Translations under genes and position numbers: made by a program | The notes under the pieces: model-generated | Databases searched by the model: none | What the model saw: only the letters and a program-made list of their open reading frames with translations | What the model was told of the DNA's origin: nothing | In this document: positions 1 to 64,000 of the stretch, in pieces | How the letters are laid out: every line of letters begins with the position of its first letter | How positions within the stretch are numbered: position 1 is the stretch's first letter | NCBI GenBank assembly: GCA_046563655.1 | Contig: CM102283.1 | Location: 7,874,001-7,938,000, forward strand | Direction of reading: 5' to 3' | Length of the DNA stretch: 64,000 nucleotides | Source: Yuukianura sp. NJ FZ-2021 | Taxonomy: Eukaryota

Positions 1-570
1 AAAACACACGAACAACCTCAATTGGAATTGTGGAGTTACAATTTGCACAAATGAGATGCACTTCTTCACCTAAATCCTCTCACCAGAAATACATACGAAT
101 TAAGAGTAAATCGCATTGACCCACTTCACACCTTGTAAATGCCCAAAAAACTTTCTCAAGAAAACTTCCTCAACAAATTGGAAATTGAGACAATACACCG
201 TTCATGCCCAAACATGGCTTTTTGGACAATTCAAAGAAAGTTGTCAACATGTCATAAAAATTTAGACACGACCGACCGCACGAAACCAATAAAAGTGCAC
301 TAAATTGTGTAAACAAAACGCAAAATATACTATGTATTTGTGCAGTTCGCTGTGACCAATTTTCGCGTGCAAAAAGCAAAAATACTTAAAGTAAATTTTT
401 GCATGTTGACAGAACATTTTCAAACACAACAATGCTGTCAACGTGATAGGCACCGAAAGCATATGATTGTTCCTGCTTATGGGCAAGTTTTCGCTACTTC
501 CTTAACGCCTATGCGTCGATTACCCAATCACACTTCAGCAATTCAAAAAAAAAGTTTTGAAAAAACTTAC

Positions 571-3500
571 GCTTATGTCGTAGTCCGTTTCGGATCCGGG
601 CGTCGTTACTACAAAACTGGTTCGTTGAACCGTATTTGGAGTTACAGTAACTTTTGTACCGAATGTGACTAAATCCGGAGTTCGTTGATCCAACATATCC
701 GACTTTGTAGGGAGCTGTGAAAAGTCTAACCGAGGTGGCCGCGGTGGAGCAACTATCAAAAAATAATCAACAAAAAACCAATTCAATTAACCTGGTCCGA
801 TTACTTACTAAAAAAAACTAAACTGCGGTTTTACCTGGTTGAACTTGTTGATTATTGTTAATTACGTTGATGGAATGGTGGTGGGAAGTGGCAGACGTAA
901 CTGGTGGAGTAGCTGGTGGGGTTGAAGAAGTATTTGGGTGGGGCAGGGTGGCTCTTTTGATCAGACGACTCCAAGTGGCAACATTGATGTTAAGCTGAGT
1001 CGGGCGCGGAACGTTCTTTCCTTGCTGTTTGAATATTTTTCTTTGTCGCTGCAGTTTTGGTTTCCGTGAGATCATTGGATTCAAAAACTTTATCTGTAAA
1101 ATTTTATCAAAAATATCACTAAAACTGTTCAAATACGTTGAAAAATTCAAAATTTCAAGATTTTACCTCTGCAAAAAGGAGTCCTTGCGGTTCCAATTGC
1201 AGGGCCATGCCATGTCGAACATCATCAATGAATTCTTCTAGACGTAAAAACTTGACAGCACACAGGGAGCGCCAATCTCTCCAGTAAATGTCAATCTCCA
1301 GTTCTCTTGACTTGTCCAACTCAATTGAAAATCGCTGATCCCAGGCTTGTTGAGAACACGGTTTCCAAGCTGTTTGAGCCACAGGTTGGTTGTCCAGCTT
1401 CAGCACGGCCATAATCTCATCTGAAAATTTATCCACAGGGATTAAGATCAACCTTTCACTTTTTACATTTTTCATGTTCAAGATCAGCATCACAGTGCTA
1501 TGGATTACTTGTCAGCGTTAGTTTAGGATTAAGTGCATGTCCAAGCTTATGAGTGCCAAATCCAACAAAAACTGCCAAGGCTTTTTAGTGCATTTAAGCA
1601 GTTTGAGAGTGAAACTTACTCCGACGTTCCTCCAGTAAAAATGAATAGGAATCAAAAGCAGCACCGAAGAAGCATCCACTTCCCATTGAATCAGAACCAG
1701 CAGAATCAAAAACATAATTTACAGGTAAGACTTACATGCGCATGCGTATTAAAAAGTGCGAAAAAGTTAAAAAAAAATACCCAATAGCTAAAAAAAGGAG
1801 AATTAAAAAAAAATCAAACACCCAAAAATTGAAATCCCAACGTTGGCAACAAGGAAGCAGAAAATCGGAAGAAGTGAAAATATCAAATTCAAAAACAACT
1901 AAAAAAAATATCACTCCACGTAGTTTTCAACCCAATTTCCAAATCGTTTCGTCTCTCCGATTTCAAAATTTGAATTCCCTGCAAATCGAATTCCTTTTCT
2001 CCCGCCAATTTCCTGATTATGTTCCGCAGTTAAGTTAGATCAAAGATTATAACTTACTGCTCGTTTCATCTTTGATGCTATAAGATTTAGATGAGCTCCT
2101 TCCCGTTACTCCTTTGACAAATGATTTGAGATCCGCCTGACTGCTGCCATCTCTTGACTTTGTTCTTCCTGGAACATCTTCCAGCAAATCCTGACATCCC
2201 ATGAGCCGTACTTCCAGTTTCCCTGTCACCGTTGCACATTTGGCCAATTGGCGCTGAATCACAGACTGGGTGGATTGTGAGCCAGGGGAATTCCCCTTGT
2301 TGGAGCTGAATGGTTGTAGAGCAGTATATGAAAATGGACTGGACATGTTAGGGACTGTTGGGGAAGTGGCTGAATCCAGCTCATGTTTCAATTCCATTGA
2401 TTTTCTGGAGTCTCCGCGTACTTCACCCAGTTTTGTTTCAAGCGATAGACGGAGGAGGTCAATCTTCTGACTCGATTCCAGCAAATTACTTTGAGCCTAT
2501 AAAAACAAAACAAACAAAAATTAAAAAGAAACTCCAAAATGATGATTTCTGATATTATTTTTCCTAACCATCCTCGCTAGAATTTAACCTAAAATAAAAT
2601 TTTGAAACAAGCCATAATTCTCAAAATTCAGTTTATTTTTTCGGATAACAATCAAATCCTTTTCGTTTCAAATCCAAATTTTTCGACTCCTTGTCGTTTT
2701 TCCCGCGACTCCAACGAATACGCCCTTCTCCTAACACTGCTCATGGTATCCAAGGTTCCAGCACCTCCAGAATTATCCAGCAGTTGGAAGTAACTTCTGC
2801 AGTGATTGCATGGACATGCCCGATTTTTCGGTGGTCCTGGAATATGATGTCCCGGTTTTCGAAAACATTTTACAAAACTTCCAAACTTCGCGCCAGTTTC
2901 AACACTGGGCTCAGTCGTTCGTCCAACAGCATTTCCAGTAGTACTAGCAGGAAGGAATGGCGGAATAACTTGATTTCCATATTGCTCTACGTCTGACAGT
3001 ATTTCAGATCCAAACGAAAACGATTGTCTCTTTGACCTCGCAAGTAGGCCAACGTCTTCCTTATCCTTCACCAGCAAATTTTCATTCTTCGGTGTTTGCT
3101 CCACTTCTAAAAAGCAAAAACCAAATTCAAAATCAAACATTTCAAAAACAAAATCCAAAAATCTTCAATATTCTCAAATTGAATTGAAATTTCATACCTG
3201 CAGCTCTCTGTGGTGCATTTGAAAATGGATATTTGAGCCACCATTTTTGTTGAGTCGGAATTCTTTGATTTGTAAATGAAGCTTCACTCATGCTATCTCG
3301 GAGGTCAACTTCAAACGAACTTGTGTCGTTTTCGTCTTCTTTTCCAGGAACCGGAAACGGACGAAACCGAACTCCATCAAACGAACTCATTCCGCTGCTA
3401 GTCGCTATTGAATTACCCGTTTCATTTCTGCTAATCGAAATCCTGGAATTATCTTCTTTTGTTCCAGCAATAGTCGAAGCATATCCTCCAGTAGTTGTAC

Positions 3501-6500
3501 TTAGCCAATCAGAAGAGTCAATTGACGAGTAGCTCTCGTCCTTACGCGGATTAATTTGAACTGGAAGTGATACTTGGTGGACAGGTACTCTTGTTTGGAG
3601 TTTAACTGAATCAAACAGCCCAGATTGCTCTACTCCCGATCTGATCAGATTCCCGAGTAGTTCCATCTTATCAACCGACAGCGGCTTGGAGCCACGCCGT
3701 TCCGAAGTTTTCTGAGCCTGACTTCCTTCGGGCCGTGTCGTATTCAAATGTGTCGGTACTTGATGCTTCTTATGATGATGAAGTATTTTATATTCCGGTG
3801 ATTCGTAAACCGTTTGCGGTGATGATGAAGAAATATCGACTTCCGTATCCTCAGCATTCGTCGAAGTTCCTTCCGATCCGGTACAGTACACGTCAATATG
3901 GATAGTCCTTGGTTGATTCGTACTAAAAACCAAAAAAATAAATCAAAACACTTTTTCAAAAAACTTCAACTTTATTTTTAAAAACTTACTTTTGTTGCAA
4001 ACGAATCGGAGGAGAAGACTTGGCTCTTTTACCATCTTTGTCTCTTCTAGGCGACTTCCTATTGTACGAATCGATACTTTCGCTGCGCAGATCCGACCCC
4101 GAACCATCGCTTCTGTAAATCAGCGATTCTCTCACTTCCGGTTTCCAGTGTTTCCGCAACTCAGTTTTCTGCAACTTGTGTCCACCCAAGCGTAGAGCAT
4201 GCGTTCCAGCAGATCTGACTGTCTGCGTTTCCGCATCTTGTAACACAACTGGTGGCATGGACATCTTAACAACCGGAAGTGGCTCAAATTCAGCAACTTC
4301 AGAACACAGCCTCTCATCACTTCTATTTCCCAGCCTAATACTGCAAGTAGTTTTGCTTGATGCAGGAGAAGTTACAGTTCTTGGTCCACTGGATGCTGAT
4401 GCTGAGCTAGTTCTATGCCTTGTACTATTTTCTGCTTGTCCAAACTTTTTAGCAGCATGGTCACTACTGTATCCAGAGTCCGCCAAAACTTCAATTCTGC
4501 GTACAGTTGGGCCCCAACTTTCAAATTTCTTAATTCCACTGTCATAGTTTCCTGTTTTTCCCAGTACTTCAGTTTGCGTCTTCTGCCAAGAATATTGAAC
4601 TTGAACATTCGGATTTGGGGAAGATGCTGGAATTTTTTGTGTCGCTGAAGATGAAAATGAAATACCAGTATTCGGTTGTGAAATTGTCAGTTGAGCATGG
4701 ACACACCAGTCGTCATCTGGATCTGTAGGAGGTTTCGGTGTTCGCGGATCGTCACTTGATCCAATTGACCAAGTATTTTGATCCATACCGTTGTAACCTA
4801 AGTATTTGCTATGAAATCACACCACGGAGCACCAAAAGTGTAAACTAATCGCACTTTTTACAACTAGGTCGCAAAAACTTGCAAAAACAACAACTTTTTG
4901 CACAAAAATTGCAAGAAAAACTGTACGACAGGCGTAACAAATGGGATCAGTGCTGGATAATCCGATCCCAGAAGTAGAATGATACTCTATGGCCTAACCT
5001 TCATAAGAAACCTATACCACACGAATGCTTGGCTATCGCCAAAATGCTGGGCAATCGCCAAAACTATTTTTATCATTACACATCTTCCCTTGACTGTTGC
5101 TGTTCAAACTCATTTGATCCAAAACAACATCAACATTCAACATCTGAAGTTGATTTGCATGTCTACTGTCTTCATCTTTACAACAAAACCGAAAAATCAG
5201 ACCTCCAGACTTTGTTCTTTCTTTAAATTCGTTTTCAAAAATTTAAATTCCCCGCCCCCAAAAATAAACAAACGTTCAGTCTTTGGTCATTGACTTTTCT
5301 TTAGTTTTCCCTACTCCTACCTTACTAACTTTTTAAAAAATCGCTGTTTCATGCCTTACCTCTTGGAGAGCCTTCTTGTCCACCGCTTTTGCGGATTGCA
5401 GCGTCCGGATAACATTTTTAGCTCCATCGACCATAGCTTTTTCAATTCTCAAACGATGACGAAGTTCTTCAATTCTCACTTCCATTGGAGCCACGCCCGA
5501 GAACTCTCCATCTACAAACAAACAAGATTCATAAATCACTTCATGTTGGTCCAACTGTCCAACAATCTCTTAGAGGTTAATTTTCTGGCATGTCGAGGTA
5601 ATCCATCTATTGCAATCCCAAAACTTCCAATTAACCATTGTGAACAGCATAGGCATGTGAGGTTCATCGATTACACGGCTTGAGATACAGAAAAAAAAGA
5701 ACCCAGTGGGACTCGAACCACTATCTCCTCAATCCAGGAAGAGGTCTAACCATTGAGCTATTAGGCACTAATCAGAATCACACTGGATGAAATTGGAAGG
5801 CTACCTTGGCGGTTAGCAGCACTATTTGACCTTAAAAAATGAACTTGGGAAGTATTTTGAACAGTACATTAGTTTATTTACCTTTGTTAAGTCGTGGTCC
5901 ATCCCCACCGCCTCCTCCTCCACCCGAATTGACAGCACGACTCAGTCGAGCCTTGTTAATTCTCATTCTCAGGTAATCAATCTTAGCTTTTGAGTCTTGT
6001 AACATTTGTTGAGCATCAGCCACGAGCTTTTTGTCCCGCCCACTACTGTAACTCTGGATCATGTTCTCTGCTCCATGCTTCACTTTCAGCTCAATGTTTA
6101 GCTGTTTCTCCAGTGACGAAATCCGCTCATCGATGACAGCCACGTTCGAATTCTCATTGGAAGTAGATTCTAAAAACACAAAAACAAACAAGTTAAGCAC
6201 ATCCCGCCAAAACTTTGAACAAGATTTAAAACTAGAATTTCATAGATAAAACTTACCATGGCCATTATCATTAGCAAATCCCAGAATAATTTGTGAGTCA
6301 AGTTCTTGTAACTCTGCCTGCATCTCTTGAATTTTCAAATTCGATTGCTTCACCAGCCCCGTCAACTCTCCCAAACTTTTACGATCTGTCGTAACTTCTC
6401 GTAGTTTTTCCGCTCCCTCTTTGATTTTCAGCTCTTTTCTAATTTCCTTGCGAATTAGTTCTTTCAACTCCTCCAGTTTTGCTGGAACTACTTGACCCGT

Positions 6501-9500
6501 GTCACCCATCTCCACTCCCAGACCGTACTTGTGACTCAAATCATACAAGGCTGGATGAGCAATGTAGTCTCCCTGAAATAGACAAGAACACAAACTATTA
6601 GCACTTATTTCGTCATTAGCTTAAAATTACTCTAGTGATACAAATTTAGCTGCTCCACTACTAAAACTGATAGCTTCAATGTCACTCCTCAAAAGTTCAA
6701 CCACCACGTCTCCGATAAAACACAAATGACTAAATGAATTATGAACTCTTTGTACAACGTGACACATACAACTTATTTTTCAGAAGTTAACCAATTGTGG
6801 TCTCCTTCGACACACAATTTTGGCTAAACAATTAACTTTTTAAATTAATTTACCACAAAGTAGTTGAGAGATCCAAGTTTGGCTGCTTGTCTCTGTTTCC
6901 CTCCAGCCATTCTGACAGTTGGAGGAGGAGTGGGCCAAGGTATACACATGAAATTCTCCATGACCAAAGTCATGTTTAGTCACTCCAAACAAAAAACTTA
7001 ACTTTCGCAAACTTTTAAAAAGTTAAATTGGCAACAATCTGAACAAATTGACCTTCAAAGTCAAAAAACTTGACCAAATCTGTCAGAGGGAAATTAACTT
7101 CCTAATCCTGACCAATCAAAATTGTCCATTCGTCAAGATCTAAAAACTGGCGCCAAAAATTAAAATCAAACTTTTAGCTTAAAAAAATCACACTTTTAGC
7201 TAAAGAGTCCCACTTTTAGCTAAAAAGTCACAATTTTTGGTACACAATCTTGCGTCAACAAAAATTTAGCAAATGACAACACAAAAACTTTGTAATTTGT
7301 AAAAATCCAAGTTGGTGACCAGAAAAGACCGGTCGTCACGGGTTCGGTGACCACTTTTGGCCCACTGTCGTTACTAAAATCACGAACTTGAAAACATCTT
7401 CTCAAATGTGTGTCAGCCACTTAGTGCAGAATCAAAGGAACAAAAAAATTAGTAAAATATTTGAAGATGAAGATGAAGGAGAGATTTTAACGGTTTTTTG
7501 TTACTACTGAATGAACTCGATGGATGTCTTTGACAACTGACATACTGCAACTACAAAGTTACTATGAACATGCAAGATCCAAGGGAGAGAGATGGGTCGT
7601 GTCCAACTGCCCTTAGCCAAGAAGTTGGTCTGTAATTTCTTGATTCTTCCAATAAATGTGTCAGTGGCGGACATTTGTAGGCAAAACGGGCAACTAAACT
7701 TCCACAACCAAAAAACTACTCTATCCAAGTCTTCTTTTTAAAAAAAAAACTGGCAGCACTGGGTGTCCTCTCTGTGTGATGCTGCTGAAGCTGAACTGTG
7801 AAAATTGTGTGTTGCTTCGCAAGTTGTTTTGAATTTGAATTGAATTCAAATCAAAAGGAGGGAGACATAACGTTACTCCATTGTATCACGGTGACTTTTG
7901 TCAGAATAATTTAGATGAAGATGCAAAATTGAGTCTAACTTAAGAAGTTCCCAGTGTAGTCGGTTGCTTAGGAGTGATTTGTTTGTGAATAGAATGGTGC
8001 AAGGTTTGTTGACTTGCGATTTTTTTAACAGGTTGGGTAATATACCTCATGTTTTGATTTTGCAAAAAAAAAGTATCTTTTCATTACGATGCATCGTAGC
8101 CGATTTTTAAATTTTGCATACAAGTTGGTACCAATTTTTCAGATTGCTACTAAATTGGTACTAATTTTTTTCTGTTTTTTGTTTGTCAAGAAGCGAGGTA
8201 GTACCCAACCTGTTAAAGAAAATTAACTTTTCGTTGTCAAGGAACCTTGGAATGGTGATTGTTAGGTGAAATGTGGTGGGACGGGAGATCATTTGCTATT
8301 AGGTATCCCATAATTATGAAAAGTCCTAGCTTGACTTGAATGTAAATTGAGGTGAGCAGGATTCCAAGTTATTCATTTAAACGCAAAAGACCTCAAGTCT
8401 TTTAGTACTACTAAATCTGGTAGGACAAGAAAAAATGAACAAAAAATTAATCACCTAATGTTGTTTAGGTGCAAATTAAAAAATTTTCGCTATATAAGTA
8501 AATCCTGGTTTCCCACTGACATAACAAAATTATAAAACAAGGGAGGAGCAGAAAATCTGTCAGAATTAAAAACAAACGGCGCCGAAAGTATGCAAAACAA
8601 AATTGAAATTGAAACTAAATCCTTCGAATATTTGCTGTAACTTTTTAAAATCTACAGATTTTCAAAGTTCCATCAAAGATTTTGAGACAATTCAAATAAA
8701 ATTTTTCCCAATCCTAGCATAAAAACTACAAAACTAACAAAACATTTACCAATTACCAAAAAGTTTGAAACTCCAAGTACCTTCTTTGCTGAGTTTTGAA
8801 TTTGAAGGACTGCAAGTACCAAAAAACTGCTCGACGTCAAAAATTGTTGAAGATTCTCAAATATTTCACTTTAACTAAACTTGAACTGTCCAATTTCCAA
8901 TTAGAAATTAAAAATTCACGGACGACGACACTCAACACAAGCCTTCTATTACCAAATTGCTGCCAACAAACCATGAAAGGTGTGGAAAATTGTTAATTTA
9001 GTAATTTAAGTGTAAACTAACCTATCAATTCTGATTGGCAATGAAGATGCTAAAGTTGCGAAATGAAAAGTCACACTAAAGAGGCAAAGATTTTGAAAAG
9101 TGTCCAAGAAATTGAATTGATTCGAGAGACTTTTCATTCCCATCTAATCAGTCAAGTAACAAAAAGACCAGTTTGATAGCTTTTTCAGTGTGTAGCCCTT
9201 GTCCCCATTGATTACATAACGAAAAAAACAAGTAACTTTGGACTTTATGTAATGTGAACTGGCAACTGAACTTATTCTGATGTTAGTAAGTACTTGTGGA
9301 CTGAGAATAGTAGTGAACTACACTGGACTTCGTCTTGGACATACTTTGGAACAGAAATATCCTTTTAGCTATCTAGTACTATCTCCTGGACGTGTCCCGG
9401 TTGTCGATAAAGAGACAATTGTTTTCCAAATCCGAAATAGAGACATGAACAAACAAAAAGTCATGAAGATTAAGGCGGCATCATCGTATTGTTTGTCCTA

Positions 9501-9678
9501 CTCCTATGGATAGTAACACTTTGCAGTAAATTCCAAGTGCAAGCTCAACAGCAACAGGAAACACATACTTAATGAAGTAACGATACCACACACATACTTA
9601 ATTGCCTTACACCAATTCGCATAATAAATTATTCATTATGTTCCTCACCTGATAGTAAGACGATGTTGGATATGACAT
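571..9678 (-). CDS. Pkn: Protein kinase N (PKN/PRK family), 5' portion: HR1a, HR1b, HR1c and C2-like region. The kinase domain lies beyond the left edge. Coding exons: 9678-9649, 6572-6257, 6169-5882, 5511-5360, 2496-2058, 1420-1167, 1093-835, 752-571
   Basis: GT-AG, phase-compatible splicing gives [17 protein letters not shown]...[21 protein letters not shown] (HR1a), [19 protein letters not shown] (HR1b), [44 protein letters not shown] (HR1c), [59 protein letters not shown] and [19 protein letters not shown], all characteristic of PKN. Confidence 0.95.
2652..4786 (-). CDS. Uncharacterised Ser/Thr-rich protein of about 658 aa nested in a PKN intron on the same strand. Exons 4786-3990, 3922-3198, 3106-2652
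   Basis: Three long ORFs are joined by two short GT-AG introns (67 and 91 bp) with matching phases; 797+725+455=1977 nt, exactly 659 codons. Carries [13 protein letters not shown] and a C-terminal [29 protein letters not shown] motif. Confidence 0.8.
5691..5768 (-). pseudogene. tRNA-derived Pol III-type unit (tRNA pseudogene or SINE head) in a PKN intron
   Basis: Minus strand reads GCCTAA-TAGCTCAATGG(A box)-TTAGACC...AGTGGTTCGAGTCCCACT(B box, T-arm hairpin)-GGGTTC-TTTTTTTT. The anticodon arm is not canonical. Confidence 0.65.
8029..8212. mobile_element. Small MITE-like element with terminal inverted repeats
   Basis: CAGGTTGGGTA...TACCCAACCTG termini, inner ACCTC/GAGGT extension, TTAA on both sides. 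Confidence 0.6.
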
Positions 9679-11500
9679 GATCACAGAACTGGTTGATGCA
9701 AATCCCGATTACTTGAGCTCTCTTGTGGACGGGCGACGATAAAGCAGTATGATACGGTGATTGTGTTCCAACTTAACCAGTACTTCAGACTTCAAGTATC
9801 GATGTCCAGTTGATGACAAGGTGATGGCCAGTACAAACAGGGTCCACTGCACAAAACAACCAATACATACGATTAAGATCACAACAATGTAAATCATATG
9901 ACCTCCACAATTAAAACTACGAAAACGTTTCGTTTTCGATTTTCGACTGGCAGCACGAGTAGTATCCCCGATCAAGAACTTGAACTGAACGATGAATCAC
10001 TTCTCAAACGCATTCCATTACATTGAATCATAAAAATTCATGCCAAATCTTTCGCTCTCGGCATGCAATGCTTTCTGCTTTGTCTTTATCCAAACCAATT
10101 GACCTTTATGACCTTACCTCCACTGTTGACTCGTTCACAAGATCACGAACATCAAACAACTCGAACCGATGAGGTAGAGATGTTATGGGAAAGCAAATTG
10201 GAGCAACTGTTGATTCTTAATTACTTTTGACTAAAATGGCTAAAAGACTAAACTCTACTAAACTAAAAGTCAAATGTTGTTCCTCTGTATCTTATCTCTC
10301 TTTCCTTAGTAAATAAATGAAAAGTGGGTGTGTTAAATCAATTAAAGATAAGTAATTAAACTAAATGAATTACTAAATTGGAAACACAATTAAAATTAAC
10401 GGGGGTGTCACTTTCACTTTCTCCCTAATAACGGAACATTTGAGTCTCCCACAACAAAAAAAAATTGGAGGCGGAAATAGAAAGTGAAATTTTTCGAGTT
10501 CAAAATTCCCGCCACAGATGGCGAGCCGTGTCCACGGATGAACAGAAACAGACGCTTCTTTAATTGAAACAATTATAATATTATAATACTTAACAAATTA
10601 ATGACAATAAATTATTATAATTATAATAGATTATCCTTTTAAAAACATACGTAAGCATACTACCCATTACTAAATACTAATTAGTATTGGAAGGTTAAGA
10701 AAACCTGAGGAAAACTAAATGTTGAGATTTGAGAACCAGTTTTTCGTGTAAAAATATTTCCGAATATAGTCATTGGAGTTTAAATTGCTAACGGAAATTT
10801 TTTATTTTTGCATGTTTTACTAGCAATTTTTGTTACTTTTTAAACAGTGACAAAATTTCAGGACAATGACTCATAGTTGGCTCATCTTAATCAACGTTAA
10901 GATATTCGCGGTTTATTGCGACAAGCGACACGCGTCGCACCTTCTTCCAGAACGAAACAATGGAGAATAAATTCTTTAATTGAGAGAGCAAGCGTCTAAA
11001 GTAGTTTAAACTTATAATTAAATGTGCTCTTCTACTTCCTAAACCAACTTTTGAACACAATTAACACTAAACTGAAGCTGTAAAATGCGAAAGTACTGGC
11101 CTAGTTAAACAATTTAGTAGTTTAATCCAGTATGCCAAGCTCAGACTTCCTGATTTTTTTTGAAATTGAACCTTTAACTCCAGAAAAACGTGAAATCCAG
11201 ACACATACGGTAAGAAAAAGTTTTCAAAGAAGATTTTTTTTTCAAATTCTGTGATTGCAAAACGAAACAGGATATTTTCAAATCCTGCAATTTCTTTAAT
11301 GATAACCGTTGCAGGTCATTTGTCTATTGTTTTCAAATTTGGAAAGTGCTAATCCTAACAAACCTAACCTTGATTCTTAACTTTGTTTATGTAAACCAAG
11401 GAATTCCAAGAATAATTTCCGCAAAGCTTCAGTAACACTTCAAGCTTGTACCGAAGTAGACTCAGTTTCAGCCATAAACCAAAAATTTTGAAAATCAAAA

Positions 11501-14500
11501 ATGGCTGAACCGGTTTTACGAACCGTGTCGATGGATCCACAGGGGTAAGTTTTTTTTTTCCAAATTATTCAAAATGTCGAAATTTCAAAATTTCTAAAAA
11601 ACGTGGTTCGTACAGAATGGACAACATTGTGTTTGTTGGTGACAACGAAGTAGAGTCAGGCGTTGGGAACGGTTTGATTGACCTCACCACAGAAACTGTG
11701 CTTCCGAAAACTGCGAATTGCCCCGAAGACTATGCAATTCACAACTACCGGAGACCGAGTATGCTTCAACTACCGTATCGGATTGCCATAACGGTCGACT
11801 CGGCATTCAAGAAGTTCGGAGAACTCAAGGCCCTTGATGGCGTTAACATGAACGTCCAAGAAGGAACGATGTAAAACTAACTTTGTTAACATTGTTAAAC
11901 TGTTAACATTGAAACAAATTAGGTTAACTAACCTAAACCCTTGATTACTTGTAATGATCATAGTTATGGACTCCTGGGAAGTTCTGGATGTGGCAAAACG
12001 ACTCTCCTCTCATGCATTGTTGGTCTACGTCAATTGGATTCTGGACAAATTCTGATTGGGGGAAAACCTCCAGGATCTCCTGGAAGCGGAGTTCCTGGAA
12101 GACTCATTGGATACATGCCACAAGTATGGCTAAAACTGAATCAAATTTTTAAAAAAATTTCGAAATTTCGAATTTTCAATTCAGGATATTGCCCTCAATG
12201 GAGAATTTACAATTCGGGAAGTTTGTCACTTTTTCGGCTGTTTGTATGGAATGACTAAAGAAAACATTGACAACCGCGTGGACAATCTTGTCAATTTGTT
12301 GGATTTGAAACAATCCAAAAAGGCTATAAAAAATATGAGGTTAGTTACACTGTAACTAATAAAATTCAATTATGTTTGTAAATTTCACTTTTTGAAAAAC
12401 TTTTTAGCGGCGGACAAAAACGTCGTGCATCTTTTCTCGTCGCGTTGCTCCATGAACCAGAAATTTTAATTCTGGATGAGCCGACGGTTGGAGTGGATCC
12501 AGTGCTCCGTTCTAAGTAAAATACACTTGTAATTTTTATTAAGTTAATTAATTAAGTTATTATATTAATACATATTATTACACATTTATGTTAACAGTAT
12601 TTGGAACCATCTTCGAGAACTTGTTGACAAAGTTGGCACGACTGTCATAATCACAACGCACTACATTGAGGTAACCAAAATTTAAAAAACGCATTAATGA
12701 AGTAGCGGAAGTCAAAAAAAAATTTTTTTTTAAATTAACTTAACCTTCATTGTATTGTAGGAAATGCGGCAAGCCGATACGGTAATACCCGGAAACCAAA
12801 ATTTCTAAATTTTTTGACTCAGAATCAAAAATATTTCAACTTTTTTCTTTTTCTAAAGGTGGGAATCATGCGCAGCGGAATTCTGATGACGGAAGGTTCG
12901 CCGCAGGAGTTGATGCGATCGCACAATGCCACGATGCTTGAAGATGTCGTACTGCACTACTGCCTCAAAACTGAAGATCCATACGACATCGCACGTCCCA
13001 CCACTGTGTCACGACGGAGAGCCAGCCGAGTCGCAATTGAAGAAATTGACATGACCAATCACAGTGCTCGACTCAAGAATACAAACGGCGCCGTGAATGC
13101 TGCCAATTATTCATCAGCTGTTAACGGATTTGCCATTCCAACTCCACAGAGTACTCGTCCGCGTCGTCCACCGAAGATCCCTTACATGGACAACTTAGCC
13201 TCAGAAGGGATCCAAACACACTCGTTGAACAGAATAAGGGCCCTGACCCTTAAGAACTTCTTGGTCATCATGAGGTCAATTGGCTTCCTGTTCTTTATCT
13301 TCGCTTGTCCAGCTCTGCTGGTGTCCATCTACTGCTATTCTATTGGTTCCCCACCAGCGGAATTAGGTTTTGGTGTGGTCATGGAGGACGGGTCAAAGTG
13401 TATTCTTGGAGCGAAGGAGCCCTTGAAGTGTGAACCGAAAAATTTGGCATGTCAGTTTGTGAATGCCCTGGAAGCGACTAACGCCTTTACATTGGTATAG
13501 ATTGATTTTCGGTTTTGGTTTCAAAATTTTGAAAAACTGAATTTTGACCTTGACCTTGACCCGCAGCAGTTTTATGACACCGAAGAAGACGCGTTGGTGG
13601 CGGTGAACAAGTCGAAAAGCTGGGGTTATGTCCATTTTGGAACGAATTTTTCCCAGCACATTTTTGACAGAACACTGGGCCAAATGACTGACAACGACAC
13701 GGTAGAGGGCGCCAAAATTCGAGTTCACTTGGACATGTCAAGTACGTTGAAAACGTTTAAAAATTAAAATTCCCGGGAATTTTCGGATTTGTAACAATTC
13801 CCGGGAATTCCCGGGAAATATTTTTGGGAAGATCTTTGATCCTTGATTTTCTGTTTTCAGCCATCACAACTGGACAAATTATTCAAAAATTGATTTTTGA
13901 AACTTACCGCGGATTTTCGACGTCCCTTTTGCTCAGCTGTAAAGTTGACCTCACCGGACGTGACCTCCCAATTTCGGTAAGTCGTGGCTCGACACCATAG
14001 ACTTTGATATTTCATTTCAAAATTTGAATTTTCATGTTCCCGCGCAGATTGAAAAACCGATTTACGGAGATCCCGCCAACTTAAAGTACAGAAACTACTT
14101 GGCACCCGGGATGACTACTGGATTTATATCGTTCATGAGCACTTTGACTTGTGGGTTGGCGTATATCGTTGAAAAGAAGGACGGAATGATCCATAGAACA
14201 AAAGTGGCGGGAGTTACGACCCTTGAAATTATGGTGTCACACTTTGTTCCTCAGTTTTTGATCATGACGGTACAAACTGTGACAGCGTTTGTCATTATGT
14301 TTGTGTGCTTTGACATTCCGCATGAAGGGTCCGTGGTTCTGTCCATCGCTGTTCTGCTTTACTACGGAATTGCTGGAATCGGTCTTGGTAAAACACGACA
14401 ACAAAAATTTAACCACCATTTTTGATTGATTTATGAAATTTTTGAAATTTTTCAGGTTTTACTGCTGCGACTTTGTTTGACGACGAGAAGAACGCCATGT

Positions 14501-14830
14501 TGTGTGCAGTTGGCATAATGTTGCCGAATTTTGTCGTGTCGGGAATAATATTTCCGCTAGATAGTAAGCAACTGCTCAAAAATTTACGAAACTGATTCAA
14601 TTATTTGAATAATTAATAATTTTCAAATTTTCCCGCCAGATTTCCCAGTGCCATTGAGAAAGATTGCTCTACTTGTTCCTGGGACGTTACCGTCGGAGAG
14701 TCTACGTTCAGTGCTTCTCCGTGGCTGGGGACTGTCCTTCTATTCAGTTTACATGGGATTCGTTTCGTCAACGATTTTTATTATTTTATACGCCATACTT
14801 ACGTTTGCAGTACTCAAAATTCGAAAATGA
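11501..14830 (+). CDS. ABC half transporter, NBD-TMD order, ABCH / ABC-2 type, about 793 aa. Exons 11501-11544, 11616-11870, 11964-12123, 12185-12339, 12408-12515, 12598-12670, 12761-12781, 12859-13494, 13567-13741, 13861-13976, 14048-14387, 14456-14563, 14640-14830
   Basis: Walker [11 protein letters not shown]-loop IGYMPQ, signature MSGGQKRR, Walker [15 protein letters not shown]-loop [27 protein letters not shown] and [25 protein letters not shown] and [15 protein letters not shown] are typical of arthropod ABCH. Exons total 2382 nt, in frame. Confidence 0.92.
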
Positions 14831-15014
14831 CGTTAAAATGAAACTCCTCCGATATATATACAACAATTTAATCATAAATATTCGACATGTTGGGTCAATT
14901 ATCAATAAATTTGCAGCCATTTTAGTGAAAATTTGAAACGGATAGGACGCAGTGTCTTTTAAAACACAATTGGAATTCTAAAAACAATAAGTTATTGTTT
15001 CAACAATTTAGAGA

Positions 15015-15830
15015 AACGCTTACATTTCTCAAATTCCCCAAAAACTACGGCGGGAACGGGAACAATTTGATTCGATACAGAAAATCGTAAGTTGTGGAAG
15101 ACAAAGAAAACTTTGAAAATGCCGTCGACTTTCAGAAAGCGACGGCCTAAATACTTGAAAATTGCGCCCAAAATTTGAATTGTGATTGAATTGTGAAGCG
15201 GCAACATTGGAGGAAATTGGGTTGGAATCATTTCACTTTCTATTTTGCGTGGAAGTGGGAAGTGGATTGTGAATCCCAATTTGTGATATTATTGTGAATT
15301 ATTACTCAACTTTGCACTCGGATTGCTTCTTCCCGTCTTTCATTTTCATCATACCTTTTTAACGTTGGTATATTCGCTATTCCCGTGGAAATACTGGGTT
15401 AAATTGAAGGTTATCTTCTTCGTTCTCAGCAGCTCCACTTCCCATTTTACTGTTAAAACTTCCGATGCCTTAAGTCATAGCGACAAAGTTATCTACTGAT
15501 GGCTATTGTCGTCAAAGTCAAAGTCAACAAGTCATCTGGAACAACATAAATCTATAAACAACCGGAGTCTAGTAGTTACGGACACCCAACAAGACGGGGG
15601 AGGTGGACATAGGACAGGACAGGAAGATACATTCCAAGGGGCTGCTGAAGAATCTTACTAAACGGGTGGATTACCATTTTGTGGAGACGAGTTAATCATT
15701 CTACATTTCGTAAGATCTTATGCCTAGTACGTCATACCTTACCGTTTCTATATTTCAGTTAAAATTCTAAGTATTCACATGATTCAACACAAAAGTTGAA
15801 CCTAAAAAGTAGAGTAGTATATTATTCTAC
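15015..15830. repeat. Duplicated intergenic segment, copy 1 (paralogous to about 18500-19290)
   Basis: Long shared blocks, e.g. TTTAACGTTGGTATATTCGCTATTCC, GTCAAAGTCAAAGTCAACAAGTCATCTGGAACAAC and GAGACGAGTTAATCATTCTACATTTCGTAAGATCTT. Confidence 0.9.
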
Positions 15831-16056
15831 TCAAGTCGTTTCTAGTGATCTGAAACATTTCTTCAAATTCCTTTTAGGTTCACCTCTGACCTCAATGAGT
15901 GGTCGTAGGGACATAGTCTACATATACCACAAAAAATACTCCCCTTATGATTCTGAACAAGTTTTATAAAAGTCATTTTTGAGGTTGTCAGGGGTGCCCA
16001 CTTCAGTTTCTGGACTTTGCAAACTTTCGAGTGCCAGATTTTCAAAAAATGCGACG

Positions 16057-17335
16057 GCAAGTTACCTTGTTCCGCATACTGGGAAGATAATAGCCTCTGG
16101 TGATATTCAAGAAATCAATCGATTTATTGCAGTTCATCTTAAACTGTGCCATTCGCAACGGAAAGAGAGTTCTGTTACAGAAATTATGTAAAGGGAGGAA
16201 GCCGTCCAAGAAACAAGAAATTGCAATTTTGACTAAAGTTATATTTATTCGTGAGATGCTGTTACTAATGTGGTTTTCATTTACAGTTTGACCTTATGAA
16301 TGCAACCAAAGACACGCTTCTGAAGGAAGACAAACTTGATGTAGCCGATCTTGAACCTGGCATTCCAAGTCATAGTGAAATTGCAAGTCTCAACGAAATC
16401 ATCCAGTGCTTATCCCAGGTAAGGATTGTCATTCTTGTGGTTCAGGTCACGGTTGAATTTGAGTATTAAGCAGACAATTTGATAGCAAAATCACGAGCTT
16501 AAGTTCAAGTTATCACAAATGGTTGAAGAGAAAGTAGCGTTGTTGACAAAAAACGCGCACCTAAATGCCCAGTTGACTGCCCACCTCAACGATCCTGAAT
16601 CAATCCATATTTCTTTGAAGCATCAAGAAGAGTACAAGAAGGAATGTGATAGACTACGAGAGGAAAACTACCGTCTGGAAACGGTTGCCTATGATTCCAA
16701 ACTAAGAATTCAAGTTATAGAGAAACAGTTGAGTGAAGTTCAACAAAAACTTGCCTTGAGTCAAAGTGTTCACGATGAAGCTCTCCGGAATAAAGATGAA
16801 CTGGATTCGTTAAGAGAAGCTGCCGCTAGAGTTCCACAGTTAGAAAATGCTGTTCAACTGTACGAAAGGAAGTTAGAGGCCGTGGATGTTTTGAAACAAC
16901 ACATAACGGAATTGGAAGAACAAAATTCAGCTTTGAACAAGGTAACACATTTTTTTTTCGAATTTTCTAAATTCCTTTGACAGTTTGCGTTTACGTCGTA
17001 AACTCGTAAACGTTCGTAAACTTTACGGACTTTATTTATTAATGCAGGCCAGCATTCCCCTTGAAGATGATATCCAAGAAGCGGGAACATGGAAAATGCA
17101 AATGGAAGACATAAAGAAAAAGCTAATCGAAACGCAACAGGCTTTGTCACAAGAAAACCAAAACTGTAATGCAAAAATCATGAAATCCGATGCTTGATCG
17201 AAGTTGAACTTTCGTTTTATGTTTTACTTGTTTACATTTTTTAGGTCGACGTCTTAATTTTGAACTGGAGCGTACAAGGGAGGAGTTGGGGAGTGTTCAA
17301 GCGTTGGCCGACAGAATTCAGGAAAGAAGAAATGC
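16057..17335 (+). pseudogene. Partial hook pseudogene: duplicate of hook exons 2-6 with introns (20263-21523)
   Basis: Near-identical to the intact copy but lacks exon 1. Has a +1 insertion (GATTTATTG vs GATTATTG), a deletion (GCCATTCGC vs GCCGTTAATTCGC), CAA changed to TAA, a lost exon-2 donor, and truncation at 17335. Confidence 0.9.
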
Positions 17336-18269
17336 AGATGAGTTCCGTAGGGGATGGGGATGCTGTTGTGATTTTTTCTTTAACTAGAGTGGCCATGAGG
17401 CAGCTTTTAAATAAAATTTTTGATACAATTCTAAAAGGCGTATAAACTGCTTTCATTTTGAAGTTTAAGCACGGTTTACACGAACTAAGAATTTTAAATT
17501 TACGTCTTCCAAAATTCCGAAGATTTGAAATTTGACAAAAATTTCATTATGTAATGCTAATCATAATCAAAATTAGTAGTTAGTAATTTAAAAAGCAACT
17601 GCACTTTCGCTGCGTCTCAGCACTTACTATAACAAAACTAATTTTCAGAGGTCAGTAATGTTAGATCCAAAGTATTTCTAATTCGCGAATTTAAACTCTG
17701 CTGTGAAACAAAATCTCCCCTAATTCCAAATAAATATACCAATATTAGAAACTCCTCTGATTGGCTCCTTCTCATTTCAGTCCTTCCACGGTTACCGTAA
17801 AACTTCGAGTAATGTGCAAAACTCGTTAATAGAGTTGAGTTTGGACAACTTCTCTTCTCGTCTTGCCTCCACTTGCGGGAAATTCGGGGTATAAGAGGGA
17901 GGAGAAAGAGGGGAGAGCGTGGTTTCTAACGATCAGTATTTTACTTTAGTTTCACTTTTGTTAACCAAAGCTAAAGTAAACTTAAACTTTAAATTACCTA
18001 GGTACAACTAAAGTTACTATCTACGTCTAGCCGTCCGAACCACTACTAGTATTCACAATTTGAAGAATCACAGATTATTGTCGATAGCTTTTCTGATAAA
18101 AAAAAACCTACTTTTAACTTTTTTCGTGAATTGGCGAAAATTTTTCAAAATTTTGAAAAATGACGCTTACAATTCATAGTAGGATTTGTAAAATATCCAC
18201 TTTTGTAAGAATCCACTTTTGTCTGTCCACTTCCGTTGGCAAGTCTTATGTGTTAGGTTATTAATAATA

Positions 18270-18377
18270 ACCCGCAGCACTTTTATAACACCGAAGAAGA
18301 CGCGTTAGTGGCAGTGAACAAGTCGAAAAGCTGGGGTTATGTCCATTTCGGAACGAATTTTTCCCAGCACATTTTTG
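18270..18377 (+). pseudogene. Relic copy of part of an ABC transporter exon (13559-13666)
   Basis: ACCCGCAGCA..ACACCGAAGAAGACGCGTT..AACAAGTCGAAAAGCTGGGGTTATGTCCATTT..GGAACGAATTTTTCCCAGCACATTTTTG occurs at both sites with few substitutions. Confidence 0.9.
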
Positions 18378-18380
18378 TCA

Positions 18381-18490
18381 AAATTGTAGCCATTCCTGAG
18401 AATTAGAAGTTTTTCACCAAGTCCAAATTGTAGCCCTTCAAGAGAATTAGAAGTTATTCACCAAGTCCAAATTGTAACTATTCAAGAGAA
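18381..18490. repeat. Short tandem repeat, about 44-bp unit, about 2.4 copies
   Basis: AAATTGTAGCC...GAGAATTAGAAGTT.TTCACCAAGTCC repeated. Confidence 0.75.
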
Positions 18491-18499
18491 AATCTATAA

Positions 18500-19290
18500 A
18501 AACGCTTTCGTTTCTCAAATTCCCCAAAATTCTCCAGGCGGGACTGCAGTGGGAAGAAGTTGATTCAAAATAAAAAATGTGTAAAACAAAGAAAAAATGT
18601 CAAATGTCAAAATGGCTTCGGCTTTTAGTAAACGGCTTCGAAAATGGCGCCCAAAATTTAGGAAAATGGCGGCAAAATTTGAATTGTGATTGTGAAGTGG
18701 CAACATTGGAGGTGAGTGAGTGGGTTTGATTCATTTCACTTTCTATTTTGTGTGGAAGTGGATTGTGAATTACTCAACTTTGTCCTCGGATTGCTTCTTC
18801 TTCCCCCTTTTATTTTCATCATATCTTTTTAACGTTGGTATATTCGCTATTCCTGTGGGAATAATGGGTTAAATTGAAGGTTATCTTCTTCGTCATCATC
18901 GCATATTCAAGACTTGGTCATCTCAGCAGCTCCACTTCCCATTTTACTGTTAAAACTTCCGATGCTTTAATTAACATTGACAAAGTTATATCTATTTACG
19001 GGGCCGCTGTTGTCGTCAAAGTCAAAGTCAACAAGTCATCTGGAACAACGTAAATTTCTAAGCAACTGGACAACGAACAAGACGAGGGAACTGGACAGCA
19101 AGATATATTCGAGGGAGCTGCTGAAGAATCTTACTAAACAGGTCGATTACCATTTTGTCGAGACGAGTTAATCATTCTACATTTCGTAAGATCTTGTAGT
19201 ACGTCATAGAACAACTTACCTTTCTATATTTTAGTTAAAATTCTAAGTATTTACATGATTCAACACAACAGTTGAACTTAAAAAGTAGTA
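18500..19290. repeat. Duplicated intergenic segment, copy 2 (paralogous to about 15015-15830), upstream of intact hook
   Basis: Same shared blocks as copy 1. Confidence 0.9.
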
Positions 19291-19638
19291 TACTACTCTC
19301 CTCTAGTCAACTGGAACTGATGAATCCTTGTTATGTGCCTTGACTATTAGCTGACTCATACAATTTATCTTGATCTGTCCTTATCGTTATTTGTTTCCTC
19401 TGAGAGCTCATGTAATAGTAGTCGTACTATTTGCTATTTTTATCACCATTTTTGTTTCCAAGTTCTCACGAGAGGCTTTTCGAGATATTCCGAACCATTT
19501 GGTGCCAGTGGTTTCAGTTAGTTGAATATCATAAAGTACTAGGAAAGTTATTATTGAAACGCCTCCCAGTTTGAACTTTAGTGTCAGTTCCAGTGTGATT
19601 GAAGTGTACAAGGAAATAGTTTAAGTAATCATCTGAAA

Positions 19639-22312
19639 ATGGACGATCCACAAAGATACATAAAATATTATATGCATTTAGACAAAATGGACCAGCGGGT
19701 ACGCGAGAGGAACAAGTGCTTGCTGCTTTGGATTGCTAGTCTTCCGACGTTCTACGACAGTGAAGTCTCACCTAATGTGGAACACTTTAAAGATGGAGTC
19801 ATGACTTCACGGATACTGAAGAACGTTATTGATCCGGAGTACTTTGGAGATTTGAATGACAACCCAAAAGAGTCCACAGCACTGGTCAAAGTTGTTGAGA
19901 AGATGAAGAAGTACTTAGCAAGACAGGTAAGTATGAATGGGAACTCGCCATTTCATCGAATGAATTATAACGAAGGAAATTCCCCGAAATAAGTTCCCCA
20001 AAACCAATTACAACGAAAGTTGATTTCCAAGGAAAGTTGATGTACAATGAAAGTTGAATTATAACGTTGAATTTCGTTCTAATTCTACTTTCGTTGAATT
20101 GGTTTCGGTAAAGTTCATTCGGGGAAATTCGCTTCGTTGTAATTCATTCGATGAAATGGCATCGGACCATATTCAATTAATTTACGTAATACTTACCGTA
20201 CCTAAAATTTTTGTTATATGGTTAAACTGGAGTTGGTTTTATTCCAGACTGGCCAACCTCCTGCAAGTTACCTTGTTCCGCATACTGGGAAGATAATAGC
20301 CTCTGGTGATATTCAAGAAATCAATCGATTATTGCAGTTCATCTTAAACTGTGCCGTTAATTCGCAACGGAAAGAGAGTTTTGTTACAGAAATTATGCAA
20401 ATGGAGGAAGCCGTCCAAGTAAGAAACAAGAAATTGCAATTTTAAGTAAAGTTATATTTATTCATGAGATGATTGTTACTAATGTTGTTTTCATTTACAG
20501 TTTGACCTTATGAATGCAATCAAGGAAATGCTTCTGAAGGAAGAGAAACTTGATGTAGCCGATCTTGAACCTGATATTCCAAGTCGTAGTGAAATTGCAA
20601 CTCTCAACGAAATCATCGAGCGCTTATCCCAGGTAAGAATTGTCATTCTTGTGGTTCAGGTCAAGGTTGAATTTGAGTATTAAGCAAGTAATTTTGATAC
20701 TTTTGATAGCAAAATCACGAGTTTAAGTCCAAGTTATCAGAAATGGTTGAAGAGAAAGTAGCGTTGTTGACCGAGAACGAGCGCCTAAATGCCCAGTTGA
20801 CTGCCCACCTCAACGATCCTGAATCAATCCATATTTCTTTGAAGCATCAGGAAGAGTACAAGAAGGAATGTGATAGACTACGAGAAGAAAACTACCGTCT
20901 GGAAACAGTTGCCGATGATTCCAAACTACGAATTCAAGTTATAGAGAAACAGTTGAGTGAAGTTCAACAAAAACTTGCCTTGAGTCAAAGTTTTCACGAT
21001 GAAGCTCTCCGAAACAAAGATGAACTGGATTCGTTAAGAGAAGCAGCAGCTAGGGTTCCACAATTAGAAAATGCGGTTCAACTGTACAAACGAAAGTTAG
21101 AAGCAGTAGATGTCCTGAAGCAACACATGAAGGAATTAGAAGAACAAAATTCAGCTTTGAACAAGGTAACATTTTTCAGAAATTTGTACATTCTCATTCA
21201 AAATTCGTACGTATGAACTTATATTTATGAATTTAGGCCAACATCTCCCTTGAAGATGACATCCAGAAAGCAGGAACATGGAAAATGCAAGTGGAAGACA
21301 TCAAGAAAAAGCTAATCGAAACGCAACAGGCTTTGTCACAAGAAAACCAGAAATGTAATTCAAAAATCATGAAATCCGATACTTGATCTATGTTGAACCT
21401 TTGTTTTATGTTTTACTTGTTTAAATTTTTAGCTCGGCGTCTTGATTTTGAGCTGGAGCGAACAAGGGAGAAGTTGGGCAGTGTTCAAGCGTTGGCCGAC
21501 AGACTTCAGGAAGAAAGAAATGCCTTAAACGCCCAAGTTGAAGACTTACGACTCAACTGTCCTGGCTCAGATCATTCAGCCTTACATCCCGATTCCGTAA
21601 ACTCCATCGACTTAGTTCCTACCGGTGCTCGACAACGCATAACTCGTTTAGAGGTTAGAAAAAATTAAATTCAAAGGCAAAAAATAATGAAAAAGCGTCA
21701 TTTTTAGATAATTTGTGTAACTTTTTAGCTCGAAAATGCCGAGTTACGCAAGAAAGTTAGCTCGGCCGTTTTAGTAACGACGGATGAAGGGTCTCGCGTC
21801 ATAGTGGAGGAATTGAGGCGACGCGAAGCCGAGTTGGACGAAGAGTTGCTGAAGAAGTCGCAGGATCTTGTCGATTTGAGAGCAATGTCGGAAGAGAAAA
21901 TTCGCGGGCTGGAAGCCCTAGTGGTGGCAAAAGATGAAGAACTCAAGAAAAAAGAAAATCAATACAGTAATTCATCACAGATTACTTTCAGATTAACATT
22001 GGAAAAGTTTAAGTTGACTATTTTTTTGTTACAGAGAAATGTATGGATAAGGCCAAAAGTGTCATAGTCACCTTGGAACCAACGGCAGCCGCTACAGTCG
22101 AAGTCCTTTCCGCCCCAAAATCAGATCCAGACTTAGAGAAAGCCCGTGCTGTTCGAGAAATGGAAGAAAAGCTCCTTGCTTCTGCTTTCTACAACTACGG
22201 AATCAGTTTGCATCGAACTGCCGTCGAAAATCGTAATACAACGTATCTGCAAAAGCAAAGAAGCAAAATCACCAACGCTGCAGCATCGGCACGGAGGAGG
22301 AGCGAATTCTAA
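19639..22312 (+). CDS. hook: Protein Hook homolog (dynein adaptor), about 633 aa. Exons 19639-19926, 20248-20418, 20501-20632, 20710-21165, 21237-21354, 21433-21653, 21729-21966, 22035-22312
   Basis: N-terminal Hook/CH-like domain (LLLWIASL..DGV..IDPEYF; RLLQFILNCAVNSQRKESFVTEIMQMEEAVQFDLMNAI), long coiled coil (RLREENYRLE, KDELDSLRE, LYKRKLE), and C-terminus KAKSVIVTLEP..REMEEKLLASAFYNYG..YLQKQR. Exons total 1902 nt, in frame. Confidence 0.92.
19947..20160. mobile_element. MITE-like inverted-repeat element in hook intron 1
   Basis: GCCATTTCATCGAATGAATTA...TAATTCATTCGATGAAATGGC; same family as 23131-23439. Confidence 0.75.
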
Positions 22313-23130
22313 CGTTCGGCTTCATTTTTCACAAGAGCACTAATACAACTTTTTAAGTTAATTTTTCACAAACGTGCCTCTCACCTTTCTGCCTTCTGAC
22401 GTCGACGATATTTATACACCAAGTCACACCAACTTCAAAATTAGCGCGGGAGTTCACATGAACCAAAGCAGCTGATTTGAATTTTAAGTCCACTTTTTGT
22501 CGTCTCTGGCTTACTTTTGACTCTACTAGTACTGGATACACTGGAAAACAGCGAATGACTGACTACCGTCACACATGCAATGTAACCACGCACTCCAAGT
22601 CCTAATTGTGGCTGAATGTAACCTTAAGTTGAAGAATTTAGCAGCCTAACAGGATCCGGCCTTGTGTAGTAATTACTATTTAAATTAATTAGTTTAGTTT
22701 TACTTTTACTAGGAAAAGGTGCAATTAGACAGAATTCGTATGCAGTAGGTAATATGAAACAAACAGGTTTTGTGTTACAGAGTTTTACAGCTTCCGGAAA
22801 CGCACCTCGCGAGTTACGGCTTTTGTTTAGACTTGAAAGTGCGGCGAAAAGTAATTTGAGAGAGAGGTATTTTAATGTAAACGGTTTTTTAATTTCTCTA
22901 TTTCCCTCGCACTAAACTTAATATACGTAGGTAGTGTTCAACTTTTTCAAAAAGCAGCTCAAATTCGGAAGATGCAACAAATTAAAACAAAAATCTATTT
23001 ACTAGAAACATTTTCATCAAAACTTTTCTTTTCTGTTGACATGTTTTCATTTTCTAAAATTGTGTTTTTAGTATGTTAGGTTTGTGATGGTAGCGCAGGA
23101 TTAGGTTTTTAGTACTTATGGCGGTTCAAT

Positions 23131-23439
23131 GCCATTTCATCGAATGAATTACATCGAAGGAGATTTCCCCGAAGCCAATTACAGCGAAAGTTGAATTACC
23201 CCGAAGCCAATTGCAACGAAACAACGAAAGTTGAATTGAAAAATAAAAGTTAATTCACTGAAAGGAACCGTATATAAAGTTACCAGTTTTATGTTTTTCT
23301 ATACTGTTCCTTTCAGTGAATGCACTTTATGTGTTGTTATAGGTTATTAAACTTGACGATCTCTTTCGTGGTAATTCTACTTTCGTTGTAATTGGTTTCT
23401 GGAAAATTCACTTCGTTGCAATTCATTCGATGAAATGGT
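23131..23439. mobile_element. Second copy of the same MITE-like family, in opposite orientation
   Basis: GCCATTTCATCGAATGAATTAC...GCAATTCATTCGATGAAATGGT. The outer flanks (TATGG../..TTCCC) mirror those of the hook-intron copy. Confidence 0.75.
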
Positions 23440-26327
23440 GCGCTTCCCTTGCGAAGAATCCTTACAAAATTTTCGAAGAAAATACCAGTTAGGGGGATTC
23501 GGGTTCAAACTTTTTTCAAGGTAAGAAAAAATAGGAACTTCCCAGGTGAAACTAATCTGGGAAGAAGATGCATTTTTCCTGTACATGTCGTAGTTTCAGT
23601 TTTTATTTTTTCCTTGTTTTGTTTTCAGAGCATGCAGTATCACTCACTCATTGGGTTTGGTCATCAACACTTCCAGAAGCGAAACCTAATAACATTGGAA
23701 CGCTGACGACGCACCGGTGAAGAATTTCACGCACGACTGCGATTTTTGGAAGAAACATGCCTTTTCTTTGTTTCAAAATTGAAGAAAATGAAGACTCTGC
23801 TTGCATATTCATAAAAATGAAGACTCTTATTGAGGATTGAAGACAATGAAGACTGCTTGAAGCTTCAAGAATGAAGAAAGTGAAGCATGTCCACGACGAC
23901 CTGGTCGGAAGCATCGACATAACAATAGATTCGGTGCCTTTGGTCCGTTGAACGTCAATTTGAATGGATTCCTGCCTCGCACCCCTCTACTTCCTTTTCT
24001 CCTCAAGGCAACTTCATCCCCCTCTCTTAAGTTTCTCACCGATGTTACTCTACTGAGGACAAACTACTCAGCATTGTACTGAGGATACTACTGCAAGCAT
24101 AGTCCGACAATCTCAAGGCATGGAACCAACATTTACAACTGTGGTGGAACGCAATTGCAGTGCTTGACTGGCTACGCCTTTTCCAACTTCCCTGCCCGAA
24201 GCTCAACTTTTACAACAACCGAGTGCTGCCAGCACCTCCATCATCATCATCATCTTTCCAATCCTTTGTTCCGTCCATTATTTTTAGGAGTTTTCCCTTG
24301 TGCTTCTCTCTGAATTCAGAATAACAATAGTTCCCTACCTTAGCAACTTTAGCAAAGTGGTATAGACTGAACGTAATGAAAAATGTATGCAACCTGGGCG
24401 TGTTAGTTGGGTTGGTTCGGAACTATATTCTTCATCATCTCCACCAGAAGAGTCAATGGACGATAGAAGTCAAAAGCTTTTTGGGCTGTGTCTGCATGTA
24501 TTCTGAGTTTTTAGAAGGGGTGTGTTTGTGTAGTGCGGTGGTTAGATCTCTTACCAATTGTCAGGTTGCTAAGTGCTAACTTAAATAGTTAAAACCCTGA
24601 CTTAAATCTACACCACCACAACTGTGTTACGGTGGAGCAACTGACAGGTAGTGCAGTAATGACATTGTACAGGTGAGCAACTACTGCTACTGCTTTAGTC
24701 TGCATCGAAGTAGCAGCAGTCACATTTCATTTTGGTTTGACATTTAGTGCTCCCTGGGGATTTTTGTGCAAAGGTGAAGTTAATCTGTAGTGTTTGTGTT
24801 ATTGATTTTCAGTGCATAAATATACACAAGTTATCCATCCAGAACTTTTTTTTGGAAAGCGAGTAACAGCAACGCAGGAAAGTTGAAACTGGTCGCATTT
24901 GCACATGGTTCCCCTGCTGGAAAAGAAAGTGCAGCGACAAGAGCAGGAAAAGCGTCTGGTTTCGTGCTATTTGAATATTTGACAAGGTGAAGGTGACACA
25001 CCGCCGCAACGGTCACGGTGCTTCCAGAACTCTAGGACATATTGGCATAGATCCAGGATCATCTGACGTCATCATCAGTATTAGTTCTTGATGGTAGAGG
25101 AGTGACACTTTCACACCTAGTGCTAATTACCGGTGAGTTAAAGTTAATTACCGGTGAGGTGACAATTTTCAAGTGTTGTTGACATTTTGACGTTGGCGAA
25201 GAGAGTTGACCAATCAGAAGGAGCCGCTTCTTTGTCTACAAGAAAGTGTCACGTGAGAGGTAAGTTTCAAAATTTAAATATTTGTAAACAAAGGTTGACG
25301 TCAACAAAAACAAAGACATTTGTAATCACCTTTGTTTAGTTATAAAAAGTTCTAACTTCGTTTGTGGTTTAGGCCGCCGAGGTCAGATTGACGTTAAACA
25401 TCATTAGCTTATTGAGGTTAAACGTAACTAATTGAATGAGTTAAAATTAATTTACGTGTCATGCAGACACAATCGAAGGGTATTTGGGCAGGGTCCGTGT
25501 GTTCCTTTTACATTCTCTAAACAATATCTCTCTTCGCTTAAATATTAAATGTCATACGGTCATTCTAACTATTGAAACTGAAACAATCACTTATTAGTGT
25601 ATAAGTTTCTTATCAGTACAATACTAAGTTTTCAGTTGTAAATGTAATCTAACCAAGAGTGCTCCAGGGAATTTAATCACCACTTTAACACCCATCACGT
25701 TTTTGTTCACTTCATCATCAAAACTTTTATTCCTGTTTGCTCTTCTCTCAAAATCGTTTCTCTTCATATCGTTTGTAATCGTGGGCTGAACCAGTTTCAA
25801 TTTCGTCTTCCTTTTAAACGTCAACTAATCTGAGCTGTCAAATTCCTGTTCGAGAGATGTAAGTTACGCAACTGACAAGAAAAAGCAGAGGGAGGCTTAA
25901 ACATTTATTGTTAAACATTGGGGGCAGGTCAACGACACTCAAGTGACAAGTGGAAGTCGTATAGCACTAGTCAGTCAGTCATAGAAGTTACATGCAAAAG
26001 GTAAGATACATTTGAAGTTTCCTATGGTTAACGTGACTTGCTCAATTTGAGTGTGAAAAAGAGCAATTTTGAGGTAAATCACAAAGTTTAGAGTGTAAAA
26101 AGTGTGCTTATGAAGTTGCCTAATTGGTAGTTGTCGTTGGGCGGTTGTCAAAAGACATATTTTACAACGAGAGAGGTCAAATGGTCAGTACATAATTAAT
26201 AATCCTTGTTTCGTCAATTACTCTATTGTGTTGTTATTGTCTAATGTTAACTAGCATTTTAGCAATGAGGTTAATCGTGAATCGTGATGACAAAGATCGT
26301 TGTCTTTCTAGAAAAAGAAAAGTGTCA

Positions 26328-28886
26328 GGCCAGGTCTAAAATCCTGAAATTTTTGAGACGTAAGGGCATGGGAAAAATCCTGAAATGGGGCAACGTGGAC
26401 CACACAGACAGCATGGCTAAAAGCCTGAAATTTTTCGATTGAGAAAATCCTGAAATGCGGCACTTTGAGATTCCTTTGGAAAGTTAAGCACCATGACGAG
26501 AAAGTTCAATAAGTCAGAAATTAAGTGGGGCAACGTGAGATTCCTTTAAAAAACTAAGATACGTAATGGAGAAAGTGCAATAAATCAGAAATTGAGTGGG
26601 GCAACGTGAGATTCCTGTAGAAAACTAAGAAACTTCGTTCGCATTGTTCAAATTACTAACAAATTGCATGTGGTAGTGTGAGATTGCCTTAGAAAAGTAA
26701 GAAACTTGTTTCACACATTGTCCAACAAAGTAATAAATGTCCTGGGGCATGGTGAGATTCTCCTCTTAAGGTACATTATTCCCAGAAGAAAACAAAACCA
26801 CTACGGTTTCTGACTGCAGTCGTCATCAGTAAAGTGCATCACGGTAGACCGTAGTGCAATGGTCCCTTTGTATACTATGCATCAGAGTTGGTGACCAGTG
26901 ACTAACCTAATCTTTTTAACGTGACAAAATTTTGAAAAATTCACTGTTACACTTAATTTTCGAGGAATTGGAATTTTGAAAAATTCAGCTGAAATTCAAC
27001 TTTTGGATATATTTGTCTTGCCGAAAATTCACGCGTATGCTACCGGCTCGAAATGTTGGTCTCGTGAACAATTCACCTGTTCTCTAACTTTTTGACGTGA
27101 CAAAAAATTTTGAAAAATTCACTGTTACACTTACTTTTCGAGGAATTGGAATTTTGAAAAATTCAGCTGAAATTCAACTTTTGGATATATTTGCCTTGCC
27201 GAAGATTCACGCGTATGCTACCGGCTCGAAATGTTGGTCTCGTGAACAATTCACCTGTTCTCTAACTTTTTGACGTGACAAAAAATTTTGAAAAATTCAC
27301 TGTTACACTTACTTTTCGAGGAATTGGAATTTTGAAAAATTCAGCTGAAATTCAACTTTTGGATATATTTGCCTTGCCGAAGATTCACGCGTATGCTACC
27401 GGCTCGAAATGTTGGTCTCGTGAACAATTCACCTGTTCTCTAACTTTTTGACGTGACAAAAAATTTTGAAAAATTCACTGTTACACTTACTTTTCGAGGA
27501 ATTGGAATTTTGAAAAATTCAGCTGAAATTCAACTTTTGGATATATTTGCCTTGCCGAAGATTCACGCGTATGCTACCGGCTCGAAATGTTGGTCTCGTG
27601 AACAATTCACCTGTTCTCTAACTTTTTGACGTGACAAAAAATTTTGAAAAATTCACTGTTACACTTACTTTTCGAGGAATTGGAATTTTGAAAAATTCAG
27701 CTGAAATTCAACTTTTGGATATATTTGCCTTGCCGAAGATTCACGCGTATGCTACCGGCTCGAAATGTTGGTCTCGTGAACAATTCACCTGTTCTCTAAC
27801 TTTTTGACGTGACAAAAAATTTTGAAAAATTCACTGTTACACTTACTTTTCGAGGAATTGGAATTTTGAAAAATTCAGCTGAAATTCAACTTTTGGATAT
27901 ATTTGCCTTGCCGAAGATTTACGCGTATGCTACCGGCTCGAAATGTTGGTCTCGTGAACAATTCACCTGTTCTCTAACTTTTTGACGTGACAAAAAATTT
28001 TGAAAAATTCACTGTTACACTTACTTTTCGAGGAATTCGAATTTTGAAAAATTCAACTGAAATTCAACTTTTGGATATATTTGCCTTGCCGAAGATTCAC
28101 GCGTATGCTACCGGCTCGAAATGTTGGTCTCGTGAACAATTCACCTGTTCTCTAACTTTTTGACGTGACAAAAATTTTTGAAAAATTCACTGAATTCAGC
28201 TGAAATTCTCTTTGGGTTACATTCAGTCTTGGTTATGTTGAACTTCAACCGCTTCATTCAAATTATACAAAGGGACCATTGCACTACCGTCTACCGTGAT
28301 GCACGGTACTGATGACGACTGCAGTCAGAAACCGGAGTGGTTTTGTTTTCTTCTGGGAATAATGTGCCTTAAGAAGAGAATCTCACCATGCCCCAAGACA
28401 TTTATTACTTTGTGGACAATGTGTGAAACAAGTTTCTTACTTTTCCAAGGCAATGTCACACTACAACATGCAATTTGTTAGTAATTTGAACAATGCGAAC
28501 GAAGTTTCTTAGTTTTCTACAGGAATCTCACGTTGCCCCACTCAATTTCTGATTTATTGCACTTGCTCTAATAAGTTTCTTAGTTTTCTACAGGAATCTC
28601 ACGTTGCCCCACTCAATTTCTGATTTATTGCACTTTCTCCATTACGTATCTTAGTTTTTTTAAAGGAATCTCACGTTGCCCCACTTAATTTCTGATTTAT
28701 TGAACTTTCTCCGTCATTGTGCTTAACTTTCCAAAGGAATCTCAAAGTGCCGCATTTCAGGATTTTCTCAATCGAAAAATTTCAGGCTTTTAGCCATGTC
28801 TGTCTGTGTGGTCCACGTTGCCCCATTTCAGGAGTTTTCCCATGCCCTTAACACGTCTCAAAAATTTCAGGATTTTAGACCTGGCC
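26328..28886. mobile_element. Non-autonomous Foldback/Mutator-like DNA transposon with long modular TIRs (26328-26874 and 28264-28886) and a 9-bp TSD
   Basis: Termini GGCCAGGTCTAAAATCCTGAAATTTTTGAGACGT and its reverse complement. AAAGTGTCA directly flanks both ends (26319-26327, 28887-28895). The arms contain about 70-bp subrepeats (GGGGCAACGTG). No transposase ORF. Confidence 0.9.
26907..28192. repeat. Tandem array of 178-bp units, about 7.2 copies, almost identical
   Basis: GACGTGACAAAAA recurs at 27094, 27272, 27450, 27628, 27806, 27984 and 28162 (period 178). Confidence 0.97.
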
Positions 28887-28949
28887 AAAGTGTCAGTATT
28901 TTACCTGCCGCCATATTTGTTGTTGCTCGTAAAATTGCTGAAATTACGG

Positions 28950-30130
28950 TAACAAAACTGACTACGGAAGTTCAAGGGTAAAGATACCTGAATTGGTCAA
29001 GTGTTGCTACATACTTGCTGCCTTTTACGCCTACCGCCAAGTCACTTGAGTACTTAACGTTAATGTCGCTCATAGTCGTTAGATAGTTACTCCCTTTTAT
29101 AATGTTTTGACGAGCTTTTTTTTTACTTGTTTTGGTTGCAGTGATGGCACCGTTAGCTCGATTGACATAGTCCACTGACTTACACCGGATGTGACCCTTC
29201 CCCCATAACATAGCATAACAATTTCCTGTTGCATAACGGAAGTCCGGAGAGCCCTTGGCAGTCACCCTAGTTTTACGGGTTTTTAACATAGGTTCTCACA
29301 CACTCCCTTCAAACTCTCAAGTCCTCCCCCTCCTATCAAGTCTCCGATGTCGGCAGATGCTGCCAAGGGTTAAGGGTATCACAGAACGTGTTTTCCCAAG
29401 GGACTACTGCCAGATCAGTATCTTTTGGTTCCAATTTGGCCAGTAGTACTTGAATTGATTGTTCTGAGTCACCCTTAACCGCAATGCCGACATTTGGTTT
29501 ATAGTAAAACGTAATAACCTCTGCGGTAAAAGAAGAGCCGATGAGGAAACTTTTTGTGATGGATGACAAATCAAGGTAATTTCATCTGGGAAATGACGTG
29601 TATTTAGAGGAAAGAGATTGGCATATTTGGCAATTTGGGTTCCATAGGATGTCAGATTAGAATCAGAGTTGAAATTACGGGGCGTGGTTAGTTTTTTGTA
29701 GCGGGATTTTTGACAGTTGGTTTTGGTTGATGTCGTATGTTAGAAACAAGATGCGGAGATTTAGTTTCAACAGTGTCGGAAGAGACGTAGGGATGTCGGG
29801 CTAAAAGTCAAGCATTTTCGGATGAAGCTGTAAAGCTTTACTTAGGTATGAAGGAATATGTTGAAGATCTCAAGAGATTAAGGGCTTCCTTTCAGCGTTT
29901 CAGCTTTTCCGGGGCTCCCCTGACTCCATCAATCTCTAGTCAGTGCTGAGGGAAAACGACATTCGGAGAAACATTCCACCAAAAGTATGATTACGGATGT
30001 TACTTTTAGATTCAAGTAAAGATGTAGAAAGAGAAGGTCGTTTGGCGACATGCTGTCGCTGTCTTTGTTTCATCTTGTGGAAGATGAGCGTAGTATATTT
30101 TGAAAAGTTGACATGGACCAGAGTGAGAGA
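28950..30130 (-). mobile_element. Highly decayed LTR-retrotransposon pol relic (integrase-like, possibly RNase H upstream)
   Basis: Broken minus-strand frames give, in the expected order, ..GHCG..T..FKYYWPN (zinc-binding region), PWENTFCDTLNP..LPTS (start of core) and HIRCKSVDYVNRANGAI (resembles the Y-x-P-Q-x-N-G motif). Many stops and frameshifts. Confidence 0.45.
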
Positions 30131-33100
30131 CAAGACAGGGAGAGAGATTTCAAAAAAAGTTTTCTGGAAAAGCAGAAGTTAGCACATGGAAATCCAAAAT
30201 TCAAATAAATGCGCCTTTTAGTACCATTTCCATCCCCTCCATTTTAAAAAAGCCAAGCCTAACCAGTTTTCAGTTTTTGTTGATCTTTATGGATCCAACA
30301 TCATCTTTCAAAACTTTTTTTTCCTGGGTGAGTCTGAGTGTTATGGAACTTATGGAACTGTAGAAGGACCTCTTATAACCATAATTCAAAAAAGCCATGA
30401 TTTTTTTTTATGAAAAGTTGGATTTACTATGTTTGAATTATTTTTTCCACTCGAGTACTTTCCCCTCTCCTCAAACTTTTCTCCTGGGATGTCTAAATTT
30501 TTGTTGCAAGTTGAAAGCAGCAGCGATTCGCTTTTTTGCCCCTTCTTTAAGGAAATATCTAATTTCAAAAAACCAGAATTTATGATGAACAGTTTATTTT
30601 TTGAAAAAAAAAAATGAACCGAACCCAACGAAATCTTCCACTTTTTCAGTGTTTTTTGAACCTGCAAATCCCGCAATTCATTTTTCGAAAAATTTGCCAA
30701 AAAGAATTTTTTTTTCTGGATCCGAGAAGTTGTGGGTCCAGTTTTAAATTAAAAAAAAATTTTTTGGATGAATTTGCATGAATTTTGAAACAAGGAGAAA
30801 AACTGTTTGATTCCGACGTAAAAGTTAACATTTTAAGAATTACTGTTTGAAGAACTTGAATTCCGTAAAATAAACTTTTTTTGAAACCCCGTTTTTTCTA
30901 CGTTTTTCGAAAAAGTTCTTAATGGAATTGAAGAAAAAAAGTCGTTTTGTTAGAACACGGTGAACATTCTTTTATAACAGAACATAACAAAACGTCTTCT
31001 TTTGTTCCATTTCCATTTTTTCCTGTTAAAGTCTAAAGTGAAAAGATCCATTTGGAATGTGCTGAATTTTTACGGAAGGGAAGAATCCATTAGGGATTTT
31101 ATGAACACGGTTTCATATTCATGATGGCTCTACACAGTTCCATCTGATGCTTTCCATTCATTCTTAGTACCGGAATTTTCCTAAACTTGAAACTACTACC
31201 ACAACAATTTAAACCTGCCATTTCAGCTTCTCCAAAAACTTTTTTTGAAATGACTATCTTCAGCATCAGCACCAAAAACTTTTTTTTTGAAATAGCGGTG
31301 AGGAGTGAGCTTTGAGTGGCAGAGTTTCGCTCACTAGCGTATTCATGAGAAAACTTTTGTTCTCATTGGAACATAAAATATTTTATTAGTAGTGCAAGTT
31401 AAGCTTGTGCTTGAGTAGGATTTTCAAAAAATTCGTAAGCACTTTCACGTTTTTTGAGTTTGAATTCTGGGTTAAGGCGGAGAAATGACGAGAACATTGA
31501 AGGCTGAAGGACTTTTTGGAAATTTTTAAGCTTTCATTATACTCCAAAATGAGGCATTGATCTGTCAATTGTAATGGAAATTAATGGATGTTCTATTCAC
31601 AATTGATTCTTAATTTTGAATTTCACGTTTCGAAAAAAGAAAAGAAAAAACTTCCATTTTTGAAAAGTTATTAGTTCCATGATTATTGCTGGTGGTGAAG
31701 GGAAGATTTAATTCAGAATTCTATTCAGAGGAGTGTCTCTGACACTTTGCAACTTTTCAAAAAAGTTTTTTCTTTTCACCGTGACGGACTTTAGTTCTTG
31801 AATTTTAATGGTGAAATTTATACACACACGGTGTCAAATTTTGAAATGAATGCCAATGGACTTTTCGTTAAGGGGTCATTGACCTCTGAGAACTTAAAAC
31901 CAATTTCCCTTGGCAGTACACTTAAACCGTCAACACGTTTGAGCAGTAAATTTTGAAGTGGAAAATAGCCTTAACCTTAACATTTTAATAGGTTCATGGG
32001 TATGTCAAAATTCACACGATTTTTTACAGTTCTAAATACTCAAAAAGATCGTAAAACGCGCGCGATGTGTGACATGTGAATTTTCGTTTTCTTGAGATCT
32101 CAACGCATTCGCATATAAATTGAGATTTTGAAAAGAAAAAAAATTTTCGACGAAGATTTGTGTGGAATTCAAAATTCATTTTTCTTTTAAATCGTATTAC
32201 ATTTTGACTTTGTGTAGCTAATGCATTGATGTTTTGAAAAACTTGTCAAAGTTTTTTTTTGTAATGAATGTGACATGTGATGAAAAGTGGCCCATGGGCG
32301 AATTTGTCACAACGGGACATTGAGCATCTTCATCACTTTGTACTGGGAAGTATTACAAGTCTGAAACCATTGTTACACTTTTGTAGGTGACAAAAAGCTT
32401 TTGTTGTCGGAACTTTTGTAAGTTGACAATTTTTTTTGTCATCCAAGAATCACATTTGCTAGAGAACTTGGCCTAATTTTTAAGTTGTGAGGATGTGTAA
32501 CAATGGAGTTTGAAATTAATCGTAATTTACAGCAGCGAAAACAACGGAAACATTATTGAAAGAATGTGAATGTGAATGGAATGGAACTAATGACATACAT
32601 TTTTAAACTCAATTTAAAATTAAACAAGTGCGTTAGTGTCACTTCGGAAGTGACTTTTCAGTTTTTTTTACATGTTGTAAATTTCAACAAGATGTATGTT
32701 ATCTAGTCCATTGTTCTGTTCAACACCAAAACATAATGATTAACAATGTAACAATGTAAATTAGAATTCGTAAATATTTATGTCATTTGCAGCTTCCTGT
32801 CAATAATTCTTGTCAAAACCTAATTTCATAAAAGTACGCAGCAAAAAATCATCAAGGTTTTTTTTTTGGAATTTGAAAATCTACAATCCTGATTTTTTTA
32901 AATCCAAGAATTTTACACTAATAACTGTACAGGATTTAAAAAAAAAACTTAATATTTTTCAAAGTGTTCAAAATTGTGCCATAAAATCTGAGCAGAAAAG
33001 AATTCTCAATAAGTTTTTTTAACTCTTCAAATTTTTTCCCCGTTCATCGAACTTCTTTGAGAAAGTTGTTTTTGATACAAGTAATTTTGATGTTTGAACC

Positions 33101-34356
33101 AAAATTGAGTACAAATGAGTTCAAAAATGGCGACTTAATAGGTGGAATGATTTTCAGTAATAACAGCAATTGGTAATGAAATGAAACCGACACTGTAATC
33201 ACACCAGTAGTAAGTTGAAAAAACATACTAAAACTGGTAGTACTGTTGAACATTTTGAACAACAATTCAAACGTCAACTGGTTTCTGAGTTTTGACTTTT
33301 GGCGCCATTATCCCTTCACGCTAAAGTAAATAAACTTTTGTGGTTTCCATTTACAGACTGCATTTAAACTCTGTTTACTTTTGTAACTGTTGTGACTTCT
33401 TTTTCACGTTTTGTTAGTTTTCTTTATTTACTCGGTTAGGTTTTCAGGTTTTGGCACGTGGGGGTAATCATGGTAAGTTTACTCACGAGTAGAAAGTGCG
33501 TGCGAGTGCGGTTTTGAAAAATGATTTTGGTTGGCTCCAATTTTCAAAATAGTCCGCCATTAACTTTTGGTCAAAATTTCCTTTTTGCTTTTAGGTTTAC
33601 ATTTTAGACTGAAAAGATTTTAACATGCATGTTTTGTTATTTGACATTTTATGAATTTTCATTCTCTTTTGTCGTCGTGAGTCTTTACAACACACTTGAA
33701 GATTTGCCTACTTGTGAACAATGGGATAAAACTACTTAAAGTTGGTGTAAATCTTGTTAACCTCTTTTAAGCTATGAGAAATTTTGAAAATTTCAAAATT
33801 TGGAAAGTTTGGGATTATTAATTAAAGCGGAGAAGTTTAGTTTGTGGCAAAAGTTATGAATGGAAAACGCTTTACGCTTTTCAGAGATGATCCGGTTGTA
33901 AAAAGCTTGAAATTTATGAGCAGATTATAACAGAACTTTTTCTAATTCAAAATTTTCAGGATGATTAATTTGTTAAGTGTCTAATTGTTCAGATTTAACC
34001 TGAATTTCATATCCTCAGGATCAGTTTTTATTAGAACGAAGAGGGCGTGTCTTGCAAACTAGTTTTTGCATAGTAAATTAGTTATAGTGTGCTACGTTTT
34101 TGTTAGTTTTTGACATTCGGAGTAGCTAACCACGCCCACTTTTGACTCCTTTGATTTACAGGATCTGGACACGAACTTCCTCAACTCATAAAAAGGATTT
34201 TGGCACTTTTTTTGAGTGTGAACTGTAATTGGAGCAATTAACGGGTTTTCTAACCCCTGCACATCACGAAACTTGTAAATTTTGAACTTGGAGGAGGAAT
34301 CATTTTTTGTCAAAATTTGAAGTTCGTGAGGAAATCACTTCTCTGAAATTTTTAAA

Positions 34357-37300
34357 ATGGACATGGACTCTGATCCGGGCGAAAGTCTTCTGCAGCGGGA
34401 AATTCGAAAGTGTCAACAGGCTTTTGCTATGTCAAGTAACGACGAACCGGAAGAATTTGAAGACATTCAATTTTTTCACCGAATTCCTCCAGTTGCACTC
34501 ACGGCGTTCAAAATTGGCGATATTTCGCGAGGTTTTATGGGCGGAGATGCAGGGCCGTCTCATCATCAGAATTACGGAAATGGAGAAGAGGAAGAAGGTG
34601 AAGAGGGATATCAGGATTCGGTGAGTCGAAATTTTTTGAACAATTTTAAAATAGCGCGCTACTTAAAAAACGGAACCGGTTTCGGTGTTTGTTTGAAATT
34701 TCAGACTTAAAGTTGCTGCAAAGTGAAAAGTTGATGAAATCTGTCATTCATGCGTATTTTCATGCATAAATTAATGCGTTTGTCTGTTTGTCCGCATCCT
34801 GGCTGGTTCCGACTTTTCAGGTTTTAGTTTACGTTATACGTTTTGAACAAAAGTAAGCAAAAACTATACATTTCCCCCCGCGTAATTTCAAATTCTGTAC
34901 AGCATTGGTAATTTTTTGTAACATTTGTGCTGTGTACAATTGAAAATGGTATAAGGTCAGAGCAATTTAAGTTGGGAACAATAGACTATCCGGGCCGTGT
35001 TCCGTTGGACCTAGTTCTAAATTTCTTTGACACCGTGAACAATTGGATTTAAGTTAGGGGGAAGAGGGTAAGTTTGAAAAGAACGCGAAAGATGACTAAA
35101 CCTAATGTTAAACTAACATAAAACCTAACCTATTAATCTTTTGTAAGATCCCTTACGGTTACAAATATCATAATCTTCTCAAAAATTGGCGGCCATTATT
35201 GCAAAAATTAGGAACACGATCAGGAATGACTATTGTGTTCCTAATTCAATTCCTAAAGTACCGTTAGGAAATCCATTCTTCATCTGCCATCTTCATCAAT
35301 ATCATAATCTTTTATTAAGTCACTTTAGGCGAAAAATTTGAGCATTTGAAGTTATAATTCTACTATTGAAATAACGTAATTTAAATTCAATTACATCTGG
35401 GTAATTCAGAATTTTTTGGCTAAATGCAATTGTTACTAAAATGGTAAAATTTTGTCAAAAATATTTAATAACAGTTGACAAAAAGAATGTTTATGATAAT
35501 ATTAGGATTTTATTAATTTAGTTTCTGTTGACCTTGATCCGTTACTTTGATAGACTTAGAATTAGGATCTTCAACGGTTTTCAGAAATTTCAGAATCTTC
35601 TTGTCATTGTCCAGTATTAGTTTTAGTACTTGCAGTTCAGTAGATGGTGTAGTTGTTTTCTTACGTTCTACTGATTTTTCAGTTGACCACGGTGTAGTAT
35701 CGGGAAATGGAAACGCAGAACTCGATTTTTCAGTTGGCCACGGTGTAGTTTCGGGAAATGGAAACGCAGAAATCATGATTTCTACGGAAAATAGAAAAAT
35801 TAAGAGACGCAACGAAGTTTTCATTTTTTTTTGTATTTCTCTCCAACTTCCGAAATCTGAAATTTGTAGAAACAAATGATTTTGTTATCACCGGTAATTC
35901 ACACAGAACTACTAATTTTTTCAGCATGTTTGAAAATTGAAATCGTCTTACCAGAAATTTCAAATTGTGTTGGACGAACTGTTACAGAGCTTCTCCTACC
36001 CTCACTTTTTATACTTTTGAGATTTTTCGGTGATTTAAGAAAAAAATTGTTTTGAAAAGTAGCCAGTTTAGCGACTTTTACAAAAGTTCAACAAGAAATC
36101 AACTGCGTATTTTACAAAAGTTCAACTTTCATCCCGTTAATATTTGTCCGGTTCTGCCAAAAAAGTGAACTTTGTGTGAAAATGAAGTTGACGGAAATTT
36201 ATTAAGTTCCGTTAACAAAATTTGCATTTTTCTTTTGTTTTGCAATTTTCCGAATGCTACTGAAATAACTTCTTGCTAAATATTTTTCGTTCTTCTTTTG
36301 GGTTTTTTTTAAATTTTATTCGAAATAACTTTAATTTCAAATATTTTTTTTCACGAATACATTTTTGTCAGAAGCTCCGAATTCCGGTACAGATTGAAGA
36401 AATATTTGAAAATTCGTAGGAAAAAAGACGAGGTCGAAGATTTGTATTTTTTTTTGTCAAAAATTTGCAAGTAAGTTACTATGTGCTTTGGTTTTACACA
36501 ATTTTAATGTGATTTTCATGACGGACGATTAACCTTATAAGACAAAAGTAATGATACAATTTTTGTTAGATTTTGGTTGTCGTGTCTTTAGATTGTGATC
36601 TTCGCTGCATTTTGAAACCCCAAGTCTCCAATTTAATTTCTCACGATTTGTTTATCCCAAAGAAACTAATTTTCTCACGGTGACTTACTTTACATTAGGG
36701 TAGAGGCATTCATGATTTGGATGTTGAGAACTACTAGATCTTAAACTTCTTTTGGAATTTACTTAATTACTTAACTTGAGAAAATTATTTAAGTTAATTC
36801 TCATTCCAAGCACGACAGCACGAGACTTTATGATTGTTTTTGCAAAGCTGTAACTTACTTGTGTGAATTGGCTAAAAAGATGAAGGTCACCTTCTAAGTT
36901 AAAAAAATGTTGCATCTAAATCATACAGGTAGGATATAACTTTTAATTGGAAATTTCTTTCAATGTGAAGGTTTGGTTGCATGAAAGTTTGAAATTTTTG
37001 CTCTGGCTCGACTCACAGCTCTAAAAAGTTGCATGAGTGACCTTGCCTGTCCTCGGCAACTTTTTTGTGCTTAAGCTAACAACGGCGTAATTTATAAAAT
37101 TAGCACAATTTGCTGAGAAAACAATAAGCAGAAAAGTTGACCAATGAAAGGCGGTTGTTAAAAATAAGAATGTCATAATGTAAGCCGCACGCGAGCGACT
37201 ACAAAAATACGTCACATTTTTAAAATTTTAAAGAATTTTTTTTGAAACCAAAATTTTGAATTTGATTTTTGTTATTTTTAGGACAGTTCGTACATGTTTC

Positions 37301-40300
37301 CCCAGAACGTAATGGAATATGGGGAACCCCAGTTCTTTCCAGGTAGGTGCCAGGCTATAACCGCTGTTTTAGATTTCCAAATTTTGAAAAACTGAAATTA
37401 TTGAAAAATTGAAGTACTTTTTTTTGAAATTTTTTGTAGGTAACTGTGTAGGTTACCTCGAAACGATACTGGAAGAGACGGACGAGGACTGTGAAGAGGA
37501 GGAGGGAAGTTCTGGTCGCCATTGGTGGACGCCTGATAGTGACACAGATACTGAATCCGTCATTCGAATTGATCCTGCCGCAGCACATACTGCCAGTACC
37601 GACCGCCAAAACCCGTCCACCATTCCGTCCTTTCAGAAGTTACAAAAGGACGGAACCAACTTTCCGTCCACTGGACTTCCGTCCATGGGAAGCCTCCTTA
37701 CCGAAAGTACTTCATCCCCCTCCTCTCCACCGTTCCATACGACTGCCAGTTCCAAGCCATTTGAAATGGAGAACTTGTATTTATTTGATCAATTGGATTT
37801 GGCTTTTGAAGAAACTTTGATGAAACCACGCAGAAGAACTGGATTTGCCTTTGAACCGGAACTGCACCTACCAATTCTGGAAAATCCCCAATTGGATGCT
37901 GAAAAAGAAGTTTCTGATGAAAATGTGCCAGAAGAAGCTCTAGAAGTTGGAAATTCCTGCCAATCAGATACTGCAGATGACCAGTTGACCTGTCAGGACG
38001 AGGTCAACGAAGATGCAAATGCAGAAGATGTAGAAGACGACGAGCAACCAGCAGTTGTCAACGAAGAAGATTTCTTCTGTTCATCGCAATCCTGTTCGGA
38101 AGATGAAAATTCCCTAAGTGAAACAGAATCTTCTGATGACTCTACAAGTACAAGTTCGGACGAAGATAAAAAGTCGGGAATCGTTTTAGCTGAATTTTCA
38201 ATGCAAAATTATCCAAACTCCAACGACGGTTGTGGTGAAATGTACAAAAACAGTCATGCGCATCCGCATCGACGCTCCTATGAAGCTCCCTCCAAGATTC
38301 GGTCGTTCCGAAGTTACGATAGTTTGAACAGCCTAATTGGAACGGAACTCCTTTTTTCAAATCCAGATACTTTTCCGTCCGTGGTCCAATCGACTGGAAA
38401 GCAATTCCAGGATGCTGGCAGCATTTTGGAGCTGGAAGGCAGTAGTACTGGAGAAACGAGTAGAAGTAGCAGTACGGAGGACAAGGTGGTTGCCAGTCGG
38501 AAGAATTCGGGTGAAGCTTCTAGTGAAAACCTATCAGAGGACAGTGGGATCCATGACCTCTTGCCATGTCAACAAATTACGCCTGAGGCGAGTCCTTATC
38601 AACCCAAGGCCGAATTTGCTCTAAATCCATTCATCTACTCTTCCGCTTCCGAGGACAGCTCAATGTTGAGTTATAATTATACTGGCAGTACTACTGGCGA
38701 GGTCATGGAAAACAAAAGTTTGGACTCAGATGGAGGTGTTGTTGTCAACGTCAATTGTGGCCAAGTCAACAATAATGAAGTTGGATCCACTCGTCCCCTG
38801 CTGGTCTTGGCCACCCAAACGACAAGTGAGAGTGGTTATATCACCGAACAGGTTACGCCGTCCACCAATATTATCGAAGATGGTTTCAATACAATCACCA
38901 CGACTACTTTCCATCATTATCAGTATCACCATTATACCAACAATAGACAAGAACCAGCGGGAGAAACTACTTTGGTGGATGTAAACAGGACAGAAGGTCT
39001 AGTGATGATTGAAAGTGGGCCAATGTCAACCTTGGGAAGTAGTGACGATGGAGCTTGTGAGTCGAGAGGGCTGACTAATCCTTCGCCTGAAGTGGAACAA
39101 CCAACATTAGTCCCAATGGGCTCTACACGAGGTGATTACTACGAGTCGGAGTTAAATTCTCTGCTACTTCTACTCCCTGTACCATTAGCACCGGGAGTAA
39201 GACTCCCTGTCCCAGTGGCAGAATCTAGGAGGGAAGTTATAGAAGTAAGGCGATCAAACAGCGTCCCATCTTCACCAACATCAACATCAAACTATGAAAC
39301 GAGAGAATATTGGCACGAGCAGTCCAGTCAACAACGTTCTGTCGACGAATTCAGTCAACCGTACTCATCATACAAACCGTATCCGACAAGTCTCAGTTTT
39401 AGTCAGGAGCAGCCAATATATCAGAATGTGCTTCCAGAAGTTCAGAAGTACAATCAGGACATAGAGTTCCCCAGGGTTCAGCAGCACAATCAGCACATCG
39501 AAGTCACCGAGGTTCGGCAGTATAATCAGCACATAGAGTTCCCCGAAGTTCAGCAGAGTAATCAGCACATCGAGGTCTCTGAGGCTCCGTATAAGCAGTA
39601 CATTGAGCATCCTGAGGTGCAGTACAAGCAGTACATTGAGCATTCCGAAGTTGCTGGGAAGATTTTGAGCGAGTGCCAGCATCCTCCTGCGGAAGAGGCT
39701 AATTTTGGACTGTTACCCGCCACCGACCTGGTGTTACCCGCAGTACCAGAACCAGTTGAACCCCGAACTTCGGAGGAGCCAGACTATGTTACTCTTGTGA
39801 GAAACGAAGAGGATGGGGGAAGAAGCTGCGTCGTACATGTACTACCCTCCCCAGTTGAAGTTTATCCTCTGGCAAGAGAAGACGTAATATACGATGCAGT
39901 CAATAGCTGGCCAAAAGTGGATCCAATTGTACCAAGTGGAGTGAGTACTAATCCGTTTTTAGAACAACAATTGGCGCCAATTTTAGAACAAGAGCAGCAA
40001 TTGCCGCCACTAGTTGGACAAAAATTGACATCAATAGCAGAAGAGGACATTGACATTATGCAAGTGGAGCCAGCAAGAGCCAGTTCACCTTCGGTCAGTA
40101 GTGTTCCAATACCTATAAAAACTTATGGTGGAGCAAGGAACAATGATGTGGCAGTATATTTGGTGCCAAGTGGGTCATCTAGAACGCCAAGTCCGACTGT
40201 CCCGAATCCATCAACGACAGTAAACGATCCAGAAACTGGTTCTGCCACGGGCTCACTAACGAAAACGAAAACAGTACACTTTAGTCCTGTTGTGTCTGAA

Positions 40301-43300
40301 ATCAGTTGGCGGGAAAGTTATGCCGAACCGTGTCCAGAAGACAATGATCCCGAATCTCCATACTACAATCCGAATGGACAAGAGCATCACGATGACCCGG
40401 ACGGTAACCATGGCGACATTGAGCCGATTGAAAAAGTACAAGTACATAGTCAAGTGCTATCAGAGCCTTTACCGATGGTCATTCCCAAGACAGAGAAAGA
40501 GCGATTGATGGCCCTTGAGCCCACTGCTGACGAACCACCGCGCATGTCCAGCGTACCGGATCTGGTCAGTCAGTGTGTCCCGAATACTGCGCAGCATCAA
40601 CAACAACAACAGAGTTTGCAGCATCATGATGAAGTTGACGCTTCTCCGCCGTTAGAGTTGAATGGAGACCAAGGTCGTCCTTATTACTTCCAACAACAAA
40701 TTTTTCCAGCAATGTTTGTGGCTACACCCAAGGAAGCAGCGGAAGTCAATCAAGTCCACTTTAAAAAGAATGGCAAGAAGGCCACCTATGTTGCCCCACC
40801 AACAATTCCCGCCAATGGTACTGCCAGTACTACTGCCCCACTCCCACCAAAATCTACCACCAAACCAACTTCTGGCAAAAGAGGAGCAGAAAAAGATGAA
40901 AGTGTTGCAAAAGAAACAAAATCCAAACCCGGTTTTTTTCAACGTCTTTCGAAAATCCGGCTCTCTGGTAGCAACAAAAACAAGCAACCAAAGACAAAAG
41001 TATTTCCAAAAGAAATTGAGCCCTTGAATGGTAGCAATAATCCGAAGGGAGAAGTGGCCGTAGGCCCTACGATTCTAAAGAAAGGGCCCCCCAGTCCCTT
41101 GGTGCTTCAAGACCACTTAACACCGTCACCACCAGACTCATCAATCAATCACAACGGAACCAAAGCAGCTCCACAGGCCAAAGAACATGACGAGTGCTCT
41201 GAAGCATTTGAAAATATCTTAGAAGAAATCGCTGGACTGAACACGATTTTGCAGCGACAACAATTTCCAGCAGGTTCTGGTCAACTGAACTCCAGCAGTG
41301 GCGGATCAAGCGGTGGCAAAAGATTATTTGCCGAAAGGAAACAATTTTTAATCAACCCAGAAACTCAGGCTGCTGACAAGAGTTCGACTACACTTGACTC
41401 CAAGTTGAGTCAATTCAAAGAGGAGGCGTCAAGGACCAGAGATCAAATTTCAAGGTCACATCCAGATCTGGAAACAATCGAAGAGCTGACGTCTCGGAGA
41501 CAACAACAACAGGGCGGGGGTTCGAGTCCTGGAGGACTCGATGACGTAACAATGAAAATAAAACCGGAATCGCCTGGTCGGGGTCGAACCGAAACGAAAA
41601 CGAATGAACGGGAGTGGTATCGTCTACTTCGGTCGGCTGCTGAGAAGTACTATCATGGTGGACGAAAAGCTGACGATCCAGTGGGACAGTCTACGGGTAT
41701 TGTTGAAACGGACTTGGACACGGGTGAGTCAGTGACCTTATTCTTTTTTGTTAGGTTATGATCAGGGATGTCAAAAATATTTAGTCTTCATGCCCGTAAT
41801 ATTCAGACCTGCCAAAAATATTTACTAAAAACCAGCTAAATATTTAAATAAGTGCAATATTTACTGAAAAAGGTTGAAATATTTACGAACTTAAGATTAA
41901 GGGCCGGGGTAAATAAATAAATATTAAATAACAAAAGAGCCGAAATATTGATTTTGTTAACATTACAGGCATGTGAATTACAGGCATATTTTTGGCCGGT
42001 CTGGTAATATTAAAAAAAAAATACCTCCGAGTTTTTGGTTAAAAATATTTATTTATTTGCCCATTCCCTGAATGTTAAGTTGAGTAAAACAGTTGGTCGA
42101 TTTTTAAAAAATATTTTTTTTATTCATATTTTGGGCGTTTTTGGTACATATTTTTGACAACCCTGGTTGTGATTAAGTGCTGATGAATGCTGAACATGAT
42201 GACGGATGGTGGTAGAGTTGACCTCTTGGAAGAAAGTGAGTGATGAGGTCACCGCTGCCTTTGATCATCCCATGAATCATTTCATAATCTATGAAAATTT
42301 TGGTTAGTTAGGAGAAAAAATTGTTATTGGAGCAAGGAAGTAGCGACAGCGAGACGCTTTGTACATTTTAATCTTGTAACGATGACAAGAAAGTCAATTT
42401 GAGTTTGTCCTGTTCAAAATCTTCATGGTTAAAGTTTAAACTTTAACGAGACGTGTCTGGTGCGTCATTTTGAAGCTTTTTGCGTCTCAGAACCAACAAG
42501 TTTCACTTATGTAACCAATTCACGGTTTTGTTAAATGTAAATTGTTCAACTTTTTATGCACGACCATGCTGTATAAAATTGGTTCCGCATTTAACATTCC
42601 TCAGTTTTTTTATTCAGTTAAAAGAATCAAATTTCATTTGGTTTTTTCCTTCTGATTTAGTTTCCATTTTAATTTTAGTTTTTTTATTTCGGTACATTTT
42701 TCACTTTTAGTAGTTTGCAGTTTTTTTTTTCGAAAAAGTGCACAAACTTGGTGCGAAGAGAGACATAATGAAGTTGATGTTTGTTGAAGAAGAAAAATCT
42801 GAAGATGCTTTTAGTCTAATTGAATTTAGACTGTCCTTGGAGAGACAGCTTTTTAGAAACAGACCACGCCCTGGTCGTTGTTCATTTGTAAATGGATCGA
42901 GACAGGAGAAATTTTAGGCTTTCCTTATGAGGGAGAGAAGTTTATGAGAAAATGGATGATTTCCTTGCGTGTTGTTTACAAATAAAATGTCCAATTTCTT
43001 AAAAACTTTTTTCTTTGATAAAGTTTTGTGTCCAAAAGTACAAACTTTGTACTGTTCAAAGTCCACTACAGTAAAAGAGCTCCATCATTTTCAAAAAGTT
43101 GTTTGAATTTTTGAAAAAGAGTTGAGAAAGTGCAGAAGTGACAGGTTAGCTCATGTGGTGAGACGGTTTTACAGTGGAAAGTTTTAGTTGAAGTTCAACG
43201 GAAAGAGTTGGTTCAATGTTAGTTTTTAAAAAGTTTAAAAAAAAACTTTCTTATAAAAAAAAAACTTCTTTTTGACGAAAAAGGAAAAACATTATGTGTG

Positions 43301-46300
43301 CGAACAGTTTGCGAGTGGAGTCTGCACATTATCAAAGCTTAACGTGTAATGTCAATGTCCAAATTTTAAAATCCGTCTTTTTTAAAATTGTGTTTAGAGG
43401 TTGTTCACTTTTTTAGAAAAGTAAACATGCACGCTGTGACACTTTTAGAACTTGAAGTGGCTGGTTTTGTGTCAGGAGTAAACAAGTAAACAGTTTGACT
43501 TTTGACAATGGTGTTTTTGTTACAATTGAAATATAATGGCTGGAGCAAATTAAAACCAAGTGAGAGTAATTGGTTAATAACGGCCTTTACTTTCATTTTT
43601 ATGGTGCAGGAGAACGTTAACGTTAAGAATGTAACAATTCCAGCGCCAGATTTGAATTGTGTTGTGCTGGATTTGAATTTTGTGGCGCTGGAATTTTGTT
43701 TTGAAGGGAGAAAAGCTGTTTTAAAGGGCTAGAATGGAAGCACAACATGCTGGAGCTGGATCATGAGAAAGTAGCAGCAGTGACTTCCGGTTGTGTTTTT
43801 GTGGGCGCGCGTGCCATTAAAGCAAAGCTGTACATCGTTCTTAAGCTGTCAAGCGATGTAAGAGTAACTGTTAAGCCACAGCCGGAGTCCATATGTTGTC
43901 CCTGACGCTTAAATTACCATTTTCCGCTTCTACGACTTTTGTATTTGAAGCTTCACTTCATGCTTTAACTAGGAAGTCCAGAAAATTTTAAGAAATTTAT
44001 GTTTTAACTTGAATTTCAAGGTTTTAAAGCAGTTTTCGACGACGTTTGGAAAATAAAGTTCATTCAAAGAGCAAAACCTGTGCTTTGGTTGCACTTTGTA
44101 AAAATTTGGTTTTGGCGAATTTTGATTTGTAAAAAAATAGTATGGTGGCACGTTTTGGTCAAGAAAAAAATTTTCTCAGAAACTGTTTTAAAACTTTTTT
44201 TTTAATGTAGAAAGTGAAACCACCGAAAATAATTCATTTTCTGAAAATTTTGAATCAGTGGGTGGTGCTAAGAGATTTGTAAGCTGTTAGAGAAACGTGG
44301 GCAAAAATTTTCGACATTTTTTTTTCTTTTTCGCACTACACAAATCATTTTCAAGCGTTTTTAGTCAAAATTTTACTTTATACGACTTTAGGATATTTGT
44401 GAAGTTCGGTTAAAAGTTAAATGTTAGCCTAACCTAACTGCGGAAGTGTTAATGGAAAGAGATTAGAAGTTACATTAGGGAAGCGATTAAAATCTTAAGG
44501 AACTTGTGAACTGTCACCCTGAATGCAATGCAAACAGTTTGAAAAATTTCCTTTTTTTGAAGATGCGTTTTCTAAATAAGGAGTGATGGTTTTGGTGGTA
44601 ATGGAGTAGCGACAGTAGTGTAAAAAAGGCTCTTTCATTTGAATTATTTCAATGCCACCAAAGGGAAAACCATTATGGTAATTCAAGACTATTCAACTTT
44701 CAGCTTCAACGTTCCTAATGGCATCATTATTTCTGTTTTTGTGAAAAAAGATTTTTTGTGGGATAATTCAATTTGTTCCTTAAAAAACCGTAACTGTACT
44801 ACTTTTCAAGATCTTGGTTTTTCAACAACGCATGGATTTCAAACAGCCTTTTTCTTAAATCCGGGAAAGGAAATGTCAGATCCAGTTTAGCTTGGAGCGA
44901 AAAGATCATGTTCTTTTTAGTTTCAACTTTGTTGTTTTGTTTTGAACAGACATGATACTGCTGCTAGGAACAAAATTTCAACTAATTTGGAACTTTGATC
45001 TTCGCATGAGTGAAGTTCAAGTTCTCTTCAGATTTTATCAAACTTGAAAACTTCGAACAAAAAGAAACTTAAAGAACAAAAGTTTTCACAAAATTTCAAT
45101 TTCTTCCAAACTTAATTGATTTTGTTAAACTTGGAGTTGAAAATGCACTGAAGCTTCACTTTTTAGTTGTAATTTTTCATTTTGATTTTTTGCTGTGTTT
45201 TTTCTGCTCGTTCAAAGACGTTCTTAGAACATGATTTTCTATTTTTGTTAACCATAAAAACATAACTGTTGCTGGAAAAATGAGTTTTTTAGTACTTTTG
45301 AATCGTAATCTTTTTGAAGAGTGAAGATGAAATGGAAAACAGATCCCTTGTTAAGGTTCTGGTAGTTGGAAGACATATTTTAGTAGAAGTGGGATTAAAA
45401 TTGAGGAATCTGGTACTGAAGATGACACTCTAGAATAGCCCATTCCCATACTTAACATTAGTTAGAAGATCATTCACTTTACCAATTTCAAGGTTGGTGA
45501 TGATGCTAATTCCTTCAAAAATATGCAGGATACACCCACTTCTGAACATTTTTACTGGCAACTCACCAACATCTTTGGTCCACCATTAGCAAAACATGCA
45601 AACATACAAAATTTTAAATATGCTATATTAATATTACCAAAAATGAAAAAAAAAAAACAATTGAAAATTTTAATTTGATCTTATCTTAATTTTTAATTTT
45701 TATCAATAATTGATAAACTTCAAACTTTCGTTGCAACTTTTAGTTTTGTATCTGAAAGTTTCAATTCTACTCTGAAAGTTTTCTGGTCTTGAACAGTGGA
45801 ATTGAACAGTTGTTTAAAAAGATTTTTGTCTCTGTTGCATCTTTTTAGAAAAAATGTTGAAGAGCATCTTGTACTTTGAAAAGTTTAAAGTTTAGTGACT
45901 CTCCCCTTCCGTCGTTCCGTCTGCCAAAGTTAACTTTATTCTGAGTGCGTTGCAGGTCCTAAATCCACCAATAGGAGTGGAGAAAGACTTATTTTTGTCG
46001 GTGGCGTCAGTCTGTCGGTTTGAGAAGCCTGTGAAGATCGTGGGTGATTTTTATTTTTATGTGAATGCAGAGTTGTATAAGACGTCGACAGAAGAGTTAA
46101 ATGTACGACTGCACAAGAAAAGTATAAAGTTGAAGATGTTTCTCATGGGAAAAGAAAAAACACGGAGGATGAGCAGTTTCAATTTGAAACTTTCAAATTG
46201 GATCCATTTCTGTTATTGCGAATTTCCGTTTTTTTTTGCAGCTCCACCTCCGTCAAAGGATTCCGAAATTCTGTTGAGAGTTTGAATTTCTTAGTTTTTT

Positions 46301-49300
46301 TTCGTTTGGATTCTGTCAAAGTAGGAAGTGTTTTCAATTTCAGCTGAAATAGGAAGTGTTTGTTGCATTTTTGGGTTTGCGTTAGAGTAAGGCGAGGTCT
46401 GTTGACAGTTTGATTGGGTGACATTGAGATATGTCCGGGTAGAGTTTACTGCGTAGTCAAGTTTCAATTTTTTTTGAAATTTCGAAACAAGTTTGGATCT
46501 GGACCAGGATATTTTAGGGTTGAAGTGTAAACGGGAGTGAAAGTTGGGTAGATTCCAGGAATTTTCGTGAAAATTTTCCTTGAAAAGTTTCCACAGCTTC
46601 CAGATCTCAAAACTTTCACTTTCAGGATCGCACTTTCTCCGTCTCTTCTGTTTTTGTGCGTTTGAACAAGGGTGAATGACCTGGAACAAGGCTGCTGCGT
46701 GTGCAGCTCGTTTCAAAGCATAGGTTAGGCTTAAGCTAAGCTAAACCTAAGCTTGAGAGGAACCTTTTCTGCTGTGATCGTATCGTACCCGGATAGACTT
46801 GTTTTGATCCACGGCGACTTCTGGGGAAAGTTGATACCGCGACGATTCTTCTGTTCAAGTTGGCTCATGGTCCTTGTTTTCTTTTATAAACAACAACTTT
46901 CTTTTTTGAAACACGCCAAATGCATTTTCGACTTTCTCTTTTCCTTTTCATGAACTTGCAGAAGATGTTCAGGTTGTTAGTGCGAATCGAAGTCTCCCCG
47001 GGGAAATTCTGGAGGGCATGCAGCGATGCAGCATGAAAGCAAGGCTAAGGGCTTAAAGTCATTCATTGATTTTCCTATTATGTGCGGATCGGCGGTGCCA
47101 CGGCCGCGGTGGAGTGTTTTAGAAATTTGAGCGCGTCTTGTTCGTGATGCACTGTCTAATAATACCTACAGCTATTTTTGGAAATAGCTTTTGTTCTTTT
47201 TCGAAAACGAGAGCCAAAAGGAGAGATGAAAAAGAAAATGAAAAGTGAAAACGTGTTATTACGAATAGCAATTGAATGACTCAAGAAAGGAATTTTACGA
47301 GACAGGTTTTATTACCTTGAGGTTTTTTTCAATAACGTAGAAAACGAGTCTGGAATTGTCGTTTGAACGAGCTAAAGAACATTAAGTTTTTCCAGTCCAG
47401 GAAATGATGGGGACCAATGTCAATGTCAGGCCTAGCACTATTTTAAGTTTAGTTTTTCAAAAATTTCTGTTACTAGATTCTGTGAAAATCTGAAGATTTT
47501 GGGCTAAAGCACGGAAAATTTCTTAATTTTTTGTTAGTTTTTGAAGGTCGGGCTGCTTTTTATAAGAAAATGTTTATGTTAGGTTAGTTTTAGTTGAGAA
47601 ACTTGAAAGTTAATGTTAGTTGATGTTGTTGTTGTTTTTTCCAGGAACAAGTCGAGAGTTGCTGGATGCTGAATTGGTAATTCTGGATGACCTGGCCATG
47701 TCCCCACCCCTCCCGACGTCACTCCCCCCATCAGGGGGTGGTGGTGGTGCTAAGGCTCAGAGCTTAACTAACCTAACCAGTGGACGTGCACTAAAGTTGT
47801 CCATAGCACCAGATCATACTTCAGATGGAACTGATCCAGAGGCAGAAGAGAGAGCCAAATCCCTCGAATTCTTGTTGGATGAAAAGCAGAAGAGCGCTGC
47901 AAGCGTAAGTTTCTGAAAATTAATAAACTTGAGCGTTTTGGAATTCCAAAAATGTTTCAAAAATTCCCCAAAGCATTTATAACAACTTTTATATAGACAA
48001 ACTGCCGCTTCGAGTGGATGTATTTTGTACATTTTGTTTGAACAGCGCGGTAAATTAGACGCCGAATCACGGAACTCTTTCAGCGATTAATTTATTTTTC
48101 CTTAATCTGCTCCAGCGATCTTAAGCAGTTTCGGTTTCATTGCACAATAAATCTTGGTAGTTTAAAGGGACTGAATGCTGAAGAATGTTAAAATTACGTG
48201 CAAAGTTCCATTTACAGCACCACATAAACTGTTTCTGTTTGGAGTTTACTTTTCATGACAGATTTAATATGTTCAAACTGCAACATTTTCTGAAGCTTTC
48301 GGCTTAAATGTGAAGGTTTCTGCATTCTGCAGCAGAAACGGTTTGGATTTTTGGGATATAAATTATCGACATGCTTAGATTTTTCCTTTTTTGGTTGCCA
48401 TGACGCCATTACAGTTTAGACCTGTTTGTATAAACTAAAAGTGCAAATGGAAAAATGGCAGTGATGACAGGTTGGAGCAGTTTTAAATCCGTGTGAATTT
48501 ATCTTATGTTGCATACCCAGTACTGCCAAATATATCCAGCACATTTTCCATCTTTGAGAAACGGCAAAGCTTTGGCTTAAGTTGGGACTAATGGAATTTG
48601 ACTTTGAGCTGCTTTTATCCGGCATCACTTTCGAACTTTTCCTCAAATTGGTGAAAATTTGACAAAATTTTGAAACTTGTAGCGATTTAGAAAGTTAACC
48701 GAGGTGTTAGGTTGTAAATAAAGCTTTCAGGAATTCATTGATGCTTTAGCTGAACTTTGGAATGAGTTTAACTTTAATGTTTGTTTTTTATGTTTGTTTT
48801 TACAGCCGCCTGAGAACAAATTGCAACAAGACAATCGACATTTATCAGAACATGAGCTCCGTGTGGAACGGTCACTGCAGAGGATCAACGTGCCGGAATG
48901 GTACCGACGACATAGTTACAGAAGCAAAAGTGCTGAAAGAGATCGGTCCGAACTGAAAAAAGACACGCCATTGGTCAGTTCCACTGGAACTACTGCACTC
49001 CAGCTACTCAAGAGAAACGACTATGGAAGCTCGGGCGGATTAGCTGGAGGTAAAATTTGAAAAATCGAACATATTTTTAATGTAATAGAATGTGGTGGGG
49101 AAAATTTTTTTTAGTTTTTTCTACATGCTTTTGGTGAATGATTATGGAAGAAAATTATGACTTTGGTTTCTGCAAAAATCTTTACTTCAAAATCTAACAT
49201 CATGTTTTCATCTAATCATTTTTTGTAAGAGCTAAAAAAATTGAAATATTTTTACTGTGTGTTTGGTTGCAGGTTGGGCAGGACTGTCGGCCTATCGAAC

Positions 49301-50884
49301 TCCGTCACTCTCCAGTCTTGGCAATGGTGGTCTGACGACTGGTAAGTTTTCAAAAAAAAAGTTTTGGAAATTTTGAATTTTAAAAGTGTCCAATTTCGTT
49401 AATCAGGCTAATTACTACTTGGACGTTCCAGTTTTTCAAAGTAATAGCTAACCTAGATGCAGTTTTTAATTTTTCTGTTATTTACACCTTCATAAACCCA
49501 GTTTTTGACGTGATGCTTTCCATATTTTTGTAACAAAAAATTTAGTTTTTCGTGTCCAAACTAAGCTAGCTTTTCTAGACAGATGAAACATAGCGTGACG
49601 ATGCTCTTTGTTAGTTTGGTTGCATTCCATCATGACTTTTTTTTACAAGTCTCCTCAATAACTATTAAGCCATGACGTGCAGATCTCATTTTTTTGGACC
49701 AATTGAACATTAGTGAGCATCCGGACCACAATGATGGATCATTCCGTGTCTTTGTCGAGTCATTTTGCAAGCTTATTTATCAGTAGGTGTTTGGGTTTGG
49801 TCAACATTCAGCAGTTCCATATTTGCTCATCTCTTAATTCAATTCTAACTTTAGTATAGTCTTCCAGTCGACTTTGTTTTGACGAGCTGTTTCCGTCTCT
49901 GGTTGAAAAAAAAGTATGTGAGAGACTAGCCAAAAAGTTCCTTGAGTTTTTTGAGTGACAGTTTCCTAATTAAAGTGAGTTTGAACCAATTTTGAAAATT
50001 GGACGGAGCGACGACGCGTCACGCCGGAAGTAAAAATGTTGAGTTGTGCGAAATTTTGAAATTTTGAATTTTTGTGATTTTAGGATCACTGAACCGATCC
50101 AACTTTGTTCGAGGACGACCGGCAACAATGAGTGCTACGAGGTCATCCAAGGAGTCACTTCTCAGTCCCAGTTCAACGGCGAGTCAAAGTCCATCGGCCT
50201 TTGAACGTTCCTCTTTCACGTATGAAAACATCCAGAAATCATAAAAAGTAGCGATTTTGAAATTTTGCAATGAATTTTTTGGATTTTTGCAGATACGGTA
50301 TGCCTCTGACGATGACACGCTTTGGAAAAGGCCGACTGAGCTCTACGTCCGGTACAAGTCCAGCCAGCGGTTCGTCTCCGTCAACGCCAGGCCAAACTTC
50401 ATCTTTGAGTGCCTATGTGAAGCAACCTTATTTGGGCTGGAGGTCACAAGAAAAGCTCCAAACTGTTGGAACCGCCGCGGCGACAACGTCGTCAAGCGGC
50501 CTAAGGCTGTCAACTTATCGTCCTCCAGCGGAACGCCTAGCTGCTGACATGCTAACGAGACAAAAGAAGACTCCGACTAGACCCACCGGAAGTGACCGAC
50601 CACCGTTGCCGAAATGGCCGTCCAGAACTGGATCTGACAAGGCCAAGACAATGTCCCTGCCACCCCAACCAGTGTCAGAGGAGATCCTGTTGTCACATGA
50701 CTTTCCACGTACAGCGTCTCCTTCAATACACGACTCTATCAAGGAAGTGACGGATGCCATAAGTGAATTTGTAACCAATGGACACGAGGGGCCACCCAAA
50801 CCGCAACCGAGAACAAAGAATGTCAAAAAACAGGCGCTTTGGTTTGAAAGTTCGTTTGTAGGAAAGAAGACGCAGACGCAGTGA
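34357..50884 (+). CDS. Large, mostly low-complexity uncharacterised protein, about 1969 aa. Exons 34357-34620, 37282-37342, 37440-41723, 47645-47904, 48806-49049, 49273-49341, 50084-50219, 50293-50884
   Basis: A 1450-codon ORF plus seven further exons with phase-compatible GT-AG junctions (5910 nt, in frame). Higher-complexity islands: YLETILEE, VHFSPVVSEISWRE, RAKSLEFLLD, PPENKLQ..SEHELRVERSLQRINVPEWY, QPYLGWRSQEKL, IHDSIKEVTDAI, WFESSFVG. Confidence 0.8.
35513..35824 (-). CDS. Small putative secreted protein (103 aa) nested antisense in intron 1 of the large gene
   Basis: MKTSLRLLIFLFSVEIMISA resembles a signal peptide and is followed by two copies of AFPFP(E/D)TTPW(P/S)TEKS. A candidate 5'UTR intron (donor near 35951, acceptor near 35857) and a TATA box lie upstream. 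Confidence 0.7.
   Translation of the reverse strand: MKTSLRLLIFLFSVEIMISAFPFPETTPWPTEKSSSAFPFPDTTPWSTEKSVERKKTTTPSTELQVLKLILDNDKKILKFLKTVEDPNSKSIKVTDQGQQKLN
35976..36013 (-). promoter_or_regulatory. Candidate TATA box plus Inr-like element for the nested secreted-peptide gene
   Basis: TATAAAAA at 36013-36006 and ACAGTT about 30 nt downstream on the minus strand. Confidence 0.5.
39436..39652 (+). repeat. Coding tandem repeat (33-36 bp, 11-12 aa, about 6 copies) inside the giant exon
   Basis: EVQKYNQDIEFP RVQQHNQHIEVT EVRQYNQHIEFP EVQQSNQHIEVS EAPYKQYIEHP EVQYKQYIEHS. Confidence 0.85.
41763..42165. mobile_element. hAT-type MITE (outer)
   Basis: TIR CAGGGATGTCAAAAATAT / ATATTTTTGACAACCCTG; 8-bp TSD GTTATGAT / GTTGTGAT (one mismatch). 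Confidence 0.8.
41804..42003. mobile_element. hAT-type MITE nested inside the previous MITE
   Basis: TIR CAGACCTGCCAAAAATAT / ATATTTTTGGCCGGTCTG; exact 8-bp TSD GTAATATT at 41796-41803 and 42004-42011. Confidence 0.8.
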
Positions 50885-51610
50885 GAATTTAGTGAGTAAT
50901 GGAGCATACCACACACGTCAGAATCCAGTTTTGACTTGCTCTCCTTGCTTCTAGTTAGTAGATAATCGTTGTTTCTATTTTTTAATCAAGCTAGTTAGTT
51001 TAATTACAAAAATGGAAGCAACGGGTAAGTATAATTGTAAGCTAATGCTAAACTAAAAATCGCAGACGCAAGGCATTTAAAATTAATCTTCCTCTATACA
51101 CTAAACTAACAATCAGTTTACTAACAAATTAAGATTAATTGTTATTAAATTTTCATTTTAGTTTATTCTGTATAATACACTTTATAACTTTCTTCTTTAA
51201 CCACAAAGTTTTATTTTAAATCTATATTATTTAAATAATGCCATCGCCATCCTATCTTGGAGGATTTAAAACAGTAATTTTTAGAATTTAAATTCTTTTG
51301 TTGCAAAAAATGTTAGCAAAGTTATCAAGTTCTGCCAAAAATAAGAGATTGTTTTTGACCTTATTGCTTTTGGGTCACTTGTTACAATAAATTGTTTAAA
51401 AACGCCTAATTTTGGATTTCGCGTCGAAATAATTAGTGTCCATGACAGCAGTGTACCTGATACACACTTCAAGTTTGCATAACTCACCGTTTGTTTCAGA
51501 GTCGTCGTCAATAATAAATTGAGTTGCGCGAAGAGGTGCGTTGTTCGTTTTTTTTTCTGAGCAGCCACCACTCAGTTTGTGAAGTGTTTCGTTGGCCATT
51601 TTGAAAAAAG

Positions 51611-54600
51611 ATGGAATATCGCCTGCTTTTGGGAATTTCGTATCTTCTGATAACGCTGACGCTACTGGAAGGCCAACTTGACCCATACACATCGTTACCA
51701 AATGAACAACGAGTAAAGCCGTGTTACAATACCACAGGCAGTTTATTATGTAATTCTCCTGATGCCTGTTGTAATGACGTCTGCTGTGTCAATTATGAAT
51801 CTGAGGGTGAGCATTCAGCCAAGGCTATATGTATTCAAGATGGCTGTCTCTGCCTCATTGATCCATTCGTCAAGTTTTTTGGAGTGGCATGTCAACGTAT
51901 AGACTGGTGCTACCTTAGATACAACAGTTCAAAACCGTCGTCTGATGAATACAACTGTGGTAACCATGGAACTTGTGTCAAGGAATTTAGTCACCAATTT
52001 CAAGATCCAGTCACCAAGGAAGCAGACTTTGCGCTTATGTGTAACTGTGAGCATGGCTGGTACGATAATCCGGACACACCCTCATCACCATCATGGGTTA
52101 AAAATATCAGTCTAAAGTGTCGAGTTGAAAATCCATGTGAAACGAGTCCAGACTACTGCAACATACGGGAATGTGGAACTTCATGTCAATGTATTAACTC
52201 AACTGAGCTCAATGAGCCTCCAAGAGACGGAGGTTTTAAGATTGGACCAGAATGGCGGTACAAGCATAACTGTTTCTGCGGAAGTGGATTTTACCAAGAT
52301 AAGAATGTGTCGGACTACTACGGAGCCCAAACGTGTTTCAAGGAAAAGTGCCCGAAGGGTCCTGGTGTGCTGAATTGCTCAGAATATGGCGGGAATGAGC
52401 CAAAGTACTTTTGCAAAACTGGATACACTGGAACGAATTGCACGCTGGCTGATTGGTGTGTGATCAATTCAACGTTTGAAGCAAATTGTCATAAAGCTGG
52501 AGATACTGCGGCAATATGTCCAGGACCGATCCGTGACGAAAAGGATTTACACTGTATATGTTCCACTGGCTACAGTGGAAAGAGTTGTGAGAAACGGAAC
52601 TACTGCGTAACGGACTACTCCAAGACGAAAGCGCATCGTGACTACTGCGGAAGTTTTGGAACGTGTGACCCTGAAAAGTCCGATCAAGCTCAACAACGTT
52701 GTAAATGTGACAAAGGGTATAATGTTTTTTTTAAACTGTTATTGTTGTTTTTTTTTGAAAATTCTTATTTTTTTCAAAGTTGTCTAAAAGTTACTAGACG
52801 GAACCCGTGATGTTTACACATCACGATGACATGAAGGAAGGATGATTTTGAACATTTTGTCAAAAATCCGCTAGCTTTTTCGTTTGACCCGAGGTATGAC
52901 CTAGTGCTTAAAGGTAATTTCGTGATGCGTAAACATCACGGGTTCCGTCTAAGTTGAATCGAAAATATATTGCAAAGGCTGGGGGGGCAAGCCCCCCCAG
53001 ACCCCCCCCCCTTCTTTTGGTTTCTGAGTTGAGATGGAATTTTTGAAAGTCTGTGCTTGGAGGAGTAATGTAAAAGGGACACCCCAGGATCGTTCCACTC
53101 TTCCAAGCAGAGAGAGTTTTTTGCACATATAGTTTGCATTAGCATGGGATTTCACGTTGTGACGGAGGGACACTCGTCAATTAGAGTATGATTTTTTTTT
53201 TAGATATGTCGGGCCACAGTGCGTTAGAGACGGATGTGACCAACCTGGACTGTGTGAACATTCCCTCAACCGAACATGTCAACCGAATCTACTGCAAGCC
53301 AATGAATACAGCTGCGGAAACTCTACAAATAGCAACCCGCAATGCGAACGAGGATGGTAATCTGCCCGAAAGATGCTATAATTTCTATAATTCTATATAA
53401 GTTCTATAACTTGCTATAACTTGCTATAATTTCTCTTAATTTAGTATAATTTCTAAGATTTTTATAATTTCTATAATTCAGTATAATTTCTTTAGTTATA
53501 ATTTATATAATCTATAGAACGCTTCTATAATTCACTATAATTTCTAAAACTTTTTATAATCTGTAGGAAGCTTCTGTAATTCATTATAATTTCTATAATT
53601 TGTATAATTTTTAAAAAGTTTCTATAATCTATATAATTTAGCTTTATAATTTAGAAACTTCTAATAATGTTTAAAATAGCATTTTTAAATTGAGTTCATT
53701 TGTACAGGGATGGCGCGAAATGTAACATCGAAGACATTTGTCAAACGAAGGAAGCCTGCAACAGTGCCTTTGGAAACTGCGATGGCTGCTGCGTCGTTGA
53801 CAAAACTGTCGTCAGTCAGAACAAAAGCAACTCCAAGTTGCAGTTTTACAAAACGTCCTGCAATTGTAGTGCAACTTATATTGGCAACAACTGCGAGCAT
53901 CCCCACAAATGTCTTCTAGCAGTACAACAGGGAATGCCAGTCGGAAACTGTTCCGGAAATGGAGTCTGTACTTATACAACCACAACGCCAGCATCATGTA
54001 TCTGCAACTCTGGTTACTTTGGAACTTACTGTGACCGAGAAGACATTTGCATGGCCACCAGTGCCTTGGATCCATGCAATTCAGCTGCCGATCCAGGAAA
54101 TCGGTGTGACCGCCTCCGGACATGGGATCGGCAGAACATTATTTGCAACTGCGCGCCTGGATTTGACTTTGGACCAGGTCCAGGCAAGCAGTGTGTCCGA
54201 AATCCTTGCTTTGGTGTCACTTGTCAACATAACGGAATTCCCTTGAAAGCAACTCCAACACTATGCAACTGCTCTTGTCCATTTGAGTATCATGGAACTC
54301 GATGTGAATTTGAAAACAAATGTGCTGTTAATCCATGTAATGGATTCAATTGCACAAAAGTTAGAAACGGATTTACATGTGACTGTCCACCGATTCTGTA
54401 CACGCCTACATGTGAAGTCAACGACACATGCGTACATGATCCATTTATTTGCGATGTTCCTGGATACTCCACCGCTGTCATCAATCCATGTATCAGTTCA
54501 CGCAAACCTGGAGAATACAATTGTAATTGTACCATTGGATGGACAGTAGACAGAAGTATTCCAGTCGCCAATTGTTTTAAGCATGATCTCTGCAAAGATC

Positions 54601-57600
54601 CTGCCACGGCGTGCAGCAAAGTCGGAACTCTGCGCTGTTCGTTTCAAGATGGAGATACTAAGCCTACTTGTGTTTGTAAAGAAAATGAATACTACTTTGG
54701 CGATTCTTGTGAACAGCAAGATCCTTGTACAAACCTTGTCAAGCGGCCGTATTGTTCTCAAACTGGAACTGCAGTTTGTCTTCCACATACCAACACTAGA
54801 CCTATATGTCGCTGTTTACCTGGCTTCCATGGTCTGCAATGTCAATATCAAGATTTTTGTGCCAAAAGTCCGTGTCTCAACGGTGGAAGTTGTCACCGTG
54901 ACAAAAACGATTATAGATGTTCCTGTCCAGCTCTGTACGAAAACACTGACAAAAATTGTGCATTTGAAAATGGTTGTGTTCGAGATAAACCATGCAAGAA
55001 TGGGTAATTATAACAAAAATTACATTTTCAAAAAATTAGTTTTATGATTTCAATTTTATGTTTTAGATTTCCTTGCGTTCCAAACCCAAATCCTGCAGGA
55101 GTTAATGACTGGAATTGTACTTGCGGTGAGGAATTCAAGAACAAGTCGGATTGCAGTGAACGTGACCCCTGCGTCTTCGGAAATTTGTGTCTAAATGGAA
55201 AATGTATACGAGTAAATGACACGTCCATTAGATGCGACTGCGCAGGAACTCCGTTCATCGGTGACCTTTGTCACATTGCCCATGCAACTATTCGTCTAGA
55301 TGCTTATCCACTTACAGCAAATGTCGGTGAACAACGTGTGTTTATCCTAATTGTTCAAAAACGTGGAACCGACCCAACATTCAAAATTGATTTCGGCGAT
55401 TCTTTCAATTTTGAAATTTCGGATCGGAATCTTCTTCCACTCAATTTCCAAACGATCCAACAGCAGCGTGGAATCCTGGGCCAAGAAGGAATTACAGCTT
55501 TAGAACCGCTTGTCAATTCCGGTTTTGAATTTTACCCGTTCACGCACATTTACAATTCCAAAGCCAATTTTCAAGTGAACACGACAGTACTCAATGGTGG
55601 GTTGCTTTCGGAGCAACGTACCAACTATGTCCTGGCGGACACTTTCTATTGTCTTCCGGTTGTGCTGCTGCAGAATTGTGGTCGAAGGCGATCGGGCAGA
55701 CAGGATCCGAAAGTGCCGACGTATGAACGGAAGTCACGATTTGTCATTGAATCCAGTCTGTACTACAATGATTGTCAACCAACTTCGGACATTAAGTTCA
55801 AGTGGAACTTGTTTCGACTTACGGACATTGCACCCTATCCAAGAATCGGTAACTAGCTAATGCTAACCAACACTTAACTTGAATTATAATTTAAGATTAT
55901 TTTGTATTAATTATTTTATTTATTTTAATTACAGATAATGAATGGGAAATCGCTGGAGTCACTGCACATGAAAACGGAGATCAGAAGCACATTATTTTCC
56001 TTCCGTACAATTTGCTGGAAGGTGAATACTGGATTCAACTTTTCGTCTACTATGAATTTGAAAACGATACGGAACACAAAAAACCAGTCGGAAATTTAGA
56101 TTGGGTAAATTTTTCAAAACTTTCAATTTTGGAAAAAGAAGCTTTTTTCAGAATTTGTGTTCAAATTTTTTTTTTCATTTCCAGTGCTACTTTAACTTGA
56201 TGAATAGTCCGCCTCTTGCTCGGATTGACGGTGGGAATGCCAGAACTGTTCATCTGCATGCTACTGGAAATAATCTACTCGTTTTGAATGCTTCGAGTTC
56301 AATTGATCAAAATGATCCGACGGACCCAAAGTTAAAGTTTTCCTGGAGCTACACCTTGGACGACCTTCTAACTCCAACTTACTCTTGTGCAAGTATTTCA
56401 AAAAGTTCTTGCTCAGCATCCTGGATTGAAATTAACGTTGCAGAACTGGACGCCTCCAAGCGGTAAACTCTTACTTTACTAAAAAAAATTTTCAAAATGC
56501 CAACTTCAAAATTTTGATCTAATTTTCGTTTTTGAACCAGCTACACTTTCCATGTCGATGTTGACAGTGTTCGACCGAATGAGTTGTCTACGTCTTCTAC
56601 AGCTACGCAACAAGTGAACATAGTCAACGAGGGACTTGAAATAATTGTCAAGTAAATTCACACAAAAGAATTTCACATTTTTTTCAAAAACGGTTTTTGA
56701 TTTTTTATGAATTTCAGATGTGTTGAAAACTGTGTCAAATTCAATCCCGGTGACACTGTGCATATTGAATGCGGTTGTGCAGATTGTGGTGACGATGATT
56801 CTTACGTTGTTTATAATCACCGGTGGGATCCTCAGTTTGGAAATGTGACCAAAGTTGGTCAGAAAACGTACCACTTGATCTTGTATCCAGATCCTCTGGG
56901 TAAAAGTTCACATGAATTTGAATGCAACGGAGTCACTGCCGATGGAGGTCGCAAACATGAAGGCAGAAGTGCTTTGCCAATTCTCATCAACAAGGCACCA
57001 ATTCCCGGCAATTGTTCGCTCGACCAACCACTACGCGTTGCTTTTCTTCAAGAATTTGCCAACAATGTTTTCGTGACATGTCAAGGGTTCACTGATCCTG
57101 ACCCTGCTAGTCTTCCCTTGAGCTACCAAATCAATGCAATCATCACAGACAATGGTGTGGGGGATGCCTTATTGCCAAACGGAGTTCTCCTTTTGCATGA
57201 CGTTTTTGAGCGACTTCCGCTGACTTACCTTCCCATGGGACAAATTGGCACAAATTATGCAGTTAAACTGCAAATCGACGTTTCTGATGCATTTGGACTT
57301 CCTGCCGATGTAAGCTTAAAATTAGCTCAAAGATTTACTTTAAAAATTTTTTTTTTAATTTCTGAAACGAAATTTTTTGATTTTTTTTTTCAGACTCCAC
57401 AAACCCTGAACATCCAAGTATTTTCGCCAGGACTAACCTCCAGTGCAGACGCTTTGAATAAAACGCAGGACGAATTTCGCAAAACGCTGGATAAAGTTTT
57501 TGGCTTTCAAAGTGATTCTGGAACAAATTTGACCGGACTTCTAGCTGCTGGTGACAATCAACGAGCACTTCAGTTGATCCTAAGCTTTCTGTACTCCATA

Positions 57601-60600
57601 AGAACCTACGGTCCACCGCAGAGATCAGAACTGTTTGATATCATGGCGAAAGTCACTGCCGAAGAGCGTCTGAACATGTCAGATCGAATCATGGCTGCAA
57701 TTCGATCAATTCCGCTCTACAGTCACCTAATTGTGAAACAAGTTATGCAAAGTCTCTATCTTTTGTCTCACTTCGCACAGTATCTCACAGATGACACGCT
57801 GATGAGTTGCGCAGAACAACTCATCCAAACAGCCAAGTATTTTCGAAATTACGTGCTACGGAACGAAGAAGTGATTTTTACAAACGACATTGCACAACTC
57901 GCAAGGTACTGCCAAGTTTCGAAAAAAAATAAGAATGGAATTTTTTGAAAAACTGTTTTAAATTTTTCAGGGCTGGGAAATACGCTGCGGAGAACATTAT
58001 GATAGAAACGGAGAAGCGGGGCCAAGCGATTTTGGAAAAGGATTTAGCGACTGCGCAGAGGAACCAAGAAATTGAACTGGAACATCTTTATCAAAAAGAT
58101 CGTGATTACTTTTTAGAAGTGGATGAACTGAGAACTGCAGAAGGAAATGTACGAAATGATCAACCAGAAACGACGACACTCGGAGAAGAAGAAATTGAAA
58201 CTGTGAAGCGAGTAAGAATTTAAAAACGTTTTTACTTTCAAAATTCCCACAATTTTTTTTAAATGTTGATTTCAGATGTCTTCTATTTGTGAACGAGCGT
58301 TTGTGTCAATGATTCATTTGCTGGAAGCCATTGCCTCACGTCAAGTGCTTTCAACGACAAGTCAAATTGTGTTGCCCTCAAGCATCGTGTCAAAGGTCAC
58401 AAGTTCCGTTGACATTTTCCCGGTTGAAGACTTGAAGAACAAAACTATGTCTGGAATTGTATTCCCCCAAGAAATTGTTATGCTCATTCAAAAACAAAAT
58501 ACGAAAGCTGTTCAACTTCATGTACGAAATTCCAAAAAAAAAAACTTTCCCCCTTGTTTTGATTTTTTTGAAATTCGAATTTTTGTTTTTTTTTACAGTA
58601 CGGTGTCTCAGAAATTAATCCATATTTTGGAGATTTTGGAGTCAAGCCAGACACAAAAATTTTTCGAGTTGAGATGAAAGTCGACGGTTACAAAACTGAC
58701 GGATCTGATCAATGGATTCGAATTTCCAAAACTGAAGAACCAATCAGAATCAAGATTCCATTTAAAAGCACAAGAAATATCCTCAATGAAACAATTGCTG
58801 AAGAAACACAACGAGTGAGAGACGAGGACTTTGCATCGGTGGAGCTTGTCAGTTTTGATGAAATTTCCGATTTGAATCCAAATATCAAAATGTTTCATCT
58901 AAGTCTCATCCATGGATCAACATTTTACATGGTTGTAACTACTAAATCGCATCCACAAAGCGGCTATACGACCATCGAGTATCAGGCAGCACTGACACAA
59001 GACTATCGTCCCACTGCTGAAGATTTTTGCCGCCAAAATACAAATTATACTAGACGATTTTCTTCAGGAGAAACCGTTGAATTCAAAATTCATCCTGATG
59101 GAACCGAAAGTGGTAACGCGAGTCAGCCTATTAGGTATTGGAATAAAATTTTTTCTAAAAAATCAGATTTTTTTTTCAAAATTTTAACTTTTTCGCTTTT
59201 TTTTGCAGTGGTGATGGAAATTACTTGGATTACTACATTGGAATTTGGCCATTTGATGAAAATGGAACCCTACCACTAGGAACTCCGATTCAGTTTTCAG
59301 TAAATTTTGTGCAATTGAGTTGCTTGACACGAAACGAAGACGAAAACAAATGGGTTGGCAAAGGATGTGAAGTAATCAGCACTGGAACAAAAAAATTGAA
59401 AATTTCTAAGCGTGTGACGAAATTTTTAAAATTTTATTTTTTTTAGGTTTCGGACTTTGTCGACGGAGACTACTTGGAGTGCAAATGTCATCACTTGAGT
59501 ATCTTCGCCGGTTCAGTTGTAGTTCCACCAAACAGAATTGATCTTGTGGACACCGTGGAAATGTTTTTAACAATTCCGGACAACTACATTGTTCTCATTG
59601 CAGTGGGAACAGTGTTAGGCATTTGGCTAATTGGGCACTTGATTTGTTACTGGAAAGACAGAGATGACCGACGTCACCACTCGGGAATCACCATCATGTG
59701 TGAAATTGGTGAAAATTTTAGTCACACGTTTTACTTGGTACGAGTTGTCACTGGAAGTAGAATTTCAGCTGGAACTACTGCAAATGTATCGATTCAAATT
59801 TATGGCCAAAATGGACGGAGCAAAATTTACGTCATCAAGGACTCAACTCTTTCTGTTTTAAATCGCGGCGGAAACGACTCATTTCTGATTTCGTCTCCGA
59901 AGGATTTGGGGCAACTGGAGAAAATCCGGGTTTGGCATGATAATAAAGGAGCACGTCCTGGATGGTATGCAATCTGTTTCTCAAGTAATTTCAAAAATTT
60001 TTTAAATTTTGTTCAATTTCATAAGGTACCTCCGGAAAATTATTGTCCGGGAAGTAAAAACTGGAAAACGCTGGTACTTTTTTGCTGGAACTTGGTTGTC
60101 CATGACATACGAAAAGGATCCGAACATTATTCGTGAATTTACGGCAGCGACTCCAGCGGAACTGAATTCTTGGAGACGACGCTTCAATGATCGTCTGGTT
60201 GAAGAATTTAACAACTCTCACTTATGGTTCAGCCTGTTTTTTCGACTGCCAAGTTCAAATTTTACACGCTGCCAGCGATGGGTTTGTTCTTTTGGAATTC
60301 TCATGTCACACATGCTGTTCAATATCATGTGGGAAGGAATTCCAACGGCAGATTACAGTAAACCAAACAGCAAATCTTCAAAATAACAATTTAGAAGCAT
60401 TTTTTTTTAATTTTAAATTTTTATTACAGGCACGCTTTTCGAAGTTGGTGATTTTTCAATCAACTTGCGTCAAGTTCTCATTGGTCTCCAAATTGCCATT
60501 GTGGCTTCTCCTGTCGGCATGATTCTTATTGTCCTGTTTCGGCGAATCCGAAAACACCGAATTCCTACACTCGTTGTATGGCAAGACCGAGTTGCCAAGA

Positions 60601-63600
60601 AACAAAACATTTTGCCGAACGTTCGAGAAGAACATATTTTTCTACCAAACAAAGATGGAGAATTCAAAGAGACTGTGATTCCCGCTTCCACGGTTGGAAA
60701 CATTGGTGAAGGTGACGTCGGGCCAAGAGCTTTTTCTGTTCCATCGACTGACATGGTAGCACTGGAATCCTGGATAAGCAAAGACACACGAGGGCACGGA
60801 CTCCGCCCACCAACTCAACGAGAACCGGATGCATTTGTACACAAAGTGGAAGATAAAGAGGCCGAAGCAGGACACTCTTCAGCATCTCATATGCTCCGGA
60901 TTGGTCGTCGAGCAATTGCCGAAGTCGTGAGAAGAACGGATCCTACGGCGTTCATATACTCTGGTCATGGTGACTTTGAAACCCAATTTGAAGAGGAGAT
61001 TCGGCGCAGAGCTGATGAAAATCATCCTTGGACGAAACTGAAAAAACGGGATATTCAAGCACTTGATGAAGATGTTAGAGCGCATATTCCAAAAATGCAG
61101 CCAGTTCAAGTTGTAAAGAAAGACGATCGAAAGGACGACATGATTTATCATGGAATTTCGCTGGATTTGTGTCTCATGTCACCGGTTTACAAGAAAAGAG
61201 GTTATTTTCCATGGTGGTTCCTCTATGTGTCATGGACTGTCGCGATTGCAACAATCTTCACTTGTGCATTTTTCACAATTTTGTTTGGACTGAGCATTGG
61301 GCGTCTGCGCAGTTGGCACTGGTTGACAGAAGTGTCATTTTCGTTTGTCCAAACGGTCATCATCACTCAACCTGTCCGGATTCTCGTCATGGCTTCAATT
61401 TTCACTGTCATTGATCGTGTAACAACTTTTACACAATTTTGTTCAAAAAATTTCTTTGTACGCATGGGCTTTAATAGTTGAACTTTTTTGTAATAGAAAA
61501 TACATGCGTCGGAGGAAGATCGTTTTCAAGTTGTGGTGGATGATGGAAAGGAGCAATTGGCAACAGACAGAAAATTGAAATATTCGCGCTTCCAGCCGCA
61601 GCGATTGTATCCACCACTCAGTGGTGCTACGCTGCTTCAACTTAGACTCAAAGCACGTCGACGCAATGAACTCAAACGGGGATTGGTAGCAATGCTGTTT
61701 CATTTTTTGGCAATGGCTTTTCTGGCTTCAATCATCTCAACCTCTTCAACTGCTGTAAGTTTTGCATTTTGAACTTATAAGGTATGAATTTTGCAAAAAT
61801 ATGTTTTGTTTTTAAAGAAATTTGCGGTGACTTCTCATGTCAGAAATATGCTTCAGCTCAACGAGGGCGAATCCTTCGATCGCATTAAAACCGCAGCAGA
61901 GTAAGCCTTGTACAATGAAATAAAGTTTTTTGAAAACAAAAAAACTGGAAGTTTACCTATTCTAACTTTTTTTCTTCAAAAATTTCAGGTTTTACAAATA
62001 CATGAACTACTTTGCTAAAACCGTAAACCCATTGCAAGATTACAATGGAATTCCAGTAGCTCCAGTGAAAGACGCTCGCTACGAATCCACAATGATGGCA
62101 GACAACGAAACAATGATTTTGGGCATTCCGCGGATCCGCCAAGTTCGAATCATGTCGAGTAAGTTTGGCGTTTACCTTCAAAAAAAATTTTTACTGTTCA
62201 AAATCTAATTTACTACAATACTAAATGAGAAGTTACAGGTGAGATGTAATTCCAGAATTGCATACTTACTATATGATGTATTACTCTCGATATTTTTTTT
62301 TAAAGTCACGGTTTGGCTAAAACTCTCTAAAGTGCAACTTCCTCACTCATGATACTCATGATAAGTAGACCTGCTAAAAATGTTTTTTTTAAATACTAAA
62401 TATTTTTATATTTAAAAAAAATATTTCGCGATTTAAAAAAATGTAAATATTTTTTTAAATTTTCAGCGTTTTTCTAACAAAATGCAAATATTTTTTAAAT
62501 ATTTCGGCTTTTCATGATAATTTTGCCGAAATTTCGACTTTTTTGTCTACTCTCGGTGAACAACCAATGTGTTTGTCTGATTTTTCGACAACAAAATCGT
62601 GAAAAGAACGTTTACGGAGTTTTTCGGTAGTGTCAATTTAGTTAACTAAAAATTTGTCACATGCAACACTGGAAACAACTAAACTTTGAGTACAAGTACA
62701 CGAAAAATCAGATGGGCACCTAAATGAAAGTGCTGCAGTACTTTAGATACGTACGATTACGTACATACTTTCGTATGTACATTTTTACAAGAATTTTAAA
62801 CCATACTAATGGAATCAAGAGCACAATACCGTTAGCGTAGCATTGTTCTTACACGGTAATATTAAGCGACAAGACAGTGCTGACGTGGTAAATCTGGTGA
62901 TTGGGGTTGTTGCCCAGTCCTTTTATACTTACGTAAAGGTTTTTCTCTCTAAATCGGTCTGATTTTAGTACGAAATTCATAAATATTAACGGTTTTAGTA
63001 AATATTTTTAAAAATATTTCCCCGTTTTTAGTAAATTTTTAAATAAATATTTTGGGTGCTGATAGTAAATATTTTTAGCAGGTCTAATGATAAGCTAATT
63101 TTTTTTCAAAATATTGTTTTTTAAAAGACCATCACATCCACATCTAACTTTCTAACGTAATACTTTTGAAAAAAATCATCGTTAGGCTAAAAATTAAGAG
63201 CGGTGTTGGGCGAAGCTCCAGCACCCATGCTTAGTAGGCTTGTTTTTACTAGAACTTTTTTTTTACTTTCCCAGCTGAATGTGACATTCATGAGCGAATC
63301 AAGCAGTTTTATTTGCCACCATCAACGACAGTTACTGCGCAACAAGAAAAACTCAAAGACAAAATCAACTGTACTCGTGGTTATGTCAGTTTGAACGAAG
63401 ACGTTGGAACTTACAATCCATTTTGGAAAGAAGTGGTTGGAAATTCTCGCAGTTGGATAAGCTCCAACGACGTCTGGACTTGGCGAACTCCAAACGAAAC
63501 GCAGTCGATCATGATTTCTGGAAAATTGACCAAGTATGATGCTGGTGGATACGTCGCAGAACTAGGCATGTTTCAACGCAAAACAACTTCAGTTCTGAAT

Positions 63601-64000
63601 TACATTCGACAAACGAAGTGGATTGACTCACGTACTCGAGCAGTTTTTGTTGAAATGAGCGTTATCGTACCGAATTCCAACATTTTTGCCGACATTCTAC
63701 TGATGTTGGAACAGTCTCCTGCAGGAGCCTTCATTCCGACATCAATTGTAACTTTTTTGAAATTTACACTTTTGTGACTCAAAATTTTGAAATATGTTTT
63801 TTCCTTTAGGTTTTACCGCTTCAAATTACATTTCCAGCTACAAAAGGTGAAAGTTGGCGAACATGGGTGACAATTTCATATGTCGGAATTACACTCTATG
63901 CCTTCGGGCTCATTATCAGTCTTGGACGTGGAATTATCTATCACTGGGTACACTACCGAATGGGATTCGTCGGAAGTTTGTGGCTTTGGCTTGACTTTGC
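51611..64000 (+). CDS. Polycystin-1 family (PKD1-like/REJ-type) receptor-channel subunit with an N-terminal EGF-like array; 3' end outside the window. Exons 51611-52716, 53204-53356, 53708-55003, 55067-55848, 55935-56104, 56185-56462, 56541-56650, 56718-57309, 57394-57905, 57971-58211, 58276-58521, 58599-59134, 59209-59371, 59447-59964, 60026-60357, 60430-61418, 61497-61754, 61818-61900, 61989-62158, 63275-63747, 63810->64000
   Basis: Signal peptide; many EGF-like repeats (e.g. CAKSPCLNGGSC..YRCSCP); PKD-like domain (FKIDFGD..FTHIY); REJ-like motifs (LNASSSIDQND, KCVENC, PIPGNCS, FTDPD..PLSY); GPS (C..W..KGC..CKCHHLSIFAG); TM1; PLAT (VVTGSRISAGTTANV..DLGQLEKIRVWHDNKG..PGWYL); HLWFSLF..SNFTRCQR; TOP domain (LGIPRIRQVR, YDAGGYVAELG, WIDSRTRAVFVE). 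Confidence 0.93.
52795..52951. repeat. Inverted repeat of about 33 bp (MITE-like) in intron 1 of the polycystin gene
   Basis: TAGACGGAACCCGTGATGTTTACACATCACGA ... TCGTGATGCGTAAACATCACGGGTTCCGTCTA. Confidence 0.7.
53376..53670. repeat. Degenerate 9-10-bp minisatellite (CTATAATTT-like) filling intron 2 of the polycystin gene
   Basis: Repeated CTATAATTT / CTATAACTTG / GTATAATTT motifs. Confidence 0.85.
62366..63086. mobile_element. hAT-type non-autonomous element in a polycystin intron
   Basis: TIR TAGACCTGCTAAAAAT / ATTTTTAGCAGGTCTA; exact 8-bp TSD ATGATAAG (62358-62365, 63087-63094). TIR related to the inner MITE at 41804. Confidence 0.85.

Follow-up and report, generated by a model that had tools for sequence, protein, structure and literature searches.

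A probable protein-coding gene of an uncharacterised insect family, nested on the same strand within the PKN intron dividing the third HR1 repeat in Yuukianura sp. NJ FZ-2021

The proteins with which the locus described here can be compared are the PKN/PRK kinases and the HR1-only Rho effectors (e.g., rhophilin and rhotekin), while its arrangement can be compared with the nested genes of Drosophila melanogaster. In the sections of Lee and Chang 2013 (PMC3814207) drawn on here, 71.27% of D. melanogaster nested genes lie on the strand opposite to their host, in agreement with the initial annotation of this DNA, which had called same-strand nesting the rarer arrangement, and 72.53% of the same-strand nested genes consist of a single exon. 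Arithmetic on these percentages leaves about 8% of nested genes as same-strand genes with introns, a class that those sections describe as thought to be disfavoured by selection, and one section is headed 'Nested Genes Evolve Faster'. The window (the whole 64,000-nucleotide stretch of DNA analysed) contains an arrangement of this uncommon kind, in that a three-exon open reading frame (ORF) of 658 amino acids on the minus strand is enclosed by a 2,863-nt intron (5359..2497) of a PKN gene. The host exons and intron that bear on it are the following.

6257..6572, minus strand: PKN exon, HR1a; Pfam HR1, E 1e-11; ends in phase 1
5882..6169, minus strand: PKN exon, HR1b; Pfam HR1, E 8e-20; ends in phase 1
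5360..5511, minus strand: PKN exon, 5' half of HR1c; Pfam HR1, E 8e-9, profile positions 1-37; ends in phase 0
2497..5359, minus strand: host PKN intron, 2,863 nt; splits the third HR1 repeat and encloses the entire nested gene
2047..2496, minus strand: PKN exon, 3' half of HR1c and linker; Pfam HR1, E 4e-3, profile positions 38-58; starts in phase 0

The host intron splits HR1c because the first part of the HR1 profile is matched at 5511..5360 and the remainder from 2496 onward; the initial annotation had placed the intron in this way, and the two Pfam half-matches bear it out, the sole correction being that the HR1a exon starts at 6572. Position 2047 marks the end of the open frame rather than a called donor. 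The PKN frame runs on without interruption into the exon starting at 2496, and this exon start has an equivalent in fused gene models from ants and a cockroach. Within this intron, the nested gene is composed of the following parts.

3990..4786, minus strand: coding exon 1, 797 nt; ATG at 4786..4784; ends in phase 2; family HMM positions 23-164, E 7e-9
3923..3989, minus strand: intron 1, 67 nt, GT..AG, T-rich acceptor tract; position shared with related contig L011
3198..3922, minus strand: coding exon 2, 725 nt; ends in phase 1; family HMM positions 328-433, E 3e-20
3107..3197, minus strand: intron 2, 91 nt, GT..AG; relative P0001 continuous over the junction
2652..3106, minus strand: coding exon 3; stop TGA at 2654..2652; family HMM positions 654-718, E 7e-17

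The ORF listing holds three minus-strand stop-to-stop frames at this place (3986..4816, 276 aa; 3142..3942, 266 aa; 2652..3164, 170 aa), and joining 4786..3990, 3922..3198 and 3106..2652 gives 1,977 nt, corresponding to 658 codons and the TGA. The next two bases after 3990 and after 3198 are GT, and a T-rich tract with AG stands ahead of both 3922 and 3106, so that the three-exon, same-strand frame between the HR1c exons reported earlier holds in all its coordinates. When an HMM from 86 relatives (A2) was searched against all six-frame ORFs of at least 15 aa in the whole window (n=2,709), its matches were exactly the three exon ORFs, in colinear order and with the E-values listed above. The alignment with relative P0077 runs without a gap through the junction of exons 1 and 2, and that with P0001, 48% identical in exons 2 and 3, is gap-free at the junction of exons 2 and 3. 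The specificity of the HMM, together with gap-free relatives at both splice junctions, argues that the nested gene is a real gene.

Its product is a serine-rich protein, and its three exons gave no match in Pfam at E<=1; no HR1, C2 or kinase similarity was found in it by the Pfam search. Shared motifs place it in an uncharacterised family distributed across winged insects, for which database searches returned no Pfam model and no PDB relative and for which no paper was found in the literature searched. The family comprises 128 representatives at E<=1e-3 and 181 proteins with the profile of A1; its named members come from beetles, Hymenoptera, cockroaches, Orthoptera, stick insects, mayflies, a hemipteran, a lacewing and a fly (three of these lineages were checked, and the other order assignments are presumed). 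The family signature reads W-x-V-H-A-Q ... [12 protein letters not shown] ... KPGHH-GP-x-KNP-C-x-C-x-x-C. Exon 1 holds the N-terminal motifs ([27 protein letters not shown]), with the block W-x-V-[HR]-A-[QE], Y-x-W, DSGY, T-C-S-I matching HMM positions 23-164 at a domain E of 1.9e-11. Exon 2 begins just 5' of P-R-T-[VI]-H-I-D-V-Y-C-T-G, a block whose columns are invariant in the 86 sequences, and this is followed by S/T-P-Q-T-V-[FY]-E (domain E 3.5e-24), present in exon 2 as S-P-Q-T-V-Y-E-S. Exon 3 encodes the C-terminal module (K-F-G, then KPGHH, then C-x-C-x-x-C; domain E 2.1e-19) and an R-x-R-x-x-S site. Counting the window protein, C-x-C-x-x-C occurs in 197/197 proteins with a PG[HN]H motif, and R-x-R-x-x-[ST] in 173 of the 187 whose tail extends far enough. 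The window protein has one extra residue separating HH from GP (after HHI), which it shares with only 10/224 proteins, and HMM positions of about 433-650, which elsewhere form a block with S-W-K-D-T and S-D-S-F-E-Y-x-x-S-x-D-R-x-R-I, are unaligned in the window protein; in this middle region it instead has other motifs in common with P0001 and P0003, which are close to it.

An AF2 model of relative P0054, made with an 86-sequence alignment, had a mean pLDDT of 55.6 and a pTM of 0.25, with 264/526 residues below 50, and the product is predicted to be mostly disordered with a few short, strongly conserved motifs. It is possible that the two C-terminal histidines and C-x-C-x-x-C form a small zinc-binding knuckle, and R-x-R-x-x-S is likely to be phosphorylated by a basophilic AGC-type kinase. 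As a guess from its architecture, such a protein could be a phospho-regulated adaptor or scaffold acting through short linear motifs, perhaps in connection with the PKN pathway, a connection proposed because the two genes have been together for so long.

The following features outside the coding exons concern the ends of the nested transcript.

5025..5072, minus strand: conserved upstream block, 21-nt motif in tandem; candidate promoter-proximal element
4940..4982, minus strand: putative transcript start region, with Inr-like TCATTC; conserved with L011
2632..2637, minus strand: candidate poly(A) signal AATAAA, 15 nt past the stop, followed by a T/GT-rich stretch

An in-frame TGA (4819..4817) lies 30 nt upstream of the ATG, and the N-terminal motif at residue 27 of the model falls inside the range found in 80/86 motif-bearing relatives, in which it lies 8-55 residues past the initial Met. 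TCATTC is the single Inr-like hexamer among the 573 nt that precede the ATG, and the putative leader from there to the ATG comprises 215 nt without an ATG, a length reached in 0.44% of 5,000 shuffles in a post hoc test. Upstream footprinting relied on L011 as the sole relative close enough: a 42-nt block is conserved (window 4981-4940 versus L011 2216-2257, 78.6%, E 0.001), and a second match (window 5072-5054 versus L011 2136-2154, 94.7% over 19 nt, E 0.046) is colinear with it. The tandem motif consists of two overlapping copies (5063..5043 and 5045..5025), the second of which was found by eye, and neither a TATA box nor a DPE at the proper distance was seen by eye; the promoter assignment is a tentative one. 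The AATAAA is the sole AATAAA/ATTAAA between the nested stop and the PKN acceptor, and the family gene of L011 has an AATAAA 36 nt past its stop.

These features are best explained if the HR1c-splitting PKN intron houses, on the same strand, a protein-coding gene independent of PKN, a reading considered probable. Its own promoter would lie in the 573 nt between the PKN exon 5511..5360 and the ATG, probably near 4980, the transcript would be spliced at 3990/3922 and 3198/3106, and it would end at 2637..2632, about 135 nt ahead of the PKN acceptor. As the ATG, stop and AATAAA are all within the PKN intron on the host's strand, PKN transcription would have to read past this signal and splice out the entire gene. 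An independent gene is favoured because of its own conserved Met, the ATG-free leader, the upstream conserved blocks and the AATAAA past the stop, and the nested donors 3990 and 3198 offer no in-frame route into PKN because both are out of frame with the acceptor at 2496. Counting against a separate gene are an in-frame acceptor for the PKN phase-1 donors and nine fused database models, both of which are taken up below. The initial proposal of an independent nested gene is nevertheless well supported by family conservation, by the protein's own Met and by conserved nesting in other insects.

The initial annotation had suggested looking for homologues in the same intron of other Pkn genes, and PKN exons do flank a same-strand family gene in 8 of 12 related contigs. 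Four of these (L011, L009, L005 and L006) carry HR1 exons, the family gene, the HR1c 3' half and C2 on a single strand; L010 and L007 show the downstream PKN side, and L008 and L012 the upstream side. L011 also has the three-exon structure of the window, and its identity to the window is 41-52% in the nested protein versus 86-94% in the PKN exons. In L002-L004, whose downstream flank spans 1.5-3.3 kb, no PKN exon was found there at E<=0.01, and the length of L001 does not allow a judgement; given L002-L004, nesting may not be universal among family genes. Fusion to parts of PKN is seen in 9/224 database proteins (with models from beetles, from a wasp, from ants and from a cockroach among them), the family gene being placed right after the HR1c 5' exon or right before the HR1c 3' exon. 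Among the other 215 retrieved family proteins there was no HR1 match, and among the 'LOC'-named entries there was no HR1 or kinase Pfam family. The recurrence of the arrangement indicates that same-strand nesting in the PKN intron is old.

Host transcripts could in principle use a same-strand poly(A) signal in a host intron. In an alternative raised in the initial annotation, PKN is spliced from 5882 or 6257 to an exon start at 4797 and ends at the nested poly(A) signal, producing HR1a (with or without HR1b) joined to the 658-aa tail as a Rho/Rac-binding decoy or scaffold. Such a fusion, whether as the principal product or as a minor form next to an independent mRNA, is considered improbable. 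It depends on the following site.

4798..4799, minus strand: candidate acceptor AG (exon start 4797), 11 nt before the ATG; pyrimidine content 0.55

As had been noted, this AG is in frame with the HR1a and HR1b exons and out of frame with 5360, and the joins 5882->4797 and 6257->4797 contain no stops; L011 likewise has an AG in frame with the phase-1 donors, with a better pyrimidine tract as judged by eye, and HR1 repeats stand ahead of the family protein in five database models. However, the tract in the window is weak, as was also recognised at the outset (0.55 pyrimidines in the 20 nt upstream versus 0.65-0.80 at six used acceptors), and the position of the acceptor is not conserved, in that the AG of L011 lies 29 nt before the ATG and the candidate acceptor aligns with nothing in that nearest relative. 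An AG would fall in frame by chance about once in three; because there are two AGs in the 30 nt between the in-frame TGA and the ATG and just one suits a phase-1 donor, the match is not above chance. Moreover, all five HR1-first models include the HR1c 5' exon, which the proposed isoform skips; in the window, a 5360->4797 join meets a stop after about 48 codons, and no in-frame join from that exon exists upstream of the ATG. Every junction differs among the five models, and the four with a species name are all submitter models rather than RefSeq LOC models. The kinase-less isoform stands as far as its frame is concerned and falters on its weak, unconserved acceptor and, as the main form, on the relatives, with their own Met just ahead of the N-terminal motif in 80/86 and 215 proteins free of HR1.

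Still less probable is the reading that the nested promoter doubles as an internal PKN promoter, the nested ORF being left through a donor before its stop and joined to 2496, to give a product with the family N-terminus and the C2 and kinase domains but lacking the Rho-binding HR1a/b. Exactly this layout, joined at the start of the HR1c 3' exon, is found in 4/224 proteins (P0187 and P0220, ants; P0216, a cockroach; and P0029), and the break in P0187 and P0216 is at a nearly identical place just past K-F-G. The parts of PMC4059237 used here describe D. melanogaster pkn with four start sites that each have a separate translation start; the Rho-binding N-terminus cannot be encoded from one of these sites, and by analogy this may count in favour of an internal promoter. 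Against it, neither of the real donors (3990 and 3198) is in frame with 2496, and joining in frame would take a cryptic donor at a Val codon after K-F-G-S-F, a poor fit to the donor consensus by eye. There is no conserved intron between K-F-G and KPGHH, since the two are contiguous in 23/23 short genomic ORFs of relatives, and the three models of this type with a species name are submitter annotations. Least likely of all is an unexpressed relic (an intact-looking but silent copy), given a frame intact over 658 codons, canonical sites in both introns, every family motif retained, and the structure kept in L011 at the low protein identity given above for the pair as against the PKN exons, which suggests a long divergence during which the frame stayed open.

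An independent nested gene would be ordinary in kind, since predictions for many insect genomes already include relatives of it. Although neither a Pfam model nor a solved relative exists for the family, a handful of its motifs are invariant all the way from mayflies to beetles, and the pair occurs together in the HR1c-splitting intron in a cockroach, a beetle, a hymenopteran and the present lineage, making it a good natural case for host read-through of a nested promoter and poly(A) site. The 9/224 merged proteins could be corrected by curators or, if the fusions are real, would be unrecognised PKN isoforms. A larger proposal, regarded as unlikely though somewhat less so than the alternatives above, is that the winged-insect PKN locus is a conserved two-gene unit in which the nested protein acts in the PKN pathway and the nested promoter and poly(A) site shape PKN output. 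If so, the protein might be a substrate or regulator through the nearly invariant R-x-R-x-x-S, HR1-only decoys would arise by intronic polyadenylation or HR1-less kinases from the nested promoter, and this shaping would be reflected in the nine fused models and in the fourth start site of D. melanogaster pkn.

Compared with PKN/PRK, the nested protein is linked by position, being without HR1, C2 or kinase similarity, and a likeness to rhophilin and rhotekin would hold only if HR1a-HR1b were fused to it without the kinase, as a non-kinase HR1 effector. The window protein has the same N-to-C motif order as LOC108744656 (Agrilus planipennis, P0021), LOC119652767 (Hermetia illucens, P0212) and the family member P0017 of Nicrophorus vespilloides, mis-named 'dentin sialophosphoprotein'. 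Members of the insect LOC family are about 630-830 aa long (658 aa in the window) and, like the window protein, are serine-rich, largely disordered and without a Pfam family; among them the window protein is divergent, P0001 being the nearest relative that the searches returned, and the window gene has three coding exons where most related contigs have two. As in the same-strand nested genes of D. melanogaster, the window gene lies wholly in one host intron on the host's strand, and as in the nested genes covered by the cited sections of that survey, it diverges faster than its host (41-52% versus 86-94% to L011). Those same-strand genes are, in the same sections (PMC3814207), mostly single-exon and many of them young, whereas the window gene has two introns and a nesting in common with cockroach, beetle and hymenopteran gene models.

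A PKN-type kinase gene has its 5' part on the minus strand at the start of the window; its exon boundaries were read from the sequence and then checked by translation. The relevant features, in window coordinates, are as follows.

1..6600, minus strand: 5' part of PKN, a PKN-type kinase gene
6572..6257, minus strand: PKN exon with an HR1 repeat (Pfam HR1, E 1e-11)
6169..5882, minus strand: PKN exon with an HR1 repeat, HR1b (Pfam HR1, E 8e-20)
5511..5360, minus strand: PKN HR1c-5' exon (Pfam HR1, E 8e-9, profile positions 1-37 of 67)
from 2496, minus strand: PKN HR1c-3' exon (Pfam HR1, E 4e-3, profile positions 38-58)
1511..1155, minus strand: PKN C2-like piece (Pfam)
5025..5063, minus strand: two overlapping tandem copies of a 21-nt motif, part of which is conserved in the related metagenome contig L011 (in block 5072-5054)

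The two HR1c pieces flank the PKN intron 5359..2497 (2,863 nt), so that this intron interrupts the third HR1 repeat, in agreement with the initial annotation. Within this intron lie three long ORFs on the same strand, and the model that joins them runs from an ATG at 4786 through GT donors after 3990 and 3198 and AG acceptors before 3922 and 3106 to a TGA at 2654..2652, yielding a coding sequence of 1,977 nt (658 codons). The two introns measure 67 and 91 nt and have acceptor tracts of 0.70-0.75 pyrimidine, an in-frame TGA lies 30 nt 5' of the ATG, and the AATAAA at 2637..2632 is the only such hexamer from the nested stop to the PKN acceptor. The same-strand, three-exon ORF of 658 aa originally described in this intron is thus borne out by its splice sites and joined translation. 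With exon 3 alone as the query, the database protein P0001 was recovered (E 4.5e-31), a 361-aa protein whose sequence spans the counterparts of exons 2 and 3 without a break; gap-free alignments span both the exon 1/exon 2 junction (P0077) and the exon 2/exon 3 junction (P0001). Exon 1 alone found no match among longer proteins, and its homology is visible only via full-length relatives and the profile. A profile HMM built from an alignment of 86 full-length relatives was compared with 2,709 six-frame ORFs (at least 15 aa) from the 64-kb window, and only the three exon ORFs matched, in colinear order (profile positions 23-164, 328-433, and 654-718; E 7e-9, 3e-20, and 7e-17). L011, the closest relative by nucleotide sequence, is laid out in the same three exons. 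The nested gene is a real, intact, conserved three-exon coding gene inside the PKN intron.

The product belongs to an orphan family of insect proteins. An exhaustive search with P0001 returned 128 representative proteins at E<=1e-3, and the profile of 15 full-length members matched 181. The named matches of the profile search are nearly all 'uncharacterized protein LOC...' or low-complexity misnomers (e.g., 'dentin sialophosphoprotein', 'mucin-21', 'flocculation protein FLO11'), and they come from beetles, Hymenoptera, cockroaches, Orthoptera, stick insects, two mayflies, a hemipteran, a lacewing, and one fly (Hermetia), three of these lineages having been checked and the remaining orders presumed from the genera. 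Pfam assigns no family to the three exons, to P0001, or to the 15 full-length members, and the family profile has no match at E<=1 among PDB sequences. The AlphaFold2 model of P0054, the shortest full-length member (86 sequences; mean pLDDT 55.6, pTM 0.25), is mostly low-confidence with only three short confident elements, and its comparison with 48,161 chains (VIA-align) gave no usable structural match, the best Z being 2.4 for a single helix. Because Pfam and the PDB are blank and the model is of low confidence, the family is regarded as a serine-rich, mostly disordered protein whose unity lies in short invariant motifs; serine makes up 13.7% of the protein in the window. Across the 86 aligned members these motifs comprise an N-terminal W-x-V-H/R-A-Q/E block, DSGY, and T-C-S-I, followed by a block of 12 residues, S-P-Q-T-V-F-E, and a C-terminal module, K-F-G ... 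KPGHH-GP-x-KNP-C-x-C-x-x-C. The PG[HN]H motif occurs in 197 proteins, the window's included, and every one has C-x-C-x-x-C at most 30 residues away; where the tail is long enough (187 proteins), R-x-R-x-x-[ST] comes next in 173. The window's protein keeps every family motif except the middle block of the profile; it also has one extra residue after HHI, an insertion that it shares with just 10 of the 224 proteins collected. An 'ITPR-interacting domain', suggested by arthropod clusters in both ESM Atlas searches, was rejected, since scores of at best 0.79 and 0.84 fall below the level that would exceed a lead and Pfam gives no support. Two intron architectures were observed among 12 related metagenome loci and the window: one break, ~30 codons ahead of the H-I-D-V-Y motif, gives two coding exons (L001-L008, L012), and two breaks, one just before that motif and one before the C-terminal module, give three (the window, L009-L011).

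Two independent lines of evidence, fused gene models and related contigs, indicate that the nesting is conserved. Amongst the 224 proteins, nine join an orphan-family protein to parts of PKN. Five of these begin with HR1 (P0130, Asbolus; P0131; P0134, Dendroctonus; P0144, Holotrichia; P0179, Vespula), and in every one the final PKN piece is the HR1c-5' half. The other four (P0187, Ooceraea; P0220, Lasius; P0216, Diploptera; P0029) run into the HR1c-3' half and C2, in three cases with a kinase domain, and all four place the junction residue at the equivalent of window position 2496. As their junctions are inconsistent, the nine are probably annotation artefacts, which curators could split unless transcripts prove otherwise. 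A metagenome contig scan with P0185 alone found nothing; the 86-member alignment gave 12 loci (L001-L012), which were then searched by tblastn with the PKN exons and the nested protein of the window. PKN sequence flanks the orphan-family gene on one or both sides in 8 of the 12 contigs. Four (L011, L009, L005, L006) carry HR1 exons, the orphan-family gene, HR1c-3', and C2 in order on one strand, two (L010, L007) carry the gene followed by HR1c-3' and C2, and two (L008, L012) carry HR1c-5' followed by the gene. L001 is too short to judge. In L002-L004 neither 1.5-3.3 kb of downstream flank (at E<=0.01) nor up to 5.5 kb of upstream flank contains a PKN exon or another clear coding ORF, and nesting there may be absent or more widely spaced, within a much larger intron. 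The nested gene hugs the 3' end of the host intron: wherever the orphan-family stop and the HR1c-3' exon can both be seen (seven places: window 2497..2651; L011 4495..4699; L009, L010, L005, L006, L007), the stop lies about 155-470 nt upstream of the exon; on the other side, roughly 440 to 2,200 nt separate the HR1c-5' exon from the nested start. Protein identity between the window and L011 is 86-94% for the PKN exons versus 41-52% for the nested protein. The analysis has yielded two useful by-products, the conservation of the nesting and the set of fused database models.

The intron separating the HR1b and HR1c-5' exons is 370 nt long in the window versus 132 nt in L011, and contains a 73-nt tRNA-like element (5697..5769, minus strand). 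ARAGORN calls it tRNA-Ser(gga), although it falls below the Rfam gathering score; the window holds no second copy, and L011, L009, and L010, unlike the window, give no tRNA call. It probably represents an insertion or pseudogene of tRNA origin that is specific to this lineage. On the opposite strand, positions 37388..64000 hold a run of long ORFs with REJ, PLAT, and EGF Pfam domains that looks like a PKD1-like (polycystin/REJ) gene, including a 1,457-aa ORF (37388..41761) without a Pfam match.

The initial annotation left open whether the ORF is an independent nested gene or the tail of a kinase-less HR1a-HR1b isoform produced by splicing donor 5882 to an acceptor at 4797. Its arithmetic is correct: the phase-1 donors 5882 and 6257 would both keep the reading frame if joined to an exon that begins at 4797, and 5360 would not. 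L011, read by eye, has an in-frame AG of its own 29 nt ahead of its ATG, preceded by a good pyrimidine tract. However, two AGs are available within 30 nt, so that one in the right phase is unremarkable, and the acceptor at 4797 is as weak as first described (0.55 pyrimidines versus 0.65-0.80 at the other acceptors). Relatives also argue against the fusion: among the 86 that carry the N-terminal motif, 80 start at their own Met 8-55 residues before it, very often as M-Y-G, and the remaining six are two proteins with longer N-termini lacking HR1 and four fused models. The five HR1-first models use five different junctions (one 2 codons before the family Met, one after it, and one through the leader), and all retain the HR1c-5' exon that the proposed isoform must skip. 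All four that bear a species name are submitter annotations, and no 'LOC'-named match of the 15-member profile search carries HR1 or kinase Pfam families. The fusion, though possible by frame, is therefore disfavoured and improbable as a real product, even a minor one.

The flanks of the gene point to a start and an end of its own. The 215 nt before the nested ATG contain no ATG, an ATG-free run seen in 0.44% of 5,000 shuffles in what was a post hoc test; the 355 nt further up contain 11. The sole Inr-like hexamer of the 573-nt upstream region sits at the upstream edge of the ATG-free stretch; TATA, DRE, Motif 1, E-box, and MTE are absent from these 573 nt, and the 21-nt motif of 5025..5063 matches no known promoter motif. 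When this region was compared with the 12 loci, its best two matches were both in the equivalent region of L011, colinear and similarly spaced (window 4981-4940 versus L011 2216-2257, 78.6% over 42 nt, E 0.001; window 5072-5054 versus L011 2136-2154, 94.7% over 19 nt, E 0.046). Between the stop and 155 nt beyond it, no clear block is conserved with any of the loci, and an AATAAA follows shortly after the stop in both the window and L011.

A transcript from a nested promoter could instead join the nested N-terminus to PKN C2 and kinase. Two kinase-fused models, from insects of different orders, have their break points at almost the same position after K-F-G, and a fourth start site of D. melanogaster pkn is reported (PMC4059237) to be unable to encode the Rho-binding N-terminus. 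In the window, however, the nested donors 3990 and 3198 are out of frame with the PKN exon at 2496, and such a chimera is very unlikely. A conserved intron at the K-F-G break point was considered and dropped, the region being contiguous in 23 of 23 short genomic ORFs. That so intact and conserved a reading frame is a silent relic is hardly credible. Given the relatives' own Met, the inconsistent fusions, the weak acceptor, the ATG-free leader, the conserved upstream blocks, the AATAAA, and the out-of-frame donors, the nested gene is likely to be independent of PKN.

An independent nested gene would be transcribed from a putative promoter near 4980, its two short introns would be spliced out, and its transcript would end at a putative poly(A) site ~135 nt before the PKN acceptor. 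With that site upstream of the acceptor, the PKN pre-mRNA would have to read through the nested unit and splice the whole of it out. From its sequence, the most fitting description of the product is a disordered adaptor acting via short linear motifs; two His and C-x-C-x-x-C may form a small zinc knuckle, and R-x-R-x-x-S is a candidate basophilic kinase site. AGC kinases, of which PKN is one, are the type that this consensus suits. The long co-residence of the two genes is the only hint of a functional tie to PKN, which stands as a hypothesis.

A literature search found nothing on the orphan family or on any gene nested in PKN; the delorean paper, the only one recovered on an intron of Pkn, never uses the word 'nested'. 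The gene in the window adds a new, divergent member to a family that has been predicted but not characterised, and its arrangement is of a known kind. According to PMC3814207, 71.27% of D. melanogaster nested genes lie on the opposite strand, consistent with the earlier remark that same-strand nesting is less common, and 72.53% of those on the same strand have a single exon, which its authors read as a sign of selection against mis-splicing. By arithmetic on these percentages, same-strand nested genes with introns account for about 8% of the D. melanogaster total, and it is to this class that the nested gene of the window belongs.

Follow-up and report, generated by a model that had tools for sequence, protein, structure and literature searches.

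A putative springtail polycystin-1 gene with a long EGF-like array upstream of its REJ module

The window, that is the whole 64,000-nucleotide stretch of DNA analysed here from Yuukianura sp. NJ FZ-2021, carries an intact polycystin-1 (PC1) channel-subunit gene, most likely of springtail origin, that encodes in order a signal peptide, 18 EGF-like units, one PKD/Ig-like domain, REJ, GPS, PLAT and an 11-helix polycystin region. This long-EGF PC1 is apparently an undescribed variant within a receptor family known from cilia and sperm. Our best explanation, held with reasonable confidence, makes it the receptor subunit in a PC1/PKD2 channel of a cilium or flagellum, with an EGF array that would have arisen by tandem expansion. 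The gene model comprises 21 exons in one open frame of 3,495 aa, separated by 20 introns of 61-1,116 nt, all GT-AG; it starts with the ATG at window position 51611 and ends 1,288 nt beyond the window end, at G000:C1:7939288. Its features, in window coordinates, are as follows.

51436..51449, no strand: X-box-like (RFX) palindrome at -175 from the ATG, 2 mismatches to the consensus
51611..52716, + strand: exon 1, EGF-like units 1-6 preceded by a signal peptide (aa 1-23)
53204..53356, + strand: exon 2, rest of unit 6 and irregular unit 7; both flanking introns common to orthologue L003
53708..55003, + strand: exon 3, units 8-16 and start of unit 17; Pfam EGF E 3e-9
55067..55848, + strand: exon 4, units 17-18, then a PKD/Ig-like domain containing a helical insertion (~55272-55646), then the REJ start
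55935-56104, 56185-56462, 56541-56651 and 56718-57309, + strand: exons 5-8, REJ module; Pfam REJ in exons 6 and 8
57394..59371, + strand: exons 9-13, presumed GAIN region (from its place between REJ and GPS) and first half of GPS
59447..59964, + strand: exon 14, GPS His-Leu|Ser at aa 2078-2080 (59492-59500), TM1 and most of PLAT
60026..61754, + strand: exons 15-17, PLAT end, TM2-TM6 and large cytoplasmic loop, based on hydropathy
61818-61900, 61989-62158 and 63275-63747, + strand: exons 18-20, extracellular polycystin (TOP) domain; Pfam Polycystin_dom E 1.4e-26
63810..64000, continuing to G000:C1:7939288, + strand: exon 21, S2-S6 channel region, pore loop and C-terminal tail with heptad pattern

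An earlier note on this DNA had described one PC1-family gene, and this reading stands: in the single open frame, REJ, PLAT, Polycystin_dom and PKD_channel all lie above their Pfam cut-offs (the scan took in 20 of the 21 exons, with the 83-nt exon 18 excluded). The exon at 55067-55848, said there to encode both EGF and PKD-like sequence, indeed begins in EGF17/18, contains the PKD-like domain and ends within REJ, and the repeats are packed into few large exons as described, the array occupying exons of 1,106, 153, 1,296 and 782 nt. The extent given, 51611..55280, has the correct gene start and covers the first quarter of the gene only.

The array spans residues 31-920 (window 51701-55271) and consists of 18 units of 35-76 aa with a total of 114 Cys; 18 is at the low end of the 18-20 repeats counted previously. 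An EGF-like domain has six Cys, paired 1-3, 2-4 and 5-6. Regular six-Cys spacing is seen in 12 of the 18 units; the other six are irregular, with ten Cys in unit 1, eight in units 3 and 8, four in unit 4, no C-x-C in unit 7 and C-x-C-x-C in unit 11. Pfam EGF matches were strongest for units 9, 12, 16 and 18, and a PDB sequence search with exon 3 returned 19 matches, all EGF-bearing (Delta-like 1, Notch, factor IX, EDIL3; best E 7e-11). Exon 1 as a whole had no Pfam match and one piece matched weakly (best E 0.0026), while its look-alikes in the Atlas are EGF clusters recognized at a low level; the EGF folds of units 1-7 are predicted from the Cys pattern and weak matches. Two motifs for the calcium-binding EGF consensus had no match in any of four arrays (window protein, L003, P0155 and P0064), although in a control the same motifs matched a coral Stylophora protein three times each. 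Pfam gave no match to LNR, NOD or ankyrin in the 20 exons scanned, nor did the N-terminal exons match the canonical PKD1/PC1 modules LRR, WSC, C-type lectin or many PKD repeats. The label 'Notch-like' is apt for repeat number alone. Twenty N-glycosylation sequons lie within the array, its introns fall inside EGF units and not between them, the median within-protein unit identity is 0.33, and a genome search with units 9-14 found just these units (one match; three candidates scored).

Downstream of the array, the PKD-like domain falls under the Pfam cut-off (E 0.077, and 0.0047 in the orthologue). A low-confidence structure model of exon 4 (pLDDT 41, three-sequence alignment) forms a beta-sandwich, for which Foldseek placed the SorCS2 PKD domain at the top (E 5.3e-3) and a second fold search gave assorted Ig/FnIII folds (best Z 6.7), with nothing at E <=0.001 or Z >=8 in these searches; matches of exon 4 in the Atlas were all <0.8. 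REJ is above cut-off in exon 6 (E 5.5e-8) and exon 8 (E 1.2e-9), and a search of the genome for REJ, in which the best candidates were scored, had this gene as its single match (E 5.7e-18). Exons 9-13 gave no Pfam match and are 62% identical to the orthologue. The GPS motif is intact: C-x-C-x-H-L-S-x-F, with the His-Leu|Ser/Thr that the family shows before TM1, lies at aa 2074-2082 and is kept in L003 (82% identity over the GPS); it is split by an intron, and the half motif in exon 14 is under the Pfam cut-off (E 0.015).

In the membrane half, PLAT (E 4.7e-14) is placed after TM1 and PKD_channel is matched with E 1.6e-21. Ten of the 11 membrane segments have a hydropathy of at least 1.77, TM2 being weak (Kyte-Doolittle 1.13), and the last six helices are TRP-like with a TOP domain. 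All 17 matches in a PDB search with exon 21 were PKD2, PKD2L1 or PKD1L3, S2-S6 is among the best-conserved parts (77% identity to L003), and the pore loop aligns to PKD2 without gaps. The selectivity-filter Gly-Asp is replaced in both the window protein and L003, so that the share of this PC1 in conduction is uncertain; the Orchesella protein retains the Gly. In the C-terminal tail, where the family has a coiled coil, a crude score used without a control picks out a heptad pattern (aa 3382-3420).

The orthologue L003, from a distant species, has the same layout, with 19 of 20 introns in common, no stop, and EGF8-18 plus the REJ start on one exon; the upstream neighbours of the two genes differ. 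Of the 114 array Cys, 111 are kept, and non-Cys identity over the array is 38%, while 78 of 117 four-fold sites differ. Because Cys numbers are equal in 18 of 18 units of so distant an orthologue, the irregularity recorded in the earlier note (6 of 18 units) is real but does not represent decay. Unit-to-unit identity, noisy at ~0.3, chose the positional partner in 11 of 18 units, and Cys counts and a global alignment were used instead. In two quick, unrooted IQ-TREE trees with SH-aLRT only, the window protein groups with named proteins of Orchesella and Allacma (SH-aLRT 100 in both), in a clade whose array sizes are 18, 18, at least 11 (a fragment), ~44 and ~70. The two largest belong to Orchesella dallaii, CAL8110245.1 (P0064, 3,944 aa) with ~44 units and CAL8110243.1 (P0165, 5,885 aa) with ~70 and a full channel. 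Both share with the window protein a signal peptide, a non-calcium-binding EGF array, a PKD-like/REJ segment, GPS and PLAT; they differ in being encoded by two genes on one contig, as opposed to one gene here, and in having young, homogenized higher-order repeats in place of 18 old, divergent units, with a within-protein unit identity of up to 0.91 (median 0.59) that points to recent internal duplication. The UniRef name of these proteins, 'Neurogenic locus Notch protein', is misleading, as they are polycystins. They are known from automatic gene models. No paper on them was found, nor any on a springtail or long-EGF PC1, in a literature search that had most subscription papers outside its reach.

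An exhaustive homologue search gave 1,880 proteins, of which the best 150 were examined; 93 matching mainly or only PLAT (mostly multi-PLAT proteins) were dropped and 57 kept, 14 of them with >=1,000 residues before the GPS, a thin survey of other animals. Word-index searches (302-2,000, 456-2,000 and 2,169-6,902 aa) gave 1/522, 2/934 and 4/874 candidates. Among the best 150 of 1,880, one of the 14 relatives with a reasonably complete N-terminus has more than two strict EGF motifs, in line with the earlier view that a long EGF array is unusual for a PC1 ectodomain, and five of the 14 are insect PC1s with 1-2 EGFs by motif. Periplaneta XP_069681274.1, Laodelphax RZF43539.1 and Homalodisca KAG8269298.1 resemble the window protein in having EGF, an Ig-like segment, REJ, GPS and PLAT, but the insect models, several of them partial, carry 1-2 EGFs only and form their own clade (97). 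Insect 1-2-EGF PC1s were also the three best non-springtail matches to a PKD-like/REJ-start profile, at matching position (E 0.002-0.009, 164 proteins); BLAST shows weak homology of the insect and scorpion proteins in the part that precedes REJ. The scorpion protein Centruroides XP_023221750.1 has the same order with ~2 EGFs by eye (Pfam E 0.27-0.6). The coral protein Stylophora pistillata PFX27651.1 (annotated PKD1-like 2) is a full 11-helix PC1 with an EGF run upstream of REJ, but its four EGFs have calcium-binding motifs, it contains an F5/8 type C domain, and it groups with a crinoid WSC-PKD protein (95), apart from springtails. One EGF is described for sea-urchin SpREJ1 (PMC1934368). Lineage specificity, also claimed before, holds in that the long array is found only in the springtail clade among the relatives examined, whereas the proposed domain shuffling is the less economical account: with 1-2 EGFs directly before the matching PKD-like/REJ segment in insect relatives and four in the coral, the array looks less like a Notch fusion than like an older EGF-REJ design that springtails expanded, and may derive from the 1-2 EGFs carried by other arthropod PC1s.

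Searches of the genome for the same domains gave one match for GPS-PLAT, one for REJ and two Polycystin_dom loci, only the best candidates being scored, so that a divergent paralogue could escape. The second Polycystin_dom locus, elsewhere in the genome, is an intact 803-aa PKD2 gene with the filter LGD, a candidate for the partner that the earlier note had proposed to look for; the best-candidate searches thereby show one PC1 and one PKD2. Other PKD_channel matches, an SLC9C1-like exchanger and a voltage-gated calcium channel, are not polycystins. In RFX-regulated ciliary genes an X-box lies no more than a few hundred nt from the start. X-box-like sites lie at -175 in the window PC1 gene (2 mismatches), -174 in the orthologue (0) and -165 in PKD2 (1), judged by a consensus that 8.5% of random 500-nt pieces reach with <=1 mismatch and 59% with <=2. 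The window site is notable only by its position relative to the orthologue's perfect site. Among five ciliary control promoters, only B9D1 and B9D2 reach 0-1 mismatch; of two sperm-gene controls, CatSper delta/epsilon has a perfect site and SLC9C1 none. Because ciliary and sperm controls overlap in this way, the X-box cannot separate sperm from neurons. A second pattern was fitted after the three sites had been seen, so its one window match against 0.16 expected is not independent, and it also matches B9D2. The genome contains two strong RFX-domain genes.

PC1 and PKD2 are a textbook pair, and an EGF measures 2.5-3 nm in length. By analogy with the family, the protein would be cut at the GPS with its N-terminal half staying attached, and the 11-helix half would assemble 1:3 with PKD2 into a cation channel in the cilium or flagellum. 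The array would form a long, calcium-independent, glycosylated arm, of ~50 nm given 18 units of that length, whose disulfide-elaborated distal units may bind an extracellular ligand or matrix and relay binding or pull to the channel. The 'sensory or gamete receptor' suggested in the earlier note fits the evidence. We slightly favour the sperm flagellum over sensory cilia as the site, giving it a roughly even chance, and find it improbable that the site is both or another. PMC7802972 describes PC1 as the ciliary partner of TRPP2 and places fly Amo on the tip of the sperm, PMC7824794 connects PRY with the storage of sperm, and PMC7018956 presents Ciona s-Themis as a PC1 of sperm. For PKDREJ, rapid change is reported (PMC5553355). 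Unlike that reported change, all 18 units are conserved one-to-one over a saturated distance, an observation against a sperm role. A more specific and rather doubtful proposal is that 18 to ~70 calcium-independent EGFs serve as an antenna of tunable length on the sperm flagellum, which, once a spermatophore has been taken up, would read a ligand of the egg coat or female tract and gate PC1/PKD2; in one lineage each unit of the array would have stayed fixed, and in Orchesella expansion would continue through higher-order repeats. If true, hexapods would have their own equivalent of REJ, s-Themis and PKDREJ, in an animal that has kept CatSper as well.

That the model has joined two separate genes, one with the EGF exons and one with the polycystin exons, is extremely improbable and already nearly excluded. 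The model is a prediction from sequence, but exon 4 codes EGF, PKD-like and REJ in one frame, ~11 EGFs through the REJ start share one open frame in L003 and P0155, two upstream introns are conserved with L003 in position and phase, and the Orchesella models also unite signal peptide, EGFs and channel. We also think it improbable that exon shuffling brought the array from a Notch, Crumbs or fibropellin-type gene into the springtail ancestor. This origin would suit the exon 3 matches to Notch, Delta and factor IX EGFs, and the coral PC1, with its own calcium-binding EGFs on a separate branch, makes EGF gain look repeatable; it is at odds with springtail arrays lacking the calcium-binding consensus, units 9-14 matching only themselves among the candidates scored, EGFs at the same position in insect relatives, introns within units, and Orchesella median unit identity of 0.59 versus 0.33 here.

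A tentative alternative places the protein in ciliated sensory neurons, as a mechano- or chemosensory PC1 whose EGF arm would be anchored in the matrix of the cuticle or in the dendritic sheath; the channel mechanism would be as above, and the cell type differs. The X-box-like sites common to PC1, PKD2, B9D1 and B9D2 and the strong conservation of units are consistent with it, as are Platynereis PKD1-1 and PKD2-1 mutants without startle response (PMC6294549) and the work of LOV-1 and PKD-2 in male sensory cilia of the nematode (10.1101/2021.02.03.429678). However, the sperm gene CatSper delta/epsilon has the same site type, array length varies ~fourfold within springtails, and Amo and PRY, the closest hexapod polycystins that have been studied, are associated with sperm in the papers cited above. 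It is quite unlikely that the EGF-REJ half is shed as a structural element in adhesion or matrix while the channel half conducts little or nothing, since S2-S6 is so well conserved, the pore loop aligns with PKD2 gap-free and the Orchesella protein keeps the filter Gly; the lost filter Gly-Asp, the 20 sequons and a coral REJ protein that is shed and has been proposed to form part of the matrix (PMC4890752) point the other way.

The ligands of PC1 ectodomains and the gating of the channel by them are a long-standing open question, and a conserved membrane half with one repeat type varying ~fourfold in one group opens a direct test of arm length against tip units. With a single PC1 and a single PKD2 in its compact genome, the animal offers an uncomplicated pair of knockdown targets, and the annotation of the Orchesella UniRef entries is corrected. 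The finding is a limited surprise, given that modules are known to be gained and swapped at PC1 N-termini and that short pre-REJ EGF runs exist elsewhere.

Notch resembles the window protein in its long tandem N-terminal EGF array, but the latter lacks the calcium-binding consensus, an O-glucose site and an LNR/ankyrin match, and is a multipass channel where Notch has one helix. LRRs are among the canonical PKD1 ectodomain modules. Others in canonical PC1 ectodomains include WSC, C-type lectin and PKD repeats (PMC1934368). With the PKD1L3/PKD2L1 heterotetramer (7D7E) the window protein shares a segment of conventional length made up of pore helix, filter and pore helix, which sets it apart from human PKD1 (PMC8357825); it has neither Lys nor Asp at the aligned filter position, and its ectodomain differs. 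The distal modules of SpREJ1/3/4, mammalian PKDREJ and Ciona s-Themis-B are a C-type lectin, SUEL or hypervariable region, with no long EGF array, and SpREJ1 is single-pass whereas the window protein has 11 helices. What these gamete-surface PC1s have in common with it is REJ, GPS, PLAT and channel (PMC1934368, PMC7018956).

We assembled the gene model from a three-frame translation and a listing of GT/AG sites, extended with the neighbouring genome stretch. Across the window and this adjoining stretch, the gene has 21 exons from the ATG at 51611, reading in a single frame of 3,495 aa, and 20 introns, all GT-AG and 61-1,116 nt long. Residues 31-920 contain 114 Cys and form 18 EGF-like units, 12 regular and 6 irregular, followed by a PKD/Ig-like domain, REJ, a presumed GAIN region, a GPS (His-Leu↓Ser at 2078-2080), TM1, PLAT, further helices, a polycystin domain and the channel; a crude score also picked out a C-terminal heptad pattern. 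The earlier note had described a polycystin-1 (PC1)-family gene with an array of roughly 18-20 EGF-like repeats, and this model and domain order agree with it, fixing the count at 18. Its REJ, GPS, PLAT and channel sequences place the protein in the PC1 family, and it is not a Notch.

A metagenome scan reduced 48 pattern matches to one related locus, L003, the orthologous PC1 locus of a distant species. It contains the same exons in the same order, its gene model is free of stop codons, and it shares 19 of the window gene's 20 introns, lacking the one at aa 851 and having an additional one within the first exon. Identity to the window protein is 41% in units 1-7 and then 47% and 56% in later units, against 63% in REJ, 82% in GPS, 86% in PLAT and 77% in S2-S6. 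Four-fold sites in the array are near saturation (78/117 differ), while 111 of the 114 array cysteines are kept and the Cys number is equal in all 18 units, the odd ones included. In addition, the related fragment P0155 carries approximately 11 units leading into the same PKD-like/REJ segment and is 58% identical to window exon 4. On this comparative evidence, the EGF array through the channel is one conserved gene.

An exhaustive homologue search gave 1,880 matches, of which we examined the best 150. Among these, 57 cover GPS-TM1-PLAT, and 14 of the 57 have at least 1,000 residues ahead of the GPS: one has a long array (P0064), five have 1-2 EGF motifs and eight have none by the strict motif, although a scorpion protein among the eight has about two EGFs by eye. 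P0064 (CAL8110245.1, 3,944 aa; ∼44 units) and P0165 (CAL8110243.1, 5,885 aa; ∼70 units) are Orchesella dallaii models from one contig, both named Notch in UniRef. They are 94% identical across GPS-PLAT, being either tandem paralogues or an assembly duplicate, and P0064 ends ahead of the channel region. Two quick trees, both unrooted, unite the window protein with L003, Orchesella and Allacma fusca (whose PC1 model is without an N-terminus) at an SH-aLRT of 100, with the insect PC1s clustering at 97 and hexapods separated from the remaining proteins at 95. This placement suggests that the window comes from a springtail genome. One 90% cluster (P0090) combines eight named PC1-like models that come from a single contig of the leafhopper Macrosteles quadrilineatus, which suggests a local PC1 expansion.

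Three of the five short-EGF relatives are named insects (Periplaneta, Laodelphax, Homalodisca) and the remaining two were placed inside the insect clade in a quick tree. A profile built from the springtail sequence that follows the last EGF had short-EGF proteins as its three best outside matches, at the matching position and weak (E 0.002-0.009). The arrays of Orchesella bear the marks of recent internal duplication, and the units of the window protein are divergent from each other; a genome search with units 9-14 found no second match. The simplest history would be that one or two EGFs in an arthropod ancestor were expanded in springtails, the array then being frozen in one lineage while turnover continued in another.

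Genome searches for REJ, GPS-PLAT and the polycystin domain, which score the best candidates only, returned one REJ locus, one GPS-PLAT match and two polycystin-domain loci. The earlier note had proposed looking for a PKD2 partner, and the second polycystin-domain locus is a candidate, an intact gene:

G000:C7:5616.9-5620.0 kb (L004), minus strand: PKD2 gene, 13 exons, 803 aa, LGD filter

It lies just downstream of a gene resembling cytochrome b5 reductase. The pore loop of the window PC1 aligns without gaps to PKD2 and PKD2L1, in which it resembles PKD1L3 and differs from human PKD1 (PMC8357825); its filter Gly-Asp is absent. The human PC1 pore is described as blocked by R4100, R4107 and H4111 (PMC12183636); in contrast to this plug of basic residues, the S6 core of the window PC1 contains none. 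By analogy with the family, the window PC1 would be cut at the GPS, assemble 1:3 with PKD2 and localize to cilia. The array may form a long arm, independent of calcium, and its distal units, with their additional disulfides, would bind ligand or matrix and thereby gate the channel.

We scored X-box-like sites as mismatches to an X-box consensus. Palindromes lie at -175 in the window (2 mismatches), -174 in L003 (0) and -165 in PKD2 (1). Control promoters gave 1 for B9D1, 0 for B9D2 and 2 each for IFT20, BBS5 and MKS1 (start uncertain) among ciliary genes, and 0 for CatSper delta/epsilon and 3 for SLC9C1 among sperm genes; random 500-nt pieces reach ≤1 mismatch in 8.5% and ≤2 in 59% of cases. 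No part of the extended window matched the sequence upstream of the L003 gene, so the two PC1 genes have different neighbours. These sites mildly support a ciliary or flagellar programme and are unable to tell sperm from neurons.

A sperm location is slightly favoured in our analysis because of fly Amo and PRY, REJ and s-Themis, and the variation in array length. The first two are precedents from fly (PMC7802972, PMC7824794, PMC3098850), the next two further precedents toward a sperm role (PMC1934368, PMC7018956). A PC1 of sensory cilia would instead fit the Platynereis and nematode precedents (PMC6294549, 10.1101/2021.02.03.429678) and the conservation of EGF units one by one.

Several further features were observed. 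A gene at G000:C2:7354-7359 kb (L005, L007; minus strand) encodes both ion-transport and cyclic-nucleotide-binding domains, and from this domain layout we take it to be an SLC9C1-like (sperm-type) Na+/H+ exchanger. Two strong RFX DNA-binding-domain matches, at G000:C2:7409308 (E 4e-32) and C2:5361026 (E 4e-31), are probably ciliogenic-type RFX genes. Of the 43 RFX-domain matches in the genome, most come from a dispersed long-ORF family (G000:C11:343771-347655, i.e., L018:2771-6655, and ∼40 other places). In the single copy that we examined, an RFX DNA-binding domain (E 5.6e-11) precedes a reverse transcriptase (E 4e-18), and this copy looks like a non-LTR retrotransposon with an RFX domain. 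The upstream neighbour in L003 (1-2300, minus strand), divergently read, resembles POP1 of RNase P/MRP by eye, so that local gene order differs from the window. Elsewhere in the window lie:

2047-4816, minus strand: HR1-repeat gene resembling protein kinase N
12739-14425, plus strand: ABC-2-type transporter exons

A tandem duplication (15301-17335 and 18769-21523; 80-92% DNA identity) carries two HOOK coiled-coil exons, and a tandem array of a ∼178-nt unit (26907-28192; 95-99% identity), possibly a transposon remnant, lies between inverted matches at 26328-26874 and 28264-28886. The gene upstream of PC1 (37388-50884, plus strand), ending ∼730 nt before it, has a low-complexity exon of 1,457 codons and gave no Pfam match in the three pieces scanned. 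A ∼52-nt tandem array directly follows the PC1 stop (L002), and just beyond the window end three tandem genes (L002:3300-8700) resemble SEC14/CRAL-TRIO proteins by eye.

The literature searched held no description of a springtail or long-EGF PC1. EGFs ahead of REJ already occur in SpREJ1 and in insect and coral database models. Arrays of 18-70 EGFs occur, within our limited sample, in the springtail clade only. The coral PC1 (Stylophora pistillata PFX27651.1), on a separate branch, has four EGFs with the calcium-binding motif, in contrast to the springtail-clade arrays, none of the four of which contains it.
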